Shown here: positions 1-43,653 of the stretch, in pieces
How positions within the stretch are numbered: position 1 is the first letter of the stretch
Layout of the letters: each line of letters opens with the position of its first letter
Virus record (IMG/VR): IMGVR_UViG_3300001919_000032
Span: 1 to 43,653 of that record
Reading direction: 5' to 3' (one strand)
DNA from: a virus
Length of the DNA stretch: 43,653 nucleotides
Notes under the pieces: model-generated
What the model saw: the letters and a program-made list of their open reading frames with translations, nothing else
Told to the model about the DNA's origin: nothing
Database searches by the model: none
Made by a program: the position numbers and the translations under genes

Positions 1-34
1 GCCTTTTTTTTGCGCACGAACATCGATTTTTTGA
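1..34. repeat. Terminal direct repeat, left copy (identical to 43620..43653)
   Basis: gccttttttttgcgcacgaacatcgattttttga occurs at both ends of the window. It lies between the HNH gene and terS. Confidence 0.9.
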
Positions 35-37
35 ACT

Positions 38-499
38 ATGCCGGCACGACGAGTATCAGATGAAAGAAAACGGGCGACCGGTGTTCATCTGAGCGCTAGG
101 AGCGTTAGAAGAACTGTTCCTGTCGTTGGAAACAAGCTTAGCGATGATCCACCGGTCGGAGTTCCGGGGGATGCAAAGGAAGCATGGGAGCTTGCGGTCA
201 AAAACGCGCCGGAAGGCCGCCTGTCGGTTGTTGACGGGCCTGCGCTAGAGCAGTGGTGCCGCACTTACGCTCTATGGCGGAAGATGGCGAAGGCGGTTGA
301 GCATGGTGCGCTCTATGACGTCGACGAGAAGTCTGGCAGCAGGAAGCTGAGCCCGGAATTCACGGCCATGCAGGCCCTTCTGGCGTCATTGATCAAGCTT
401 GAAAAGGAGCTTGGCTTCACGCCGGTCGCCCGCACGCACGCGCCCGCGCGCGAGGAAGAGAAACCGGAATCTAACAATCCATATTTGAATAACGAATGA
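38..499 (+). CDS. terS: Terminase small subunit (P27-family-like)
   Basis: 153-aa ORF whose stop overlaps the terL start (ATGA). The C-terminal ...LIKLEKELGFTPVAR... is typical of P27-type small terminases. It sits just downstream of an HNH endonuclease. Confidence 0.7.
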   Translation: MPARRVSDERKRATGVHLSARSVRRTVPVVGNKLSDDPPVGVPGDAKEAWELAVKNAPEGRLSVVDGPALEQWCRTYALWRKMAKAVEHGALYDVDEKSGSRKLSPEFTAMQALLASLIKLEKELGFTPVARTHAPAREEEKPESNNPYLNNE

Positions 500-2178
500 A
501 GAAGCCGGACTACGTTGCCATTGCGAAAAAGTACATGCGCAACGTGGCGGACGGTACTGTGCCTGCATGCCGGTACGTGAAGGAGGCAGTGCAGCGGCAG
601 GCCGATGACCTGAAGAGATGGTCATCCCCTGATGGGGACTACCATTTTGACGAAAAGGAGGCCGGGCGCCCCTGCTGGTTCATTGAGAACCTGACGCACA
701 CGAAGGGGGAACTCGCGGGTCGGCCTATTCATCTTGAGCCGTGGCAGGTGTTCCTTCTTACGACGCTTTTCGGGTGGAAGGCTAAAGCCGGAAACAGGCG
801 TTTCAGATCTGCTTACGTTGAAGTGCCGCGTGGAAACGGCAAAAGTACATTGCTTTCAGGCATAGGGCTGTTCTGCCTCTGCGCCGACCATGAACCAGGC
901 GCCGAGGTATACAGTTTTGCGACAACCCGCGAGCAGGCGAAAATCGTCTTTGGGGACGCCCAGACGATGGCTCGCGGGAATAAGAGCCTTCAGGAAGCCT
1001 TTGGCCTTGAAGTAACGGCACACGCCATCGTGGTCGAAGGAACGCACAGCTACTTTCAGGCGAAAAGTTCCGAAGGAAGCACCCTGGACGGCTTGAACAC
1101 GCACCTCGCAATCATTGACGAGCTGCACGCCCACAAGAAGCGTGACGTTTTTGACGTTGTTGAGACTTCGCTCGGTAAGCGGCGCAATTCGCTGATGGTT
1201 TCAATCACAACGGCGGGTGTTGACCGCACCGGGATCTGCTATGAGCAGCGCAGCATTGTAACGAAGATCCTGTCGCGCACGATCAATGATGAGTCCTACT
1301 TCGGGATCATTTACACACTTGATCCGGAGGACGATTGGAAGAGCGACGCGGCGCTGTCTAAAGCGAACCCAAACTGGGGCGTGAGCGTTCGCCCGGAAGT
1401 TATTCGGGCCCTCCAGGCTAAAGCCATAGCGACGCCCAGTGCTGAGAACAACTTTAAAACGAAGCACCTCGATGTGTGGTGCAACGCCGATGTTGGCTGG
1501 ATGGACATGAAGGCGTGGGACGCCTGCGCGGACGAAAGCCTGGACGAAACGGATTTTGACGGCGAGCCCTGTTGGATTGGGCTGGATCTTGCTTCAACAA
1601 ACGACATGACGGCGAAGGTGAAGATCTTTCACCGCATGATCAACGGCGAGAACAACTACTACCTGTTCGGTGACTACTGGCTGCCGCGGGCCGCGATCGA
1701 GCGCGGGAAAAACAGTCAGTACCAGGGCTGGGAGTATTTGGGGTACCTGCACGTAAACGAAGGTCCGGTGACGGACTACGCGCTGATTAGGGATTCGATT
1801 CTCGAGGACTGCGGCCGTTATGAGGTGCAGTGCGTGGCCTACGACCCGTTCCAGGCTGTGCAGCTCTCCAAAGAACTCTCGGATGACGGCGTCCCGATGG
1901 TGCTTTGCAAGCAGACGGTTGCCAACCTCTCGGATCCAATGAAGCAGTTTCAGGCTCTCGTGCTCGATCACCGCCTCCACTTCAACGGGGATCCGGTGTT
2001 GACATGGATGGTGAGCAACGTGGTCTGTCACGTTGACGCCAAGGAGAACATCTATCCGCGCAAAGACGTGCCGGAGAACAAGATCGACGGGGTTGTGGCC
2101 GGAATCATGGCGCTTTCTCGTGCCCTGCTGAAGGATGACCACCAGGCAATGGATTTGAATGAGTTTCTTGAACTATGA
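496..2178 (+). CDS. terL: Terminase large subunit
   Basis: 560 aa with a Walker A-like VPRGNGKST and a Walker B-like LAIIDELHA. Position between terS and portal is canonical. Confidence 0.9.
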   Translation: MKKPDYVAIAKKYMRNVADGTVPACRYVKEAVQRQADDLKRWSSPDGDYHFDEKEAGRPCWFIENLTHTKGELAGRPIHLEPWQVFLLTTLFGWKAKAGNRRFRSAYVEVPRGNGKSTLLSGIGLFCLCADHEPGAEVYSFATTREQAKIVFGDAQTMARGNKSLQEAFGLEVTAHAIVVEGTHSYFQAKSSEGSTLDGLNTHLAIIDELHAHKKRDVFDVVETSLGKRRNSLMVSITTAGVDRTGICYEQRSIVTKILSRTINDESYFGIIYTLDPEDDWKSDAALSKANPNWGVSVRPEVIRALQAKAIATPSAENNFKTKHLDVWCNADVGWMDMKAWDACADESLDETDFDGEPCWIGLDLASTNDMTAKVKIFHRMINGENNYYLFGDYWLPRAAIERGKNSQYQGWEYLGYLHVNEGPVTDYALIRDSILEDCGRYEVQCVAYDPFQAVQLSKELSDDGVPMVLCKQTVANLSDPMKQFQALVLDHRLHFNGDPVLTWMVSNVVCHVDAKENIYPRKDVPENKIDGVVAGIMALSRALLKDDHQAMDLNEFLEL

Positions 2179-3425
2179 AGATAGCCTCTATTTTTGGGTC
2201 CATCGCCCACTGGGCCGGATGGGGCTCGCCGATTGGCGATGTCTCCGGTCTCCAGCGCAGGGAGCCAACTGGGCCCGTTGTAAGCGGAGTCCAGCCGATT
2301 CCTCCGGACCACGGCTTGCAGCTTTCAGCCGTGTGGTCGTGCGTTACCCTGCTCGCCGAAACAATTGCCTCTCTCCCCATCGTTGTATACCGCCGGGATC
2401 CTGACGGAAACCGCACAGAGGAGAGGGGGTGCCGCGTATGGCAGGTGCTTCGCGCCCCGAATGCCAACATGACGCCGCACGATTTCTGGATGGCTATGGG
2501 GCTGAACCGCTTCCTCAGAGGCAACGGATACGCTCTTATTTCGCGAGACGGAACGGGGCAGCTCGTAAGCCTCACTCCTCTAGCGGCCGATCAGATGGAG
2601 GTAGGTGTTGTCGACGGCGATGTGGTCTATCAGTACTACAAGGACGGCAGCATCTATTACTTCAAGTCCGACAAGATCCTTCACTGGAAGGGGCTTGGGA
2701 ACGGCATTGTCGGGCTGTCGACGCTCGAGTACATGCAGGCGACCACAACCGAGCTCGTGAACGCTCAGAAGAACGCCACGACGATGTATGGGAACGGCAA
2801 TCAGTTGACCGGACTTCTTATGATCGATCAGGACCTGAATCCGTCTCAGATCCGCCAGCTGAAGGAGCGCTATGCAAACTTGACGCCGGTGACCGGTAGT
2901 TCCGGAGACTGGCTGCATGTTCTGCCGGGCGACATGAAGTACCAGCAGATTTCGATGTCGGCCGCAGACGCCCAGCTGCTTGAAACGCGGCAGTTTGGAA
3001 TTGAGGAAATTGGCCGGTGGTTCGGTGTGCCGAGTGCTCTTTTGAACAGCTCCGGAGGTACGGCGGCAAGCGGCCTCGAACAGATTATCGAAGGCTTCTA
3101 CCGGTCGACGATTCAACCGCTTTGCACCGGCCTGGAGCAAGCGCTGACAAAAACTCTTCTCACGATTGAAGAGCAGGAAACGCTCAACTGTGAATTCAAG
3201 ATGAGCGCGCTGCAGAGAGCGAACATCGCTAGCCGCTATGACAGTTACAGCAAGGCTCTGCAGAACGGATTCATGACGCGAAACGAGGTTAGAAAACTCG
3301 AGAACCTGCCGACGGTGGACGGGGCCGACGCTCTGACCGCGCAGAACAACCTCGTGCCGCTTGATCGCCTGGGGGAACAGACGAACACCGATCAGACGCC
3401 GCTCGGCGACCCGATTAAGCAATGA
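2175..3425 (+). CDS. Portal protein (HK97 family-like)
   Basis: 416 aa, translationally coupled to terL and followed by prohead protease and capsid. Size and order match HK97-type portals. Confidence 0.8.
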   Translation: MKIASIFGSIAHWAGWGSPIGDVSGLQRREPTGPVVSGVQPIPPDHGLQLSAVWSCVTLLAETIASLPIVVYRRDPDGNRTEERGCRVWQVLRAPNANMTPHDFWMAMGLNRFLRGNGYALISRDGTGQLVSLTPLAADQMEVGVVDGDVVYQYYKDGSIYYFKSDKILHWKGLGNGIVGLSTLEYMQATTTELVNAQKNATTMYGNGNQLTGLLMIDQDLNPSQIRQLKERYANLTPVTGSSGDWLHVLPGDMKYQQISMSAADAQLLETRQFGIEEIGRWFGVPSALLNSSGGTAASGLEQIIEGFYRSTIQPLCTGLEQALTKTLLTIEEQETLNCEFKMSALQRANIASRYDSYSKALQNGFMTRNEVRKLENLPTVDGADALTAQNNLVPLDRLGEQTNTDQTPLGDPIKQ

Positions 3426-3432
3426 GGCGCAT

Positions 3433-4101
3433 ATGACTCAGATTATTGAAAAGACGCTCTCGCTCAATGAAGTGGAGCTTAAGACTGAAGGCGAGGCCGG
3501 GCTTTTCCGCGGCTACGCCTCGAAGTTCAACGGCATCGACAGCTACGGGGACACGATTCTCCCGGGGGCGTATCAGAAAGTGCTGGGCCGGATGCCTCCC
3601 ATCTTTCTGAACCACAACACGATGGACCTGCCAATCGGCCGCTATACGGCGATGAAAGAGAACGCCCAGGGGCTTTATGTCGAAGGTCAGCTGACGCTTT
3701 CGATCCAGAAGGCCCGGGACGTCTATGAAGCGATGAAGGCGGGGACGATCGACGGCCTGTCGGTCGGAATTCTGCTTTCAAAGCAGGATTACGAATGGAA
3801 TGAGGCCGGCGGAAGGAACATTAAGTCAGTTTCCGGACTCCGCGAAATCTCGGTCTGCACGTTCCCGGCCGATGACCGGGCGCGGATCGGGCTTGTGAAG
3901 TCGGAAGACATTCAGAAAGCAATAACAATTCGAGAGCTGGAAGAGAGCCTGCGGGATGCCGGCCTGTCGAAAGCTCAGGCTCAGGCCTTTATTGCCAAGG
4001 CCAAGGAGCTGATTGCCAGCGAAAAGGCTCAGAGGGATTCTGAGTCTGAGGCTGAAAAACAGGTGTTGGCAAGAATTAAGGCCATCGCCGAAAGGTTTTA
4101 A
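3433..4101 (+). CDS. Prohead maturation protease (HK97 / S78-like)
   Basis: The internal ATG at 3433 follows the portal stop. The motif GYASKFNGIDSYGDTILPGAY is typical of HK97 prohead proteases, and the C-terminal part is coiled-coil. Confidence 0.8.
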   Translation: MTQIIEKTLSLNEVELKTEGEAGLFRGYASKFNGIDSYGDTILPGAYQKVLGRMPPIFLNHNTMDLPIGRYTAMKENAQGLYVEGQLTLSIQKARDVYEAMKAGTIDGLSVGILLSKQDYEWNEAGGRNIKSVSGLREISVCTFPADDRARIGLVKSEDIQKAITIRELEESLRDAGLSKAQAQAFIAKAKELIASEKAQRDSESEAEKQVLARIKAIAERF

Positions 4102-4119
4102 CCACTAAAGGAAATACAA

Positions 4120-5298
4120 ATGGCAGAAGATATCAAAATCGCTCTCGAGGCTCTGAACAAGATTGACGCCTCTATCGCGACCATGCAGGAATCCGTCAAG
4201 AAGGGCGAAGCCGCCCAGGCGGACGTTCAGAAGAAAATTGACGAACTGGGTGAAAAGCAGGTGCTCTTCTCCCGCCAGCTGCTCGACATTCAGCAGAAGG
4301 CTCAGAAGGCCGATGGCTCTGAAGTCGCCGACAAGTCTATCGGTGCGCAGTTTGTGAACTCCGAGTCCTACAAGCGCTTCAAGGGCGTGACCGGCGTTCG
4401 CTCTGCGTCCGCTGTTGTCGCGAACAAGACGGCAGAAAACCCCGTCACGTCCGCGCAGGCTCACCTGACGCCGTACCGCGTCCCGGGCATCGTTCCGCTC
4501 GAAACCCGCGAGCTTTCGATTGAAGCCCTCTTCCCGAAGCTTCCGACCTCTGCTCAGTCGATCGAGTACCTCCGTGAAAAGACCTTCACGAACGGCGCCG
4601 CGACCGTTGCTGAAGCCGCAAAGAAGCCCTCGTCCGCGTTCGAGTTCGAACTCATGCAGACTCCGGTGCAGGTTATCGCCCACTGGACGAAGATCACCCG
4701 CCAGCTCGCTGACGACGCCCCGGCTCTTCAGGCTTTCATTAACGCCCGCATGATCTACGGCGTGAATCTCGCGGCCGAGGATCAGCTGCTTTCAGGCAAT
4801 GGAACTTCTCCCAATCTGTCCGGCATTATGGCGACCGGAAACTACACCGCCCAGGCGTTCAAACTCGCTCAGCTGGGCGGCTCCGGAGCGACGATGCTTG
4901 ATCTGCTGCGCATCTCCTTCGCGACCGTCAACGCCGCGGGTTACCGCACCAGCGCCGTTGTGCTTAACCCGATGGACTGGGCTGTGCTGCAGGGCCTCAA
5001 AGCCTCCGATGGCTCTTATCTGCTCGGATCTCCGGCCAACAGCTTCTCCGCCTCCACGATCTGGGGCGTGCGCGTTGTTGAGTCCGCCGCGATGGCTCAG
5101 GGTAAGTTCCTCGCCGGCGATTTCGCCCGCGCCGCTACGGTGTACGACCGCATGCAGACCGTGGTTGATATTGCCGCGCAGAACGAAGACGACTTCATCA
5201 AGAACCTCTACACGATCCGTGCGGAGCGTCGTCTTGCGCTGGCTGTTGAGCACTCCACCGCCGTTATCGGCGGCGCGCTCAGCGTTCCCACGGCCTGA
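4120..5298 (+). CDS. Major capsid protein (HK97 fold) with N-terminal delta/scaffold-like coiled coil
   Basis: 392 aa immediately after the protease, with an SD-like aaaggaaa upstream. The first ~60 aa are Lys/Glu/Gln-rich and helical, like a delta domain. Confidence 0.85.
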   Translation: MAEDIKIALEALNKIDASIATMQESVKKGEAAQADVQKKIDELGEKQVLFSRQLLDIQQKAQKADGSEVADKSIGAQFVNSESYKRFKGVTGVRSASAVVANKTAENPVTSAQAHLTPYRVPGIVPLETRELSIEALFPKLPTSAQSIEYLREKTFTNGAATVAEAAKKPSSAFEFELMQTPVQVIAHWTKITRQLADDAPALQAFINARMIYGVNLAAEDQLLSGNGTSPNLSGIMATGNYTAQAFKLAQLGGSGATMLDLLRISFATVNAAGYRTSAVVLNPMDWAVLQGLKASDGSYLLGSPANSFSASTIWGVRVVESAAMAQGKFLAGDFARAATVYDRMQTVVDIAAQNEDDFIKNLYTIRAERRLALAVEHSTAVIGGALSVPTA

Positions 5299-5322
5299 TG
5301 AGCCTGTAAACGCTTGACCGAG

Positions 5323-5353
5323 GCGGGAGGGGAAACTCTCCCGCTTTTCTTTT
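5323..5353 (+). terminator. Intrinsic terminator/attenuator after the capsid gene
   Basis: Stem GCGGGAG / CTCCCGC with an 8-nt loop, followed by TTTTCTTTT. Confidence 0.7.
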
Positions 5354-5539
5354 ATGCGAATTGAATTTCTCAAGGACTGTCTCTCGATGGTCGGAACGCG
5401 GAAAGCGGGCGATGTCGAAGAGGTTTACGACCCATACGCCGTTGTTCTGATTGAGCAGGGGCTGGCTCAGGCTGCGAAGGTTGTACCGCCGCCCAGGGCT
5501 CGGTCGAGAAAACCGGCGAAGGAAGACAAAAATGAGTGA
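5354..5539 (+). CDS. Hypothetical small head-module protein
   Basis: 61-aa ORF filling the gap between the capsid terminator and the connector gene. Its end overlaps the next start. Confidence 0.45.
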   Translation: MRIEFLKDCLSMVGTRKAGDVEEVYDPYAVVLIEQGLAQAAKVVPPPRARSRKPAKEDKNE

Positions 5540-5852
5540 CTATTTCGGCGCCGTGACGCTTGATGCCGCAAAGAAGCAGCTTCGCGTTGATTACGCCGAT
5601 GAGGATGAGCTCATAGTCACCTACATCATGGCAGCGACCGCTCAATGCGAGCAGATCTGCGGTCGGGAAATTGTGAAGCGCTCCGATGAGAATGCGCTCT
5701 GTGACTCTGTTGACGATGTTCCGGAGGCTGTCAGGACATGGGTGCTTTTAACCGTGACAGATCTTTACGAGCACCGCGGGGCATCAGAGAGCCCTATTGC
5801 GATTGGCAGGCGGTTCTATGACCACCTGCTCGACGGCTATCGGATCTTTTAG
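5532..5852 (+). CDS. Head-tail connector (gp6-like)
   Basis: MSDYFGAVTLDAAKKQLRVDYADEDELIVTYI... is the typical N-terminus of gp6-like head-tail connector proteins. The start at the internal ATG 5532 is my choice. Confidence 0.7.
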   Translation: MSDYFGAVTLDAAKKQLRVDYADEDELIVTYIMAATAQCEQICGREIVKRSDENALCDSVDDVPEAVRTWVLLTVTDLYEHRGASESPIAIGRRFYDHLLDGYRIF

Positions 5853-5860
5853 GGGGCCTT

Positions 5861-6211
5861 ATGCAGCTTCCAAAAGTTGGCGAACTGAAGCGTCCCATCG
5901 ACATTTACAGCCTTGAAACGAACCCGAAGGACGCATCCGACAGTGCGAACGACTTGACGCTGAAGCTCCATGTCTGGGCGAAGGTCGAAGTGATCGGGGG
6001 CGTGAACTACTGGGGGTCCGTGCAGGCGGGATTCGACGTGACGCATCGCTTCATCGTCCGTTACACGAATGGAACGCGCCCTCAGGACCTGACTCATGCA
6101 ACCAAGGTCTTTTACGAAGGGGCCTGGTATCTGGTGAAGCGCTTGACGGACATGAATGACGCCCACCGCTTTACCGCTTTGGAATGCGAGGCCCAGTATG
6201 GCGCTTCTTAA
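5861..6211 (+). CDS. Head closure / head-tail adaptor protein
   Basis: 116 aa; position and size match SPP1 gp16-type head closure proteins. Confidence 0.6.
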   Translation: MQLPKVGELKRPIDIYSLETNPKDASDSANDLTLKLHVWAKVEVIGGVNYWGSVQAGFDVTHRFIVRYTNGTRPQDLTHATKVFYEGAWYLVKRLTDMNDAHRFTALECEAQYGAS

Positions 6212-6686
6212 TGTCGAGGTCCGCTTTCCGAAGGGCTTCAAGTATGCCGACTTTGACGTGAAGACGCTCAAAAGCGGGCTGCGCAAAGAAGGTCTCGAGA
6301 TTGCCCGGGTTGCAAAGAACCTTGTTCGTAAAAAGGGCGTTTCAAAGCCGGACGAATACCCGGGAAGGGACACCGGCGTGCTGCAGAAAGCCATTAAGCC
6401 CAAGCCCTCGAGGTCCGGGTTTTCCGTGGTGATCAAGCCCTGGAAGACGGATCAGATGGGGAAAGATTTCTACCCGGCCTACGTCTATTACGGTCACAGA
6501 GGACCCAGAACGCGGACCGCAGCCGACAACCGGCGCAGAAAGAAGACCGCCGGGAAGAAAGTGGCCCAGCCCCGCAAAAATTTCATGGTTGATGCGACAA
6601 AGCAGGTTGGAGAAGAAAAGATTGAGGGGAACCTCGCCCAGCTGATGGATAAAGCGCTTGTCGCGAAGGAGATCTCGTTTAAATGA
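6198..6686 (+). CDS. Head-tail joining / tail completion protein (HK97 gp10-like)
   Basis: Call rests on position in the module. The start at ATG 6198 overlaps the previous stop. The central segment is basic. Confidence 0.45.
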   Translation: MALLNVEVRFPKGFKYADFDVKTLKSGLRKEGLEIARVAKNLVRKKGVSKPDEYPGRDTGVLQKAIKPKPSRSGFSVVIKPWKTDQMGKDFYPAYVYYGHRGPRTRTAADNRRRKKTAGKKVAQPRKNFMVDATKQVGEEKIEGNLAQLMDKALVAKEISFK

Positions 6687-7249
6687 AGCTCGCACCAATC
6701 ATCGAATGCCTGCGAGAAAACTGCCCGTCATTTGAGCGCCGGGTGTTCGGGGCCTATACGTGGTTCAACATCGACGACAGCGTCAATCCGTCGATGCCCT
6801 GTGCCTTTGTTCTTCCAGCCGGAGTTACGGCTGAGACTGCGACGACATCGACCAAGTACCGCCAGCCGATCGACAACCATTTTTCAATCAACATCTGCGT
6901 CTCTCTTACAAGTGATGACGCTCTGGGGAAAACCGGGCACGACTACCTGGAGGACCTGAAGGAAGAGGTTTTTAAGGCCGTGCTGGGGCTTCCGCTCGGC
7001 TATCCGGAGCAGACAAACCGGATCGTTTATTTCGAGAGCCAGAGCGTGAACATGTCGGCCTGCAATCGCGCGAGGCTCGTTGAGACGCTCGACTTTGCCT
7101 ACGGCGAGCTCTTGATGGGAAGTGTTACGGCGCAGCAGCGAATCATTGACGCCCTGCCGGTTCTGCAGTCTGTAAGGCTCAAAGCTAAAGATTTTTCTAC
7201 TGCGGACGAGGATGACAAACTCGTCACCGCTGAACTTTTAACTAAATAA
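6683..7249 (+). CDS. Putative tail terminator / tail completion protein
   Basis: 188 aa, ATGA-coupled to the previous gene and located immediately before the sheath gene. Confidence 0.45.
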   Translation: MKLAPIIECLRENCPSFERRVFGAYTWFNIDDSVNPSMPCAFVLPAGVTAETATTSTKYRQPIDNHFSINICVSLTSDDALGKTGHDYLEDLKEEVFKAVLGLPLGYPEQTNRIVYFESQSVNMSACNRARLVETLDFAYGELLMGSVTAQQRIIDALPVLQSVRLKAKDFSTADEDDKLVTAELLTK

Positions 7250-7258
7250 GAGGCAACT

Positions 7259-8734
7259 ATGGCAGTTTCCTTCTCCAACATCCCGTCCGGGATTCGTGTT
7301 CCGCTCTTTTATGCGGAGCTCGACAATTCTCAGGCCAATACGGCGACGAGCGTTCTGAAAACGCTGCTGATCGGCCAGATGACGAGCGGCAAGGCAACGG
7401 CCCTGAAGCCGCAGCTTGTGTCTTCCGCCGCCCAGGGCGAAGAGCTTTTCGGACATGGCTCCCAGCTCGCCCTGATGAACACGATGTATCGCAAGAACGA
7501 TACTTTCGGCGAGGTCTGGTGCATTCCTGTGGCGGATCCGACCGGGACCAAGGCTTCCGCTACGGCAACCATCTCCGGTACCCCGACTGAGGCGGGCACG
7601 ATCAATCTTTACATTGGGTCGGTGCGGGTAGCTGTCGCTGTTGCGGCTGATGATACGGCGACTGCCATTGCTTCGGCGATCGCTTCTGCTGTGACCGCCA
7701 ATGTCGACCTTCCGGTGACTGCCGCTGCGGCCGCTGGTGTGGTGACTTTCAACGCTAAGAACTCGGGCCTCGTCGGAAACGACATCCAGCTTGCCGTGAA
7801 CCTGCAGGGCTATTCTGCCGGCGAGGAGCTTCCCGAGGGCGTGAGTGTTGTGCTGACTGCGTTCTCGGGCGGGACTGGAACGCCTGATCTGGCCGGAGTG
7901 GTGGCTGCGATGGGCGAAGAGCAGTATGACGTGATTGCCTGTCCTTTTGCGGACGCCGCAAGCCTGACTACTTTGGCCGCAGAATTGAACGACGCGTCCG
8001 GGCGCTGGTCTCCGATGCGCCAGCTCTACGGCCACGTTTTCACGGTCAAGCGCGGTTCCGTGTCTGATCTGGTTTCCTTCGGAAAGAGCCGAAACAATCA
8101 GCATGAAACGGTGCTTGGCATCGAATCCGCCGTAGCTTCTTCCTGCTCGGAGGTCCTTGGTGCTTACGCCGCCCGGGCCGCGAGCGCTCTCAACAACGAT
8201 CCCGCCCGTCCGCTTCAGACCCTGGAGCTGATTGGCGTGACTGCGGCTCAGGCCGGATCGAGGTTCAACCTCTCGGAGCGGCAGAGCCTGCTTACGTCCG
8301 GCATCGCGACCGAGTATGTCCAGGGCGGCTACATGAGGATTGAGAGGGCTATTACGACCTATCAGACGAACGCCTTCGGGTCGTCTGACAACTCGTACTT
8401 GGATGTCTGCACGCTCTTTACGCTCGCTTACATCCTGCGCGACTTGAAGGCCGTCATCACGAGTAAGTACCCGCGTCACAAGCTCGCGTCCGATGGAACG
8501 CACTTTGGCTCCGGGCAGGCTGTGGTCACGCCTTCGATCATCCGCGCCGAGCTCATCGCCGAGTACCAGAAGCTCGAGGAGAAGGCTCTTGTCGAGAACC
8601 TGGACGCTTTCAAGCAGAACCTCATTGTCGAGCGCAATGCAGACGATCCGAACCGGGTCGATGTGCTGCTGCCGCCTGACCTTGTGAACCAGCTGAGGAT
8701 CTTCGCGGTTCTTGTTCAGTTCCGTCTGAATTAA
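7259..8734 (+). CDS. Tail sheath protein (Mu gpL-like)
   Basis: 491 aa. The N-terminus ...IPSGIRVPLFYAELDNSQA...LLIGQM... is characteristic of Mu/P2-type sheath proteins, and a tube gene follows. Confidence 0.85.
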   Translation: MAVSFSNIPSGIRVPLFYAELDNSQANTATSVLKTLLIGQMTSGKATALKPQLVSSAAQGEELFGHGSQLALMNTMYRKNDTFGEVWCIPVADPTGTKASATATISGTPTEAGTINLYIGSVRVAVAVAADDTATAIASAIASAVTANVDLPVTAAAAAGVVTFNAKNSGLVGNDIQLAVNLQGYSAGEELPEGVSVVLTAFSGGTGTPDLAGVVAAMGEEQYDVIACPFADAASLTTLAAELNDASGRWSPMRQLYGHVFTVKRGSVSDLVSFGKSRNNQHETVLGIESAVASSCSEVLGAYAARAASALNNDPARPLQTLELIGVTAAQAGSRFNLSERQSLLTSGIATEYVQGGYMRIERAITTYQTNAFGSSDNSYLDVCTLFTLAYILRDLKAVITSKYPRHKLASDGTHFGSGQAVVTPSIIRAELIAEYQKLEEKALVENLDAFKQNLIVERNADDPNRVDVLLPPDLVNQLRIFAVLVQFRLN

Positions 8735-8744
8735 GGAGTTTTAA

Positions 8745-9110
8745 ATGGCTAACCAGAGAATTTCAGGAACCTGCTACATCACAGTGGATGGTGAGGAGCT
8801 CAACCTGAGCGGATCCCTCCAGATCCCGGTCAACAAGTACACGCGTCAGGCCGTGACGGCCTCGGGCCGGGTGATCGGATATTCCGAAACGCCGGTCGTG
8901 CCGTCCATTTCAGGCAACTTCTACGTTGATTCGGATTTCCCGCTTGAGAAGCTGAGAACCGCGACTGACATGACGATCGTGGCGGAGCTTGCGAACGGCA
9001 TGCGCTACACGCTCTCTGACGCTTTCCTCGCGGGCGACAATGCGAATTTCGCCCCGGAGGACGGAACGGTTCAGCTTGTTTTCAACGGCGTAAGAGGTGA
9101 CTGGTCATGA
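8745..9110 (+). CDS. Tail tube protein
   Basis: 121 aa directly after the sheath; GTCYITVDGEELNLSG is typical of Mu-like tube proteins. Confidence 0.75.
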   Translation: MANQRISGTCYITVDGEELNLSGSLQIPVNKYTRQAVTASGRVIGYSETPVVPSISGNFYVDSDFPLEKLRTATDMTIVAELANGMRYTLSDAFLAGDNANFAPEDGTVQLVFNGVRGDWS

Positions 9111-9394
9111 GTCCGGTTGAGGTAAGTCTGAAGACACCGGTTAACTACCAGGGCACGACATACGAAAAGCTCTCTTTTCGCGTGCCGATCCTTGCGGACG
9201 TCCGGGCGCTCAAGATGATGGGCGATGAGAAGACCAACGCTGAGGCCTTTGATCATGTCATGCAATACGCGCAGCGTCTTTGCACAACCATAGATTCGAA
9301 GGCTTTCGGGCAGGTGACGGTTGAAGACAGCATGGCCATCGCGAAGGCGATAGCTCCTCTTTTTGGAGTGCCGCCGGTGGCTGAAAGCGATTGA
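9107..9394 (+). CDS. Tail assembly chaperone (short form)
   Basis: 95 aa between the tube and the tape measure, coupled to the tube gene by ATGA. Confidence 0.65.
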   Translation: MSPVEVSLKTPVNYQGTTYEKLSFRVPILADVRALKMMGDEKTNAEAFDHVMQYAQRLCTTIDSKAFGQVTVEDSMAIAKAIAPLFGVPPVAESD

Positions 9395-9530
9395 CGGCGT
9401 CGAGGAATCGATCTTTCGAATGGCGAGGTTCTGGGGCATGTCGCCGGAGGAATTCGGCGGCATGACTCTTGAGCGCGTCTGCCAGTACGCGGAAATGACG
9501 AATAAGGTTCATGCCGAGGAGTGTGAGTGA
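9354..9530 (+). other. Open alternative frame giving the frameshift-extended tail chaperone (or an independent small ORF from ATG 9420)
   Basis: The +1/-2 frame relative to 9107..9394 is open from 9354 to the TGA at 9528..9530. It encodes ...MARFWGMSPEEFGGMTLERVCQYAEMTNKVHAEECE. A T5 run at 9360..9364 lies in the overlap. Confidence 0.5.
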
Positions 9531-10981
9531 TGGCAGGGCAGGAATATTTACTGCAGACCGTTCTTCAGCTGAGGGACAATTTGTCAGCTCCGCTGAAGGA
9601 TGTCCGCAGACGCATGAACGCGTTTGGAAGGTCGATTCGCGAGCTCAATCAGGCTTCGATGGATCTGGCCGGGGTGATCGCCAAGCCCTTCGCCATCCTT
9701 GCCGGCGCCGGCGGTTTTTCCATTAAAGGCGCGGTTTCTTCGTACCTCGAGCTGGCCGATGCGATTGACAAGGCTTCGATCCGGGCTGGAGTATCGGTTG
9801 AGGCTCTGCAGAAGCTTCGCTACGGGGCTCAGCTCTCTGGCATGACAGCCGATGAGCTCGACGGAGCGCTCACCAAGCTCACGTCCAACATGAGCAAGGC
9901 GGCCGCGGGTCAGAACGCCGACCTTGTGGCCATGTTTAAGCACCTTGGCATTGCGCTTAAGGACAGCAACGGGCATATCCGCAGCGCGGCCGATGTGATG
10001 AATAACCTCGCCCAGGCGGTGAAGAACAACGAATCGACTGCGGCGCGGATGCAGATTCTGACAGCGGCCTTTGGCGACAAGGTGGCAGCGAGGCTGATCC
10101 CGCTTCTCAAGGATGGGGCCGAGGGGCTCCAGGCTTTCGGAAAGCGAGCCGAAGAGCTGGGCCTTGTCATGTCGGCCGCGGACGTCAAGGCGGCCAACGA
10201 GTTCGGCGATCAGCTCTCCGAGCTCCAGTCGGTCACAAAAACGCTCTCTACCGCGATCGGATCCAGGCTCCAGCCGGTTCTTCAGGGCCTGATCGAGCCT
10301 ATGGAGCAGACGATCGTCAAGTGCCGGGACCTGATTGCGACCAATGTCCAGTATTTTGTGGAAGAGCTGACAAAAGAGCTGAAAGACGTCAACTGGCAGT
10401 CAATGATCCAGGGCGCGTTTGATTCGATCCGCGCTTTCACGGACTTCATTCGATCCGTTGGCGGCGTATCGACGATTCTGAAGGCTTTTGGCGTGCTGAT
10501 CGGCATGGACCTTGTGATCAAGGTCGGGGCGTTTGTGAAATCGATCGCCACAGTGATCGGTGCGCTGAGGCTCCTTGGAGTCGCGGCCATGACGAATCCT
10601 GTGGGACTTGTCCTTACGGCGCTGGCCGCCGGCATTGCGCTGGCCATCAAGTTCAAAGACACCTGGATGCCGGTGCTGGACAGCTTCCTCGACAAACTGT
10701 CCGCTGTCGGCGGTTTCCTGAAGAAGCTTTTTGGTGAAACTGAAGAGTTGTCGAGCCGTGGGAACAGGCTCTCCGACAGCTACGGCAGGCTTCCTGCGGG
10801 TTTCAGGGGCGTGGACGAAGGCGTGGTGGCAGGCAACGGCAGAGTGACCGCCCAAAGTGAAGTGCGCCTTCGCATCCAGACGGATAAGGGAACAACGGTT
10901 AGGACAGAGGGCGTTGCGTCGCGCGGTCCGATGTCGCTTACGACCGATTACAGCTATGACGCGATTCCGGGGACTGATTGA
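9527..10981 (+). CDS. Tape measure protein
   Basis: 484 aa, Ala/Leu-rich and helical, with a hydrophobic central segment. It follows the chaperone pair, which is the canonical position. Confidence 0.8.
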   Translation: MMAGQEYLLQTVLQLRDNLSAPLKDVRRRMNAFGRSIRELNQASMDLAGVIAKPFAILAGAGGFSIKGAVSSYLELADAIDKASIRAGVSVEALQKLRYGAQLSGMTADELDGALTKLTSNMSKAAAGQNADLVAMFKHLGIALKDSNGHIRSAADVMNNLAQAVKNNESTAARMQILTAAFGDKVAARLIPLLKDGAEGLQAFGKRAEELGLVMSAADVKAANEFGDQLSELQSVTKTLSTAIGSRLQPVLQGLIEPMEQTIVKCRDLIATNVQYFVEELTKELKDVNWQSMIQGAFDSIRAFTDFIRSVGGVSTILKAFGVLIGMDLVIKVGAFVKSIATVIGALRLLGVAAMTNPVGLVLTALAAGIALAIKFKDTWMPVLDSFLDKLSAVGGFLKKLFGETEELSSRGNRLSDSYGRLPAGFRGVDEGVVAGNGRVTAQSEVRLRIQTDKGTTVRTEGVASRGPMSLTTDYSYDAIPGTD

Positions 10982-12198
10982 TGGCTACTTTTGAAGAAAA
11001 GCTGTGGCCGGCGTCTTTCCGGGGCGTGCCGTTCAACGCAACGGCGAGCACGCTCACGATTGGCCGCCGGACGCATGTGTTTGAATACCCGCAGCGCGAC
11101 AAGCCCTTTGTCGAAGACTTGGGCAAAAGCGCTCGCGAAATCACTCTGACAGCGGTTTTCGCGGGCCCCGAGTACATCACTGGCATGAACCGCCTGCTTG
11201 AGGCGATGGAGCAGGAGGGCTCCGGCGTCCTCGTCCACCCAATGCTTGGCAGCATGACGGTGACGCCCAAAGCAACGACCAAGGTCACTTATTCGACGAC
11301 CAAGCTCGGGTTTTCGTCCGCCGATCTCGTTTTCGTCGAATCCGGGGACTATGTTTTCCCGACTTCCTCGAATGATACGGCGGCGGTAAGCGCCTCGGCC
11401 TCTGAAACCCTGAAGCAGAGCGCACTGGACGCATTTCTCGACAAGTTTGATCTTTCCGGCGCCCAGGACTTCGTGAAGGCGGCGGTTACGGGAAATCTTT
11501 CGAAGTTCTTCGAGCTCAGCGACTACAAGGAGCTCTGCCGGCTGTTTTCCGTGTCCGACGAGATGTCTGAGCTGTCGGCCAAGGCAATTTCCCTTGTGAG
11601 CAGAGATGTCGAGGTGTTTGCGAAGACCGTCGCCGACTCCTTCGGGTATTCGAGGCTGGCTTACAGCGTCAACAACTGGAGGCGTGTGACGAGGCTTTTG
11701 AGCCGCCTGGTGAGATCGGACGGCATGAACAACGATTACCAGACGGGGCAGGTTTCCGATGAAGAAGCGAGAACGACGGCTCAGTCTTCAACCCTCCAGT
11801 CTCTTGCTCGTCAGACGCTGCTTGCTGAGGCCGTTTCGGCGTCGGCTAAGGTTGGCGGTGATGAAGATACGGCAGAAGGCGGCATAGCCTACGAGGACAT
11901 GATCGCGGTGCGCGACCAGGTTCTTGCGGCGCTCGACGCTGAGATGCTGGAGACCGAGAGCGACGATGTTTATCTGGCGCTGGAAGACGCCCGATCGGCG
12001 GTGTCTGATGACATGACGACTCGGGCTCAGGACTCGGCTCGTTTAATATCTGTTACACCTCCGGACGTACAGCCGGCCCTGGTGGTTGCCTATAATTTTT
12101 ATGAGGATGCCGATCGGGAGAAAGAGATCATCGACCGCAACGGCATTCGGCACGGCGGGTTCGTCCCCGCCAGGGAGTTGAAGCTTCTGAGCCGGTGA
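10978..12198 (+). CDS. DNA circulation protein-like (Mu gp43/gpN-like) baseplate/tail protein
   Basis: The N-terminus WPASFRGVPF...HVFEYPQRDKPFVEDLGKSAREITLTAVF matches the DNA circularisation N-terminal domain. Confidence 0.75.
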   Translation: MMATFEEKLWPASFRGVPFNATASTLTIGRRTHVFEYPQRDKPFVEDLGKSAREITLTAVFAGPEYITGMNRLLEAMEQEGSGVLVHPMLGSMTVTPKATTKVTYSTTKLGFSSADLVFVESGDYVFPTSSNDTAAVSASASETLKQSALDAFLDKFDLSGAQDFVKAAVTGNLSKFFELSDYKELCRLFSVSDEMSELSAKAISLVSRDVEVFAKTVADSFGYSRLAYSVNNWRRVTRLLSRLVRSDGMNNDYQTGQVSDEEARTTAQSSTLQSLARQTLLAEAVSASAKVGGDEDTAEGGIAYEDMIAVRDQVLAALDAEMLETESDDVYLALEDARSAVSDDMTTRAQDSARLISVTPPDVQPALVVAYNFYEDADREKEIIDRNGIRHGGFVPARELKLLSR

Positions 12199-12203
12199 CC
12201 GCC

Positions 12204-12572
12204 ATGAAAAAGATCCTTGCTGTTGTTGCTGCTGTGCTTGGGGTTTGCTTAAGCGTCAACGCATTTGCGTATCATCGTGTTGCAAAAGAATGGGTTGATG
12301 CAGAAGGAGTAAAGCATCAGGAACTTATCTTGGTTCCAGATCCTCCAGGAACAAAGTATGCCCCTTATAAATTGACGCGCGAGCAGGAGCTTAAAGCGGA
12401 TTATGAGCGGAAATTAAAAGAAATACAGGAAGAGCAACGCTGGCGCGATGAACACAATAAGTTCGTAGAAAACGGAACAATAGGAAAATACACCAATTAC
12501 TATAACCCTGTAACGAAGCAGAGTATTTTGGTAGATCCCAAAACCGGTACTATCAAAATAGATAAGCCTTAA
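12204..12572 (+). CDS. Secreted/periplasmic moron protein with signal peptide
   Basis: MKKILAVVAAVLGVCLSVNAFA looks like a signal peptide. The gene is AT-richer than its neighbours and has its own terminator downstream. Confidence 0.6.
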   Translation: MKKILAVVAAVLGVCLSVNAFAYHRVAKEWVDAEGVKHQELILVPDPPGTKYAPYKLTREQELKADYERKLKEIQEEQRWRDEHNKFVENGTIGKYTNYYNPVTKQSILVDPKTGTIKIDKP

Positions 12573-12590
12573 TGGGATTGGTTTAAATAG

Positions 12591-12623
12591 GAGCACCTCA
12601 AGAAATTGGGGTGCTTTTTTTTT
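12591..12623 (+). terminator. Intrinsic terminator after the moron gene
   Basis: Stem AGCACC / GGTGCT followed by a T9 run that abuts the ATG at 12624. Confidence 0.65.
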
Positions 12624-13745
12624 ATGGCACCAGAAAACGAAGTCACACTATATATAAACGGTCGTAAATATATTGGCTGGCGGTCTGTTCAAATTGATGT
12701 CAGTGTGAATTCTTTAGTTCGCGTATGCGAACTTGGTGCGGCACGAACTTCCAATAGAACGAGTCTTTGCGATGGCATAGAAGAAGGCGCTGATGCTGTT
12801 GTTAAAATAGGTTCTGATACTGTTTTGACAGGATATGTCGTTAGCAAAAAAGTTAGCTATTCTGAAAACAGCACACAGATCCAAATAACGATTAAAAGTA
12901 AAACCGTTGATTTGGAAGAATGCATGATTCCGCCAAAAAAACCAAATCAATGGAAAAATGCGCGGATTTCTTCAGTAATAAAAACGGTGGCTGGGTATTA
13001 CGGAATAGAAACAATTGATAATGGCTTAGCTAAAAACGCTCGGAATATTGATTTTTCTACCCACGAAACTATAGGCAAGGGGATCGTAAACCTGCTTAAA
13101 GCTGACAGCCTTCTTATAAATGATGATGAATTTGGTGATTTAGTTATATGCGATATTGGTCAAAATGGTGACGCTCATGACCAACTTATATATGGTAAAA
13201 ATATTTTGAGTGGGTCAAGGGACCACGATATATCAAAGGTTTTCAAAACATATGTTGTTATTGGGCAAGGCACAGATCCGGAAAGTAAAAGCAAAAATCC
13301 GGCAAATTCTTTGTCTGAGCCTTCGGAAAATGCAGAGTTTCCTAGAAATAGGGTCTTGGTTACTGAACAATCAGGAAATAGAACAAGAAAAGAGCTTAAA
13401 ACTAGAGCAGATAATTTAAAGTTCAATTCTGTAGGAAATGCGGATGTTTTAACCTATCAAGTGCAGGGTTGGCGGCAAAGCAACGGGGATTTGTGGAAAC
13501 AAAACATGAATGTCGTAGTAAAAGACCCAATGCTTGACATTAGCCAAACGCTCTTGGTTTCAAAAATTAGCTATAAGCTTGATCAAGACGGATCTACGAC
13601 AACGATGGTGCTGAAATCCCATTGGGCGTTTGCGGTGACGGATCTACCAGATGCCGAAAAAGGCAAAACGACCAAAAAAACTAAAACGAAGCAGGCCAAG
13701 AAAGGAACGACATTCCTTGCCAAAGCGGGGTCCGGCAAACTATGA
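12624..13745 (+). CDS. Baseplate hub protein (Mu gp44/gpP-like, late-control-D-like)
   Basis: The N-terminus EVTLYINGRKYIGWRSVQIDVSVNSL is typical of this family. It sits between the gp43-like and gp45-like genes and is AT-rich. Confidence 0.65.
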   Translation: MAPENEVTLYINGRKYIGWRSVQIDVSVNSLVRVCELGAARTSNRTSLCDGIEEGADAVVKIGSDTVLTGYVVSKKVSYSENSTQIQITIKSKTVDLEECMIPPKKPNQWKNARISSVIKTVAGYYGIETIDNGLAKNARNIDFSTHETIGKGIVNLLKADSLLINDDEFGDLVICDIGQNGDAHDQLIYGKNILSGSRDHDISKVFKTYVVIGQGTDPESKSKNPANSLSEPSENAEFPRNRVLVTEQSGNRTRKELKTRADNLKFNSVGNADVLTYQVQGWRQSNGDLWKQNMNVVVKDPMLDISQTLLVSKISYKLDQDGSTTTMVLKSHWAFAVTDLPDAEKGKTTKKTKTKQAKKGTTFLAKAGSGKL

Positions 13746-14275
13746 GCAACGGTCTGATTGATCTGGTCACGAGAGGAGTGCTGCTGGCCAAGAACGCTGC
13801 CCGGAAGATGCGGACGGTGCAGGTGCAGCTCTTCGCCGATGACCTGAGGGACGATGTCGAGCATTTTGAGCCGTATGGATTCACCTCTGAGGCCAAGACA
13901 GGCGCCGAGGTGCTTGCCGCATCCCTTGCCGGAGACAGAGAGCACACGATCGCATTCTGCATCACCGACCGACGCTACCGCCCCACGGGGCTCAAGGACG
14001 GCGAAGTTTGCGTTTTCGATGATCTGGGGCGAAAGGTCTATTTCTCCCGATCCGGGATCGTTGTCGAGGGCAAGGATTCGCCGGTGACAGTAAAGAGCTC
14101 TGGATCTGTGACGATTGACGCGCCCGAGACCACCATCACGGGCAAGCTGATTGTTACCGGGGACATTCAGGGCAAGGCTCAGGTCTACGACAGCAATGGC
14201 CGCCTGCAGGCCATCCGCGACACATACAACAGCCACACCCACAACGGCGGCTCGGCTCCCGATCAGAAGATGTGA
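13742..14275 (+). CDS. Baseplate assembly protein V / central spike (Mu gp45-like)
   Basis: 177 aa. ...VQVQLFADDLRDDVEHFEPYGFTS... and the C-terminal ...DTYNSHTHNGG are typical of gpV/gp45 spikes. Confidence 0.8.
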   Translation: MSNGLIDLVTRGVLLAKNAARKMRTVQVQLFADDLRDDVEHFEPYGFTSEAKTGAEVLAASLAGDREHTIAFCITDRRYRPTGLKDGEVCVFDDLGRKVYFSRSGIVVEGKDSPVTVKSSGSVTIDAPETTITGKLIVTGDIQGKAQVYDSNGRLQAIRDTYNSHTHNGGSAPDQKM

Positions 14276-14282
14276 GGCGAAT

Positions 14283-14675
14283 ATGAAGCGTAGCTGGAAG
14301 ACGATGAAGCTTCTGATGGAGAGGTTCGAAGATGAATCGCTCCCGGAATATTTGAACGAGGTGAACGACGCTCCGGAATATGAAATTGACCCTCAGGATC
14401 GGGAAGAGGCGATCCGCAGGCGCGATCTGGTCTTCGGACATCTGCTGCTTCTGCAAGATTCGAACCTTGTGGCGGGGGTGGTGACGGTCAAAAGACTGCA
14501 TGGAGGCAAGTGGGGGTTCAATCTAAACGCTCCCCGCCTGACGATGTCCGGGCATGACACGCTGGGAGCCTTAAGAAGCGATCCCGTTTGGCGGCTGGTA
14601 TCGAAAAAAGCGGCGGAGGCCTCGGTGCCGATCACACTGGAGCTGATCAAAGCGGGGCTGAAGGCGCTGATCTGA
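14283..14675 (+). CDS. Hypothetical protein inserted between baseplate genes
   Basis: 130 aa from the internal ATG at 14283. It has no structural-protein signature and is followed by a terminator. Confidence 0.5.
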   Translation: MKRSWKTMKLLMERFEDESLPEYLNEVNDAPEYEIDPQDREEAIRRRDLVFGHLLLLQDSNLVAGVVTVKRLHGGKWGFNLNAPRLTMSGHDTLGALRSDPVWRLVSKKAAEASVPITLELIKAGLKALI

Positions 14676-14699
14676 AAACCCGCAGCGCACAAAACTAAA

Positions 14700-14733
14700 C
14701 CCAGTCAGACGGGCATCTGGCTGGGCTTTTTTT
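14700..14733 (+). terminator. Intrinsic terminator-like hairpin (copy 1 of a duplicated element)
   Basis: CCCAGTCAGA cgggca TCTGGCTGGG followed by T7. The loop and stem are similar to the hairpin at 17748..17784. Confidence 0.65.
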
Positions 14734-14898
14734 ATGACCTCAATCGTACTGAGGACACTGGAAATTATAGCAATGGTGATCATGAAACTTCTTGCCCCGG
14801 ACCAAAAGCTTCGGCTGTGGGGAAGGGTTCTTCCGTGGGCCGTTATCGCCTGCCTGGTGATGGTCGCCGCGTCCTTTTCGTGGAGCTTGGTCAAATGA
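14734..14898 (+). CDS. Small membrane protein (paralogue of 17805..17978)
   Basis: 54 codons, below the cutoff of the supplied ORF track. Sequence ...MKLLAPDQKLRLWGRVLPWAVIACLVMVAASFSW... has one TM segment. The stop overlaps the next start (ATGA). The true start may be the internal ATG at 14782. Confidence 0.45.
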   Translation: MTSIVLRTLEIIAMVIMKLLAPDQKLRLWGRVLPWAVIACLVMVAASFSWSLVK

Positions 14899-15311
14899 TT
14901 CTGATGCTCAACGGCGTTGAGTCGACTTTGTCCGATTTTTGTGACGATGAGTTAAGACGGGCTGTGTACAACAGCCTTTTTTCATGGGCGCGGGCTTCGG
15001 ATTCAGACGAGCTCCCAGGGGACTCGAAGCAGGGATGGTGGGGGGACACCTACGCTGATGACCCCGGCGACAAGTTTGGGTCGAAGCTTTGGCTGCTGTC
15101 CCGCTCGAAGGTGACTCAGGAGACGCTGCTTAAAGCGCAGGAATACGCCGCGGCCGCCCTGCAGTGGATGATCGATGACGGCATCGCCAAAAGTGTTGAC
15201 GTGAGCGCAGAGCGCGGCGGCGCCGACCAGCTGAATCTTACGGTCACGATTCGGAAGCCCGGCGATTCAGATCTGATCGGCATGAGATTCCAGGACATTT
15301 GGAGCGAATGA
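14895..15311 (+). CDS. Baseplate protein (Mu gp46-like)
   Basis: ELRRAVYNSLFSWARA...GWWGD...GSKLWLLSRSK...AEEYAAAALQWM pattern is characteristic of the phage GP46 family. Confidence 0.8.
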   Translation: MILMLNGVESTLSDFCDDELRRAVYNSLFSWARASDSDELPGDSKQGWWGDTYADDPGDKFGSKLWLLSRSKVTQETLLKAQEYAAAALQWMIDDGIAKSVDVSAERGGADQLNLTVTIRKPGDSDLIGMRFQDIWSE

Positions 15312-16348
15312 TGGCATTTGTAAGACCAACGCTGCGGGAGCTGATTTCCCGCATCAGCTCGGGGATTCAATCGCGCCTGAGCGTTCCGCAGGTGCGCAGA
15401 AGCAACGCGACGGTTTATAGCCGGGTGCTGGCGGGGGCGAGTCATGAACTCCACGGCTTCATCGAATATGCGGCGAAGCAAATTCTTGTGGACACGGCAG
15501 ACTCCGAGCATCTCGACCGCCACGCCTCGATTTTCGGAATCACAAGAAAGGCGGCTTCAAAAGCTTCCGGAACTGTGAAATTCAGCTTTCAGGACGGCGT
15601 TGTGAACGTGCCTGTAGGAACCATTCTGCAGGGCGGAGATGAGCAGCAGTTTCAGGTGACTGTCGCTCCGGATTCGAGCGGCGTTGCGTCTGTTGAAGCT
15701 CTGGTGGCCGGCGAGGCGGGAAACATCGAATCGGGCGACGCGCTCACGCTGATCTCTCCGATTGAAGGCGTGATTTCCGAGGCCGAGTCTCAGGGTATAG
15801 CGGGCGGAGCCGATGCAGAGGACGATGAAAGCCTTCGGGCCCGCGTGCTTGCAAGGCAGAGAGAAACGCCGCATGGCGGAACGTCGGCTGACTATGTCCA
15901 GTGGGCGCTGGCCGTCCCGGGGGTGACTCGAGCCTGGTGCTATCCGCTCGAAAACGGGGATGGGACGGTTGTCGTGAGGTTTGTCTGCGACGATCTGGCT
16001 GACATTTCACCGACCACCGAAATGGTGAAGCAGGTCCAGGCCTATATCGACGAGAAGCGCCCTGTGACTGCCGATGTGACGGTTATGGGTCCGACGCTTA
16101 AGGCGGTCAATATCGAGATCAGCACTCTCACACCGGACACGTCCGATGTCAGGGCTGCGGTCGAGGCTGAGCTCAAGGACCTCTTCATGAAGGAAAGCGA
16201 GCCCTCGAGAAGCATCTATCTGTCGCACATAAGAGCGGCCATCTCCGCAGCCGCGGGCGAAGTCGACCACACTCTTGTTTCCCCGACTTCCAATCCGACG
16301 GCGGGGACTAATGAGCTGCTCACCCTGGGGACGATCACATGGAACTGA
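15308..16348 (+). CDS. Baseplate J-like protein (Mu gp47-like)
   Basis: About 346 aa, with position and sequence typical of the Baseplate_J family. Confidence 0.8.
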   Translation: MMAFVRPTLRELISRISSGIQSRLSVPQVRRSNATVYSRVLAGASHELHGFIEYAAKQILVDTADSEHLDRHASIFGITRKAASKASGTVKFSFQDGVVNVPVGTILQGGDEQQFQVTVAPDSSGVASVEALVAGEAGNIESGDALTLISPIEGVISEAESQGIAGGADAEDDESLRARVLARQRETPHGGTSADYVQWALAVPGVTRAWCYPLENGDGTVVVRFVCDDLADISPTTEMVKQVQAYIDEKRPVTADVTVMGPTLKAVNIEISTLTPDTSDVRAAVEAELKDLFMKESEPSRSIYLSHIRAAISAAAGEVDHTLVSPTSNPTAGTNELLTLGTITWN

Positions 16349-16962
16349 CGACGCAGGAAGAGTACTCCCGGATGCTGAAGCAGTTGCTTCCTCCTGGTCC
16401 AGCCTGGCCGAGGGGCGACGCCACATCCCTCATGGGCATGATGATCGAGGTTTGGGCCGAGGAGTTCAGCAGCGTTGATTCCCGAGTGCGGACGCTGATG
16501 CGAGAAGCCGACCCTCGCTTCGCGGTGGAGACGTTTGAGAACTGGCTGGACGACTGGGGATTGCCTGACGACTGCATTCGAGCCTGGTCCAGTGCCAATC
16601 AGACGACGCTGCGCACACTGCTCATGTACAAGATCAAGAACATCGGCAGGCAGGATCGGTCCTACTTTGTCGAGCTTGCAGAGATGTTCGGATACCGAAT
16701 CGTCATCGATGAGTTCCGCCAGCACTCCGTGCAGTCAACCTCAATGGACGCTGTCTGCGGGGAGAACTGGCGGCACATCTGGCGGGTCGACGTAATGACA
16801 GGGGCCGGGTCGGTTATGGGGTACCACAACACGCTGGGGCCGGTGAACGAGGCGCTCGCCTGGTGGGGCGACCGACTTATTGAGTGCCTGATCAAGCGGT
16901 ACAAGCCAGCTCATACCGACTTGTATTTCGGCTACTACAGCTTTGAAGGAGACAACGCGTAA
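16339..16962 (+). CDS. Mu gp48-like tail protein (DUF2313-like)
   Basis: The N-terminus ...EEYSRMLKQLLPPGPAWPRGD... is the hallmark of this family. Confidence 0.8.
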   Translation: MELTTQEEYSRMLKQLLPPGPAWPRGDATSLMGMMIEVWAEEFSSVDSRVRTLMREADPRFAVETFENWLDDWGLPDDCIRAWSSANQTTLRTLLMYKIKNIGRQDRSYFVELAEMFGYRIVIDEFRQHSVQSTSMDAVCGENWRHIWRVDVMTGAGSVMGYHNTLGPVNEALAWWGDRLIECLIKRYKPAHTDLYFGYYSFEGDNA

Positions 16963-17729
16963 TGGACAGAATCTTTCTTTCTGGCGCCGTGCAGAACGAG
17001 CCCAACATTCCCGATGACGTCGACCCGGGGTACCCGACTGATGGGTCGTCCGGTGGTGGGGTAGCGTCAACCATCCCTGGGGCGATCTGGTACAACGCGG
17101 TCATGATGGAGCTAATAAATGCCATCAAGGGCGGCGGCATCACGCCGGACCGGCACGACAATGCCCAGCTTGACGCAGCTATCAAAGCCCAAATCAAGTC
17201 TGTGAATCAGGCTCTGACAGACGCTGTTGCCCAGATCCAGGCAAAAGTTGCTCAAGTTGAAGTGGTCCCGCCCGGAGCAATCATGTTCTTCCCGACTTCT
17301 TCTTCTCCGAACGCAAACTGGCTTGTATGCAACGGCCAGGCGGTGAGCCGTTCGGCCTACGCGAACCTGTTCTCTGTGATCGGGACCAAATATGGCTCGG
17401 GTAACGGGAGCACGACATTCAATCTGCCATATCTGATCGACAAGACGGTGTGGGGCGGGCAGAGCAATGTAGGCGAGCAGAGAAGCGCGGGGCTTCCGAA
17501 CATAACTGGCGGCATCAAGGTCGCGGTTGACTCCGGCGGCGAACGCAATGCATGGGGCGCGGCTTATTACGGCGGAGCATACGACCCGAATTTCAGGCAT
17601 ATGAACGAGGGATATCACGAGTGGGGCAATGAAATCGTGTTCGATGCCTCTCGCTCCAACGGAATTTATGGACGGTCAGGAACAGTGCAGCCTCCGGCTC
17701 TCGTTTTGCTCCCCTGCATTCATATTTAG
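16962..17729 (+). CDS. Tail fibre protein with tail-collar domain
   Basis: PPGAIMFFP...NWLVCNGQAVSRSAYANLFSVIGTKYGSGNGSTTFNLPYL matches the phage tail collar domain. Confidence 0.8.
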   Translation: MDRIFLSGAVQNEPNIPDDVDPGYPTDGSSGGGVASTIPGAIWYNAVMMELINAIKGGGITPDRHDNAQLDAAIKAQIKSVNQALTDAVAQIQAKVAQVEVVPPGAIMFFPTSSSPNANWLVCNGQAVSRSAYANLFSVIGTKYGSGNGSTTFNLPYLIDKTVWGGQSNVGEQRSAGLPNITGGIKVAVDSGGERNAWGAAYYGGAYDPNFRHMNEGYHEWGNEIVFDASRSNGIYGRSGTVQPPALVLLPCIHI

Positions 17730-17747
17730 GCTTTTATTAGAAAGACA

Positions 17748-17784
17748 AGCCCCGCCCAGACGGCCATCTGAGCGGGGCTTTTTA
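17748..17784 (+). terminator. Intrinsic terminator-like hairpin (copy 2)
   Basis: AGCCCCGC ccagacggccatctga GCGGGGCT followed by T5. Confidence 0.7.
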
Positions 17785-17804
17785 TATGGAAATCGAGACT
17801 TTCC

Positions 17805-17978
17805 ATGAATGAAATTATACCCGTGCTGGCGGCACTTCTGCCGCTGAGAGAGGCCATGATGAAGCCAGACAAGGAACTTCCTGCTTATCTGCGAGTGCTG
17901 CGGTGGGGAGTGACGATATTTGTTCTCGCTTACGGGATCCTGCTTATTGCCGAGAAGATGAAAAGCATTTTCTTTTAG
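17805..17978 (+). CDS. Small membrane protein (paralogue of 14734..14898)
   Basis: 57 codons: ...MMKPDKELPAYLRVLRWGVTIFVLAYGILLIAEKM... A GAGAGAGG SD precedes the internal ATG ATG at 17856. The ORF ends 8 nt before the next fibre gene. Confidence 0.45.
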   Translation: MNEIIPVLAALLPLREAMMKPDKELPAYLRVLRWGVTIFVLAYGILLIAEKMKSIFF

Positions 17979-17986
17979 AGGTAAAG

Positions 17987-18826
17987 ATGAAGAGACTTTA
18001 TTACTCAGACGCGTCTGACACGCCGCCTTCTCCGCCTAAGAATCCGATCACAAATCAGTATCCGCAGGATGGAAACAGAGCGAAAAAGCAGATGCCGACA
18101 GTGATCGGGGCCTACTGGTACCACATGATCACCGAGGAGTTCATGGCGGTGATCGAACAGGCCGGGCTGGAGCCGTCGCTTACAAATCTGCATCAGCTGG
18201 CTGATGTCTTTGCCGACTTCAAAACGCGGGCTGCAGGGGCCGAGGCTTACAAAACAGCGGCTGAAGCGGCCGCGACCCGGGCTGAAACGGCTGCCAACGG
18301 CGTTGTCACTGAAACAGCATCAAAGATTCAAGAAATCGATGCTGAAGGTGATAAGCAGGTCAAAGCCGTCCAGGACGCCGGGTCGACTGTTTCGTCTGAC
18401 ATCGAAGCGGGGAAAACAGCCCTGCAGAGCAAGCTCACAGAGCTTATTGCACAGCTGGATGCAGAGGGAGGAACCGAGGCCGCGTACGTGAAGCAGCAGG
18501 CGCAGGACATCCTCGATCAGATCACAGCCTCTGAATCTAATGCCAAAACATACGCTGAAAATGCTGCGGCCAGCGCGTCCTCTGCTGTGACCACGGTTTC
18601 GGATGGAAAACAGGCGATAACAGATCTTCAGGCGGCTGCAACAGCGGCAGTACGGGCGCAGCAGACCACTTCTGTTAAAGCTGTGAGCGACGCTCAGAGC
18701 TCTGCGCAAACTGCTGTTGCATCCGCTCAGTCAACGGCTGTTTCTGCAGTCAAATCTCAGGAAACCGCGAGCATCCAGGCGATTGAGACAGAGATGGAGA
18801 CTATCGACCTCGGAGAGCTGTCATGA
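17987..18826 (+). CDS. Tail fibre shaft-like protein (Ala-rich coiled coil)
   Basis: The internal ATG at 17987 has an SD (agagg). The N-terminus ...PTVIGAYWYHMITEEFMAVIE... resembles fibre attachment domains. The rest is an Ala/Thr/Gln-rich repeat. The stop overlaps the next start. Confidence 0.6.
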   Translation: MKRLYYSDASDTPPSPPKNPITNQYPQDGNRAKKQMPTVIGAYWYHMITEEFMAVIEQAGLEPSLTNLHQLADVFADFKTRAAGAEAYKTAAEAAATRAETAANGVVTETASKIQEIDAEGDKQVKAVQDAGSTVSSDIEAGKTALQSKLTELIAQLDAEGGTEAAYVKQQAQDILDQITASESNAKTYAENAAASASSAVTTVSDGKQAITDLQAAATAAVRAQQTTSVKAVSDAQSSAQTAVASAQSTAVSAVKSQETASIQAIETEMETIDLGELS

Positions 18827-19185
18827 AATCCAAGTATCTGCAGCTTCGCGGCGGAACGACAGCCAAGAATGAAGCTTTCACCGGCAAAAGCAGGGAGCTG
18901 ACGGTCGACACGGACGAGAAGCGCCTTCGGGTCCATGACGGCACAACGGCCGGCGGCCATCCCGTAGCGAAAGCGTCCGAGATTCCAACAAAGACAAGCG
19001 AGCTTGAGAACGATGCTTACGAGACGAAGACCAGTCTCAGCAAGCTATCACAACTGACGGATGACGTGGGCTACTGGACGAAAACAGGTCTCACAAAACT
19101 GTCCCAGCTCACAAACGACAGCGGGTATCAGACCGGGCATTGCACCTACTGCACCTACTGTTCGTACTGCACAAACTGCACATGA
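18823..19185 (+). CDS. Fibre-tip-like protein 1: Mtd-like N-domain + LSQLTxDxGY repeats + Cys-triad tail
   Basis: LQLRGGTTAKNEAFTGKSRELTVDTDEKRLRVHDGTTAGG resembles the N-terminal domain of the Bordetella phage Mtd tropism determinant. The C-terminus is HCTYCTYCSYCTNCT, with 5 Cys spaced every 3 residues. Confidence 0.75.
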   Translation: MKSKYLQLRGGTTAKNEAFTGKSRELTVDTDEKRLRVHDGTTAGGHPVAKASEIPTKTSELENDAYETKTSLSKLSQLTDDVGYWTKTGLTKLSQLTNDSGYQTGHCTYCTYCSYCTNCT

Positions 19186-19193
19186 GGCTTTAG

Positions 19194-19706
19194 ATGTCTT
19201 TAAAGGAAATCTTGTGGAAGGGCGGAACGGCATCGCAAAACGATGCGTACACGGGAGACTCAGGCGAGATCACGATCGACACGGACAGCCACCGCATTCG
19301 CGTTCACGATGGCGAGACGCCAGGCGGCACGGCTCTGGCACTCGTGAGCGACATCCCGACAAAGCTCTCGCAATTGACGAATGACGCGGGAGCATGGGAG
19401 AAGGGGGCGCTCACGGCATTGTCCCAGCTGACGGATGACGTGGGCTACTGGAAGAAGGCGGATTTAACAAAGATTTCACAGCTTACTAACGACTCTGGAT
19501 TTCAAACCGGGCACTGTTCGTATTGCTCTTACTGCTCGTACTGTTCACAGTGCAATAACTGCCTCAATTGCAACACGGTTCAATGTACGACCGTGAACTG
19601 CACAACCGTAAATTGCACAACCGTTAAGTGTTCTGTTTATACAAACTGCAGTTACTGCAGCAACTGCAGCAACTGTGATTGCAACTGCAATTGTTGTGAC
19701 GCATAA
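19194..19706 (+). CDS. Fibre-tip-like protein 2 with 64-residue Cys-repeat tail (19 Cys)
   Basis: Same N-domain and repeats as protein 1. Tail: HCSYCSYCSYCSQCNNCLNCNTVQCTTVNCTTVNCTTVKCSVYTNCSYCSNCSNCDCNCNCCDA. Confidence 0.75.
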   Translation: MSLKEILWKGGTASQNDAYTGDSGEITIDTDSHRIRVHDGETPGGTALALVSDIPTKLSQLTNDAGAWEKGALTALSQLTDDVGYWKKADLTKISQLTNDSGFQTGHCSYCSYCSYCSQCNNCLNCNTVQCTTVNCTTVNCTTVKCSVYTNCSYCSNCSNCDCNCNCCDA

Positions 19707-19715
19707 GGGGCGGTC

Positions 19716-20207
19716 ATGGTTAAGAAAATTCTTTTAAAGAGAGGATCCACCGCCGCCACGGGAGCATACGCTGGGAAATCCCGCGAGGTCACCGTCAACA
19801 CAGACAAAAAAATCCTTGTTGTGCATGACGGAGTAACAGTGGGCGGAACGAGTCTTGCCAGGCTTTCAGAGTTGCCTACAAAACTATCTCAGCTGACAGA
19901 GGACAGCGGAATCTGGACAAAAAATGCTCTTACTCTTGCGAGCCTTACAGACGATGTTGGGTACTGGAAAAAGTCTGATCTAACAAAAGTCTCACAGCTC
20001 ACTAACGACAACAAATACAAGACCGCGCACTGCTCCTATTGCAGCCATTGCACGTACTGCTCTAACTGCGGGCGCTGCAACAACGTTCAATGCAGCCAGG
20101 TTCAATGCGGTCAGGTTCAATGCAATCAGGTGCAGTGTTCGCAATGTTCAGGGCAATGCACAAACTGTAGCAATTGTAGTGGCAGCAGTGACTGCTGCGA
20201 CAACTAG
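19716..20207 (+). CDS. Fibre-tip-like protein 3 with 59-residue Cys-repeat tail (16 Cys)
   Basis: Same architecture as proteins 1 and 2. Tail: HCSYCSHCTYCSNCGRCNNVQCSQVQCGQVQCNQVQCSQCSGQCTNCSNCSGSSDCCDN. Confidence 0.75.
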   Translation: MVKKILLKRGSTAATGAYAGKSREVTVNTDKKILVVHDGVTVGGTSLARLSELPTKLSQLTEDSGIWTKNALTLASLTDDVGYWKKSDLTKVSQLTNDNKYKTAHCSYCSHCTYCSNCGRCNNVQCSQVQCGQVQCNQVQCSQCSGQCTNCSNCSGSSDCCDN

Positions 20208-20216
20208 GGGGGATTT

Positions 20217-21107
20217 ATGAAAAAAATAGCAGCGTGCGCCCTTGAAGACCACAATCATTTTGTCAATATTTTCGTTACTGACGAGGCCATGAGTGTTGCG
20301 CTATTTTCGCCGTATAGCGGGGATCAGGACGCGATCTCTTCTGACCAGTGCGGAACCTTTTTGAATCAGCACAACACATCCCCCTTCATGCTCAATAACG
20401 GAATCGTTGTGGCGGGAGCAGACCTCAAGGAAGGTCTGGCAGGCAAATTCATCTGCATTGGAAAAACTACGTATTTTTCCAACCCTGTTGCCGCAAAAAA
20501 TGCTTCTGTAGAGTGTTATGGGAGCGGGGAAATCACGGATCGTCGCTCCATGGCGTGGTTTGTAAAAAATGGATGGCTTTCTGCCCCGACCACTCGTAAC
20601 CCGATGAGCTACTTCACGAAAGCAGGGACGATGCGCACTTTGCAGCTTGAACGCATGCAGCTTGCGGTACAGCTCATTATGCCGTTTGCCTCTGAGTCGG
20701 TGACGAGCGACTACAACAGCATTCAGTTCAACTACTCTCCCACATACGGGTATCGTTGCAACCTTCCTGTTGAAGAATTCACGCTTGAACAGCTCCAGAA
20801 TCACGGGAACGGATGGTCTCCGAACCCGGTTTTGGCTCTTTCTGGTCCTGAATCGACCGAGGAAGACAAAGATGCGGAATTCTCTGTCTCCATGTCATGG
20901 GAAGACGGAACAGCAATTGAACACGATTCTGAAATTTATATTGATTCCACCGGTGGATACGTTCCTCTGCGCAGGCTTGTACTGAGCAATGGAGTGGGTA
21001 AATTCCGCATCCGGGCTCTGGGTCTCAAGGCAGGCGAGTCGTTCAAGGTGAAGGTGGGATGGCGGTATTTCACTGGTGCGGCTGAAAAGACGGTGCTCGT
21101 TGTATGA
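20217..21107 (+). CDS. Hypothetical protein of the fibre/rSAM cluster (possible Ig-like C-terminus)
   Basis: 296 aa, with an SD (gggggg) upstream and an ATGA overlap with the first rSAM gene. The C-terminus ...GVGKFRIRALGLKAGESFKVKVGW... looks like a beta-sandwich. Confidence 0.55.
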   Translation: MKKIAACALEDHNHFVNIFVTDEAMSVALFSPYSGDQDAISSDQCGTFLNQHNTSPFMLNNGIVVAGADLKEGLAGKFICIGKTTYFSNPVAAKNASVECYGSGEITDRRSMAWFVKNGWLSAPTTRNPMSYFTKAGTMRTLQLERMQLAVQLIMPFASESVTSDYNSIQFNYSPTYGYRCNLPVEEFTLEQLQNHGNGWSPNPVLALSGPESTEEDKDAEFSVSMSWEDGTAIEHDSEIYIDSTGGYVPLRRLVLSNGVGKFRIRALGLKAGESFKVKVGWRYFTGAAEKTVLVV

Positions 21108-21997
21108 TCCGGCGCCTGAATATCGTACTGGGTGCGGCATGCAATAGGCATTGCTCCTACTGTTGCCAGGCGGCTCCCGCAGACAGGTTGTCATGTGGAA
21201 AAACAGACTGGTCGGGTCTCAGAAAAAAGCTTCGCTTTTATAACGAGAATGGCGCCTTCAGAAAGCTTGAGCGCATCAGTTTCTGGGGCGGAGAACCCAT
21301 GCTTTATTGGGGCGTTGTTAAGGCGCTCTACCAGGTTCTGTGTGACGACGGCGTTTATCCAGACTCTATTTACCGGGTTGCTACAAACGGGGATCTTATA
21401 AACGAAGATTACGTGCAGTTCGCCAACAGCACCCCAGGGTGGTTGACAACGGTGAGTTGGCACGATGGTTCTATATCAGAGAGCCAGTGGTCAGTTCTGA
21501 GACGTCTTGATAACTGCTTTATAACGGGTCTGGTCACGAGCCGGTGGAGGGATGAAATTCCCGCCATGAGAGATAAATATGACTCTCTTGGTCTGAGTCT
21601 GCCGGTACAGCTATGGCCAGTCCACTTTGTGGGCCAGTGCTCTGAGGATGACAAACTCACCGCTAAAAGCGTTGATGATGCCCTTGAGTACATTCGAATC
21701 CTTGTTGCCCATGCATCCAGGCGCGGGCGAGAGAGGCCTGATTGTGGGGACGAGTCGGTTCTAACAGTTGATTTACATGGCCGTGAATACCTGTGCCAAC
21801 ACAATCCGTCGCCTGAGACATTGAGTTCTCATAGTCGACTGTACCGGGCTGAAACCGTCAGAAAAGGATGTCGCGAATGCGTTGCCTGGGACCATTGCGG
21901 AGGCGGATGTTTTCTTACTTCAAATCGAAAAGCGGAGTGCCGGTTCTACCGGGAATACGTTCGGCTAGGGAGATCTTTGAATGAAACTGCGTCTTAA
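21104..21997 (+). CDS. Radical SAM enzyme with SPASM domain (1)
   Basis: CNRHCSYC is the CX3CX2C cluster motif at residues 13-20, and FWGGEPMLYW is the SAM-binding GGEP motif. The C-terminal C-X13-G-X4-C ... CRECVAWDHCGGGC (CX2CX5CX3C) ... C gives the full 7-Cys SPASM signature. Confidence 0.85.
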   Translation: MIRRLNIVLGAACNRHCSYCCQAAPADRLSCGKTDWSGLRKKLRFYNENGAFRKLERISFWGGEPMLYWGVVKALYQVLCDDGVYPDSIYRVATNGDLINEDYVQFANSTPGWLTTVSWHDGSISESQWSVLRRLDNCFITGLVTSRWRDEIPAMRDKYDSLGLSLPVQLWPVHFVGQCSEDDKLTAKSVDDALEYIRILVAHASRRGRERPDCGDESVLTVDLHGREYLCQHNPSPETLSSHSRLYRAETVRKGCRECVAWDHCGGGCFLTSNRKAECRFYREYVRLGRSLNETAS

Positions 21998-23219
21998 TGT
22001 TAGGGAGCGAGATGGATCGCGCCACGTATGGGAATACGACAACGTGACGAACGAACTGTGGCGAGAGGGCGTACTTCTTGATCTGTCGAAAGATGAGCGC
22101 TTATCACAGTATATGAGCGGCCAGACTCACAGAGCACAGGTTTTCTCCGACAGCAAGAGCAAGGATCTCTACGATCTGAGAATACAGTTAGGTCTTCGCT
22201 GCAACATGCATTGTCGTTATTGCGCGCAGTCGGATCGAGCTTTAGAGAAGGCGTGCTGGGGGCCCAAGGACGTACCCGCGTTCATCGCAAAACTCAAGGC
22301 CGGCAACGTCAATGTGACTGGCGTCATCGAACTCTGGGGTGGAGAGCCTTTTGTTTATTGGAAGACTATTAAAAATCTTGTCCCTCAGTTGCGCGAAATG
22401 TATCCCAACGTCCGGTTTGCCATGATCACAAATGGGACGCTTCTAACTGAAGACAAGATTTCATTCTGCGAGAAATATCGTATTGATCTTACATTTAGTC
22501 ATGATGGACAGGGCTATCGGCTCCGCGGTGCGGATCCCCTGGACGATCCAAAAATGGTTGATCTGTGGAGGCTTGCGTTCTCAAAACTTCGCTGCAACAT
22601 CAATTGCGTTCTATCCCCGGCAAATACAGATATAGAGCAGATCATTGAACACATTCATTCCCGACTCGGGGCTGTGCCTATCAACTTCGAAGGCATCATG
22701 ACCCATGTAGGAGTGACAGATAAAGAATTGATGTTCTCAGACAAGCAGTTGCTCACGCTCCAAAAAAACATTTTTACAGCAATGACATCCGGACCGTGGG
22801 CTAAATTTCCGGCGCTGGAGCAGCAGTGCCGCAGCCTTATCCAGATGCTAGTGAATCGAAAGAGACTGAACCCGAGAGCAGTTAAGTGCTGCATGCATTC
22901 TCCTGATAATGCTGCAGTTAATCTCAACGGAGATGTACTTTCTTGCCACGATCATTGCACACCGGACAAGTTTGTCGGGAGGATAGAGGACCTGGAGGGC
23001 GTGGATATCTCTCGCTGTTTTAAACCATGGTGTGAGAGGCCGGAGTGCCGCAAATGCCTCGTTCTGTCCATGTGCCGCGGCGCCTGCCCGCAGATTGAGG
23101 GGCTGGCAAGGACGCTCACATGCAAAAACGAGGGTGCTTACAAGTTTGCTGTCTTCCAGGCTGTTATCTGGCTGCTGTTTGGCCTGACGCTGGAGTCGTA
23201 TGCACCGGTGGAGGGCTGA
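21981..23219 (+). CDS. Radical SAM enzyme with SPASM domain (2), with ~70-aa N-terminal extension
   Basis: Carries CNMHCRYC (CX3CX2C), LWGGEPFVYW, C-X12-G-X4-C ... CRKCLVLSMCRGAC ... C. The C-terminus FAVFQAVIWLLFGLTL is hydrophobic. Confidence 0.85.
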   Translation: MKLRLNVRERDGSRHVWEYDNVTNELWREGVLLDLSKDERLSQYMSGQTHRAQVFSDSKSKDLYDLRIQLGLRCNMHCRYCAQSDRALEKACWGPKDVPAFIAKLKAGNVNVTGVIELWGGEPFVYWKTIKNLVPQLREMYPNVRFAMITNGTLLTEDKISFCEKYRIDLTFSHDGQGYRLRGADPLDDPKMVDLWRLAFSKLRCNINCVLSPANTDIEQIIEHIHSRLGAVPINFEGIMTHVGVTDKELMFSDKQLLTLQKNIFTAMTSGPWAKFPALEQQCRSLIQMLVNRKRLNPRAVKCCMHSPDNAAVNLNGDVLSCHDHCTPDKFVGRIEDLEGVDISRCFKPWCERPECRKCLVLSMCRGACPQIEGLARTLTCKNEGAYKFAVFQAVIWLLFGLTLESYAPVEG

Positions 23220-23251
23220 CCATGTGCACGTCAGAAACTTTTTACAACCGA

Positions 23252-23278
23252 GCGGCCGCCCGAATAGGCGGCTTTTTT
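23252..23278 (+). terminator. Intrinsic terminator after the rSAM genes
   Basis: GCCGCC cgaata GGCGGC followed by T6. Confidence 0.7.
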
Positions 23279-23326
23279 AGTACCCCGACTTTGGCTAAGG
23301 GTGCGCTTCCGATAGGAGTGGCTGGA

Positions 23327-23479
23327 ATGGATTTTGCAGGACTGACGCTTGGTGAGCTGGTTCAGCTGCTGACTCTGATCTATACAGCGCTTCTCATCCT
23401 CGGGGCGATCCCGAAAGCGATAGCGGGCATCCAGGCGCTGAAGGATCGGTTTAGATCCAAGGGGAAGGAAGAAGAATAA
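23327..23479 (+). CDS. Holin-like small membrane protein
   Basis: 50 aa: MDFAGLTLGELVQLLTLIYTALLILGAIPKAIAGIQALKDRFRSKGKEEE. It has TM segment(s) and a charged C-terminus, with an SD (aggag) 8 nt upstream. It heads the lysis cassette. Confidence 0.55.
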   Translation: MDFAGLTLGELVQLLTLIYTALLILGAIPKAIAGIQALKDRFRSKGKEEE

Positions 23480-23533
23480 AAGCAAACCCGGCGGGAGCTG
23501 GAACTCCGGCCGGGCACTAAATACACGACATAG

Positions 23534-23743
23534 ATGGGTGGCATCTATATGGAAGATGATACCAAAGAAAGATTAGACAGACTAGAGGCTTTTATGGATG
23601 AGCAAAGGTTGGAAAAAGTTCAGCAAGCCGCCATTGATAACTACAAAAAAGAGCGTTTCCATTATTGGAAAGAGAGAGTCTTAGTCGCTTGCGCTCTTAT
23701 CGGAGGTGTTCTCGGCGTAATCGGGTTCGTCCGATCACTGTGA
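23534..23743 (+). CDS. Small membrane protein of the lysis cassette (holin/antiholin candidate)
   Basis: 69 aa with a coiled N-terminus and a C-terminal TM segment, VLVACALIGGVLGVIGFV. It lies directly upstream of the endolysin. An alternative start is at 23549. Confidence 0.5.
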   Translation: MGGIYMEDDTKERLDRLEAFMDEQRLEKVQQAAIDNYKKERFHYWKERVLVACALIGGVLGVIGFVRSL

Positions 23744-23763
23744 GGACTCAGGGAGCTTTTCTC

Positions 23764-24225
23764 ATGAATCGCTATCAAATAGCAGCCATGACCGTATCAG
23801 CCGCCACGTTGGTAGGGATCGCCGGGTACGAAGGCTATTCCTCGGTGGCTTATGTTCCGGTAAAGGGCGATGCCCCGACTATCGGATGGGGTACGACAAC
23901 GGGAGTGAAGAAAGGCGATACTATCGAGCCGACACAGGCGCTCCAGAGACTGTACCGGGATACCGAGATGGCGAAGGCCGGAATAAGTAACTGCATCAAA
24001 GTCCCGATAAGCCAAGGGGAACTAGATGCGTATCTGTCGCTTTCTTACAACATCGGGGCCGGGGCGTTTTGCAAGTCGACGCTTGTGAAGAGGCTGAACC
24101 GCGGCGATTACGCCGGAGCGTGCTCGGAGATTAAGCGCTGGTGCTACTTCAAGGGAAAAAAGTTACCCGGTTTAGTCGAGAGAAGAGAGAAGGAATACCG
24201 GACGTGCTTGAGGGGGCAGCCATGA
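23764..24225 (+). CDS. Endolysin, GH24 lysozyme with SAR-like N-terminus
   Basis: GYEGYSSVAYVPVKGDAPTIGWGTT carries the E-X8-D-X5-T catalytic triad. The weakly hydrophobic N-terminus IAAMTVSAATLVGIAG resembles a signal-arrest-release domain. Confidence 0.85.
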   Translation: MNRYQIAAMTVSAATLVGIAGYEGYSSVAYVPVKGDAPTIGWGTTTGVKKGDTIEPTQALQRLYRDTEMAKAGISNCIKVPISQGELDAYLSLSYNIGAGAFCKSTLVKRLNRGDYAGACSEIKRWCYFKGKKLPGLVERREKEYRTCLRGQP

Positions 24226-24725
24226 CAAAACTAACGCTACTGAAGATTCTTTCCTTCATTGCCTACATAGTTGCGCTCTTCGCCGCCGGCTACCAGTACG
24301 GGCACCAGAAGACAGCCGCGGCCTACGAGGCACAGATCGCCAAAGACAAGGCGGCTCAGGCCGAGTCCGCTCAGGCGCTAGAGTCACAATATCGGGAGAA
24401 AGAAAATGAGAGTGCAAAGAGAGTCGACGCGGCTCTGGCTGCGAGAGACAAAGCCCTGGCTGATGCTAGTCGTGTGCGGGCTGATGCTGAGCGGGTGCGC
24501 CTCCAGTCCGACAGTCTCAGCAAGCGTCTGTCCAGAGCCTCCGAAGCCCACGCCGCTGCCGCAGACGGTCACTCAGAGCGACTCGGAAAGTGCGAGAGCT
24601 TACTCTCAGAAAGTTCAGACCTTCTCGGCGAAAGTGTCGAGCTGGCAGGCGAAGGTGCGAGCTTATCTGTCAGAGTAGCCGCCGATAAGGACGCCGTGGT
24701 CAATTCAATTCAACCGATCAATTGA
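24222..24725 (+). CDS. Rz: i-spanin (Rz-like)
   Basis: N-terminal TM segment (LLKILSFIAYIVALFAAG) followed by an Ala/Glu/Arg-rich coiled coil. Coupled to the endolysin by ATGA. Confidence 0.75.
   Translation: MTKLTLLKILSFIAYIVALFAAGYQYGHQKTAAAYEAQIAKDKAAQAESAQALESQYREKENESAKRVDAALAARDKALADASRVRADAERVRLQSDSLSKRLSRASEAHAAAADGHSERLGKCESLLSESSDLLGESVELAGEGASLSVRVAADKDAVVNSIQPIN
24406..24678 (+). CDS. Rz1: o-spanin (Rz1-like) embedded in the +1 frame of Rz
   Basis: Lipobox LMLSGC followed by a Pro-rich segment (CPEPPKPTPLPQ). It lies entirely within the Rz gene, with an SD (gggagaaag) upstream. Confidence 0.7.
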   Translation: MRVQRESTRLWLRETKPWLMLVVCGLMLSGCASSPTVSASVCPEPPKPTPLPQTVTQSDSESARAYSQKVQTFSAKVSSWQAKVRAYLSE

Positions 24726-24804
24726 ATTCGCCGCGCTTGCCAATTTGATGAATTGAATCGAGTTGAATTGACTACATGGGGACAGTTTGTCCCCACGTAT
24801 ACCT

Positions 24805-25227
24805 CTATTCTTTAACGCTCAAATCGAGCGACCCGCCCAATTTTTTCAAAGCTTCCTCAACCGTATCAATACTGGCGCTGTCCCTCGTAAGGTCGACAAG
24901 CCTGCTTGCTTCTGAGTGTGAGACGCCGAGTTTTTTTGCTACATCAGAGATCTTCAGTCCTTTGCTTTTCATGAAGTTCCAAAACAGCATTTTCGCCTGT
25001 ATTCTGGCAGGGACAGAAATTCCAACCTCGCCCTTCCGCAATTCGCTGGGGAGCGGGAAGGGGAGCTGTTTCTTTCTATAAAACAGAACAAGTGTCCCCG
25101 GAAGCATCTGGCTTGCCCAGTCCAACGCCTCTTTTTCTGTATCCGCGTCATAAACGCACTCCGGGATATCCCGGCATGTCACTTCGAACCCTCCATCCTT
25201 TGGCAGTACCTTGATTCCGTAGCGCAT
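24805..25227 (-). CDS. HicB-like antitoxin with C-terminal XRE-type HTH (copy 1)
   Basis: MRYGIKVLPKDGGFEVTCRDIPECVYDADTEKEALDWASQML resembles the HicB N-domain. ...LKISDVAKKLGVSHSEASRLVD looks like an HTH. It is a paralogue of 41890..42315. Confidence 0.7.
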   Translation of the reverse strand: MRYGIKVLPKDGGFEVTCRDIPECVYDADTEKEALDWASQMLPGTLVLFYRKKQLPFPLPSELRKGEVGISVPARIQAKMLFWNFMKSKGLKISDVAKKLGVSHSEASRLVDLTRDSASIDTVEEALKKLGGSLDLSVKE

Positions 25228-25288
25228 ATAAAATCTCCTTGAGGTGAGAGTGTGGATGCCTCCCCGACCGAACGGGGAGGACTTTTAA

Positions 25289-25411
25289 TTACCGAAGCTT
25301 TTTATTTGAGCGGGGCTTCGTTTCTCGCGTTACCTTCTTTAGCTTCAATCGGAATTTGACGATCCACAGGTTGATGGCTAAATCAAAGGTTCTTTCGGTT
25401 TTTATGTCCAC
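25289..25411 (-). CDS. 40-aa basic ORF upstream of HicB-like copy 1 (GTG start)
   Basis: An AGGAGGTG SD sits 6 nt before the GTG. Product: MDIKTERTFDLAINLWIVKFRLKLKKVTRETKPRSNKKLR. It has the same length and position as 42382..42504 and a similar sequence. Confidence 0.4.
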   Translation of the reverse strand: MDIKTERTFDLAINLWIVKFRLKLKKVTRETKPRSNKKLR

Positions 25412-25492
25412 ATATCTCACCTCCTTTCTGGCTATAATAATACAGTAATTGTATCATTATGTCAAGAGGGATGTAGGTCTTTTCCGTTTATT

Positions 25493-25516
25493 GCCACAAA
25501 TGAAGCCACAAATGAA
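25493..25516. repeat. Tandem GCCACAAATGAA repeats (candidate integrase arm-type sites, P arm)
   Basis: GCCACAAATGAA occurs twice in tandem. Related TGCCACAAT, TACCACAAAT and, inverted, TTGTGGCAA occur at 25725..25799. Confidence 0.5.
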
Positions 25517-25553
25517 GAGGCTTCTGCCAATTAAAGTCCTATACATATGGGCT

Positions 25554-25577
25554 GTTCGAATCCCACCACCCCGACCA
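25554..25577 (+). other. attP core candidate: 3' part of a tRNA gene (T-loop half, acceptor 3' strand, discriminator A, CCA)
   Basis: GTTCGAATCCCACCACCCCGACCA. The upstream sequence does not complete a cloverleaf. It lies about 270 bp upstream of the integrase. Confidence 0.6.
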
Positions 25578-25587
25578 AATCCAGGAA

Positions 25588-25616
25588 AGGAGGTGACGTA
25601 AGTTGCCTCCTTTTTC
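25588..25616 (+). terminator. Hairpin + T-run following the tRNA-like fragment
   Basis: AGGAGG tgacgtaagttg CCTCCT followed by TTTTT. Confidence 0.5.
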
Positions 25617-25724
25617 TTTGTCTTTGTCTACGCACTCTCAATAAAATCATGAGCTTATGACAATTCATAAGCGTTGTCATTGCTTATGTTTGTCTACATG
25701 ACCATGTCGTAAGCTCGAAATCTA

Positions 25725-25799
25725 TGCCACAATTATTACCACAAATAAAGCCCGTGCTTAAAAAATAGGCAGCTAAACCACGGATTTTTTTGTGGCAAT
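25725..25799. repeat. GCCACAA-type repeats (candidate arm-type sites, P' arm)
   Basis: tGCCACAAtt at 25725, tACCACAAat at 25737, and the inverted ttgtggcaat at 25790. Confidence 0.45.
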
Positions 25800-25847
25800 A
25801 ACGATTTTTTGTACAGAAAAACAATCTGTTGCGAGGAATTAGCGTTC

Positions 25848-27200
25848 ATGAGAGTGGCAAACCGAATGACTGAAAAGCGGCTGAAAGCCTTGACAGCAGA
25901 CGCTTCGTGCGGTGTTGTGCCGGGGCTTTATGTGTCTGTCAGGAGGCTCAAGGACGGTTCATACGCGAAGTATTTCCTGCTTCGTGAGCGCAGCCTGAAG
26001 CGTGTATTCACACTAGGTAAATTCCCTGAGATGACCTTGGCCGAGGCATTCGAAAAAGGAAGGTTGTGGAAAAAGAAGATTGCTGAGGGGATTGACCCGG
26101 CCAAGGAAGAGAAGGCCGCGATGGAGGCGTTGCGTCCTGCAGACCCGGGCAAAGAAGAGAACGTTCTGACTTTCGAAAAGCTGATATGGAAGTGGATCGA
26201 GTTCAATGAAAAGCGCGGCCGGTGGAAGAACGCGAACAAATCCCGGGATCAGGTTTGGACGGGGTTCTTCAGGAATCACATCCCGCAGGAGATCCGCGAC
26301 TGCCCGGTTGTGGATTTGACTCCGCAGATGTTTTGCGACGCGTTAGGAGAGAAGTGGCGTACCATGATTGACACGCCGGAGCGCATTCTCGGTGACGCGA
26401 AGCGGGCGATCGATTGGGCGATACGCTCCGAGATGGTCCCACCGATGGTGAACCCGTGCCAGGTTGTCGACGGGCGCCTTGGAGATCTGCTTCCGCTTGA
26501 TCGTCCAGAAGGAGGCCATGAGCCCGCTCTGCCGCCAAAACGCATGCCAGAGTTTTTCAAGGCTCTGATGAAGCTTGTTCCGGTGAGCCAGACGGCCAGA
26601 TGTCTCGCGTTTGCCATCCTAACGTCGGCTCGCAACACGACAGCCCGCGAGGCCACCTGGGGGGAGATACAGAAAGACGACAACGACCAGTGGCTACATG
26701 TCATTCCCCGGACTCGCATGAAGGTTAAGAGCGAGAAGATTCCGTTTGATCGAAAGACGCCGCTTTGTGAAGAGGCGGTTCAGTTGATCAGGACGGCGCC
26801 GCGGATGGGAAATGATCCGGATGACTATATCTTCCCGAATGTCAACAAGGGGCATAGCTCGCCGTTTACGCGCGACGCCGTTCGTGCGCTTATCAAGCGC
26901 ATGCATGACAAGCAGCGAAAAATCGACGGCATCGGCTGGGTGGATCCTGATCAGTTCCATGCGAAGACCGGCAAGCCCCGCATAGTGACGCTTCACGGCC
27001 TCGCCCGAGCGACGTTCAACACTTGGGCCAAGGATGCCAAGGGATACGGCCACAAGCCGTTCTCGCGCGATTTAAGGGAGAGTTGCCTCGATCACCGAAA
27101 CGAGTCCTACCAGTGTGCCTACGACCGGGAGCAGGCTCTGGGGGACATGAGGGAGGTCTATGACGCCTGGGGAAAGTTCTGTGCTTCTTTATGCCGCTAG
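25848..27200 (+). CDS. int: Tyrosine integrase (P4-type, N-terminal arm-binding domain)
   Basis: ...LKALTAD...VPGLYVSVRRLKDGSYAKYFLLR...LGKFPEMTLAEAFEKG is arm-binding-domain-like. The C-terminus has HGLARATF and a terminal Tyr region. The gene is adjacent to the tRNA fragment. Confidence 0.85.
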   Translation: MRVANRMTEKRLKALTADASCGVVPGLYVSVRRLKDGSYAKYFLLRERSLKRVFTLGKFPEMTLAEAFEKGRLWKKKIAEGIDPAKEEKAAMEALRPADPGKEENVLTFEKLIWKWIEFNEKRGRWKNANKSRDQVWTGFFRNHIPQEIRDCPVVDLTPQMFCDALGEKWRTMIDTPERILGDAKRAIDWAIRSEMVPPMVNPCQVVDGRLGDLLPLDRPEGGHEPALPPKRMPEFFKALMKLVPVSQTARCLAFAILTSARNTTAREATWGEIQKDDNDQWLHVIPRTRMKVKSEKIPFDRKTPLCEEAVQLIRTAPRMGNDPDDYIFPNVNKGHSSPFTRDAVRALIKRMHDKQRKIDGIGWVDPDQFHAKTGKPRIVTLHGLARATFNTWAKDAKGYGHKPFSRDLRESCLDHRNESYQCAYDREQALGDMREVYDAWGKFCASLCR

Positions 27201-27962
27201 TTGTTCTGTATATTTTTCTTTTTGGCTCCAAACTATGGGGATTGTCTGATAGTTATTTAATGGATTTATTACGGTGTCTTCATTAGCGGCAATTTCTTGA
27301 TCATTTATTACTACATAAAGGCGGCTTTCTTCTTTTCTGTTTATTTTTGTGTCTGTCCAAGACCACAAAATTTGCTGGGTTATGCTCTTGTTAGGGGTGT
27401 TCATAATCCTTAAAAGCCTTTCAGGATTATTTTTTGATTTTGGAATTGCAAAATCAAATTTATAAGATAATGAAGATCTGCCAATTAACTGAATATTTGG
27501 TATATATCGCACATTATTTATATCAAGCCAGTCTTTTACATCGTCAAAAAAGAAAGAAAACGCTTGTTCCTTTGATGTGTAAAACAGATCACTAACACTC
27601 AGCATTGCTTGAATAAGGTTGTTCATATGCAAGCCAAGCGAGTTTTTATCGCCAACATTAACTTTTGTAATCAACTCTCCATCTTTTTCTGTAATGCCGA
27701 AACCGCGAAGAGTTACTTCAAGCAAAGATTTCCGTTTCCCAGAGCTTAAATCAACGCCAGAGCACAACAGGTCGTTTAATATCTCTCCAGCGTCTGTTAA
27801 ACAATATTCATTTTTATTTTTAGTAATATAAATTTGAATTTTATCATTGTGCCGGTCTAAAAAAGGAGTGGTGATTTCTGTATATTCACCATGGCTGCGC
27901 TGAGCACTTTTTAGTTGAGATTTAAGCCAGTCTATATATTCATTTGCGAAGTCTTCCATCAA
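27189..27962 (-). CDS. Hypothetical protein, DUF1828/DUF1829-like (AT-rich cargo gene)
   Basis: 257 aa; ...EITTPFLDRHNDKIQIYITKNKNEYCLTDAGE... resembles DUF1828 N-domains. One sampled 60-nt line (27421..27480) counted about 23% GC; the rest of the gene looks similarly AT-rich by eye. Confidence 0.45.
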   Translation of the reverse strand: MMEDFANEYIDWLKSQLKSAQRSHGEYTEITTPFLDRHNDKIQIYITKNKNEYCLTDAGEILNDLLCSGVDLSSGKRKSLLEVTLRGFGITEKDGELITKVNVGDKNSLGLHMNNLIQAMLSVSDLFYTSKEQAFSFFFDDVKDWLDINNVRYIPNIQLIGRSSLSYKFDFAIPKSKNNPERLLRIMNTPNKSITQQILWSWTDTKINRKEESRLYVVINDQEIAANEDTVINPLNNYQTIPIVWSQKEKYTEQLAA

Positions 27963-28414
27963 AATAACTCCTCATTTCCAGAAATATCTTCTGCAAATAA
28001 AACCGCTCTTACATTGAAGCGCTTCATAAAATCTTCTAAACTTTTTTTGGGATCATCTGGATCTCGTATCCATTTAACTGGCAAAGCAACTTTGTCGCCA
28101 TATTTTTCAGAATATAAATGTATGTGTGGCGCGCCTATTTCTGTGCCATCGGGGTTTCTGTGTTCTCCATACATATCTAACCTAGCAAGAACTGTTGATG
28201 TTCTTACACGCAATTGAGCTTTTATTTTTAGAATTATTCTTTTTTGTGAAATATCAAAAATAAATTTCTCTTTTAAGCTCTTTGATTCCAAGGGAACAAT
28301 GATCGGTTCTTTCTCTAAGTGCTTGGTGGTAAAAAGCTCAGACGTTGTCCTCGTCTTTTCCGTCTCCAAAAGAACTTTAGCTCTTTCGTCAGATATAACC
28401 GCTTTTTTCATCAT
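27959..28414 (-). CDS. Hypothetical protein co-transcribed with 27189..27962
   Basis: 151 aa, ATGA-coupled to the downstream gene. Conserved-looking core: LDMYGEHRNPDGTEIGAPHIHLYSEKYGDKVALP. Confidence 0.5.
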   Translation of the reverse strand: MMKKAVISDERAKVLLETEKTRTTSELFTTKHLEKEPIIVPLESKSLKEKFIFDISQKRIILKIKAQLRVRTSTVLARLDMYGEHRNPDGTEIGAPHIHLYSEKYGDKVALPVKWIRDPDDPKKSLEDFMKRFNVRAVLFAEDISGNEELF

Positions 28415-28497
28415 TTAAGCCACCACCCAGACGTTTCTTAAGTTTCGTACGTTGGATGGTAGCTCTCTGCGGCGCTATACGACAAGTTATTTGAGAC

Positions 28498-28719
28498 TTA
28501 TACAGAGCTTGACGAACCAACAGATCTCGCCCACCTTTTAAGATCATCAACCTTAAACCTCACACACTTTGATGAGAGATAAACAGGCCTAGGAAAGCTA
28601 GGCTCATTCTTTACCTTTTTCCAAACTGTGCTCACACCGATGGAGAGCATGGCCGCAGCCTGCTTGACGTCGACCATCAGGATGCCGAAGACCGGCTCCA
28701 CATTTTTGCGCCTTCTCAT
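28498..28719 (-). CDS. AlpA-family HTH protein / excisionase candidate
   Basis: 73 aa; ...VKQAAAMLSIGVSTVWKKVKNEPSFPRPVYLSSKCVRFKVDDLKRW is AlpA/Xis-like. Confidence 0.6.
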   Translation of the reverse strand: MRRRKNVEPVFGILMVDVKQAAAMLSIGVSTVWKKVKNEPSFPRPVYLSSKCVRFKVDDLKRWARSVGSSSSV

Positions 28720-29339
28720 TTCACTTCCTCCTTCGCCTTTTCTGCAAGCTCTTTGAACTTCAGCCAGGCTTTTCTTCTCTCATGCCCAGTCGTTCCACTG
28801 GCCCTGATGACGTCAACGAAATACGAGCAGAGCCTGTATTCCTTCCACTCCATCAAGTCCAGGACGAATGGCATCGTCTTCACCACCAGATCGCCGTATG
28901 ACGGGTCCACGCTGAACTCGCAGGCAGAGCTGAAGTACCGGTTCAGGTACCACATAGACTTGTCGATGTCCTCGGCCCTGCGGCCTTTAAACGGGGAGCG
29001 CAAGATGTACTTGAAAGCGTTCCCGAGGCAGAAGCTGCAGTGCTCCGTGAGCTCGATCACCTCGCGGCTGTACCTCGTGTAATGCGCCGGATGATTAACC
29101 GGATCAGCCTTCGCCGGAACTTCCGCCGCTGTCTTGGGAGCCTCAGCCTCCGGTTCTTCTTTCCAGCGCGGCCAGTAGTCGTGCAGCGCCTGCCTGATCA
29201 CTTTCGGATCTACAGAGAACTGCACGGCGAGCTGAGGAATGGTCTTGCCAAGGCCATTGAGCTTTTTGATTTCATCGCCGTGATTCATTACAACGTCCTT
29301 CGCGTGCTCGTCCTTCGGCCAAACTTTAATCTGTCCCAT
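28716..29339 (-). CDS. DUF3310-like protein with N-terminal HTH-like region
   Basis: NHPAHYTRYSREVIELTEH...LGNAFKYILRSPFKGRRAEDIDKSMWYL matches the DUF3310 signature. Confidence 0.55.
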   Translation of the reverse strand: MGQIKVWPKDEHAKDVVMNHGDEIKKLNGLGKTIPQLAVQFSVDPKVIRQALHDYWPRWKEEPEAEAPKTAAEVPAKADPVNHPAHYTRYSREVIELTEHCSFCLGNAFKYILRSPFKGRRAEDIDKSMWYLNRYFSSACEFSVDPSYGDLVVKTMPFVLDLMEWKEYRLCSYFVDVIRASGTTGHERRKAWLKFKELAEKAKEEVK

Positions 29340-29874
29340 TTTCGTTCACCCTGAATTTCAGTTTGCTGTCGAGCAGATCCTCGGCCGCGTCGTAGTACTG
29401 CGCCCCTTTCCCCATCACATAGCGCTGAGTCGAAATGCGGCTGGGCGGAAAGTAAGACACGAGATCCTCAAACGTTGAGGCCGCCATGTGCCTCAGGTGC
29501 TTCAGCTGCGGATACAAAATCCGGCCATGGCTCAGCCAGACGTTTGCGATCATCTGGAGAAGCTGATTCTGCTGTTCGATCTCTCGCATGTAAGCCTCCC
29601 GCTGCGACTTGTCTTCAACCCACGAGGAGAGACCGTAGGCGAAGACGAGCTGCGACTTGGCCAGCCCGAGGTACGGCTTCAGGTCGTCTGCAGCCTTGCT
29701 GTACCTGATCGCGGCCAGAGGCTCGAGAAAATCGCCAGCAAAGCGGTTGATGTCGGACTCGAGCCAGTAGCCGTCGCCTTTGATGAGAAGCCTCGAAAGC
29801 GCCGAGGCCTGCCTGAGTCCGACTTCAAGATTCAGGCGGCGGTGCGGCTTGCGGGGTTTTTTGCTCTTTGGCAT
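29326..29874 (-). CDS. Hypothetical early protein
   Basis: 182-aa ORF in a tightly packed minus-strand operon. Confidence 0.5.
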   Translation of the reverse strand: MPKSKKPRKPHRRLNLEVGLRQASALSRLLIKGDGYWLESDINRFAGDFLEPLAAIRYSKAADDLKPYLGLAKSQLVFAYGLSSWVEDKSQREAYMREIEQQNQLLQMIANVWLSHGRILYPQLKHLRHMAASTFEDLVSYFPPSRISTQRYVMGKGAQYYDAAEDLLDSKLKFRVNENGTD

Positions 29875-29877
29875 GGT

Positions 29878-30501
29878 TCACTCTCTGCCAAAAAGCTTTG
29901 AGAAAAAGCCTCGCGTGTCTTTCCCTGTTTTTTCAGCCGAGTTGACCGACGCTAGGCCTCGTTCAAGCAAATCACAAGCAACGTATTTCAAATACTGATT
30001 CCGCTCAGACGACAATTTCTCCACGCGAGCAAACAGGTCTTCTGGCACAAGAATATTCAACTGCTTAAAACCCTCAGGAATCTGAGTCCTTATTGACGCT
30101 TCGGAGCTTTCAATTTTTCTCAACCTTCTTAATTCGCTATCCTCGTGTTCGTTTCGATAAGAATCAAACAAGTCGGCTTCTTTTAAAAAAGTGGCTACAG
30201 CTTGGTATGAGAGATTTGTTTTTTCTGCTATGTCCGAAACACTTTCCTTGTTTTTGTATCTTTCGACAATTTCTGTCGATTTGCGAACAACCCTAGTACA
30301 TTGCCGCCTGCCCTTTGGCAATTTTCCATCAGGCCCCGTATAAATCAAACGGTTCTCGCCTAAAGTTCGAATAACAGCGGCAATGTTGTCCGGGTTGGAC
30401 GGCTGTACCCCAGCCGCCCTGGCGCAATCGGCAAACCCATAACCCTTCTTGAAACGTGAAGTAATATCGTCAATCTGTTTTTTGGTAAATTGTTTTGTCA
30501 T
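29878..30501 (-). CDS. Putative DNA-binding protein (HTH segments plus C-terminal RHH-like motif)
   Basis: 207 aa. ...ESVSDIAEKTNLSYQAVATFLKE... is HTH-like, and ...LNILVPEDLFARVEKLSSERNQYLKYVACDLLERGL is CopG-like. Confidence 0.45.
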   Translation of the reverse strand: MTKQFTKKQIDDITSRFKKGYGFADCARAAGVQPSNPDNIAAVIRTLGENRLIYTGPDGKLPKGRRQCTRVVRKSTEIVERYKNKESVSDIAEKTNLSYQAVATFLKEADLFDSYRNEHEDSELRRLRKIESSEASIRTQIPEGFKQLNILVPEDLFARVEKLSSERNQYLKYVACDLLERGLASVNSAEKTGKDTRGFFSKLFGRE

Positions 30502-30504
30502 GGC

Positions 30505-30927
30505 TTATCTCCCCGTGCTCCCGAATCCGCCAGCTCCGCGCTCGGTCGCCGAGAGCTCGGCAACCGGCACGACCATCACATCAGGAATCGGCAGAATCAT
30601 GATCTGGGCGATGCGATCGCCGATGTGGACATGCCAGGGAGCTGTGGCGAAAAGCGGAATGCTTACCTCGCCCCTATAGTCGGAGTCGATAACCGTGGCT
30701 GGCTTCAGTACTCCGGCTTTAAGCACGCTTGATCTCGTGAAGATAAGTCCAGCGCAGCCGCTCGGAATTTCCATCGCGAGTCCAGTTCCAACAATCGTTG
30801 TTTTACCGACTTCAAGATCAATATCCTGAGTCGAGTACAGGTCCAAGCACGCAGCCCCTATTGACCCCTTTGTCGGAAGTCGAGCCAAATCGTTCAGTTT
30901 TTCGCAGTAGAGGAACACGCTACTCAT
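30505..30927 (-). CDS. dut: dUTP diphosphatase
   Basis: Carries the trimeric dUTPase motifs GAACLDLYS, IDSDYRGEV and the C-terminal GGFGSTGR. Confidence 0.9.
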   Translation of the reverse strand: MSSVFLYCEKLNDLARLPTKGSIGAACLDLYSTQDIDLEVGKTTIVGTGLAMEIPSGCAGLIFTRSSVLKAGVLKPATVIDSDYRGEVSIPLFATAPWHVHIGDRIAQIMILPIPDVMVVPVAELSATERGAGGFGSTGR

Positions 30928-31102
30928 TTTTCATGTCCTCCATGCTCTGCTTGGCTGCATAAAGAAGATCGCACAAACGGTCTATGCTTTTAGAAGATGT
31001 TAACGGAACCTGCTGAATAACCTGTTTTAAAGATCCGCTTCTAATAATGAGAATTGGATACCCATTTCCAATTTCGATTGAAAAACAGATTTCAGGATTC
31101 AT
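30920..31102 (-). CDS. Hypothetical small protein
   Basis: 60-aa ORF that overlaps its neighbours within the operon. Confidence 0.4.
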   Translation of the reverse strand: MNPEICFSIEIGNGYPILIIRSGSLKQVIQQVPLTSSKSIDRLCDLLYAAKQSMEDMKNE

Positions 31103-31308
31103 TTTTTATCTCCGTCTGATCCGAAAATGGCGGTTCCGCCGCGAAGCGTTTCTCTTAAATCGAAAAGCTTTTTCTGCGTCCTGGTGAGAAAAAGTTTTTC
31201 TAGCTCCAGGATGTCTTTTTTAGCCAGACGCACTTCAATGAGCTTGAGGGCACGGGCCGCAGAAACGCTTATTCTTCTGAAACTCTTGTAAAGCTCCTTG
31301 TCCATCAC
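31099..31308 (-). CDS. Hypothetical small protein
   Basis: 69-aa ORF, coupled to its neighbours. Confidence 0.4.
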   Translation of the reverse strand: MMDKELYKSFRRISVSAARALKLIEVRLAKKDILELEKLFLTRTQKKLFDLRETLRGGTAIFGSDGDKK

Positions 31309-31829
31309 ACGACCCTCAAAGATTTGCCAGGAGCGGAGAGCTTGGCCCCGGGGATGTCGTCGCCTTCCTTCAGATCAGCTTTCAACAGAGCTTTATTGAG
31401 CCGCGGCTCGGAAATCCAGTACTTATCCGGGATCTGAGACTCGTCGAAAATCTCGACGCTGGGGGCCGTTTTGGCCACGCTGATCCGGAAGTCCGGAGAT
31501 TCAACCTTCTTGATCCCCTGGGCAGTCATCGCGTCAAGCAGGTACTGCTTGATGTGCTTGTTGCGATTCTCCAGAGCCTTTCTGCGTTTGTAGATCGCCT
31601 CTTCTCGATCCTTCATCTGCGCGATCAGGGCCGCGCAATTGTTCATGTATCCTGCCAGAGCCACGGCCTTATCCTTGAAATCCATGGACAGGGCGTTGAA
31701 ATCATCCTCCACCGCCTTCAAGGCTTCAGGATCAACCACTTCTCCGGTTTCTTCGTCATAGCAGCTCTGGATGCGCTCAATAAGCGCGTCCATCTGCACG
31801 CTGATTTGATACAGATTTGCCATTTGCAT
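31305..31829 (-). CDS. Gp157-like protein (Siphovirus Gp157 family)
   Basis: 174 aa and coiled-coil rich. ...LYQISVQMDALIERI...ALAGYMNNCAALIAQMKDREEAIYKRRKALENR... is typical of this family and sits upstream of the recombination genes. Confidence 0.5.
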   Translation of the reverse strand: MQMANLYQISVQMDALIERIQSCYDEETGEVVDPEALKAVEDDFNALSMDFKDKAVALAGYMNNCAALIAQMKDREEAIYKRRKALENRNKHIKQYLLDAMTAQGIKKVESPDFRISVAKTAPSVEIFDESQIPDKYWISEPRLNKALLKADLKEGDDIPGAKLSAPGKSLRVV

Positions 31830-31836
31830 TCATTCC

Positions 31837-32424
31837 TTAAAACGGGATGTTTTCGTCGGGTTCGCTAGACGAGGCTTCCTGGATGGGCTCGGAAGTACGA
31901 ACGCGGAGCGTACGGTCTTTCAGCGTCGCGAGCCTCTTTTCCATCGCCTTTGCCTCGGTGGCTCGGTCGAGGATCTCGGCCGCGGTCATCTTCGTCGTCT
32001 TGTCGAACGGCGTGACGATGTTCATGCTGTACGGGTAGCGCTCGTTGCTGGGATCGTTGATCCTCTGGAGGAGCAGGCCAATCGGCTTGTCGATGAGTTC
32101 AGGAAAGCGATCAACAGGCGTCACAGTTCCGTTGCGATTCACATCTCCGCTTACAGATACAACCTCCTTCAGGCGAAGAACTGTCATGATGGCGTCCACA
32201 ATGGCGCGGTTGAATGTCGCTTCGCCATTGATCTTCTGAACGCACATCGAAATGTTGCACCGCTGTCCCTCAACAGACAGGAAGTCAAAATGCATGAACC
32301 CAGCGCCGCTGCGTGTTCTGATGAAATAAGCGTCCTTAAAAACGCCCTCATAGGCGCCGCTGATATCAATCATTTGTGCTTTTCCGACAGAGCGAGCGCC
32401 CTTAGGATCGAGAGAAAATTTCAT
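31837..32424 (-). CDS. Putative ssDNA-binding protein with SSB-like acidic C-terminal tip
   Basis: Starts at the internal ATG (32424), 1 nt after the upstream stop. The C-terminus ...SSSEPDENIPF mimics the bacterial SSB DDDIPF tail. It is adjacent to the Sak4-like ATPase. Confidence 0.5.
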   Translation of the reverse strand: MKFSLDPKGARSVGKAQMIDISGAYEGVFKDAYFIRTRSGAGFMHFDFLSVEGQRCNISMCVQKINGEATFNRAIVDAIMTVLRLKEVVSVSGDVNRNGTVTPVDRFPELIDKPIGLLLQRINDPSNERYPYSMNIVTPFDKTTKMTAAEILDRATEAKAMEKRLATLKDRTLRVRTSEPIQEASSSEPDENIPF

Positions 32425-32425
32425 T

Positions 32426-33085
32426 TCATGCTCCTTTAACGTTTGAAGTGATTCCGTAGTAGCTGCATATAGCCGCATCGACTGCAGCAAGGTCGTTGTC
32501 GATTTCTGGATCATTGAAGAGTCCCATGGGCGACTTGACGGTGTCTGACCCCGAGTTCTGCGTTGAGAAGAAATAGCGGCCATTGACGACGTGTGTTCTA
32601 AGAACTGTGGTGAACAAGCCCTCTACAACAATCTTGTCGTCCAGAAGCTTTCCGAGCGTCTTGATGCGCGTGTTCCCGAACTCGTCCGTTGCTGTGTGAG
32701 CAAGGACGTAAACCCGCTTGTCGTGATCGAGATCTGAAGCGGCTTTTGCGATATCGAATCCGGCGCCCCCGATGTCGTTGAACTTGTCGAACGATTTCTC
32801 GTTTCTCCGGTTCATGTACATATTCGCTAGGATGTACTGCCAGTCGTCGATCACGATGATGCTGGCCGTTGTCCGGTGCATGGCTTCAATAATCGTCTTC
32901 GGGTTGTCGGTTACATAGATGTTTCCGCCGTCTCCCTTGGTTTTGATCTCGTTCCAACCGGTCGGAGGGAAAGGCAGCGGCTTGCGATCTGGCTGGATCA
33001 GCAGTGTTTTCGTTGGATCCAGGTTTCTGAGCGAGCACGTCTTTCCAGACCCGCTTTCACCCAAGATCAATGTGGCATAACTCAT
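32426..33085 (-). CDS. Sak4-like RecA-fold ATPase (AAA_24-like)
   Basis: MSYATLILGESGSGKTCSLRNL carries a Walker A and VIDDW a Walker B. Size (~219 aa) is typical of phage Sak4. Confidence 0.6.
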   Translation of the reverse strand: MSYATLILGESGSGKTCSLRNLDPTKTLLIQPDRKPLPFPPTGWNEIKTKGDGGNIYVTDNPKTIIEAMHRTTASIIVIDDWQYILANMYMNRRNEKSFDKFNDIGGAGFDIAKAASDLDHDKRVYVLAHTATDEFGNTRIKTLGKLLDDKIVVEGLFTTVLRTHVVNGRYFFSTQNSGSDTVKSPMGLFNDPEIDNDLAAVDAAICSYYGITSNVKGA

Positions 33086-33184
33086 GTTTGCTCCATAAAA
33101 AAATCCGCCTGACTTGCGCCTGGCGGATCTGATGTAAAACTCTAAAATTTTCAACCTACTACAATTTGTAGTAAATTGCTTTGC

Positions 33185-34267
33185 TTAATTTGTCAGCATC
33201 TCAATTATTTTTGCTAGCCTATTAAACTGTTCTCGGAACGAATCCCTGCTGCGCTTCATCGTATCTAGTGCGTAGCCGAATTGTTTTTGCCCAATAATAT
33301 CTTCGTCAGTAAGTGCAAAAACAGGTTTAGAAAGGCTCTGGCTCATTGCTATAAGTGAATTAAAGTCAGAGATGTGAGCAAGATCATAGGCATTAAGTCC
33401 CCCTCCATTTTTAGAGCGGTTGGCATTTAAAACATCCTGAACTGTTCCCCGATCAACTATGCAATCAATTTCTTTTAATGAGGGGATTAAAACGGTATCT
33501 ATAGCCTTTCTTATCTCATTAATCCATCTGTCAAAGGATTTAGCCGGTTCTTGATTCCTAATGCGGTAGCGCTGTTGAATTGTCCCAAGAAATTGAGGAT
33601 GATTGGTAAGAGAGGAGCTTGTCCGCCCTGGTACCGATAATTTAAAGCTGTCGATTTCCTGGTGCCATGATTTAATGTGTTTTGATAGTGATGAAATTGC
33701 TTGCCAGCAGAAGAAATCCGGTGTCGTTGGCACAATGAAATAGTCGCTTGACATCAGCATTACTTCGTTAATTCCGCCAACATTGGGGCTCATATCGTAA
33801 ATAATGAAATCAAACCCGTCTCTTTCAGCAAGCGATCTAATTAAACGAGGTAATGCCCCAGGAAGGTTTCGTGTGGCGGGGATGCCAACAGCAATTTTCA
33901 AAGCAATACTTACCTGAGAGTCCATATCTGAAATATTCAGGCTCCCAGGCAAAAGATATAAATTCTCATTTTGAGTGGGGAAAAGGTTACCTTTTTCATT
34001 CCCTAAAATGTTATCTGGAGTATCCCCGTCGATTAATTGCTCAACAATAGTCTTAAGAGTAAGGTTTGCCCGGCTTCCATAAAAATTGTCAAGTCCATCG
34101 CTCATTTTCCCGTAACCCAGAACAATCCCCGTCAGGTTACATTGAGAATCCAAATCAACGAGAAGTACCTTATAACCGGCGTCCGCCAGAGCCCACCCTA
34201 GATTAAATGCGGTCGTCGTTTTGCTGACTCCGCCTTTGTGATTAAATAAAGAAATTGATTTAAGCAT
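33185..34267 (-). CDS. ParA/MinD-family ATPase, long form (orphan)
   Basis: Deviant Walker A in LFNHKGGVSKTTTAFNLG, then VLLVDLDSQCN. It is 360 aa with a C-terminal extension, appears AT-rich by eye, and has no ParB-like neighbour. Confidence 0.7.
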   Translation of the reverse strand: MLKSISLFNHKGGVSKTTTAFNLGWALADAGYKVLLVDLDSQCNLTGIVLGYGKMSDGLDNFYGSRANLTLKTIVEQLIDGDTPDNILGNEKGNLFPTQNENLYLLPGSLNISDMDSQVSIALKIAVGIPATRNLPGALPRLIRSLAERDGFDFIIYDMSPNVGGINEVMLMSSDYFIVPTTPDFFCWQAISSLSKHIKSWHQEIDSFKLSVPGRTSSSLTNHPQFLGTIQQRYRIRNQEPAKSFDRWINEIRKAIDTVLIPSLKEIDCIVDRGTVQDVLNANRSKNGGGLNAYDLAHISDFNSLIAMSQSLSKPVFALTDEDIIGQKQFGYALDTMKRSRDSFREQFNRLAKIIEMLTN

Positions 34268-34677
34268 TGCCCGGCCTCTTTGTAGGAAATACATTCTGTG
34301 TTCGGCTTATCGCCATTAAAACGTGCCACTAATTTTAACGGCTACTAAAGCGCCCACAGATGCCCTCTGTTAAAAGAGCATGTGTTGGCGTTTTGTCCTC
34401 CCTGCACTGGTGGAACCTGCCCCAGGCCTATGGCTCAGAAGAGCTTCAGGAAGTGAGCCGCGTGAGGTCGTGCAGCTTGTCACTCGGGCTCCCCGGCATG
34501 CCGCTGCCGGATCAGAGCCGTCCGGGGAATTTCACCCCTTGAACTTGCCTTTATCGCAAGCCCTTGTGTCTGGATGTGGTCCAGAGATAAGGGTTCGCTT
34601 TTCTCCTTGTGGGATGATTGAGTTTGTAGAGGACCTAGCAAGCTCTCTTAGCTCAACCATCCCTTAGGAGAATTCAA

Positions 34678-35016
34678 ATGACAGAAAATGCTTCAAACGC
34701 CTTTAAACCTGAAGATGCGATCAAGATCATCCTTGCCGGCATCCAGAGCGGCTCCATCCACTTCCCATTCCTTCAGGCGTTCGATCAGGAGAAATTCCAA
34801 AGCCTTGTGAAAAGCGACCTTAAGAAGATCGATCCTCGTTTCGCGAGCACCAAGGCAATAGACGAGGCAATAAAGAATCGCGCTGCGTCTAAGCTCGCTT
34901 ATTTGTCCAGGGCTGACGCCATTTACCTGATCAGTCTTTATCGAGCCCTCATTACTGGCATCACGGAGGAAGAGGCCAAGCGTATCGACGACGCTGCCGC
35001 CAGTAGCTTTCTGTAG
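34678..35016 (+). CDS. Hypothetical protein (mutually overlapping with the antisense ORF 34693..35145)
   Basis: 112 aa with an AGGAG SD 7 nt upstream and a plausible helical composition. I cannot discriminate it from the antisense ORF by eye. Confidence 0.4.
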   Translation: MTENASNAFKPEDAIKIILAGIQSGSIHFPFLQAFDQEKFQSLVKSDLKKIDPRFASTKAIDEAIKNRAASKLAYLSRADAIYLISLYRALITGITEEEAKRIDDAAASSFL

Positions 35017-35145
35017 TTTTTCAAGAACGCCGATCAGGTATTCGGTTACAGACGATCCTAGACGGTGTTCTATGTCCTGACCTTTTTCTATCTCGGCCGC
35101 CCAAATATCTCGGGCGGCCTCAGCGGTGATCTTTTTGCCTTCCAT
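34693..35145 (-). CDS. Hypothetical protein (alternative to 34678..35016)
   Basis: 150 aa with an AGGAGG SD 6 nt upstream. Its start lies 1 nt after the stop of 35147..35389, so it would continue the minus-strand operon. Confidence 0.4.
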   Translation of the reverse strand: MEGKKITAEAARDIWAAEIEKGQDIEHRLGSSVTEYLIGVLEKLQKATGGSVVDTLGLFLRDASNEGSIKTDQVNGVSPGQISELRRSAILYCLVYCLGARETRIDLLKVAFHKALEFLLIERLKEWEVDGAALDAGKDDLDRIFRFKGV

Positions 35146-35146
35146 C

Positions 35147-35389
35147 TCACTCCTCCTTGCCTTCTACGTTCTTCTCGTCGGCAAGCTTCTTTGAACGGAT
35201 CCTGCGATCGATAAGCTGCTCAATTTGGCTGTCTACAAGAAAAGACGTAACGCACTTGCGGACCTCCTCTTGGACGTTCCTATCTTTGTTGTTGCTAAAG
35301 ATCTCAAAAATGATCGATACAACAAAGATCGCGTCAAAAGCGATAATCGCAAAAGCGAGCAGCTGAATATTTGCCGAAAGCACATCCAT
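35147..35389 (-). CDS. Small membrane protein
   Basis: 80 aa from the internal ATG, with the TM segment LLAFAIIAFDAIFVVSIIFEIF. Confidence 0.5.
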   Translation of the reverse strand: MDVLSANIQLLAFAIIAFDAIFVVSIIFEIFSNNKDRNVQEEVRKCVTSFLVDSQIEQLIDRRIRSKKLADEKNVEGKEE

Positions 35390-35390
35390 C

Positions 35391-35501
35391 TCACACTCCC
35401 GCAATCGCTCGCATCGCCCAGAGCACCCAGCAGCCGACGGTGCATGCTCCGATGAAGACGAGACCAACAACAGCCGTTACGATCCAGTCTGCTTTGCTCA
35501 T
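35391..35501 (-). CDS. 36-aa membrane peptide
   Basis: MSKADWIVTAVVGLVFIGACTVGCWVLWAMRAIAGV, with a GAGAGGAG SD. Below the cutoff of the supplied ORF track. Tightly packed between its neighbours. Confidence 0.4.
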   Translation of the reverse strand: MSKADWIVTAVVGLVFIGACTVGCWVLWAMRAIAGV

Positions 35502-35515
35502 GTCTGGCTCCTCTC

Positions 35516-35773
35516 TCAGATGCACCGCGCTGTTTTTGCAAGCTCCCTGTCGAAGCCGAAAAGCTCCAAAAGATCGGCTCTGGTGCTACTGTCCGGGGCG
35601 ACCCTCTGCCCCTTGAAGACGACGAGCGTATACCCGTCATCATCAGTGACGACCCTGTGGGCTAGCCACGCGTGGCACGGGATGTTCTTGTCTCCGTAGG
35701 TGGCGGCCTCGTGCCGGCGGATGAAGACAATCTTGGTGCCCTTGCTGGGGAAAACCGCGAAACAGCGTTCCAT
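35516..35773 (-). CDS. Hypothetical protein downstream of the repressor
   Basis: 85 aa from the internal ATG at 35773, with an SD (aagagga). It is the first gene after a promoter-like TTTACT-17-TATAGT. Confidence 0.45.
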   Translation of the reverse strand: MERCFAVFPSKGTKIVFIRRHEAATYGDKNIPCHAWLAHRVVTDDDGYTLVVFKGQRVAPDSSTRADLLELFGFDRELAKTARCI

Positions 35774-35846
35774 TTTCTTTTCCTCTTTCCACTTCGCCGA
35801 ATTTGAAAACCGGATCGTGTATGTAGTTTTAACTTCGTTATGAGGA

Positions 35847-35875
35847 ACTATAGCTACAAATTTAGGAAAAGTAAA
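35847..35875 (-). promoter_or_regulatory. Candidate sigma70 promoter (TTTACT-17 nt-TATAGT) flanked by ACTAC-type operator-like motifs
   Basis: On the minus strand: TTTACT, a 17-nt spacer, then TATAGT. AAAACTACGTAG (35895..35906) and TGTAGTTTT (35822..35830) flank it. Confidence 0.4.
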
Positions 35876-35934
35876 GCTACGCAGTTCCGAAGATAAAACT
35901 ACGTAGCACAAGTTTGTCCCACATCAAGAGGAAC

Positions 35935-35960
35935 AAAAAAACCGCCCTGCTAGGGCGGCG
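35935..35960 (-). terminator. Intrinsic terminator after the repressor gene
   Basis: On the minus strand: CCGCCCT agc AGGGCGG followed by T7. Confidence 0.7.
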
Positions 35961-35979
35961 CATTTAAAGATTTGGCTTT

Positions 35980-36660
35980 TTAAAAGGGGCCGCTACCAGA
36001 CCTGTCAACGACCCTCCCAATCAAGTAAAACTTCGACATTTCGTTTGGCAATATTTCTTCATCTTCCATGTTGGGGTTTTCGGAATGAACAATTACGCCG
36101 CCGTTCAGCTTTTTGTATAACCGTTTGACTCGTACTTCGTCGGCAAAGCAAAACGCATACACCTTACCGGAAACTATTGGGAATTTTCGGCAATCACAGA
36201 GGATCGTGTCCCCGTCGAACAGTATTGGCATCATGCTGTCACCGTGTACCTTTAAGCGGCGGCACTGAGCCGGATTTAGCCCGCGTTCCGTGAACCATTC
36301 TCTGCGATAGTATGCAGGCTTAGACTCTGTTGCCTCTTCAAAAGATGGGGAATCCTCAGATCCAGCTCCGCAGCGTACGCGATATTCGGGAATGATAATG
36401 TAGTCGTCGGAGCTTTTTGATTCATCTGAAGGCAACACCATCGAGTCGTCGGGATTTCCAACCCCTTCTGTGAGCCATTTCAGGCTAACGCCTAAAAACT
36501 CAGAAGCCTTAATTGCGTTGATGGCGGTCAATTGCTTTGTTTTTCCGTTGAACCAATTACTGACCGACGGATGAGACAGCCCGCAATATCTGGCCAATTC
36601 AATCTTTGTCTTGCCAGACTTTGTAAGCGCAATTTCCAATCTATCTTTAAGTTCTGACAT
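35980..36660 (-). CDS. cI: CI-like repressor (XRE HTH + S24 LexA-like peptidase)
   Basis: The N-terminal HTH is ...KIELARYCGLSHPSVSNWFNG... The C-terminal part has VHGDSMMP (Ser) and VKRLYKK (Lys). It is divergent from a Cro-like gene. Confidence 0.85.
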   Translation of the reverse strand: MSELKDRLEIALTKSGKTKIELARYCGLSHPSVSNWFNGKTKQLTAINAIKASEFLGVSLKWLTEGVGNPDDSMVLPSDESKSSDDYIIIPEYRVRCGAGSEDSPSFEEATESKPAYYRREWFTERGLNPAQCRRLKVHGDSMMPILFDGDTILCDCRKFPIVSGKVYAFCFADEVRVKRLYKKLNGGVIVHSENPNMEDEEILPNEMSKFYLIGRVVDRSGSGPF

Positions 36661-36775
36661 AGATCCTCCCGTAGGAAATACTACCGAACAAAAGACAACC
36701 AAAGAACGGGGTTGTAGTTTCTTTTTATGTAGCTATAATTACTTAAAAGTAAATTACCACTACGTAAGCGAAATT
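36661..36775. promoter_or_regulatory. Immunity switch region: divergent promoters and ACTAC-type operators
   Basis: TTGTAG-16 nt-TATAAT (36712..36739) faces rightward. Motifs ATACTACC, TGTAGTTT, TGTAGCTA, ACTACGTA and GACTACGTGTAG recur. Confidence 0.55.
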
Positions 36776-37012
36776 ATGACTACGTGTAGACGAAACAGAA
36801 GGCTCGACCCTGAAAGGTCAGAAAAGGTAATCGATGCCTTGGGAGGTGTTGTTTCTGTTGCCAAGACGTTCGGCATTCGACATCCGTCAGTTTCAGCATG
36901 GAAGAAGGTCGGCATACCAGAAGACAGACTCCAGTTTCTTCAGGTTAGATACAGAAAAGTGCCGGCTGTAGCCGAGACTCTCGATTTTCACCCGTGGCGC
37001 GACCGCGAATAA
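36776..37012 (+). CDS. Cro-like / YdaS-like HTH regulator
   Basis: 78 aa; ...VIDALGGVVSVAKTFGIRHPSVSAWKKVGIPEDR... is typical of the Cro/YdaS family. Divergent from cI. Confidence 0.6.
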   Translation: MTTCRRNRRLDPERSEKVIDALGGVVSVAKTFGIRHPSVSAWKKVGIPEDRLQFLQVRYRKVPAVAETLDFHPWRDRE

Positions 37013-37021
37013 GAGAGTGCC

Positions 37022-37888
37022 ATGTCGTACAGGGCGATGGACTGGGCCGCATCAGTTGATGTTGAAACTTCGCAACAGAGGCTTTGCCTCATGCTGTTGG
37101 CTTGGCACATGAGTGAAAGAACGGGGGAGTGCTTCCCAAGTCAAGCATTGCTTGCGAAAGAGGCACACATCAGTCTTCGCGCCGTGCAGTACGCCTTGTC
37201 TCAACTGGAACAAAAGAACCTCATCACCAGACGAGCAGAGAAGGATGATCGAGGCGTGATAGTCCGCACTCTCTATGCGATGTCTATACCGAATAGGGGG
37301 TCGCAAGGCGTGCAGGATGTGTCGCATACCGTGCATGGTGGTGTCGCACAGGGTGCGGGAGGGTGTCGCACGGATTGCACCGGGGTGTCGCATACCGTGC
37401 ATGAGGGTGTCGCACAGGGTGCATGTAAACAAGGAATAGAACAAGGAATTAAACAAGGAACTGAACAGGGGATAGAAGCTCTTCCTCCCTCCCCGCCTCC
37501 GGCGAGGAGGAAGACCGCGTTCCCCTGCCCACCAGAAATCAACCCTGAGGCATGGGACGCGTGGATGCAGGTTAGGAAAGCAAAGAGGACGGGCGGAATC
37601 ACGGAGTATGGGTGGAAGCTCTTCTGCAATCAAGCGGCTAAGGCTGGACTAACACCTGCGCAGGCGATAGATCTCTGCATAGAGCGGGGATGGCAAGGAT
37701 TTAAAGCCGAGTGGCTGAAGAGAGAGCAGGAACCGGAGGACGACTTCAAACGCATGGGTAGGCAGGAACGAGAAAGGCAGAGGCTTGCTAAGCAGCAGGG
37801 TCAGGCGCCGGCGCCTTCTTCGAAGCCCGCTTCTGAACAACAGAACCACGACGACGAAATCTACGAGGAACTCAATGGACTCTTTTGA
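37022..37888 (+). CDS. Replication initiator (O-like; N-terminal wHTH, internal iteron-encoding linker)
   Basis: ...CFPSQALLAKEAHISLRAVQYALSQLEQKNLI is wHTH-like. The central part is encoded by iterons. The C-terminal part is ...AWDAWMQVRKAKR...GWQGFKAEWL. Confidence 0.6.
   Translation: MSYRAMDWAASVDVETSQQRLCLMLLAWHMSERTGECFPSQALLAKEAHISLRAVQYALSQLEQKNLITRRAEKDDRGVIVRTLYAMSIPNRGSQGVQDVSHTVHGGVAQGAGGCRTDCTGVSHTVHEGVAQGACKQGIEQGIKQGTEQGIEALPPSPPPARRKTAFPCPPEINPEAWDAWMQVRKAKRTGGITEYGWKLFCNQAAKAGLTPAQAIDLCIERGWQGFKAEWLKREQEPEDDFKRMGRQERERQRLAKQQGQAPAPSSKPASEQQNHDDEIYEELNGLF
37298..37472. repeat. Origin-like iterons inside the initiator gene
   Basis: GTGTCGCA occurs at 37319, 37341, 37363, 37385 and 37407, an exact 22-bp phasing, plus a degenerate copy near 37298. 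Four 12-bp-phased (A/G)AACA(A/G)GGAA repeats follow at 37427..37472. Confidence 0.7.
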
Positions 37889-38258
37889 AGCCGCACGGAT
37901 CGACCGTCATGCTCCTTTCGGACCGGTGATCTACATCACCTTCCGATCAAAGGTTTTTCCGGATCACGCAACACCAAGGCTCAAGGTCAATTGGGGCTTC
38001 GGTGACGGCGAGGAAGATCTCGTTCCATACGTTGACGACGAGGTTTTTATCGATCCATTGGACAGGTTCCAGGACGTGGACTGGCGATTCTGCCGGGGGC
38101 ATTCCGTTTCCGTGAAGTCTGAGGAGGGTATGGATCCGGTGATGTGGGCCTGCAGAGACAACATATTGAACGCCGATCCGTGCTTCGCTTCTTTCCTGGA
38201 CTCAACCGACAGAATGGAGGTTTACAGAGATGGCAGATGTCTTTGCAGGGACCGTTGA
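37875..38258 (+). CDS. Hypothetical replication-module protein
   Basis: 127 aa from the internal ATG at 37875, which overlaps the initiator stop. Confidence 0.4.
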   Translation: MDSFEAARIDRHAPFGPVIYITFRSKVFPDHATPRLKVNWGFGDGEEDLVPYVDDEVFIDPLDRFQDVDWRFCRGHSVSVKSEEGMDPVMWACRDNILNADPCFASFLDSTDRMEVYRDGRCLCRDR

Positions 38259-39258
38259 ACCGGCAAAAACCCGCGGCGCCTGGAGCGACTACAACGCCCG
38301 GATTGCCGAGGACATCGTCAAGTGCGGACAGCTGCAGGGCGATATCGCTTCGGAGTTGATGTACCCGGCCAGTCGGCTTGCAGGAAAGAATCCGCTCGTG
38401 AAGTCCTTTGACTTCCGTCCTTCGGAACTTACTATCTGGGGCGGCGAAAACGGAGCGGGAAAGTCAGCCCTTATGAATCAGCTTGCTCTTTCCATGATGT
38501 CTCAGAGCCAGAAAGTTTGTTTGTTCTCGTTCGAAATGGATCCGAAGCGGACGCTGATCAGCTGCATGCGCTGCGCTTTTGGCCGTTCGCCAACGACTCA
38601 GGATCTTTTCCCTTTCTTCGACTGGGCGAACGATTTGCTCTACATCTACAGGAACCAGGGCGCTATCAGCGCGGAGTACTGCGCAGACGGTGTCTTCTAC
38701 GCCGCGAAAATGCTCGGGTGCCGGCACATCGTTGTGGATAACCTCATGATGCTCACGACTGGAAACAGCTCGGACTCGGTTATGCAGTCTCAGAAGCGCG
38801 TGGTCCAGACCATGAAAGAAATCGCTATCGCAACCGGCGCCCATATCCATCTTGTCGCTCATCTTCGCAAGCCGGCGAATGGTCAGGGGCAGAACGCGAA
38901 GCCGTCCCGTTTTGACATCTCCGGATCGTCAGACATCAGCAACCTGGCCGATAACGTGGCCTTGCTCAGGCGCAATCGAGAGAAGGAGCAGCAGATTATC
39001 GACGGCGGGTTTCGTAATGACCAGTGGGACTCTGAACCGGATGTCCTTCTGACAGTCGATAAGCAGCGAGCAACAGGAGACTCAAGCATGACGCCGCTCT
39101 GGTACGACAAGCCTAGCGGCCAGTTCTGCATAAGCTCAGCTCGGTATCTGCAGGACTACATGCCGTCCGGGATGTCCGGAATCGACACGACAAAACCGCA
39201 TCAGCTCGATGCCATTCAGGGACTTAAGGAAAGGAGCAAGCCACGGGAACCGATATGA
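38230..39258 (+). CDS. DnaB-like replicative helicase (RecA-fold domain)
   Basis: Walker A GGENGAGKSALMNQ, Walker B HIVVDNLMML, and ...HIHLVAHLRKP...ISGSSDISNLADNV... Confidence 0.65.
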   Translation: MADVFAGTVEPAKTRGAWSDYNARIAEDIVKCGQLQGDIASELMYPASRLAGKNPLVKSFDFRPSELTIWGGENGAGKSALMNQLALSMMSQSQKVCLFSFEMDPKRTLISCMRCAFGRSPTTQDLFPFFDWANDLLYIYRNQGAISAEYCADGVFYAAKMLGCRHIVVDNLMMLTTGNSSDSVMQSQKRVVQTMKEIAIATGAHIHLVAHLRKPANGQGQNAKPSRFDISGSSDISNLADNVALLRRNREKEQQIIDGGFRNDQWDSEPDVLLTVDKQRATGDSSMTPLWYDKPSGQFCISSARYLQDYMPSGMSGIDTTKPHQLDAIQGLKERSKPREPI

Positions 39259-39575
39259 GCTACTGGAGCAGCCAGCTCGCAGCGCTTGATCATGAGTGTG
39301 AGCGAGCGAGGCGGGACAAGGCAAAACGAGCTGAAGTCAACAAGAGGTCGTTGGAACGAGTCTATAGAACCCGGAAATCAAGAATTCCTACGCCGGAAGA
39401 GCTGGCTGTCATCGTAAGAGCCTATGGAACTATGCCGGTTGAGCGGTTCTGCCTGGCATCCGGGACTAACAGGTGCTCGATGAGCAGGCTCATCCGCGGA
39501 CTGCCAGTTGGCATAAAAACTCTTGAAAAAGCTTTGACGTTCTCAAAAACCATTGTGGAGGCGAACGGTGGTTGA
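39255..39575 (+). CDS. Hypothetical protein (possible HTH)
   Basis: 106 aa, coupled to the helicase by ATGA. Confidence 0.4.
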   Translation: MSYWSSQLAALDHECERARRDKAKRAEVNKRSLERVYRTRKSRIPTPEELAVIVRAYGTMPVERFCLASGTNRCSMSRLIRGLPVGIKTLEKALTFSKTIVEANGG

Positions 39576-39635
39576 GTTCGATAAGCATGATTGCACTTCT
39601 GTACGGATAAGGACGATAGAGGAGTTTTGGCATCC

Positions 39636-40034
39636 ATGATTTTTAAAACCGCGCATCGAAACTACGCACTGGAAGGACTCAGGGCCAGAGGTCGTCTCAA
39701 AACAGGCGAGCTGAACAAGACCGAGCAGTCGTACTCCGATTACTTGGAGGGAGAAAAGCGCTCAGGACGCATCTTCGATTTTTGGTTCGAGAGCATGAAG
39801 CTCAAAGTGGCTGATGGCTCATGCTGGTACACGCCGGATTTCGTCGTTCTTCGCCCAGATGGCAGGATCGAGCTGCACGAAGTGAAAGGCGCTCCAGCGG
39901 TGTTCATGGACGACGCGAAGATCAAGTGCAAAGTCATTGCCGACAAATACCCGTTCGATTTTTTTGTTATCTATCCCCGACGCAAAAAAGACGGCGGCGG
40001 GTTCGATGTCATTCCTTATCCCACAAGGAGATAG
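39636..40034 (+). CDS. DUF1064-like protein (PD-(D/E)XK-like nuclease fold candidate)
   Basis: NKTEQSYSDYLE...YTPDFVVLRPDGRIELHEVKG is characteristic of DUF1064. Confidence 0.5.
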   Translation: MIFKTAHRNYALEGLRARGRLKTGELNKTEQSYSDYLEGEKRSGRIFDFWFESMKLKVADGSCWYTPDFVVLRPDGRIELHEVKGAPAVFMDDAKIKCKVIADKYPFDFFVIYPRRKKDGGGFDVIPYPTRR

Positions 40035-40038
40035 TCCG

Positions 40039-40293
40039 ATGCAGTACACGTGGCACAGTGTTCACCAGCCGAAAGACCTGCCAAAAAACGGGGTGCGGGT
40101 ACTCTTCGAGGCTCGCTCAGGATTCCGCTTTTATGGACGCAGGACCGGGCGCGAAACGATCGAGGTGCTGCTTACGGGCCGCGAGATCTCATGGCTGCTC
40201 ATCAAGATGTGGGCCGTGGATGTGGTCCCAGAAAATGATGGGGCTGAAGAGCGTGGGCTGAGATTCTTCAACAGGAGCTACTATGGACGTTGA
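40039..40293 (+). CDS. Hypothetical protein
   Basis: 84 aa from the internal ATG, with an SD (aaggag). Confidence 0.4.
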   Translation: MQYTWHSVHQPKDLPKNGVRVLFEARSGFRFYGRRTGRETIEVLLTGREISWLLIKMWAVDVVPENDGAEERGLRFFNRSYYGR

Positions 40294-40633
40294 GGAGCGG
40301 CTTCGTAATTGGGGGAGGTGGAGCAGGACTGGAAGCGGGGTGCATTCCCAGGCTTCTCCAATCTACCGAATCATGGTCGAAAACGATCCAAACTATGAGA
40401 TAGAGCCATCCTCCAGTGGAGTATGCGACGAGGGCGACGCTCTACGGGTCGACAGGGCCATAACAAAAGCAAAACTGAAGCCGTATGAAAAGGAGATGCT
40501 GAAGCTTCGGTACATCCAACTCTACAACAAGACGGCCATCTGCAGCTATGAGCGGATCCTTTATAGGGAGTTTGAAACGCTCATGGCTGCGGCTGTTGCC
40601 AAGGTAAAGCAGGAATTAGAGTTTGATGTATAA
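40283..40633 (+). CDS. Late-gene antiterminator Q-like protein
   Basis: 116 aa; ...ERLRNWGRWSR... resembles antitermination Q family N-termini. It is the last gene before tandem terminators and the late region. Confidence 0.45.
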   Translation: MDVEERLRNWGRWSRTGSGVHSQASPIYRIMVENDPNYEIEPSSSGVCDEGDALRVDRAITKAKLKPYEKEMLKLRYIQLYNKTAICSYERILYREFETLMAAAVAKVKQELEFDV

Positions 40634-40671
40634 TAAATCAAACAATTCGAACGGTGCCAATAGGCTTTAAA

Positions 40672-40693
40672 TCTGCGGCGACGCAGAGTTTTT
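40672..40693 (+). terminator. Intrinsic terminator 1 downstream of the Q-like gene
   Basis: TCTGCG gcga CGCAGA followed by GTTTTT. Confidence 0.65.
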
Positions 40694-40711
40694 GCACCCT
40701 AAAGAAACGCA

Positions 40712-40747
40712 AACCCGAGAAGAACCATCTTCCCGGGTTAATTTTTT
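40712..40747 (+). terminator. Intrinsic terminator 2
   Basis: AACCCGAGAAG aaccat CTTCCCGGGTT (one mismatch), then AATTTTTT. Confidence 0.65.
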
Positions 40748-40957
40748 ATGCCGGGCGGGGTTTCTTGGCTTAAGGCCGGCCCCCAGCTCGGCGCCAGTTA
40801 TGCCGGGGCTTCGCACCTTTCCCTTCACTGCGTAATGCTGCCGCCACCTGAAGCGAAACCTCGGCACCAACATCCACACAGATAGTTCTCCTAAGTGGTG
40901 AATGATTCTTTTGTCGTGATGTAAGTTAAAATAGTTTCTTCAATCCATTTTCCGGAG

Positions 40958-41836
40958 ATGAAAATGGAAAACGTCACGACGAAAACAGAAACTTTCTTTG
41001 TTGAATTCGATGGGCCTGCGTTTGATAAGCACGAAATATCTGCTGCGGCTTTAGCGCAATCTTTGTTGGCACTTGATGGGTTTTCTCAGCAAGTGGCGAG
41101 AGAGATTTATGGCAGAAACGTTCAGGCGGAGCTTAAGGTTAGTGGAGGTTTTCGCCCGGGGTCGTTTATTGTTGATTTGTGTTTTCAGTCTACTGGCGCG
41201 TTGGCTGCTACAGTAACAGCCGTTCGCGGCGTTATTGATACTGTTAAAGATGTTGTTAAGCTCGGGAAATGGGCTTTTGGCGAAAAGGTTGATGTTGAAG
41301 CAAAGCCAAACGCGGCTGGAGAAGTCCGTGCCATAAACAAATTTGGTCAATCAATCAACATCAACGCCGGAGTTGTTAACATTTATAGTTCGATGAAAAC
41401 GCGAACACAGCTTTCAAGGTTTACACAGACGCTAGACATTGATGGTGTTGATAAGATAAAAATTTCCGGAAATAAGGATTCCTCACCCGAAGAAATAACA
41501 AAGGACGATAGAAAGTACTTCCGCCACGAAGAAGGAATTGTTCTTACCGACAACGAGACAGAAGTTATTCTTGAAGTTATTGGACCAATGCTGAACGGAA
41601 CGCCGAAGGGATGGACATTTAGCGAAGGCGAGGATGGCATAACGTTTACAGCAACAGTCGAGGATAATGATTTTCTTGAGGATGTTAAGAGCAGAAAGAT
41701 TAGGATTGAAAACGGAACAAGCATCAGGGCGGTGGTACGGGTTGTGCAACGGAAAAATGTCCGTACAAAAACAGATAGGACAATCGTTGAGGTAAAGGAA
41801 GTTATTCAGCCAGACGCAACTCCGAAAACAAATTAA
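40958..41836 (+). CDS. Hypothetical 292-aa moron protein
   Basis: AT-richer than the backbone. The N-terminus is ...FFVEFDGPAFDKHEISAAALAQSLLALDGFSQ...GGFRPGSFIVDL. No structural or lysis signature is present. Confidence 0.55.
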   Translation: MKMENVTTKTETFFVEFDGPAFDKHEISAAALAQSLLALDGFSQQVAREIYGRNVQAELKVSGGFRPGSFIVDLCFQSTGALAATVTAVRGVIDTVKDVVKLGKWAFGEKVDVEAKPNAAGEVRAINKFGQSININAGVVNIYSSMKTRTQLSRFTQTLDIDGVDKIKISGNKDSSPEEITKDDRKYFRHEEGIVLTDNETEVILEVIGPMLNGTPKGWTFSEGEDGITFTATVEDNDFLEDVKSRKIRIENGTSIRAVVRVVQRKNVRTKTDRTIVEVKEVIQPDATPKTN

Positions 41837-41860
41837 TTTATATGAAACGAATTAAACGAC

Positions 41861-41890
41861 CCCGCCCTCGTGATGAGGACGGGTTTTGTT
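41861..41890. terminator. Hairpin terminator between convergent genes
   Basis: CCCGCCCTC gtgatg GAGGACGGG (one mismatch), followed by TTTTGTTT. Confidence 0.55.
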
Positions 41891-42315
41891 TAATTGTTTA
41901 CTGTTGAAAGATCGAACTGGCTGCCGATGGCAATGAGAGCGTTTTCTATCGCTTCCATGCTTGCCTTGTCCTGAGACATATCGGTGAGCCTGGAAGCATT
42001 GGCCTGAGGGATGTTCAGTTTTCTCGCCAGCTCATTGACGCCGACGCCTTTTTCGATCATTTTGTTCCAGAGAAGAATCTTTGCCTGAATGCGAGCGGGA
42101 ACATAAATGTAATGCTCACCTTTCGCTTTAGGCATGGGGATGGGTTTTCTGTTTTTCCTGTATAGCAGATACATCATCCCAGGAAGGGCGTCACACATGA
42201 AGTCGAGGGCCTCTGATTCCGTGGCGAATTCGTCTGATATGGAGGCACCGAGGTCTTCGCTTTCAGCCTTGAACTTGCCGTTTGGAAGTTTTGTAAGTTT
42301 TACTGCGTATCTCAT
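41890..42315 (-). CDS. HicB-like antitoxin with C-terminal HTH (copy 2)
   Basis: MRYAVKLTKLPNGKFKAESEDLGASISDEFATESEALDFMCDAL ... VPARIQAKILLWNKM ... is a clear paralogue of 24805..25227. Confidence 0.7.
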   Translation of the reverse strand: MRYAVKLTKLPNGKFKAESEDLGASISDEFATESEALDFMCDALPGMMYLLYRKNRKPIPMPKAKGEHYIYVPARIQAKILLWNKMIEKGVGVNELARKLNIPQANASRLTDMSQDKASMEAIENALIAIGSQFDLSTVNN

Positions 42316-42381
42316 AAAATGCTCCTTGGAGGTGCTTGCTTCGGTGGATGGTGCCCCCCGGTTTCCCGGGGGCTTGCGGTG

Positions 42382-42504
42382 CTACTTCTTACGGGGCTCC
42401 GCTTTCCGTTCTTCGGTTGTTTCCTTCGTGATCTCTATCTTGACTTTGAGGATCTTGAGATTGATCTCGAAGGAGAACTTCCGCACTACCTTTGTTTCAT
42501 CCAC
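42382..42504 (-). CDS. 40-aa basic ORF upstream of HicB-like copy 2 (GTG start)
   Basis: An AGGAGGTG SD is present. Product: MDETKVVRKFSFEINLKILKVKIEITKETTEERKAEPRKK. Same 123-nt length as 25289..25411, with a shared R-x-F...INL core. Confidence 0.4.
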   Translation of the reverse strand: MDETKVVRKFSFEINLKILKVKIEITKETTEERKAEPRKK

Positions 42505-42593
42505 TAAGCATCACCTCCTTTCTGATTCATATAATATCATAAAAAACTATCAACGATATTATAATATGGTATTATATTGATTTAAAGCAAGCC

Positions 42594-42824
42594 ATGACCG
42601 TGCTGAACATAGATATCGAAAAAGAACTTAACGATCTGTCTTCTCGCCTGGCAATCGTTGAAAAAGACCTTCAGGCAAAAGAATATCGAGAGCAAAAGAC
42701 GATAGAAGAACAGGCGAAAAGATCGGAGAGAAGGCAGAGCACGTTTGTCGGCTTCCTCTGGGGGCTTTGTCTTGGCCTTGGTGTAATGCTTGTTCTGTTT
42801 TGGGCTAAGAAAACAGGTATTTAA
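42594..42824 (+). CDS. Small coiled-coil protein with C-terminal TM segment
   Basis: 76 aa; ...FVGFLWGLCLGLGVMLVLFW. Divergent from the HicB-like operon. An antisense ORF (42582..42833) overlaps it. Confidence 0.4.
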   Translation: MTVLNIDIEKELNDLSSRLAIVEKDLQAKEYREQKTIEEQAKRSERRQSTFVGFLWGLCLGLGVMLVLFWAKKTGI

Positions 42825-43152
42825 TACCCTCACTTATAAAAACAACAATAAGTGCAACAGGCCCCGCAACGAAGAGGCTTGTTCTTCTTGTCTGTTGAGC
42901 TCTTCTTTCCGCTTCGACCTTGGACTCCATAGCTATTTGCCTTTGTAGTATTTCGTTTTGCTTGTTAATTCTTTCAAGAGCTTGAATCAAGGAGAAAGCA
43001 AACGATCTTGCGCTGTCGTCAACACTGCCGGCCATTTGACGTGCGGCGTCGCCAACAAAGTTGTTGGAAAACGGATTGGCTTTGATTAAGGTTTGAAACA
43101 GGCAGGCGGATGCGTAGTTAATAAGCTCTTTTTCGTGGTCTGTGATTGCCAT
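42805..43152 (-). CDS. Hypothetical protein with C-terminal TM segment
   Basis: 115 aa; ...LFVAGPVALIVVFISEGI. An SD (aaggag) lies upstream of the ATG at 43152. Confidence 0.45.
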   Translation of the reverse strand: MAITDHEKELINYASACLFQTLIKANPFSNNFVGDAARQMAGSVDDSARSFAFSLIQALERINKQNEILQRQIAMESKVEAERRAQQTRRTSLFVAGPVALIVVFISEGIKYLFS

Positions 43153-43179
43153 TCTTAAACTCCTTTATTTCGTGACAGT

Positions 43180-43566
43180 ATGCCCTTGCTTCATGTCTGC
43201 TCTTATCCCGGCTGCCAGGCGGCCATACCTCTGACCGACAAGTACTGCGCACGGCACAAGGAGAAGGGAAAAGCACTGGCTGCCGACCGCGAGGCACGGA
43301 GAAAGAGATTCAAGGGGACAGCTTCGCAACGTGGCTACGGTTCGAAGTGGCGAAGACTGCGGTCCCAGTTCCTTAAGTCTCATCCTCTCTGTGAGGAGTG
43401 CAAGCGGCAAGGCCTGCTGACTAAAGCCACGGATGTTGATCACATAATTCCGCATCGTGGCGACCCAAAGCTCATGTGGGAGCAGAGCAACTGGCAGGCT
43501 CTGTGCCACGAATGTCACAGCCGCAAGACCGCTAAAGAAAACGGCGGCTTCGGCAATCCGATTTGA
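43180..43566 (+). CDS. HNH endonuclease (terminase-associated)
   Basis: ...DVDHIIPHRGDPKLMWEQSNWQALCHECHSRKT is the HNH motif. The N-terminal CSYPGC...CARH forms Cys pairs. It sits directly upstream of terS. Confidence 0.85.
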   Translation: MPLLHVCSYPGCQAAIPLTDKYCARHKEKGKALAADREARRKRFKGTASQRGYGSKWRRLRSQFLKSHPLCEECKRQGLLTKATDVDHIIPHRGDPKLMWEQSNWQALCHECHSRKTAKENGGFGNPI

Positions 43567-43591
43567 GGGGGTAGGGGGATCAAATTTTGAA

Positions 43592-43610
43592 CTCGAGACC
43601 CCTCGAGACC
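43592..43610. repeat. Direct repeat CTCGAGACC x2 (10-bp phasing) in the HNH-terS spacer
   Basis: aCTCGAGACCcCTCGAGACC; this may be part of the packaging (cos) region. Confidence 0.35.
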
Positions 43611-43619
43611 GCGCCCTTA

Positions 43620-43653
43620 GCCTTTTTTTTGCGCACGAACATCGATTTTTTGA
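43620..43653. repeat. Terminal direct repeat, right copy (identical to 1..34)
   Basis: Exact 34-nt identity with the left end of the window. Confidence 0.9.

Follow-up and report, generated by a model that had tools for sequence, protein, structure and literature searches.

Radical-SAM/SPASM enzymes are paired with cysteine-repeat tails of putative phage fibre-tip proteins

Introduction

Why would a phage keep two radical-SAM/SPASM enzymes in one operon with three small tail-fibre proteins whose C-termini are cysteine repeats? The locus raising this question lies in IMGVR_UViG_3300001919_000032, a 43,653-nucleotide stretch of viral DNA (hereafter the window), and an earlier note made from its sequence proposed that the phage cross-links the tips of its own fibre proteins. 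To our knowledge, covalent modification by enzymes has scarcely been described for the receptor-binding fibres of phages, and phage radical-SAM genes are currently annotated as metabolic or hypothetical. No prior description of a radical-SAM/fibre-tail pairing was found in the literature. Here we report that comparative genomics, through co-occurrence in both directions and the nature of the tail carriers, strongly supports the proposed pairing of enzymes with fibre tails, which suggests that phage fibre tips undergo an enzymatic modification not described before. We put at about 0.6 the probability that the two enzymes, R1 and R2, modify the Cys tails of the fibre proteins, most likely by thioether cross-links, with the accessory protein U as a partner.

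Results

Positions 17987-23281 of the window form a single tight operon in a temperate Mesosutterella myovirus (a gut-bacterium prophage), with the gene order fibre shaft, mini-fibres A, B and C, U, R1 and R2. The features of the locus are as follows.

17747..17780, unstranded: hairpin with a 15-bp stem, between a collar-domain fibre gene and the module
17987..18826, + strand: fibre shaft protein; tail-fibre N-terminal attachment region, then an Ala-rich coiled coil
18823..19185, + strand: mini-fibre A, 120 aa; Mtd_N, LSQLTND-type repeats, 16-aa tail; phrog_9648 tail protein
19135..19182, + strand: Cys tail of A, GHCTYCTYCSYCTNCT; 5 Cys, period 3 throughout
19194..19706, + strand: mini-fibre B, 170 aa; Mtd_N, three LSQLTND repeats, 65-aa tail
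19509..19703, + strand: Cys tail of B; 19 Cys, arranged as (xxC)x6, (xxxxC)x4, then ...CSNCSNCDCNCNCCDA
19716..20207, + strand: mini-fibre C, 163 aa; Mtd_N, three repeats, 60-aa tail
20025..20204, + strand: Cys tail of C; 16 Cys, period 3, then period 5 (CSQVQ-type units), ending ...SSDCCDN
20217..21107, + strand: U, 296 aa; conserved accessory protein with an orphan N-terminal region and an Ig-like C-terminus
21104..21997, + strand: R1, 297 aa; short radical-SAM/SPASM enzyme without N-terminal extension
21981..23219, + strand: R2, 412 aa; radical-SAM/SPASM enzyme with a ~65-aa N-terminal beta-sheet domain; the module's family marker
23254..23281, + strand: intrinsic terminator; 7-bp GC-rich stem, then a T run; end of the operon

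The six ORFs from A to R2 lie where the earlier note had placed them, and every detail that was checked proved correct: U overlaps R1 through ATGA and R1 overlaps R2 by 17 nt, the closing terminator, placed at 23254-23273, is a genuine hairpin followed by a T run, and the gene upstream of A, described as fibre-type, matches a tail-fibre PHROG (phrog_6859 tail fiber protein, E 2.5e-6). The mechanical ORF of this shaft gene starts at GTG 17903; ATG 17987, preceded by a GAGG ribosome-binding site, is the likelier start. The module sits between baseplate/fibre genes and lysis genes, its GC content is ~0.50 against 0.54-0.60 in the neighbouring baseplate and fibre genes, and the upstream hairpin may mark a cassette boundary. 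No reverse transcriptase or DGR was found in the window. The same layout is kept in 24 related viral contigs (R2 identity 66-69%), where the Cys columns of the tails are invariant and the intervening residues variable; the arrangement is therefore not a product of chance.

The N-termini of A, B and C, which had been read as resembling the Mtd N-terminal domain, belong to Mtd_N (Pfam PF18454; 46, 33.4 and 33.8 bits, gathering score 26.3). Bordetella phage BPP-1 Mtd, the major tropism determinant, is a distal receptor-binding fibre component; the mini-fibres share its Mtd_N domain at 37-38% identity over ~65 aa, but they lack the C-type-lectin variable domain and carry a Cys-repeat tail at the distal end instead. 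As previously described, each protein continues into two or three LSQLTNDxGY-type repeats and a [GA]-H-C junction, and the tails hold 5 (A), 19 (B) and 16 (C) cysteines. Their Cys spacing is regular, passing from period 3 to period 5 and then to periods 3, 2 and 1, and at the DNA level tandem repeats with periods of 9 and 15 underlie it. In the window tails CxxC and CxxxxC spacings predominate, and the intervening residues are S, T, Y, Q and V; across the wider family (see below) the consensus is CxC and rich in N and D, so the two may be modified differently. Some B orthologues extend beyond the tail by ~150 aa of Hint-like sequence, for which the Hint match within the window's own clade is weak; A, B and C of the window stop at the tail, without a Hint domain.

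R1 and R2 are paralogous. Both carry the CX3CX2C motif (from C13 in R1 and C74 in R2), GGEP, and the SPASM motif that had been recognised by eye: C-X(12-13)-G-X4-C, CX2CX5CX3C and one further conserved cysteine. R2 belongs to the Radical SAM superfamily by score (PF04055, 38.7 bits, GA 29.5), and its model can be superposed on known radical-SAM structures; R1, at 26.4 bits, falls just under GA, with the cluster motif at C13 and GGEP present. Both belong to the SPASM subfamily by the seven-Cys pattern CX9-15GX4C ... CX2CX5CX3C ... C, which is invariant in 61 homologues, with R1 below the TIGR04085 cut-off (18.6 bits against 27), and the two auxiliary Fe-S clusters of that subfamily are predicted for both enzymes.

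To which maturases are these enzymes related? The earlier note had considered that they might fall into a non-peptide family; their best NCBIfam sequence matches are instead Cys-modifying peptide or protein maturases, namely PapB, the SCIFF maturase CteB, QhpD and the anaerobic sulfatase maturase anSME. None of these family cut-offs is reached: PapB (NF047865, cut-off 340 bits) gives 72.5 for R2, in a full-length alignment, and 37 for R1; SCIFF maturase/CteB (TIGR03974, cut-off 425) gives 52.8 and 37.3 for the two enzymes; QhpD (TIGR03906, cut-off 453) gives 48.7 and 26.8, with no qhp genes in the window; and anSME (TIGR03942, cut-off 349) gives 48.8 (E 5e-13, full-length NCBIfam match). The viperin (pVip) models reach 31.8-42 bits, where NCBIfam requires 180. 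R1 taken alone comes closest, in NCBIfam, to the SCIFF and PapB maturases, far short of their cut-offs, and its best PDB match by sequence is 5wgg. R2 matches phrog_1802 (E 2e-39), and its AF2 model (pLDDT 92) has CteB, anSME, ChlB, SuiB and SkfB as top Foldseek matches, resembling anSME as closely as CteB; the N-terminal domain is modelled as a three-strand sheet plus a helix. R2 is thus predicted to fold like CteB and anSME while lying outside every curated maturase family, and because the scores are far under every curated cut-off, the chemistry cannot be transferred by homology.

Relatives of R2 were found in at least 510 viral contigs and in genomes of 166 bacterial species. In a forward test, 58 loci with enzymes only 29-36% identical were searched for the strict pattern (C.){3,}C in six-frame ORFs. 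The pattern occurred in 63 same-strand ORFs within 3.5 kb upstream of the enzyme. A few kb downstream it was present in 5 same-strand ORFs, each of these beside a second U and an R1-type enzyme, and 0 of the remaining ~3600 six-frame ORFs contained it. The ORFs beside these distant enzymes end in (N-C)n tails (for example ...NCNCNCRC*). The reverse test took the 42 real ORFs that carried a NCNCNCNC run at their end and had 3.5 kb or more of sequence downstream; a same-strand enzyme followed in 41 of them, and no enzyme accompanied any of 36 non-terminal or junk matches. R1-type enzymes adjoin their own CxC-tail protein and U in loci L051, L059, L063, L068 and L069, and L047 holds tandem tail-enzyme pairs. 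Two or more enzymes accompany the tails richest in Cys, whose spacing mixes periods 3 and 5; in a few R2-containing loci the sequence covered showed no Cys tail. The possibility raised at the outset, that the enzymes would not co-occur with Cys-tail genes elsewhere, is contradicted by a near-exceptionless pairing in unrelated phages in both test directions. We conclude that enzyme-tail co-occurrence is near-obligate and two-way, and that the module is widespread across hundreds of unrelated phages rather than one phage's peculiarity.

The tail carriers matched Mtd_N (A, B and C of the window) or, in relatives, collagen plus Hint and diverse tail-fibre PHROGs (8/10 of the larger carriers matched different ones). 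They are up to 615 aa long, and their N-terminal parts are mutually unrelated, all of fibre proteins; the module's neighbours are fibre genes, and it always lies within tail-fibre gene blocks. From PHROG tail families and gene position, A, B, C and the relatives' carriers are probably tail-fibre proteins, and this favours modification of structural proteins over peptide release. The (N-C)n run ends within 8 aa of the stop codon in 77/87 distinct runs, and most of the other 10 lead into a Hint domain. Between the cysteines of the run, N makes up 56% of residues and D 13%, and N precedes the first Cys in 80/87 tails. The core motif of the module is (N-C)n at the extreme C-terminus. Asn, Asp, Thr and the free C-terminal carboxylate are documented thioether acceptors of this enzyme class (PMC11002830; PMC12373016). 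Where Hint is present it directly follows the Cys run, its first Cys abutting the run, and self-cleavage would expose the run as a C-terminus. The arrangement resembles fibre C-terminal modules removed after assembly (intramolecular chaperone, Peptidase_S74), with the difference that the window proteins lack Hint and that cleavage in the relatives is a prediction. Other relatives add 2OG-oxygenase-like genes.

U is the conserved third component of the module: homologues occur in about 41/58 of the distant loci, co-occurring in most, and 564 representative clusters were found in a 1.84-billion-protein library. Searches of Pfam, NCBIfam and PHROG profiles gave no family match and the PDB no match, nor was a RiPP-recognition element or chaperone signature detected. 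The N-terminal ~200 aa are an orphan region; in the AF2 model only the C-terminal domain folds with confidence, as an Ig-like beta-sandwich that matches Ig-like folds.

Discussion

What might the enzymes do to the tails? We propose that this temperate myovirus builds A, B and C into its virion as small trimeric proteins, forming fibres or fibre tips, with Mtd_N attaching each mini-fibre, probably to the shaft protein encoded just upstream, followed by a short repeat shaft and the Cys-repeat tail at the end. R1 and R2 would perform radical chemistry on the tails while late genes are expressed in the anaerobic cytoplasm of the host, possibly dividing the work between them. Thioether cross-links are the most likely chemistry by analogy: as modelled on ranthipeptide and QhpD-type enzymes, each link would run from Cys sulfur to carbon in an Asn, Asp, Thr or Ser close by, or in the C-terminal residue, and the outcome would be a compact tip or staple resistant to redox conditions and proteases. 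U, with its Ig-like domain, may serve as a chaperone, docking factor or structural partner. The 19 Cys of the B tail far exceed the obvious acidic acceptors, which counts against cross-linking.

Functionally, the closest parallel to the cross-linking of a structural subunit is QhpD acting on QhpC, the gamma subunit of quinohemoprotein amine dehydrogenase. QhpD is a SPASM enzyme that installs several Cys-Asp and Cys-Glu thioethers in a protein kept in a larger assembly (PMC11002830). The family score is nevertheless about a tenth of the cut-off, as given above, and substrate, partners and biological setting are unrelated here. The known ranthipeptide and sactipeptide systems (CteB/SCIFF, PapB/freyrasin, streptococcal Cys-Asn) place a SPASM enzyme beside a Cys-rich ribosomal substrate, supply the best sequence and structure matches of R1 and R2, and use acceptors (Asp, Glu, Thr, Asn, C-terminal carboxylate) that match the Cys-flanking residues here. 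R1 and R2 nonetheless score 5-10 times under every family cut-off of those systems, and they adjoin fibre proteins, not SCIFF peptides: the substrate is a fibre C-terminus on a protein of up to ~600 aa rather than a short leader-core peptide, in a phage-encoded module with the extra partner U and, in relatives, oxygenase-like genes and Hint.

The nearest competitor is that the enzymes act on the tails without cross-linking them, by converting Cys to formylglycine (an aldehyde-rich tip), by epimerisation or by another single-residue radical edit. We regard it as unlikely. A precedent is anSME itself, a SPASM enzyme whose substrate is a full-length protein lacking a leader peptide; it modifies Cys there, and its product is formylglycine, not a cross-link. 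R2 is structurally close to anSME, anSMEcpe being among the best structural matches and giving the highest target-normalised TM-score (0.61-0.67); the full-length TIGR03942 match points the same way, as does the original annotation of gp030 of Achromobacter phage JWF as an anaerobic sulfatase-maturating enzyme. That match is, however, far under its cut-off, none of A, B and C contains the substrate motif [CS]x[PA]xR, and arrays of 4-19 Cys are found here where anSME forms a single formylglycine. Asn/Asp enrichment beside Cys and the C-terminal placement better suit donor-acceptor chemistry (PMC12373016).

A further reading, which we consider improbable, takes A, B and C as RiPP precursors in which a fibre-like leader precedes a Cys-rich peptide that is cleaved and released at lysis as a bacteriocin, signal or exclusion factor. 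A precursor beside its maturase is the typical RiPP cluster layout, the conserved [GA]-H-C junction could serve as a cleavage site, and the N-terminal beta-sheet domain of R2 sits where many maturases have a recognition element. On the other side, the gene maps read for the window operon and for representative loci showed neither a protease nor an exporter gene, the would-be leaders are mutually unrelated fibre proteins, always inside tail-fibre gene blocks, and the Hint domain after the tail in relatives points to an exposed C-terminus on a larger protein.

It is more doubtful still that the tails bind metal, as metallothionein-like clusters or a trimeric metal-thiolate column, with the radical-SAM enzymes serving otherwise or aiding metal or cluster loading. 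CxC, CxxC and CC are typical metal ligands, and T4-like phage fibre tips use inward-facing ones (HxH iron sites); such binding would leave both the near-obligate two-way link to SPASM enzymes and the Asn/Asp enrichment unexplained, and we know of no precedent for a SPASM enzyme as a metal-loading factor. Incidental adjacency, with auxiliary metabolic or anti-defence radical-SAM genes that merely happen to lie in a variable stretch close to the fibre genes, would accord with the treatment of phage radical-SAM genes as metabolic in earlier papers (PMC2853527) and with the weak partial viperin matches, but it is effectively refuted, since those matches cover only the generic cluster-binding N-terminal ~100 residues, a full SPASM domain is present, and the two-way co-occurrence statistics exclude chance.

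Returning to thioether cross-linking, a general picture can be drawn only tentatively, at somewhat under even odds: many phages of Proteobacteria and some others would staple their fibre C-termini, a SPASM family turning a portable (N-C)n tail into a thioether ladder. Gut-phage tails would be the longer, CxxC/CxxxxC form, the links perhaps joining the three chains of the trimer; U would assist and Hint expose the C-terminus, and O2-dependent oxygenases in phages of aerobes would be replaced by extra radical-SAM enzymes in those of anaerobes.

Should cross-linking be real, an unrecognised maturation step would underlie the assembly and stability of fibres, and perhaps host recognition, in hundreds of phages, gut, marine Rhodobacterales and plant-pathogen phages among them, and engineered fibres may require enzyme co-expression. 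Stapling would be the first case in which a radical-SAM enzyme modifies a structural protein of a virion, and it would give RiPP-type enzymes a new class of substrate, adding to RiPP enzymology a subfamily with a very simple portable C-terminal tag on large proteins. Many phage radical-SAM genes would gain a role from the pairing.

The module is also present in cultured phages, as gp028-030 of phage JWF, with gp028 bearing the tail, and as gp045-048 of Ralstonia phage RSP15, with gp048 bearing it.

The Cys-tail operon

The six open reading frames that the earlier note had read from the sequence alone were all present, and together with a terminator they form one plus-strand operon:

18823-19185, plus strand: A, mini-fibre, 120 aa
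19194-19706, plus strand: B, mini-fibre, 170 aa
19716-20207, plus strand: C, mini-fibre, 163 aa
20217-21107, plus strand: U, accessory protein, 296 aa
21104-21997, plus strand: R1, radical-SAM/SPASM enzyme, 297 aa
21981-23219, plus strand: R2, radical-SAM/SPASM enzyme, 412 aa
23254-23273, plus strand: terminator downstream of R2

Start codons follow a ribosome-binding site or overlap the preceding stop codon; both the overlaps and the single terminator had been predicted. The Mtd-like N-termini proposed for A, B and C were borne out by Pfam (Mtd_N above gathering score for all three), and all three match a PHROG 'tail protein' family. The gene 5' of A (likely start ATG 17987), previously taken for a fibre gene, matches a tail-fibre PHROG. 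As had also been noted, LSQLTNDxGY-type repeats occur two or three times in each mini-fibre, along with a [GA]-H-C junction, and the tails of A, B and C contain 5, 19 and 16 Cys residues, respectively. Their spacing is regular: 3,3,3,3 in A; 3 (six times), 5 (four times), then 6,3,3,3,2,2,2,1 in B; and 3 (five times), 5 (four times), then 3,4,3,3,6,1 in C. Tandem DNA repeats with periods of 9 and 15 encode the tails (window 19141-19181, 19513-19693 and 20085-20131). Since the number of CTTVN-type units varies among orthologues of these tails, tail length may change through slippage or recombination.

Cys tails and R2-family enzymes co-occur

With R2 as query, tblastn returned homologues in two Achromobacter phages, JWF and 2-1, and in Ralstonia phage RSP15; identity is ~31%, and all three phages encode the homologue directly 3' of tail-fibre genes. 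The JWF fibre protein gp028 reads ...RQNCNCDCNCNCSC and then immediately enters a Hint domain (CFPAGTMVLMADG...); the RSP15 fibre gp048 has the C-terminal end ...NTNCQCGN, and RSP15 gp047 is a U homologue. By profile scan, R2 relatives were found in at least 510 viral contigs and in 166 species genomes, the latter mostly from Rhodobacterales, other Alphaproteobacteria and Burkholderiales. In the genome loci the module has the same tails as in the viral loci. Individual Rhodobacterales genomes hold as many as three copies of it, separate from one another (L089, L092, L159, Thalassobacter stenotrophicus; L086, L088, L095, Tabrizicola MAG).

The association was measured in both directions. In the forward test, the strict pattern (C.){3,}C was sought in all six-frame ORFs of 58 distant loci (enzyme identity 29-36%). 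It gave 63 hits among the 645 ORFs that lie on the enzyme's strand and end no more than 3.5 kb upstream of it, and 5 among the other 3632 ORFs. These five (same strand, 408-420 aa) lie a few kb downstream, each adjoining a second U and an R1-type enzyme. An upstream match was present in 45 of the 58 loci, and several of the loci lacking one bear related tails (CNNC-type in L047; also L057, L056 and L002). In the reverse test, viral contigs were scanned for DNA encoding NCNCNCNC, which gave 120 stretches. Of these, 72 were genuine ORFs in which the run lies at the C-terminus or ahead of a Hint start. For 42 of the genuine ORFs the contig extends 3.5 kb or more downstream, and 41 of the 42 have an R2-family enzyme on the same strand; none of 36 non-terminal or junk matches has one. 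The tail-enzyme link is therefore close to obligate both ways, and the co-occurrence elsewhere that the earlier note had proposed to survey was found.

Composition and carriers of the tails

Among 87 distinct tails, N precedes the first Cys in 80. It also makes up 56% of the residues between Cys, followed by D (13%), R (8%), A (6%) and Q (5%). A run contains 4-8 Cys and ends within 8 residues of the stop codon in 77 of the 87, most of the others continuing into a Hint domain. The fibre proteins that carry the tails are not related to one another, and of 10 larger carriers 8 match different tail-fibre PHROGs. Locus L078 closely resembles the window, with three tandem mini-fibres that have LSQFTNDLGNY repeats and NCNCNCNC ends. 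Locus L047 encodes two mini-fibres, each with PTKISQLTNDSGY and a Cys tail; their genes alternate with those of three R2-type enzymes and U. In Magnetospirillum (L128, L130; 5137-6189), a 347-aa tail-fibre protein ends in ...GGYCSYCSYCTCACSDCSC, a window-like period-3 CSY pattern; since this host is distant, the CxxC tail variant extends beyond gut phages.

In the following genes of related loci a Hint (intein-like) domain directly follows the Cys run, its first Cys abutting the run:

L001 (JWF gp028), 4676-6127: Hint
L039, 4184-5359 and 6052-7239: Hint
L070, 5651-6994: Hint
L009, 3545-4477: Hint
L019, 5239-6153: Hint

Pfam confirmed Hint in L039, where it accompanies collagen repeats, and in L070. 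In the window's clade, some B or C orthologues do not stop at ...CDCNCTDDS but carry an extension of a further ~150 aa, beginning CFVSGK. A Pfam search of this extension in the window's close relatives found no domain and its match to a home-made Hint profile was weak (10-14 bits), so the extension is graded as probably Hint-like. The window's own proteins end where it would start.

R1 and R2 are SPASM enzymes of the peptide- and protein-modifying class

R1 and R2 are paralogues (28% identity), and the CX3CX2C, GGEP and complete SPASM cysteine motifs attributed to them are present in both. HMM searches, a check suggested in the earlier note, confirmed radical-SAM/SPASM enzymes whose best NCBIfam matches are Cys-modifying peptide or protein maturases (PapB, SCIFF maturase, CcpM, QhpD, HxsB, CefB and anSME), with all scores 5-10 times under the family cut-off (R2 against PapB, 72.5 bits; cut-off 340). 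Among solved structures, 5wgg/5why is nearest in sequence. R2 was modelled with AlphaFold from 61 homologues; the model (pLDDT 92) has a small N-terminal three-stranded sheet and helix, then the radical-SAM barrel, then the SPASM domain; its best Foldseek matches are CteB (5wgg/5why), anSMEcpe, ChlB, SuiB, BlsE, SkfB and TigE. On the strength of these family, structure and fold matches, the assignment of R1 and R2 to SPASM enzymes acting on peptides or proteins, often at Cys, is secure. Neither belongs to any characterised maturase family, and their chemistry is not transferable by homology. Names given to the R2 family in public databases are generic. A defence function (viperin) was considered and rejected; PADLOC matches were partial and covered the generic viperin core alone.

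U and oxygenase-like genes

Homologues of U are encoded in ~41 of the 58 distant loci, and the family, 564 representative clusters in size, consists almost wholly of stand-alone proteins (240-345 aa). Word-index homologue searches with U gave 7 sequences only, and the AF2 model built from them was poor (pLDDT 47) save for a C-terminal Ig-like sandwich, the sole confidently folded part, whose PDB fold matches are generic immunoglobulin folds. Profile searches with U against PDB and Pfam found no relative.

In many loci, the Cys-tail gene and the radical-SAM gene are separated by one or two genes that weakly match 2OG-FeII_Oxy_5 at an E of about 3e-5, under the Pfam cut-off (e.g. L045 6346-7089 and ~7370-8001; L078 7276-7920). 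They are present in 72 of 162 loci overall: 70 of 116 single-enzyme loci versus 2 of 46 loci with at least two radical-SAM genes, a count confounded by shared ancestry, and none in the window's gut clade. This distribution suggests an O2-dependent step that is replaced by extra radical-SAM enzymes in phages of anaerobes.

Proposed modification of the fibre tails

In the best-supported reading, A, B and C would be distal fibre proteins and their Cys tails the substrate of R1 and R2. The most likely chemistry would be a thioether bond joining a Cys sulfur to a carbon in a neighbouring residue, the kind of link made by the closest enzymes. Acceptors are documented for several members of the class: PapB and QhpD use Asp and Glu, CteB uses Thr, a streptococcal ranthipeptide has Asn, and PapB also links to a residue with a free C-terminal carboxylate (PMC11002830; PMC12373016); the Cys-Asn precedent is confirmed by review (PMC11002830). 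These residues and the C-terminal position are those typical of the phage tails. In PapB the acceptor must be C-terminal to the donor Cys. We infer that a similar order would account for the location of the run at the extreme C-terminus and, when further sequence is present, for the self-cleaving Hint domain after it. QhpD demonstrates that such an enzyme can cross-link a protein staying in an assembly (PMC11002830). One enzyme per link type would fit the finding that the tails richest in Cys, in which period-3 and period-5 spacing is mixed, are in loci with at least two enzymes.

A real alternative is Cys oxidation of the anSME kind, or another edit that forms no cross-link: anSME is structurally as near to the R2 model as CteB is. 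However, the anSME motif is absent from A, B and C, and the tail composition points to donor-acceptor pairs. Release of A, B and C as RiPPs is unlikely: the 'leaders' would be fibre proteins of diverse kinds, reaching 615 aa, and the loci inspected showed neither a protease nor an exporter gene. Metal binding alone would leave the tail-enzyme link without explanation, and chance adjacency is excluded by the forward and reverse tests.

Maturation of Cys-rich substrates by radical-SAM/SPASM enzymes is a known logic, which the module follows. We rate as new virion fibre proteins as the proposed substrate class, a C-terminal tag of (N-C)n form, the subfamily to which the enzymes belong, U as a conserved partner, and the setting in a phage. 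In line with the earlier note, which knew of no description of a fibre-SPASM coupling, none was found in a full-text literature search, most subscription journals being outside its coverage. One paper records radical-SAM cassettes within the host-recognition cluster of pelagimyophages and leaves them uninterpreted; elsewhere, phage radical-SAM genes have been taken as metabolic (PMC2853527).

The phage and the surroundings of the module

The window encodes a temperate myovirus, with a large terminase, capsid protein, sheath, baseplate J, Mu gp48-like protein, collar-domain fibre and integrase. In the anaerobic gut betaproteobacterium Mesosutterella sp. AGMB02718, hypothetical proteins match U at 99% and R2 at 97% identity. 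GC content is ~0.50 in the module (window 18000-23000) versus 0.54-0.60 in the adjoining baseplate and fibre genes, and a strong hairpin with a 15-bp stem (17747-17780) lies ahead of it. Possibly the module moves as a cassette, in keeping with its occurrence on unrelated phage types. By nucleotide similarity it had no match in phage and E. coli collections.

A diversity-generating retroelement, considered owing to Mtd_N, was rejected for the window, in which no reverse-transcriptase-like ORF was found. In a large gut phage (L028), the fibre and Cys-tail genes are preceded at ~2 kb by a reverse-transcriptase-like ORF (2921-3937; ...GVDFLGYRHF...), which could represent such an element.

Downstream of the terminator, translations indicate a lysis block (23534-24725) with a small membrane-protein-like ORF, a 186-aa ORF of lysozyme-like appearance and a 194-aa ORF (24141-24725) in which a 90-aa ORF (24406-24678) is embedded in another frame; the latter has a lipobox-like LSGC, comparable to Rz/Rz1 spanin pairs. 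Low-GC islands occur at 12001-14000 (0.44-0.46) and 27001-28000 (0.39), against a background of 0.55-0.59.

Follow-up and report, generated by a model that had tools for sequence, protein, structure and literature searches.

Cysteine-repeat tails of small phage tail-fibre tip proteins as candidate substrates of two co-encoded radical-SAM/SPASM enzymes

The Cys-rich C-terminal tails of three small phage proteins (P1, P2 and P3) are best explained as distal tail-fibre tips that are covalently cross-linked, most likely via Cys thioethers, by two radical-SAM/SPASM enzymes (rSAM1 and rSAM2) encoded in the same cassette; this reading is held at about even confidence. Cross-linking is suggested by the invariable pairing of the Cys tails with two radical-SAM enzymes of the peptide-stapling type. 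The window, i.e., the whole stretch of DNA that was analysed, comprises 43,653 nt (positions 1 to 43,653 of IMG/VR virus record IMGVR_UViG_3300001919_000032); the genes and elements of the fibre-tip cassette and its upstream flank are as follows.

16962..17729, + strand: collar-domain tail-fibre protein (Pfam Collar PF07484, E = 4e-19; PHROG tail-fibre families)
17984..18826, + strand: Ala-rich fibre protein, 280 aa (phrog_6859 tail fibre, E = 2e-6)
18823..19185, + strand: P1, Mtd_N protein, 120 aa (Pfam Mtd_N; Cys tail with triads only)
19194..19706, + strand: P2, Mtd_N protein, 170 aa (Pfam Mtd_N; triad/pentad Cys tail)
19716..20207, + strand: P3, Mtd_N protein, 163 aa (Pfam Mtd_N; last codon ends at 20204)
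20217..21107, + strand: ORF296, partner protein without assigned function (C-terminal Ig-like beta-sandwich; between the tail and rSAM genes)
21104..21997, + strand: rSAM1, radical-SAM/SPASM enzyme, 297 aa (complete motifs; without N-terminal extension)
21981..23219, + strand: rSAM2, radical-SAM/SPASM enzyme, 412 aa (complete motifs; the universally conserved enzyme of the system)
23254..23280, + strand: terminator-like GC-rich hairpin with T run, 35 nt past the rSAM2 stop (consensus match only)

The collar-domain gene is located upstream of the cassette and 3' of Mu gp47/gp48-like baseplate genes, in a gene order that matches Mesosutterella prophage L001. In the gene order, P1–P3 come after the genes for baseplate, collar fibre and fibre, and the reading frames overlap or lie close together; the start ATG of P1 (18823) overlaps the stop of the Ala-rich fibre gene (18826). 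The Ala-rich protein ends in ...IDLGELS, similar ends are found 5' of P1 in other backbones (L007, ...IDLGTIE; L025, ...VDLGGLS), and it is probably the shaft on which the Mtd_N proteins dock. The hairpin (7-bp stem, 6 GC pairs, then TTTTT) probably ends the fibre-tip/rSAM transcription unit, as judged from the sequence.

P1, P2 and P3 all matched PHROG 'tail protein' and Mtd_N (PF18454; 46.0, 33.4 and 33.8 bits, respectively, all above the gathering threshold of 26.3); in the AlphaFold model of P3, Mtd_N is confident (residues 1–50). P2 is identical to database protein P0018, and the 119–120 aa class of the P1 type is conserved in 14 clusters. The layout assigned to all three proteins is an N-terminal Mtd_N domain, presumably for docking and trimerisation, three SQLTNDxGY-type repeats and the C-terminal Cys-repeat tail. 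Mtd of Bordetella phage BPP-1 has the same Pfam domain in its N-terminal ~40 residues (35% identity over 77 residues) but continues as a retroelement-diversified C-type-lectin receptor-binding domain, where SQLTND repeats and a Cys tail are found here.

The P1 tail, HCTYCTYCSYCTNCT (19138..19182), consists of triads only. The P2 tail starts from H107 (19512) with six triad intervals (19515..19568), followed by the pentads CNTVQ CTTVN CTTVN CTTVK C (19569..19631), then by C-x-x and C-x units, and ends in NCCDA; the P3 tail starts from H105 (20028) with five triad intervals, followed by the pentads CNNVQ CSQVQ CGQVQ CNQVQ C (20076..20138) and mixed units, and ends in DCCDN. Checked against the ORF listing and the raw sequence, the tails and coordinates given by the first-pass annotation (P1 from 19138, and both pentad blocks) proved exact. 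Cys count: 5 (P1), 19 (P2), 16 (P3); Cys spacings: 3333 (P1), 333333-5555-6-333-222-1 (P2), 33333-5555-3-4-3-3-6-1 (P3); first Cys at residue 107 (P1), 108 (P2) and 106 (P3), so the tails begin in register.

The Cys patterning is not due to chance, since residues 1 to ~105–107 of the three proteins contain no Cys at all, Cys makes up 28–36% of the tails but 0.81% of the residues in 11 other structural ORFs of this phage, an alignment of 51 homologues shows invariant or almost invariant Cys columns, and Tandem Repeats Finder detected 9-nt and 15-nt periods in the tail genes at the DNA level. The conserved non-Cys positions are S/T after Cys, Y/H before Cys (Y108 and Y114 conserved in ≥90% of the same alignment), V in the pentads and the acidic end; the G-H-C junction ahead of the tail and the terminal motif C-D-C-(G/C)-D-(D/N/A) are conserved as well, and acidic tail residues are confined to the latter. 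Three elements had been missed by the first-pass annotation: the C-x-C run with acidic end, which is a third type of repeat and the element shared most widely; the ~296-aa partner protein; and fusions to Hint domains. The number of distal units in P2-type tails differs among near-identical prophages.

P2 and P3 of the window do have exactly four pentads each, but the family as a whole does not follow this number; longest pentad run in 79 family sequences: 0 (13 sequences), 1 (1), 2 (15), 3 (23), 4 (25), 5 (1), 6 (1). Among the non-Cys residues of the pentad, Val/Ile at position 4 varies least (83% of cases); position 5 holds Q/N/D in 71% and K/H/R in 27% of the family pentads, Asp occupying it in 19 of 242. 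A pentapeptide-repeat beta-helix, with V-(N/Q)-C-(T/N/S)-x imitating A-(D/N)-L-(S/T)-x and four pentads forming one coil, was considered and dropped, as the pentad number varies (2 to 6) and no match to Pfam Pentapeptide was obtained.

The P3 tail (residues 98–163) has no predicted autonomous fold in the AlphaFold monomer model (pLDDT ~40), as expected for a RiPP-like core. Neither the P2 nor the P3 tail matched any Pfam family at E ≤ 10, including metallothionein, zinc-finger and pentapeptide-repeat families, and no NCBIfam model, including those of SCIFF precursors, matched the tails at the same threshold; their sole PHROG match was weak (phrog_31552, function not annotated).

About 77 clusters of homologues from gut prophages of Sutterellaceae keep the tail grammar. 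ORF296, rSAM1 and rSAM2 lie downstream of the tails in 43/43 homologous loci, counting those with tails and at least 3.6 kb of sequence beyond them; many of these are near-duplicates of a few lineages and correspond to ~8–10 independent observations. Homologous tails without a nearby rSAM gene, the finding on which the first-pass annotation would have given up enzymatic modification, were thus not encountered among them. An apparent loss of rSAM1 in L001 was rejected, as its reading frame is intact and merely uncalled. The cassette was found in at least three unrelated backbones, viz. a Mu-like myovirus (the window and L001), SU10-capsid phages (L007, L009) and a four-rSAM arrangement (L004), and always in the tail-fibre module, ahead of the lysis genes. 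Close cultured relatives were not recovered: among 50,697 phage records, the fibre/rSAM DNA matched nothing beyond ~100 nt of a collar domain, and the P3 protein search returned matches to the Mtd_N domain only.

Beyond this core, homologues of rSAM2 with 30–39% identity adjoin fibre or small proteins with N-C-x-C-run ends (Lentibacter prophage L013, L014, L016, Achromobacter phage JWF gp028, Ralstonia phage RSP15 ORF048). The Cys-run proteins of L013 and L016 are just 76–87 aa; in JWF, L014 and RSP15 the Cys run terminates long bona fide fibre proteins (290–483 aa). In the mature protein the Cys run always forms the C-terminal end, any sequence beyond it being a self-cleaving Hint domain whose first Cys abuts the run; cleavage of JWF gp028 would fall just ahead of C308, and in the L025 lineage the Hint-like domain was recognised by eye. 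Loci with C-x-C runs only (Lentibacter L013 and L016, phages JWF and RSP15) contain one enzyme, of the second type, and loci with triads and pentads contain two or more. The division of labour between enzymes that had been proposed from the two repeat types is thereby weakly supported, with L014 as an exception.

Several candidates were not accepted as family members: L059 (Mtd_N domain only), L065 (low-complexity contig), L066 (chance match in Streptomyces) and Ralstonia jumbo phage RP12 (distant rSAM cluster, no Cys-run protein). L060, L061 and L064 were likewise set aside as unrelated proteins; Cys triads as such need no rSAM, since these three contain long (C-S-x)n runs with no rSAM gene within 6–7 kb.

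Both enzymes contain the radical-SAM motif and the seven-Cys SPASM motif (CX9-15GX4C, CX2CX5CX3C and one further C). rSAM1: CX3CX2C (13–20), CX11GX4C (214–231), CX2CX5CX3C (256–269), C279; rSAM2: CX3CX2C (74–81), CX18C (303–322), CX2CX5CX3C (356–369), C381. The motifs are kept in 11/11 homologues of rSAM1 and 122–123/123 of rSAM2. Exactly seven SPASM Cys are conserved in the rSAM2 family (123 homologues), which corresponds to the 3 + 4 auxiliary-cluster scheme; in the fast-evolving rSAM1 family eight non-RS Cys, including C179, are conserved (11 homologues). Pfam Radical_SAM: rSAM2 38.7 bits (cut-off 29.5), rSAM1 26.4 bits, slightly under. rSAM1 starts at the radical-SAM core and rSAM2 has an N-terminal extension of only about 65 residues; a RiPP recognition element (RRE) was detected in neither, and no leader/RRE pair was recognised.

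The first-pass annotation had pointed to PapB, and the best NCBIfam match of rSAM2 is indeed the PapB model (NF047865; 72.5 bits over nearly the full length; rSAM1, 37 bits), although both scores are below the cut-off of 340. Other models: SCIFF maturase TIGR03974, 52.8 and 37.3 bits (cut-off 425); anaerobic sulfatase-maturating enzyme TIGR03942, 48.8 bits (cut-off 349); QhpD, 48.7 bits (cut-off 453); Cys-every-fifth CefB NF038107, 41.7 and 26.8 bits (cut-off 600); cyclophane models YhhB NF041707, 39 bits (cut-off 445), and AmcB NF041718, 28 bits (cut-off 425), the [Y/H]-C-[S/T] motif being present and conserved. Judged by HMM score, the characterised enzymes nearest to the pair are thioether formers (PapB, SCIFF maturase, QhpD). 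Both enzymes fall far short of every curated family cut-off, which makes any assignment of chemistry a long-range extrapolation. The PDB sequence search gave CteB (5wgg) as the closest solved structure for both. rSAM2 belongs to phrog_1802 (E = 2e-39), members of which are labelled 'anaerobic sulfatase-maturating enzyme' or 'radical SAM domain-containing protein' across GenBank/RefSeq records, the former in the case of the JWF homologue (KP202971.1); no sulfatase gene or C/S-x-P/A-x-R motif was present in any cassette examined. For the term Cys-every-fifth, no paper was retrieved by full-text literature search.

In the preferred reading, P1, P2 and P3 would be small tail-fibre tip proteins whose tails serve as substrates of the two SPASM enzymes, predicted to be co-transcribed with them, and cross-linking would take place inside the host cell's cytoplasm, ahead of fibre assembly or in the course of it. 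The chemistry of rSAM2 at least would most likely be Cys-sulfur-to-carbon thioether formation of the sactipeptide/ranthipeptide type. In CteB, PapB and Tte1186, enzymes with the 3 + 4 ligand scheme, the substrate Cys occupies a site left open in auxiliary cluster 1 (PMC10177961); by analogy, the tail thiolate would coordinate the free iron position of the corresponding cluster in rSAM2. Putative acceptors are side-chain or backbone carbons of neighbouring Asp, Asn, Gln or Thr, or the C-terminal residue. Targets of rSAM1, or of extra paralogues in other phages, are probably the [H/Y]-C-[S/T] triads and the pentads. The product would be a rigid distal tip, redox-insensitive and protease-resistant, which could do what disulfides cannot in the reducing cytoplasm and in the anoxic gut.

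PapB and its substrate freyrasin resemble the present pair in the 3 + 4 Cys scheme shared with rSAM2 and in the many regularly spaced Cys of both substrates. The likeness drawn earlier between the pentads and the C-X3-Asp units of freyrasin is formal: the pentads read C-x-x-V-(Q/N/K), and repeated Cys-X3-Asp/Glu as in a PapB-type precursor is not found; position 5 is an amide or a basic residue, and PapB targets a carboxylate (Asp/Glu) C-terminal to Cys (PMC9413430). It tolerates Cys-Xn-Asp with n = 0–6, and the C-terminal residue can serve as its acceptor (PMC9413430, PMC12373016), which would fit the C-D-C-(G/C)-D-D ends of the tails. Against thioethers, no invariant acceptor residue can be named, and PapB-type acidic residues occur in the terminal motif only. 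The carrier also differs, being a 120–170 aa fibre protein in a phage tail module and not a short peptide.

CteB/SCIFF and the sactipeptide synthases share with the cassette the closest structure and a Cys-rich substrate, and Ser/Thr beside Cys in the tails could be acceptors, cf. the Cys-Thr link of thermocellin. They differ in that the match amounts to only about 30–40 bits, mainly over the rSAM core, that rSAM1 and rSAM2 are devoid of the N-terminal RRE domain, and that SCIFF precursors have six Cys in about 45 aa, none of their models matching the tails. For the cross-linking of a protein rather than a free peptide, the best functional analogy is QhpD/QhpC: QhpD, itself a SPASM enzyme, forms several Cys thioethers within one protein, the gamma subunit of quinohemoprotein amine dehydrogenase, which is structural and remains in a larger assembly (PMC10114670). 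Its substrate and context are unrelated to those of the phage enzymes, and the phage system has no quinone cofactor.

A possible, if rather unlikely, alternative is that the Cys residues of three chains are ligands for metal ions or Fe-S clusters lined up on the axis of the trimeric fibre, the rSAM enzymes doing something else or adding a few extra modifications. C-x-x-C and C-x-C are classical thiolate metal- and Fe-S-binding spacings, which also speaks against thioethers; moreover, Mtd_N is a trimer-type fibre N-domain, the in-register start of the three tails and the lack of fold of the tail in the monomer model of P3 fit a ladder, and (C-S-x)n runs occur elsewhere without rSAM. The tip of T4 gp37 binds iron through His-x-His repeats, and the gp37/gp12 tips are similar to the tails in having a periodic metal-ligand-type residue in a distal trimeric fibre; they differ in the period (3, 5 and 2 for Cys vs H-x-H), in the rSAM enzymes present here and in showing no sequence similarity. 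The ladder leaves unexplained both the linkage to two SPASM enzymes at every homologous locus and the recurrence of the pairing at 30% enzyme identity in other phages. Metallothionein-like sites rarely keep intervening residues so strongly, and no metallothionein or zinc-finger model matched the tails. Metal binding and cross-linking are not mutually exclusive.

It is less probable still that one or both enzymes perform another SPASM reaction, either C-C cyclophane formation on [Y/H]-C-[S/T] (ring to the beta-carbon two residues on) or epimerisation or C-O linkage, with Cys being structural or metal-binding. SPASM enzymes are also known to form C-C and C-O links, to epimerise residues and to oxidise Cys to formylglycine, and auxiliary cluster 1 is fully ligated in non-thioether members such as SuiB and anSME. 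The same could be true of rSAM1, because eight non-RS Cys are conserved in its family. The triads, with their conserved Y108 and Y114, fit the repeated aromatic-X-X of three-residue cyclophane (triceptide) systems, and weak HMM matches to YhhB and AmcB were obtained; these scores are, however, below those of the thioether formers. Unlike triceptide substrates, the tail triads always have Cys in the middle, and what unites the wider family is the Cys run and no aromatic: many of its tails lack aromatics altogether, and those of L013, L016 and JWF are N-C-N-C-D-C runs with few or none.

An improbable reading is a released RiPP, in which Mtd_N and the repeats would act as a long leader and the modified Cys core would be cleaved off and freed at lysis as a bacteriocin or signal. 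The architecture is like that of leader, core and maturases, the Cys-run proteins of L013 and L016 are small (76–87 aa), and a conserved G-H-C junction stands ahead of the tail. The cassettes examined contain neither a protease nor an exporter gene, the N-domain is a known fibre domain, the Cys run ends long fibre proteins in JWF, L014 and RSP15, and the cassette keeps to the tail-fibre module before the lysis genes. A plain disulfide or cystine knot that staples the trimer after release, with the rSAM genes as unrelated passengers, is the least probable; the terminal CC of P2 and P3 (cf. the C-terminal Cys-Cys disulfide knot of collagen III) and the aerobic hosts of some of the wider family (Achromobacter, Ralstonia, Lentibacter) would suit it, but the hosts of the core family are gut bacteria living under strict anoxia, a setting in which disulfides would hardly arise or last, and the strict rSAM linkage would be left unexplained.

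ORF296 gave no Pfam, NCBIfam, PHROG or PDB sequence match. Its model is confident for residues 203–296 only, where generic Ig-like folds match; the best BFVD matches are uncharacterised phage proteins of 252–315 aa. The family has 543 representatives at E ≤ 1e-3 (a word-indexed search had given only 6 close homologues), and ORF296 would be a dedicated accessory or structural partner in the preferred reading.

Full-text search found no literature on a system of rSAM enzymes and Cys-rich fibre tips; the candidate papers concern unrelated phage rSAM genes. With chances again roughly even, phages install multiple cross-links (thioethers, possibly C-C) in their own fibre tips by means of dedicated SPASM enzymes, as a modular system spreading among unrelated backbones. 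Its parts would be the Cys-run tip, ORF296, one to four rSAM enzymes and sometimes a Hint domain or 2OG oxygenases, and it would be spread across phages of gut, soil and marine bacteria. Versions carried by the cultured phages Achromobacter JWF and Ralstonia RSP15 and by cultured Mesosutterella lysogens make the proposal testable at once. Possibly the enzymes handle Cys substrates of great length and many repeats, a property of interest for peptide stapling. If correct, virion structural proteins would have their first case of RiPP-style enzymatic maturation, radical chemistry of the RiPP type would reach from secreted peptides to virus particles, and the orphan phage rSAM family phrog_1802 and the uncharacterised 543-member ORF296 family would gain a function and a role, respectively; it would also offer a possible account of fibre-tip stability in reducing, protease-rich anoxic habitats that lack disulfides.

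P1–P3, three adjacent Mtd_N proteins and probable tail-fibre tips, are encoded consecutively on the plus strand at 18823..20207; their positions were taken from the ORF listing and the raw sequence and, with those of the neighbouring features, are as follows:

16962..17729: fibre with a collar domain, upstream of the tail genes
17984..18826: Ala-rich fibre, upstream; its stop codon overlaps the P1 start
18823..19185, + strand: P1, 120 aa
19194..19706, + strand: P2, 170 aa
19716..20207, + strand: P3, 163 aa
20217..21107: ORF296, partner protein downstream of P3; no known family matched
21104..21997: rSAM1, SPASM radical-SAM enzyme (297 aa), downstream of ORF296
21981..23219: rSAM2, SPASM radical-SAM enzyme (412 aa), downstream of rSAM1
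23254..23273: terminator-like hairpin, downstream of rSAM2 and followed by holin- and lysozyme-type genes

All three proteins were matched by Mtd_N (Pfam) at the N-terminus (46, 33 and 34 bits for P1, P2 and P3; cut-off 26.3) and by PHROG 9648 ("tail protein"); three SQLTNDxGY-type repeats follow, then a tail from a conserved G-H-C junction. Residues 1 to 105–107 contain zero Cys; the Cys share of the tails is 28–36%, versus 0.81% for 11 of this phage's structural proteins, with spacings 3333 (P1), 333333-5555-6-333-222-1 (P2) and 33333-5555-3-4-3-3-6-1 (P3), and 9-nt and 15-nt periods were picked up in the tail DNA (Tandem Repeats Finder). The repeat units are triads (C-x-x), pentads (C-x-x-V-(Q/N/K)) and C-x-C runs. 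On re-reading of the ORFs and raw sequence, the tail sequences and all coordinates of the first-pass annotation proved exact. The long tails matched no Pfam or NCBIfam model, and when P3 was modelled as a monomer its tail region was not folded with confidence, which would fit a modification-dependent and an assembly- or metal-dependent structure alike.

The genome in the window is that of a temperate myovirus, with Mu-type baseplate genes upstream of P1–P3 and with terminase, sheath, integrase, ParA-like and DnaB-like genes; the tail/rSAM module is 94–99% identical to prophages of Mesosutterella porci and Mesosutterella sp. AGMB02718. Between the genes for the collar fibre and the fibre that follows it lies a perfect-looking 15-bp GC-rich hairpin (17747..17780), which may act as a bidirectional terminator or attenuator splitting the baseplate operon from the tip/rSAM unit. 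G+C (~0.57 in the structural module) drops to 0.45 at 12001..14000 and to 0.42 at 27001..29000; the latter dip covers a DUF1828/DUF1829 gene (27189..27962, − strand) adjoining the integrase (25809..27200) and is therefore probably a moron or cargo region.

P3 was used as query against 5.8 billion proteins; 77 related clusters were obtained, nearly all from gut metagenomes, named sources being Parasutterella muris and Mesosutterella sp. AGMB02718. In the alignment, the Cys columns of the first triads and Tyr at two positions were invariant or nearly so. Three tail classes recur, and a phage usually has one member of each, in a constant order: P1-type (119–120 aa; four triad intervals, no further units), P2-type (six triad intervals, then CTTVN-type pentads) and P3-type (five triad intervals, then C(N/S)QVQ-type pentads); the last residues of most long tails are C-D-C-(G/C)-D-(D/N/A). 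Pentad runs comprise 0 to 6 units across the family, so that "exactly four", as given in the first-pass annotation, is a property of this phage and no general rule. Val or Ile fills pentad position 4 in 83%; at position 5, Q/N/D account for 71% and K/H/R for 27%, which does not support a strict CX3D (freyrasin-type) analogy. Near-identical prophages have C-x-C or C-S-N units inserted or deleted in distal P2 (window 19632..19703 versus loci L001 and L062: CSNCSNCDCNCNCCDA, CSNCDCNCDCNCNCCDA, CSNCDCNCNCCDA; module identity 94–99%), and these whole-unit differences suggest rapid repeat slippage at the fibre tip.

Tail-bearing loci (57) were gathered from public contigs, IMG/VR and GTDB genomes. 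In 43 of the 43 loci reaching at least 3.6 kb past the tail genes, ORF296, rSAM1 and rSAM2 all had homologues; homologous tails lacking an rSAM, which would have counted against the first-pass interpretation, did not turn up among them. That interpretation is supported in part: the substrate–enzyme link it proposed for tails and rSAM genes is strong. Since many loci are near-duplicates, the count represents roughly 8–10 independent lineages. Loci without these homologues end early at contig ends, with the sole exception of L059, an Mtd_N-only relative without a Cys tail that was rejected as a family member. The cassette spans unrelated phage backbones: Mu-like myovirus (window, L001, L017), phages whose capsid protein is of SU10 type (L007, L009), a prophage that differs in its lysis module (L011) and a variant (L004) in which one rSAM2 orthologue is joined by three rSAM2-like paralogues and an aminotransferase.

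In L004, L005 and L006 (4714..13305), four radical-SAM genes and a class I/II aminotransferase lie around three tail genes; CX2CX5CX3C is missing from one of the three rSAM2-like paralogues, and the third tail has six pentads, then a Cys-free His/Asn-rich end (...CTTVQYHNDSNHTND). Directly 3' of rSAM2 in the SU10-capsid phages, a 60–61-aa ORF (L007, 12160..12342; L009, 11630..11815) gave a Pfam match to NRDD (anaerobic ribonucleotide reductase), and in L014 (1..3946) the cassette is closely preceded by a complete, intein-containing NrdD together with an NrdG-like activase; this may be coincidence, or anaerobic radical chemistry may be a common requirement.

Both enzymes contain CX3CX2C and a complete SPASM signature; they are distant (38% identity over ~100 core residues) and form two separate orthologous groups. 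Outside the SAM cluster, exactly seven Cys of rSAM2 (C303, C322, C356, C359, C365, C369, C381) are kept in 123 homologues, and eight such Cys are conserved in rSAM1 homologues. The rSAM2 set has the same spacing and the same 3 + 4 ligand scheme as CteB, PapB and Tte1186, in which an open site on auxiliary cluster 1 takes the substrate Cys (PMC10177961). Best curated models for rSAM2 were PapB (72.5 bits, nearly full length), SCIFF maturase, HxsB, QhpD and anSME, every score being far under cut-off; CteB was the closest solved structure for each enzyme. The enzymes therefore represent new SPASM subfamilies; among characterised enzymes, those closest to them form Cys thioethers. The window rSAM1 (21104..21997) lacks, in frame between core and SPASM domain, 16 residues (NPQDRFSAFLRKSIIV) present in the otherwise ~89% identical Mesosutterella orthologues; rSAM1 of L001 (10285..11226) is uncalled in the source annotation, its frame being intact.

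More distant rSAM2 homologues (30–39% identity) were found in tail-fibre modules, adjoining proteins with C-terminal Cys runs:

Lentibacter algarum prophage (L013): 87-aa Cys-run protein, end NCNCNCDCQCYC; ORF296-like protein, two 2OG-Fe(II) oxygenases
L014: 370-aa fibre, end NCDCRCNCNCDGGDDSR; ORF296-like protein, both rSAM types
L016: three proteins with NCNCNC... runs; Hint domain directly after one run
Achromobacter phage JWF: gp028, ...RQNCNCDCNCNCS, then Hint from C308; rSAM gp030
Ralstonia phage RSP15: ORF048 ("side tail fibre"), end NTNCQCGN; ORF047 (ORF296-like), rSAM ORF045

One Parasutterella-type lineage (L025) has a P2-class protein with a Hint-like C-terminal extension after ...CNCDCADDS. 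Hint, an intein-like self-cleavage domain, starts with the Cys that comes straight after the run in JWF (L067, 3676..5127), L016 (5651..6478) and L025 (6063..6995); Pfam PF05203 was matched in JWF gp028 and L016, the L025 domain being Hint-like by eye only. This position implies autoproteolytic release, or thioester chemistry, exactly where the run ends. From the tail-fibre loci of the rSAM2 relatives and the Hint placement it follows that all rSAM2-associated proteins share a C-x-C run in which N/D/Q separate the Cys, and that this run is always their mature C-terminus.

The ORF296 family has 543 representatives at 50% clustering; modelling of ORF296 gave only a C-terminal Ig-like beta-sandwich. 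In L013 (5425..7001), the 87-aa Cys-run protein sits between two 2OG-Fe(II) oxygenase-like genes (weak matches to PF13759), and the rSAM2 homologue follows immediately. In this aerobic host the pair may supplement or replace the second enzyme in an oxygen-dependent way; that they hydroxylate Asn/Asp would be a guess. Ralstonia jumbo phage RP12 (L069, 505..7230) has three clustered radical-SAM genes with a 295-aa protein and a His/Tyr-rich, Cys-free 125-aa protein (..HTHNYYDYYW..HTHYSPDGSY), which may be a different phage rSAM/substrate pair.

Tail anatomy, conservation, gene linkage and enzyme motifs are shown directly, whereas the mechanism is inferred from them. The Cys tails are quite probably rSAM substrates; that thioether formation is the main chemistry is given nearly an even chance. 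rSAM2 would form thioethers from tail Cys, and the likely acceptors are carbons of nearby Asp/Asn/Gln/Thr or else the C-terminal residue; PapB takes Cys-Xn-Asp (n = 0–6) and is also able to form a link to the C-terminal residue (PMC9413430, PMC12373016). The extra enzyme(s) probably act on triads and pentads; single-enzyme loci carry C-x-C runs only, and triad/pentad tails always come with two enzymes or more (exception L014; small sample). Cross-linking of the QhpC subunit by QhpD is a precedent for a protein substrate (PMC10114670).

A metal or Fe–S ladder could run along the tails, possibly together with cross-links: (C-S-x)n proteins unrelated to the tails occur without nearby rSAM genes, and Cys triads in themselves therefore need no such enzymes. 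These proteins have 20–35 consecutive C-S-x triads (NCSYCSYCSNCSNC...) and then a conserved ~70-aa C-terminal domain (...IGCQNHTIEKWL...); they are encoded in two IMG/VR contigs (L060 and L061, each at 6740..7366 and 7566..8207) and a Candidatus Peribacteria MAG (L064, 983..1519), where no ORF with CX3CX2C was found across 8–14 kb of sequence. An Enterobacteriaceae MAG contig (L065, 2428 bp) was rejected as a tail relative; its C-T-H / C-V-Q triads appear in all six frames, and the degenerate 9-nt-type repeat that fills the whole contig most probably arose as an artefact of assembly or low complexity. The enzymes, rSAM1 above all, may instead carry out cyclophane formation or another SPASM reaction. 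Simple disulfide stapling of the tails leaves their linkage to the enzymes unexplained. A released peptide product is unlikely, because no protease or exporter is present and the Cys run ends long fibre proteins in JWF, RSP15 and L014.

Tails and enzymes as rSAM substrate and maturase would work most like ranthipeptide/sactipeptide maturation and QhpD; the system reached none of the curated family thresholds open to testing and is therefore no member of those families. No account of rSAM enzymes acting on phage fibres was found in full-text literature searches; SPASM-mediated maturation is known already, but the substrate class and the biological setting would be new. What the phage would probably gain is a fibre tip with covalent staples, made in the reducing cytoplasm and lasting in the anoxic, protease-rich gut.

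Follow-up and report, generated by a model that had tools for sequence, protein, structure and literature searches.

This locus raises the question of why two radical SAM/SPASM genes should stand directly behind the tail-fibre genes of a phage. The window, by which we mean the whole analysed stretch of 43,653 nt (IMG/VR record IMGVR_UViG_3300001919_000032), is best explained as a myovirus of temperate lifestyle that has a Mu-type baseplate and comes from a Mesosutterella-like betaproteobacterium of the gut. The module formed by these genes adjoins cysteine-tailed tip proteins; sequence comparisons show that it is widespread among phages, and it appears to be undescribed. In our judgement it fairly probably matures the C-terminal cysteine tails of the fibre-tip proteins in a RiPP-like manner.

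Table 1. Features of the fibre and maturation region of the window
Feature	Position	Strand	Description
Tail fibre protein, phage tail-collar domain	16962..17729	+	255 aa; Pfam Collar PF07484, E=4e-19
Alanine-/coiled-coil-rich fibre shaft protein	17903..18826	+	PHROG 6859 tail fiber protein, E=2.5e-6
Fibre-tip protein 1	18823..19185	+	120 aa; Mtd_N PF18454, E=5e-12; tail HCTYCTYCSYCTNCT, Cys every third residue
Fibre-tip protein 2	19194..19706	+	170 aa; Mtd_N, E=4e-8; 64-residue Cys-rich tail ending ...CSNCSNCDCNCNCCDA
Fibre-tip protein 3	19716..20207	+	163 aa; Mtd_N, E=3e-8; Cys-rich tail ending ...CTNCSNCSGSSDCCDN
p296, conserved protein of ~300 aa, third core gene	20217..21107	+	296 aa; C-terminal Ig-like beta-sandwich; immediately upstream of the enzymes
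Enzyme 1, putative accessory short radical SAM/SPASM maturase	21104..21997	+	297 aa; without N-terminal domain
Enzyme 2, core radical SAM/SPASM enzyme	21981..23219	+	412 aa; N-terminal three-stranded mini-domain, residues 1-~60; C-terminal helix and strand, 374-409
Intrinsic-terminator-like hairpin	23254..23273	+	GGCCGCC-CGAATA-GGCGGC then TTTTTT; 35 nt past enzyme 2 stop
Phage lysozyme (lysis cassette)	23665-24225

The collar fibre gene is directly adjoined on its 5' side by genes of a Mu-type baseplate (Baseplate_J, Mu Gp48). The shaft gene probably begins at the ATG near 17987, given that its ortholog in Mesosutterella has 279 aa. The enzyme 1 gene overlaps the p296 gene by 4 nt (21104-21107) and, as the initial annotation pointed out, the enzyme 2 gene by 17 nt (21981-21997). 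The accompanying statement that the cluster has only one terminator is correct for the fibre module, where the hairpin is the sole strong candidate on this strand between about 15000 and 23254, and incorrect for the whole tail operon, which has further candidates at 14700 and 14959. This terminator-like hairpin would end a transcription unit of fibre and maturase genes ahead of the lysis cassette. In the loci that we inspected, the maturation module is always located between the tail-fibre/baseplate genes and the lysis cassette. When the 6.4-kb module was compared with 50,697 phage records at the DNA level, only a match of ~100 bp in the collar domain was obtained.

The two enzymes are distinct, as had been noticed from the sequence: both have the CX3CX2C motif and a seven-cysteine SPASM pattern, and their identity is 38% over the first ~100 core residues only. 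In the radical SAM superfamily the CX3CX2C motif holds the [4Fe-4S] cluster that cleaves SAM, where a partial TIM barrel begins, and the SPASM pattern (CX9-15GX4C ... CX2CX5CX3C ... C) serves two auxiliary clusters. The cluster cysteines of enzyme 2 (C74/C78/C81) are preceded by 73 residues, and its SPASM cysteines (C303, C322, C356, C359, C365, C369 and C381) are invariant in 49 relatives. Pfam Radical_SAM (PF04055) matches it with 38.7 bits, above the gathering score, and the AlphaFold2 model (pLDDT 92.3) has the radical SAM barrel fold. The cluster motif of enzyme 1, CNRHCSYC, begins at residue 13 (C13/C17/C20), in agreement with the earlier view that this enzyme has no N-terminal domain. 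Its PF04055 match (E=9e-6, 26.4 bits) is slightly below the gathering score of 29.5, and its SPASM pattern is complete (C214-x11-G-x4-C231 ... C256-x2-C259-x5-C265-x3-C269 ... C279) and invariant in the alignment of enzyme 1 homologs. The SPASM model TIGR04085 gives 18.6 bits for the window's copy against a cut-off of 27, which its relatives pass with 30.5-39 bits.

The initial annotation supposed that the ~70 residues ahead of the enzyme 2 cluster are a PqqD-like recognition element for a leader. The extension does exist, is conserved across the family and is specific to enzyme 2, becoming as short as ~55 residues in distant relatives, where the strands are followed by a coil rich in proline. 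A canonical RRE, however, is a winged helix-turn-helix of ~80-90 aa with three beta-strands followed by three helices, detectable with PF05402 or RRE profiles. The structure prediction (AlphaFold2, pLDDT 92) gives three short beta-strands (2-8, 14-20 and 25-28) and a single helix of 7 residues. None of 26 N-terminal segments of the family matched PF05402, and neither these segments nor a profile of them matched any RRE-containing PDB chain, even at E<=10. Because there is one short helix instead of three and no PqqD/RRE match, the extension is not a canonical RRE; judging from the model, it appears to be a family-specific three-stranded beta mini-domain, which may have a minimal docking role by receiving the substrate through beta-strand addition. 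As for the hydrophobic C-terminal end that had also been remarked on, it is conserved family-wide and modelled as a long helix (374-400) and a strand (403-409) with pLDDT ~95. Since this model is confident, we regard the end as a part of the fold and not an obvious membrane anchor; an anchor is unsupported for this amphipathic, conserved region, which is predicted to pack as helix and strand.

We next turn to the putative substrates. Alignment shows that the three fibre-tip proteins are paralogs, each of which joins an Mtd_N attachment domain and SQLTND repeats to a C-terminal tail of cysteine repeats. The tail of the first is coded by a 9-bp tandem repeat (19141-19181), and that of the second, with cysteines at every 3rd, 5th and 2nd residue, by 9-bp and 15-bp tandem repeats. 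Across the family, the proteins encoded upstream of the enzymes end in a ladder, typically ...NCNCNCxC, in which the positions between cysteines are taken by N in 139 cases, A in 38, D in 24 and R in 19. In the clade of the window the tails consist mostly of CxxC and CxxxxC repeats and the CxCxC segment is short; tip proteins 1 and 3 do not have the full CxCxCxC ladder. Because tip protein 2 bears this family-wide ladder, we consider it the strongest substrate candidate. A set of three paralogous tip proteins recurs in the window's clade and in five other loci (L068, L071, L074, L077 and L081). The ladder also ends large fibres, namely those of L002 (370 aa) and L080 (615 aa) and gp028 of phage JWF, and many other candidate precursors are as small as 55-120 aa and belong to no family in NCBIfam, Pfam or PHROG scans. 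In JWF gp028 and L034 a self-cleaving Hint domain directly follows the ladder, and its cleavage would expose the ladder as the C-terminus; two close relatives (L010 and L014) carry ~145 further residues, which Pfam does not identify as Hint.

The linkage between enzyme and ladder was examined in both directions. In 85 loci with enzyme 2 relatives, 67 of the 969 ORFs that lie on the same strand no more than 4.5 kb upstream have a CxCxCxC end, compared with 3 of the 4354 other ORFs, all three of which lie beside displaced p296 and enzyme 1 genes. In 80 independent bacterial genomes, such ends are found in 46/3003 same-strand and 0/3178 opposite-strand ORFs. Conversely, every viral locus in which NCNCNCNC stands in frame at a C-terminus and is followed by 3.5 kb or more of sequence encodes an enzyme 2 relative (37/37). 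The proposal that the cysteine-rich tip proteins are the substrates is therefore strengthened by this linkage. The related idea, that the enzyme binds their N-domains, is not: what all putative substrates have in common is the C-terminal ladder, and the N-domains vary among Mtd_N, a "MAYKVGTT" type, T4 gp36-like fibres and collagen-like fibres. Because the module always adjoins tail-fibre tip proteins ending in an alternating-cysteine tail, these phages probably modify the tips with which they touch their hosts.

The family of enzyme 2 has members on more than 564 IMG/VR contigs and in the genomes of 316 bacterial species (phages and prophages), including the cultured Achromobacter phages JWF and 2-1 and Ralstonia phage RSP15. 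Its hosts range over gut Sutterellaceae, marine Rhodobacterales, soil Bradyrhizobium and Variovorax, Achromobacter and Ralstonia. The oxygen sensitivity of such enzymes had been taken as a hint of an anaerobic or microaerophilic host; the nearest host is Mesosutterella, yet this reasoning is weak because most members of the family are in prophages of aerobic Alpha- and Betaproteobacteria. No curated family in Pfam, NCBIfam or PHROG covers the module, and a literature search on phage, virion or tail-fibre radical SAM, SPASM, thioether and RiPP did not find it, the matches being unrelated radical SAM genes.

The third core gene, p296, has no family in Pfam, NCBIfam or PHROG either. Its profile collects 546 representatives of 50%-identity clusters, mostly of 240-320 aa, and the protein is encoded in 58/80 viral and 45/80 genomic loci. 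The order p296, enzyme 1, enzyme 2 is kept in about 40 loci fetched through enzyme 1, and all but three of the loci fetched in this way carry both p296 and an enzyme 2 relative; in two exceptions (L306 and L309) enzyme 2 is absent within the flank, and the third (L359) is cut. The AlphaFold2 model of p296, made with a 6-sequence alignment, has pLDDT 46.6 and is confident only at residues ~205-295; this C-terminal part of ~90 residues gives generic Ig-like matches in Foldseek, and the profile finds nothing significant among PDB sequences. Because the model is poor and the matches are generic, we assign no function to p296. The distribution of enzyme 1 suggests that it is accessory and that 2OG-Fe(II) oxygenases take its place in most lineages: enzyme 1 only, 2OG oxygenase only and both are found in 25, 29 and 1 viral loci and in 9, 30 and 0 genomic loci, respectively, and a few further loci fetched through enzyme 1 have both. 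A strict swap between anaerobic and aerobic hosts was rejected as a rule because of these few loci and because enzyme 1 is present in genomes of Methylobacterium, Tagaea and Aestuariivirga.

As to the chemistry, the model of enzyme 2 is closest among PDB folds to CteB (5wgg, the best), anSME, ChlB and SuiB, and its best sequence-profile matches in PDB are TigE (top), CteB and anSME. Its top NCBIfam match is the PapB ranthipeptide maturase (full length, E=3.6e-20), and the QhpD model matches at E=4e-13; the identity to all characterised enzymes is only ~16-20%, and every NCBIfam equivalog cut-off is missed widely, with 72.5 bits against 340 for PapB (NF047865) and 52.8 against 425 for the SCIFF maturase (TIGR03974), no SCIFF-type peptide being present. 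CteB makes thioethers on Cys-rich peptides, as do sactipeptide synthases, but it has a full N-terminal RRE in place of the mini-domain, and enzyme 1 has neither. PapB and NxxcB are likewise radical SAM/SPASM enzymes for repeated Cys-containing motifs, and their acceptors, Asp/Glu for PapB and Asn for NxxcB, recall the Asn and Asp that dominate between the ladder cysteines. They differ in acting on leader-core peptides, whereas the putative phage substrates are domains of structural proteins that bear the motif at their very C-terminal end; in Cys spacing, which is CX3D or NxxC instead of every second residue; and in having no counterpart of the obligatory ~300-aa partner. QhpD resembles the phage system in installing several Cys-Asp/Glu thioethers in a small structural subunit (QhpC, the gamma subunit of quinohemoprotein amine dehydrogenase) and not in a secreted peptide; it belongs to an unrelated enzyme family and a periplasmic dehydrogenase context, without Cys ladder or phage link.

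On these grounds we propose the following pathway. The substrates would be the three small tip proteins at the distal end of the tail-fibre operon, and the target the (C-x)n ladder at their extreme C-terminus, where x is usually Asn, Asp or Ala. Enzyme 2 would be the core maturase and would remove hydrogen atoms from the ladder by means of its radical SAM cluster and the two auxiliary clusters of its SPASM domain; enzyme 1 would be a second, accessory maturase, and p296 an obligatory partner, either a docking/chaperone factor or a structural component of the tip. The most likely outcome, speculative as it is, would be thioether cross-links such as occur in sactipeptides or ranthipeptides or are made by QhpD, joining cysteine sulfurs to carbons of neighbouring residues; the acceptor residue is Asn for NxxcB and Asp for PapB and QhpD. 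We further speculate that the result is a compact knot at the fibre tip, resistant to reduction and proteases. A more general form of this proposal, which we find plausible without quite leaning towards it, is that phages of many lineages modify distal fibre tips by radical SAM chemistry: a three-gene core, consisting of a tip protein with a (N/D-C)n ladder, p296 and the N-extended SPASM enzyme, would make a cross-linked, possibly inter-chain knot needed for stability or receptor engagement, and interchangeable oxidative accessories (a second radical SAM enzyme or 2OG oxygenases) would tailor it further.

An unlikely alternative is that the same tails undergo an anSME-like or other oxidative change, such as conversion of the Cys C-beta to formylglycine, dehydrogenation, epimerisation or C-C links. 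Most characterised SPASM enzymes acting on Cys-rich substrates make thioethers, which counts against it. anSME shares the three-cluster SPASM architecture, the lack of an RRE and a protein substrate with the phage enzymes and is among the best full-length fold and profile matches, and the anaerobic sulfatase maturase model TIGR03942 aligns to residues 71-373 of enzyme 2 (E=5e-13); but the scores of 48.8 bits for enzyme 2 and 19.5 for enzyme 1 are far from its equivalog cut-off of 349. Inspection of all three tip-protein tails confirmed the earlier remark that the motif C/S-x-P/A-x-R (CxPxR/CxAxR) is absent, and a survey of the 14-27 kb neighbourhood revealed no sulfatase gene. The enzymes thus look like RiPP maturases and not sulfatase maturases, and it would be unusual for a virion to expose many reactive aldehydes. 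Homology does not fix the chemistry, because TigE, the nearest PDB relative by profile, forms C-C bonds (cyclopropylglycine; PMC10878394). The frequent 2OG oxygenases in the accessory slot also suggest that redox tailoring is a part of the pathway.

It is less likely still that the ladder serves mainly to bind metal or an iron-sulfur cluster along the axis of a trimeric fibre tip, in which case the radical SAM enzymes would act indirectly, for example by delivering the cluster, by one priming modification or in the manner of a chaperone. The HxH iron and zinc sites of the T4 gp37 and gp12 fibres are established, and they too are short alternating-residue motifs at the distal end of a trimeric fibre; alternating residues of a beta-strand face one side, so that CxCxCxC would form a thiol row, and three paralogous tip proteins per locus fit a trimer. 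The T4 motifs, however, use histidine and need no dedicated modifying enzymes, nor does metal binding alone, whereas the ladder is tied to the enzyme in every case of the reverse search. SPASM enzymes are catalysts and not known metallochaperones, and surface thiolate-metal sites would be unstable in the oxic habitats of most family hosts.

The arrangement of precursors followed by radical SAM/SPASM genes resembles RiPP clusters, in that adjacent precursors have a conserved motif co-varying with the maturase. A classical secreted RiPP, namely a bacteriocin or signalling peptide carried as a prophage moron with the tails as cores cleaved from N-terminal leaders and exported, would also suit the small precursors and their several paralogs per locus. 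We nevertheless consider it very unlikely: the module contains no protease or transporter, and no leader peptidase or exporter is found in the window or the inspected loci; towards their N-termini the candidate precursors consist of tail-fibre domains (Mtd_N, fibre repeats), and the ladder ends fibres of 370-615 aa in several phages; and the module is placed inside the late structural operon, including that of JWF and RSP15, which have no integrase in the inspected regions. That the enzymes are unrelated to fibres, for example nucleotide-modifying or antiviral/anti-defence radical SAM enzymes at the operon end, is extremely improbable, since the partial matches to prokaryotic viperin models (E=5e-10 for enzyme 2, 8e-8 for enzyme 1) are limited to the first ~100 residues of the radical SAM core, both enzymes have full SPASM domains, which viperins do not, and the two-way linkage to Cys-ladder proteins and p296 over hundreds of unrelated phages argues against coincidence.

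The general form of our proposal, with fibre tips modified by radical SAM chemistry in phages of many lineages, would to our knowledge be the first case in which a radical enzyme modifies a structural protein of the virion after translation, and the RiPP-like class that it defines would be new in having proteins, not peptides, as its substrates. Should the tails be modified, a hidden enzymatic step underlies host recognition in a large number of phages from diverse habitats, and fibres produced without their maturases for phage engineering or therapy may be non-functional. The ladder and its enzymes would then flag the tip in the prediction of receptor-binding proteins, and enzyme discovery would gain a new SPASM family together with its substrate motif, likewise new, and its obligatory protein partner. 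Self-cleaving C-terminal domains of fibres and spikes (the Peptidase_S74 intramolecular chaperone, Hint) offer a further comparison, from which the window's tip proteins differ by ending directly at the ladder.

Finally, the window's copy of enzyme 1 has a 48-bp in-frame deletion near 21705, which removes 16 aa internally and may impair the enzyme. The Mesosutterella prophage, in which no gene is called at this place, had seemed to be without enzyme 1; this was rejected, as an intact ORF of 313 aa is found there.

The best-supported explanation of the two enzymes is a RiPP-like maturation by enzyme 2 of the C-terminal Cys ladder, an alternating-cysteine tail of the CxCxCxC type, of fibre-tip proteins; p296, the 296-aa protein encoded directly upstream of enzyme 1, would assist enzyme 2 in this process, and enzyme 1 would add tailoring to the ladder. 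The enzyme-2 family was found in at least 564 IMG/VR contigs, in 316 species-representative bacterial genomes and in the cultured phages Achromobacter JWF, Achromobacter 2-1 and Ralstonia RSP15, and 85 loci were examined for ladder endings upstream of enzyme-2 relatives, such as ...SYSNCNCNCDCQCYC, ...DSNCNCNCNCNCGG, ...FNCNCNCNCRC and ...ANCDCRCNCNCDGGDDSR. The ending ...DSNCNCNCNCNCGG is that of a 65-aa protein in L037, a candidate minimal precursor. In these loci, CxCxCxC lay within 20 residues of the end in 67 of 969 nearby same-strand ORFs versus 3 of 4354 other ORFs, and the three exceptions adjoin displaced p296 and enzyme-1 genes; the corresponding numbers in an independent genome set were 46/3003 versus 0/3178. 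When IMG/VR was searched in reverse for DNA encoding NCNCNCNC, 61 loci had the sequence in frame as the C-terminal end of a genuine ORF, and an enzyme-2 relative was encoded at all 37 of them whose downstream sequence spanned 3.5 kb or more. The residues between the cysteines are foremost Asn, followed by Ala, Asp and Arg.

The second of the three fibre-tip proteins of the window carries the ladder, because its end reads ...CSNCSNCDCNCNCCDA. The clade of the window has additional expanded CxxC and CxxxxC repeats; at the DNA level, tandem units of 9 bp and 15 bp underlie them and place a Cys at every third and every fifth residue, respectively, and since the tails are encoded by such short repeats, their length could vary by slippage. 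An extreme variant of the ladder motif, a very long internal (C-K)n ladder with more than 30 repeats (CKCKCKCK...), was observed in two AT-rich phage loci having two enzyme-2-like genes (L052 8-739 and L067 781-1488). Three ladder-tailed tip paralogs in a row were seen in unrelated lineages (L068, L071, L074, L077 and L081) as well as in the window; such tandem proteins could form a heterotrimeric tip or represent three alternative tips.

The two enzymes, their putative substrates and other features of the window
Feature	Coordinates	Strand	Remarks
Three fibre-tip proteins	18823-20207		
Fibre-tip protein 2	19194-19706		
Tandem repeats in tail genes	19141-19181, 19513-19543, 19590-19624, 19644-19675, 20085-20131		
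p296 ORF, 296 aa	20217-21107		Directly upstream of enzyme 1
Enzyme 1 ORF, 297 aa	21104-21997	+	Radical SAM/SPASM
48-bp in-frame deletion in enzyme 1	21704-21706		Codon 201
Enzyme 2 ORF, 412 aa	21981-23219	+	Radical SAM/SPASM
GC-rich hairpin and T run	23254-23273		Directly 3' of enzyme 2
140-aa ORF	24805-25227	-	Between lysis cassette and integrase; HTH_3 match at the C-terminus, weak and slightly short of the cut-off (E=1e-4)

The initial annotation was right in claiming two different SPASM radical-SAM enzymes: both have the full seven-cysteine SPASM pattern, every cysteine of which is invariant in homologs, and their likeness is confined to the first approximately 100 core residues (38% identity). 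The CX3CX2C cluster is at C13/C17/C20 in enzyme 1 and at C74/C78/C81 in enzyme 2, in agreement with the claimed start at residue 13 in the former and about 70 preceding residues in the latter, and the Radical_SAM match in Pfam was 26.4 bits, slightly below the gathering score, for enzyme 1 and 38.7 bits for enzyme 2. In phage JWF, the CX3CX2C motif is in gp030. The claimed overlap of their genes amounts to 17 nt and the claimed terminator is present as the hairpin with its T run; the enzyme 1 gene overlaps also the preceding p296 gene, by 4 nt. Relative to its counterpart in the Mesosutterella prophage (313 aa) and to every close homolog (312–313 aa), enzyme 1 of the window (297 aa) was found to have a clean in-frame deletion, with TTGT microhomology common to both flanks. 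The stretch ...ANPQDRFSA(V/F)LRKSII..., which joins the radical SAM core to the SPASM domain in the longer proteins, is missing as a result, and the window copy may be impaired.

None of the NCBIfam equivalogs was approached by the enzymes: even PapB, the top match, scored 72.5 bits where its cut-off is 340. The closest PDB folds were CteB, anSME, ChlB and SuiB, and the top PDB sequence-profile matches were TigE, which is a cyclopropylglycine synthase (PMC10878394), CteB and anSME. The relatives are labelled merely "radical SAM" or "Fe-S oxidoreductase" in PHROG 1802 and BFVD. Judging from these missed cut-offs, fold and profile matches and unspecific labels, we assign the enzymes to an uncurated family of SPASM enzymes with peptides or proteins as putative targets; their chemistry is not fixed by homology. 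Most characterised SPASM enzymes acting on Cys-rich substrates (CteB, PapB, QhpD and NxxcB) form thioethers, for which Asn and Asp are known acceptors; because of this tendency and because Asn/Asp acceptors fill the alternate positions of the ladder, we infer thioether cross-linking to be the most likely chemistry. A rival is formylglycine-type or other oxidative chemistry on the tails, which the anSME fold and profile matches favour and which the score with the anaerobic sulfatase maturase model of NCBIfam, 48.8 bits for a cut-off of 349, disfavours. Another rival is that the ladder is a metal-binding site, analogous to the HxH metal-binding sites in T4 fibres.

Regarding maturation by enzyme 2, the N-terminal extension of this enzyme had been proposed to be a PqqD-like recognition element, and this proposal did not hold. 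The extension is present in 49/49 aligned enzyme-2 relatives, with identity down to about 30%, and has the conserved start M-x-x-x-L ... DG ... (W/R)-x-YDN/YNP-x-T, in which Y19 is nearly invariant. In the suggested structure prediction (AlphaFold2, pLDDT 92.3), it consists of short strands (2–8, 14–20 and 25–28), a short helix (39–45) and a linker, a fold that is not RRE-like, and in distant members it has only about 55 residues, with a proline-rich coil past the strands. PqqD matched none of 26 N-terminal segments of the family (Pfam, E<=10), a profile search of PDB sequences with the N-terminus matched neither RRE-bearing enzymes nor PqqD, and the profile alignments of enzyme 2 to CteB and TigE started only at query positions 37–53. 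On the basis of the three-strand model, the shortness in distant members and these negative searches, the extension is a family-specific mini-domain rather than a canonical RRE, and a simpler strand-docking role is possible. The C-terminal 33 residues (helix 374–400 and strand 403–409) are conserved and likewise family-specific.

Both the gene neighbourhood and the proteins themselves indicate that the putative substrates belong to the virion fibres and are not secreted peptides. In the loci inspected, the module (ladder protein, p296 and enzyme 2, with accessory genes) is always within the late structural operon, beside fibres and ahead of lysis genes; the N-terminal parts of the ladder proteins are fibre attachment or repeat domains; and the ladder ends full-length fibres of 370–615 aa in L002, L064, L080 and JWF. 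The PT-x-LSQFTNDLGNYG repeat of the small precursors of other lineages is common to the SQLTND repeats of the window. A secreted RiPP is a rival that these observations oppose, as does the absence of a protease or exporter from the module in the window and the loci inspected. A further rival, that the enzymes are unrelated to the fibres, is opposed by the linkage seen in both search directions. In JWF gp028 (L087 4676-6127), the ladder, with the sequence ...NCNCDCNCNCS-C|FPAGT..., passes directly into a self-cleaving Hint domain of the intein/hedgehog type (47.5 bits with Hom_end_hint, which exceeds the Pfam gathering score). A 275-aa protein (L034 5659-6486) has an internal ladder running directly into a Hint domain, also above gathering score, and the Hint call for L058 5217-6071 is on sub-threshold matches only (Vint, 18.6 bits versus 27); in all three, the next cysteine of the ladder is the first one of the Hint domain. 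If the Hint domain were cleaved off, in gp028 perhaps after ...NCNCS, the protein would end in the ladder, with a thioester as a possible intermediate, and this predicted exposure argues that the terminal position of the ladder may be what matters. In the clade of the window, two fibre-tip orthologs (L010 3677-4609 and L014 4239-5153) have an extension of approximately 145 aa past ...CNCDCTDDS, starting CFVSGKLE, which Pfam does not recognise and which the fibre-tip proteins of the window do not have.

The p296 family, comprising proteins of about 300 aa (546 cluster representatives) with a conserved Ig-like domain at the C-terminus, has no model in Pfam, PHROG or NCBIfam and was found in 58/80 viral and 45/80 genomic loci. 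The enzyme-1 family is much smaller. The order p296–enzyme 1–enzyme 2 occurs in about 40 loci fetched through enzyme 1; the exceptions are L306 and L309, whose flanks contain no enzyme 2, and the cut locus L359. Most other lineages have 2OG-Fe(II) oxygenases (PF13759) in the slot between precursor and enzyme 2: enzyme 1 only, oxygenase only and both were found in 25, 29 and 1 viral loci and in 9, 30 and 0 genomic loci, respectively, and a few further loci fetched through enzyme 1 have both. From the p296 frequency, the smaller enzyme-1 family and the oxygenases in its slot, we conclude that the ladder protein, p296 and enzyme 2 make up the core of the module and that enzyme 1 is an accessory for tailoring, exchangeable for other enzymes. 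Further conserved genes without a Pfam match were observed in this slot in some lineages (RSP15 ORF046, L088 4994-5824; clusters c35, c36 and c25 in L029–L032), and for c25 there is a faint match to Asp/Asn beta-hydroxylase (E=0.02).

With the two enzymes, the SPASM maturase superfamily gains new members, and the module, set apart by its ladder motif, p296 as a partner, the tail-fibre-tip placement and interchangeable oxidative accessory enzymes, appears to be undescribed in curated libraries and the searched literature; it is of high interest, being directly testable in cultured phages. Among the hosts, the closest belong to the Sutterellaceae of the gut (Mesosutterella, Parasutterella, Duodenibacillus and Sutterella). 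The bulk of the enzyme-2 family belongs to Rhodobacterales, Bradyrhizobium, Variovorax, Magnetospirillum and Limnohabitans, and members are found also in phages propagated on Achromobacter and Ralstonia, which are aerobic; the enzymes alone are therefore no sign of an anaerobic host, and the earlier hint at an anaerobic or microaerophilic one was not sustained.

The window is a temperate myovirus with genes for large terminase, tail sheath, Mu-type baseplate (GpP, Baseplate_J and Gp48), lysozyme, DUF2514 and integrase. Past the baseplate, the order is tail-collar fibre, coiled shaft protein and three small paralogs, each with Mtd_N at the N-terminus, repeats of the SQLTND type and a long tail of cysteine repeats; p296, enzymes 1 and 2, the terminator and finally the lysis cassette follow. 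This gene order is conserved in the closest relative, a prophage of Mesosutterella sp. AGMB02718, whose enzyme 2 is 97% identical. GC drops to 0.44–0.46 at 12001–14000 in the baseplate region (GpP-like gene, 12606–13745) and to 0.39 at 27001–28000 just past the integrase, compared with about 0.57 in the remainder of the structural operon, which suggests mosaic acquisition. The 140-aa ORF could be a candidate antitoxin or regulator, and its N-terminal half looks HicB-like, as judged by eye.
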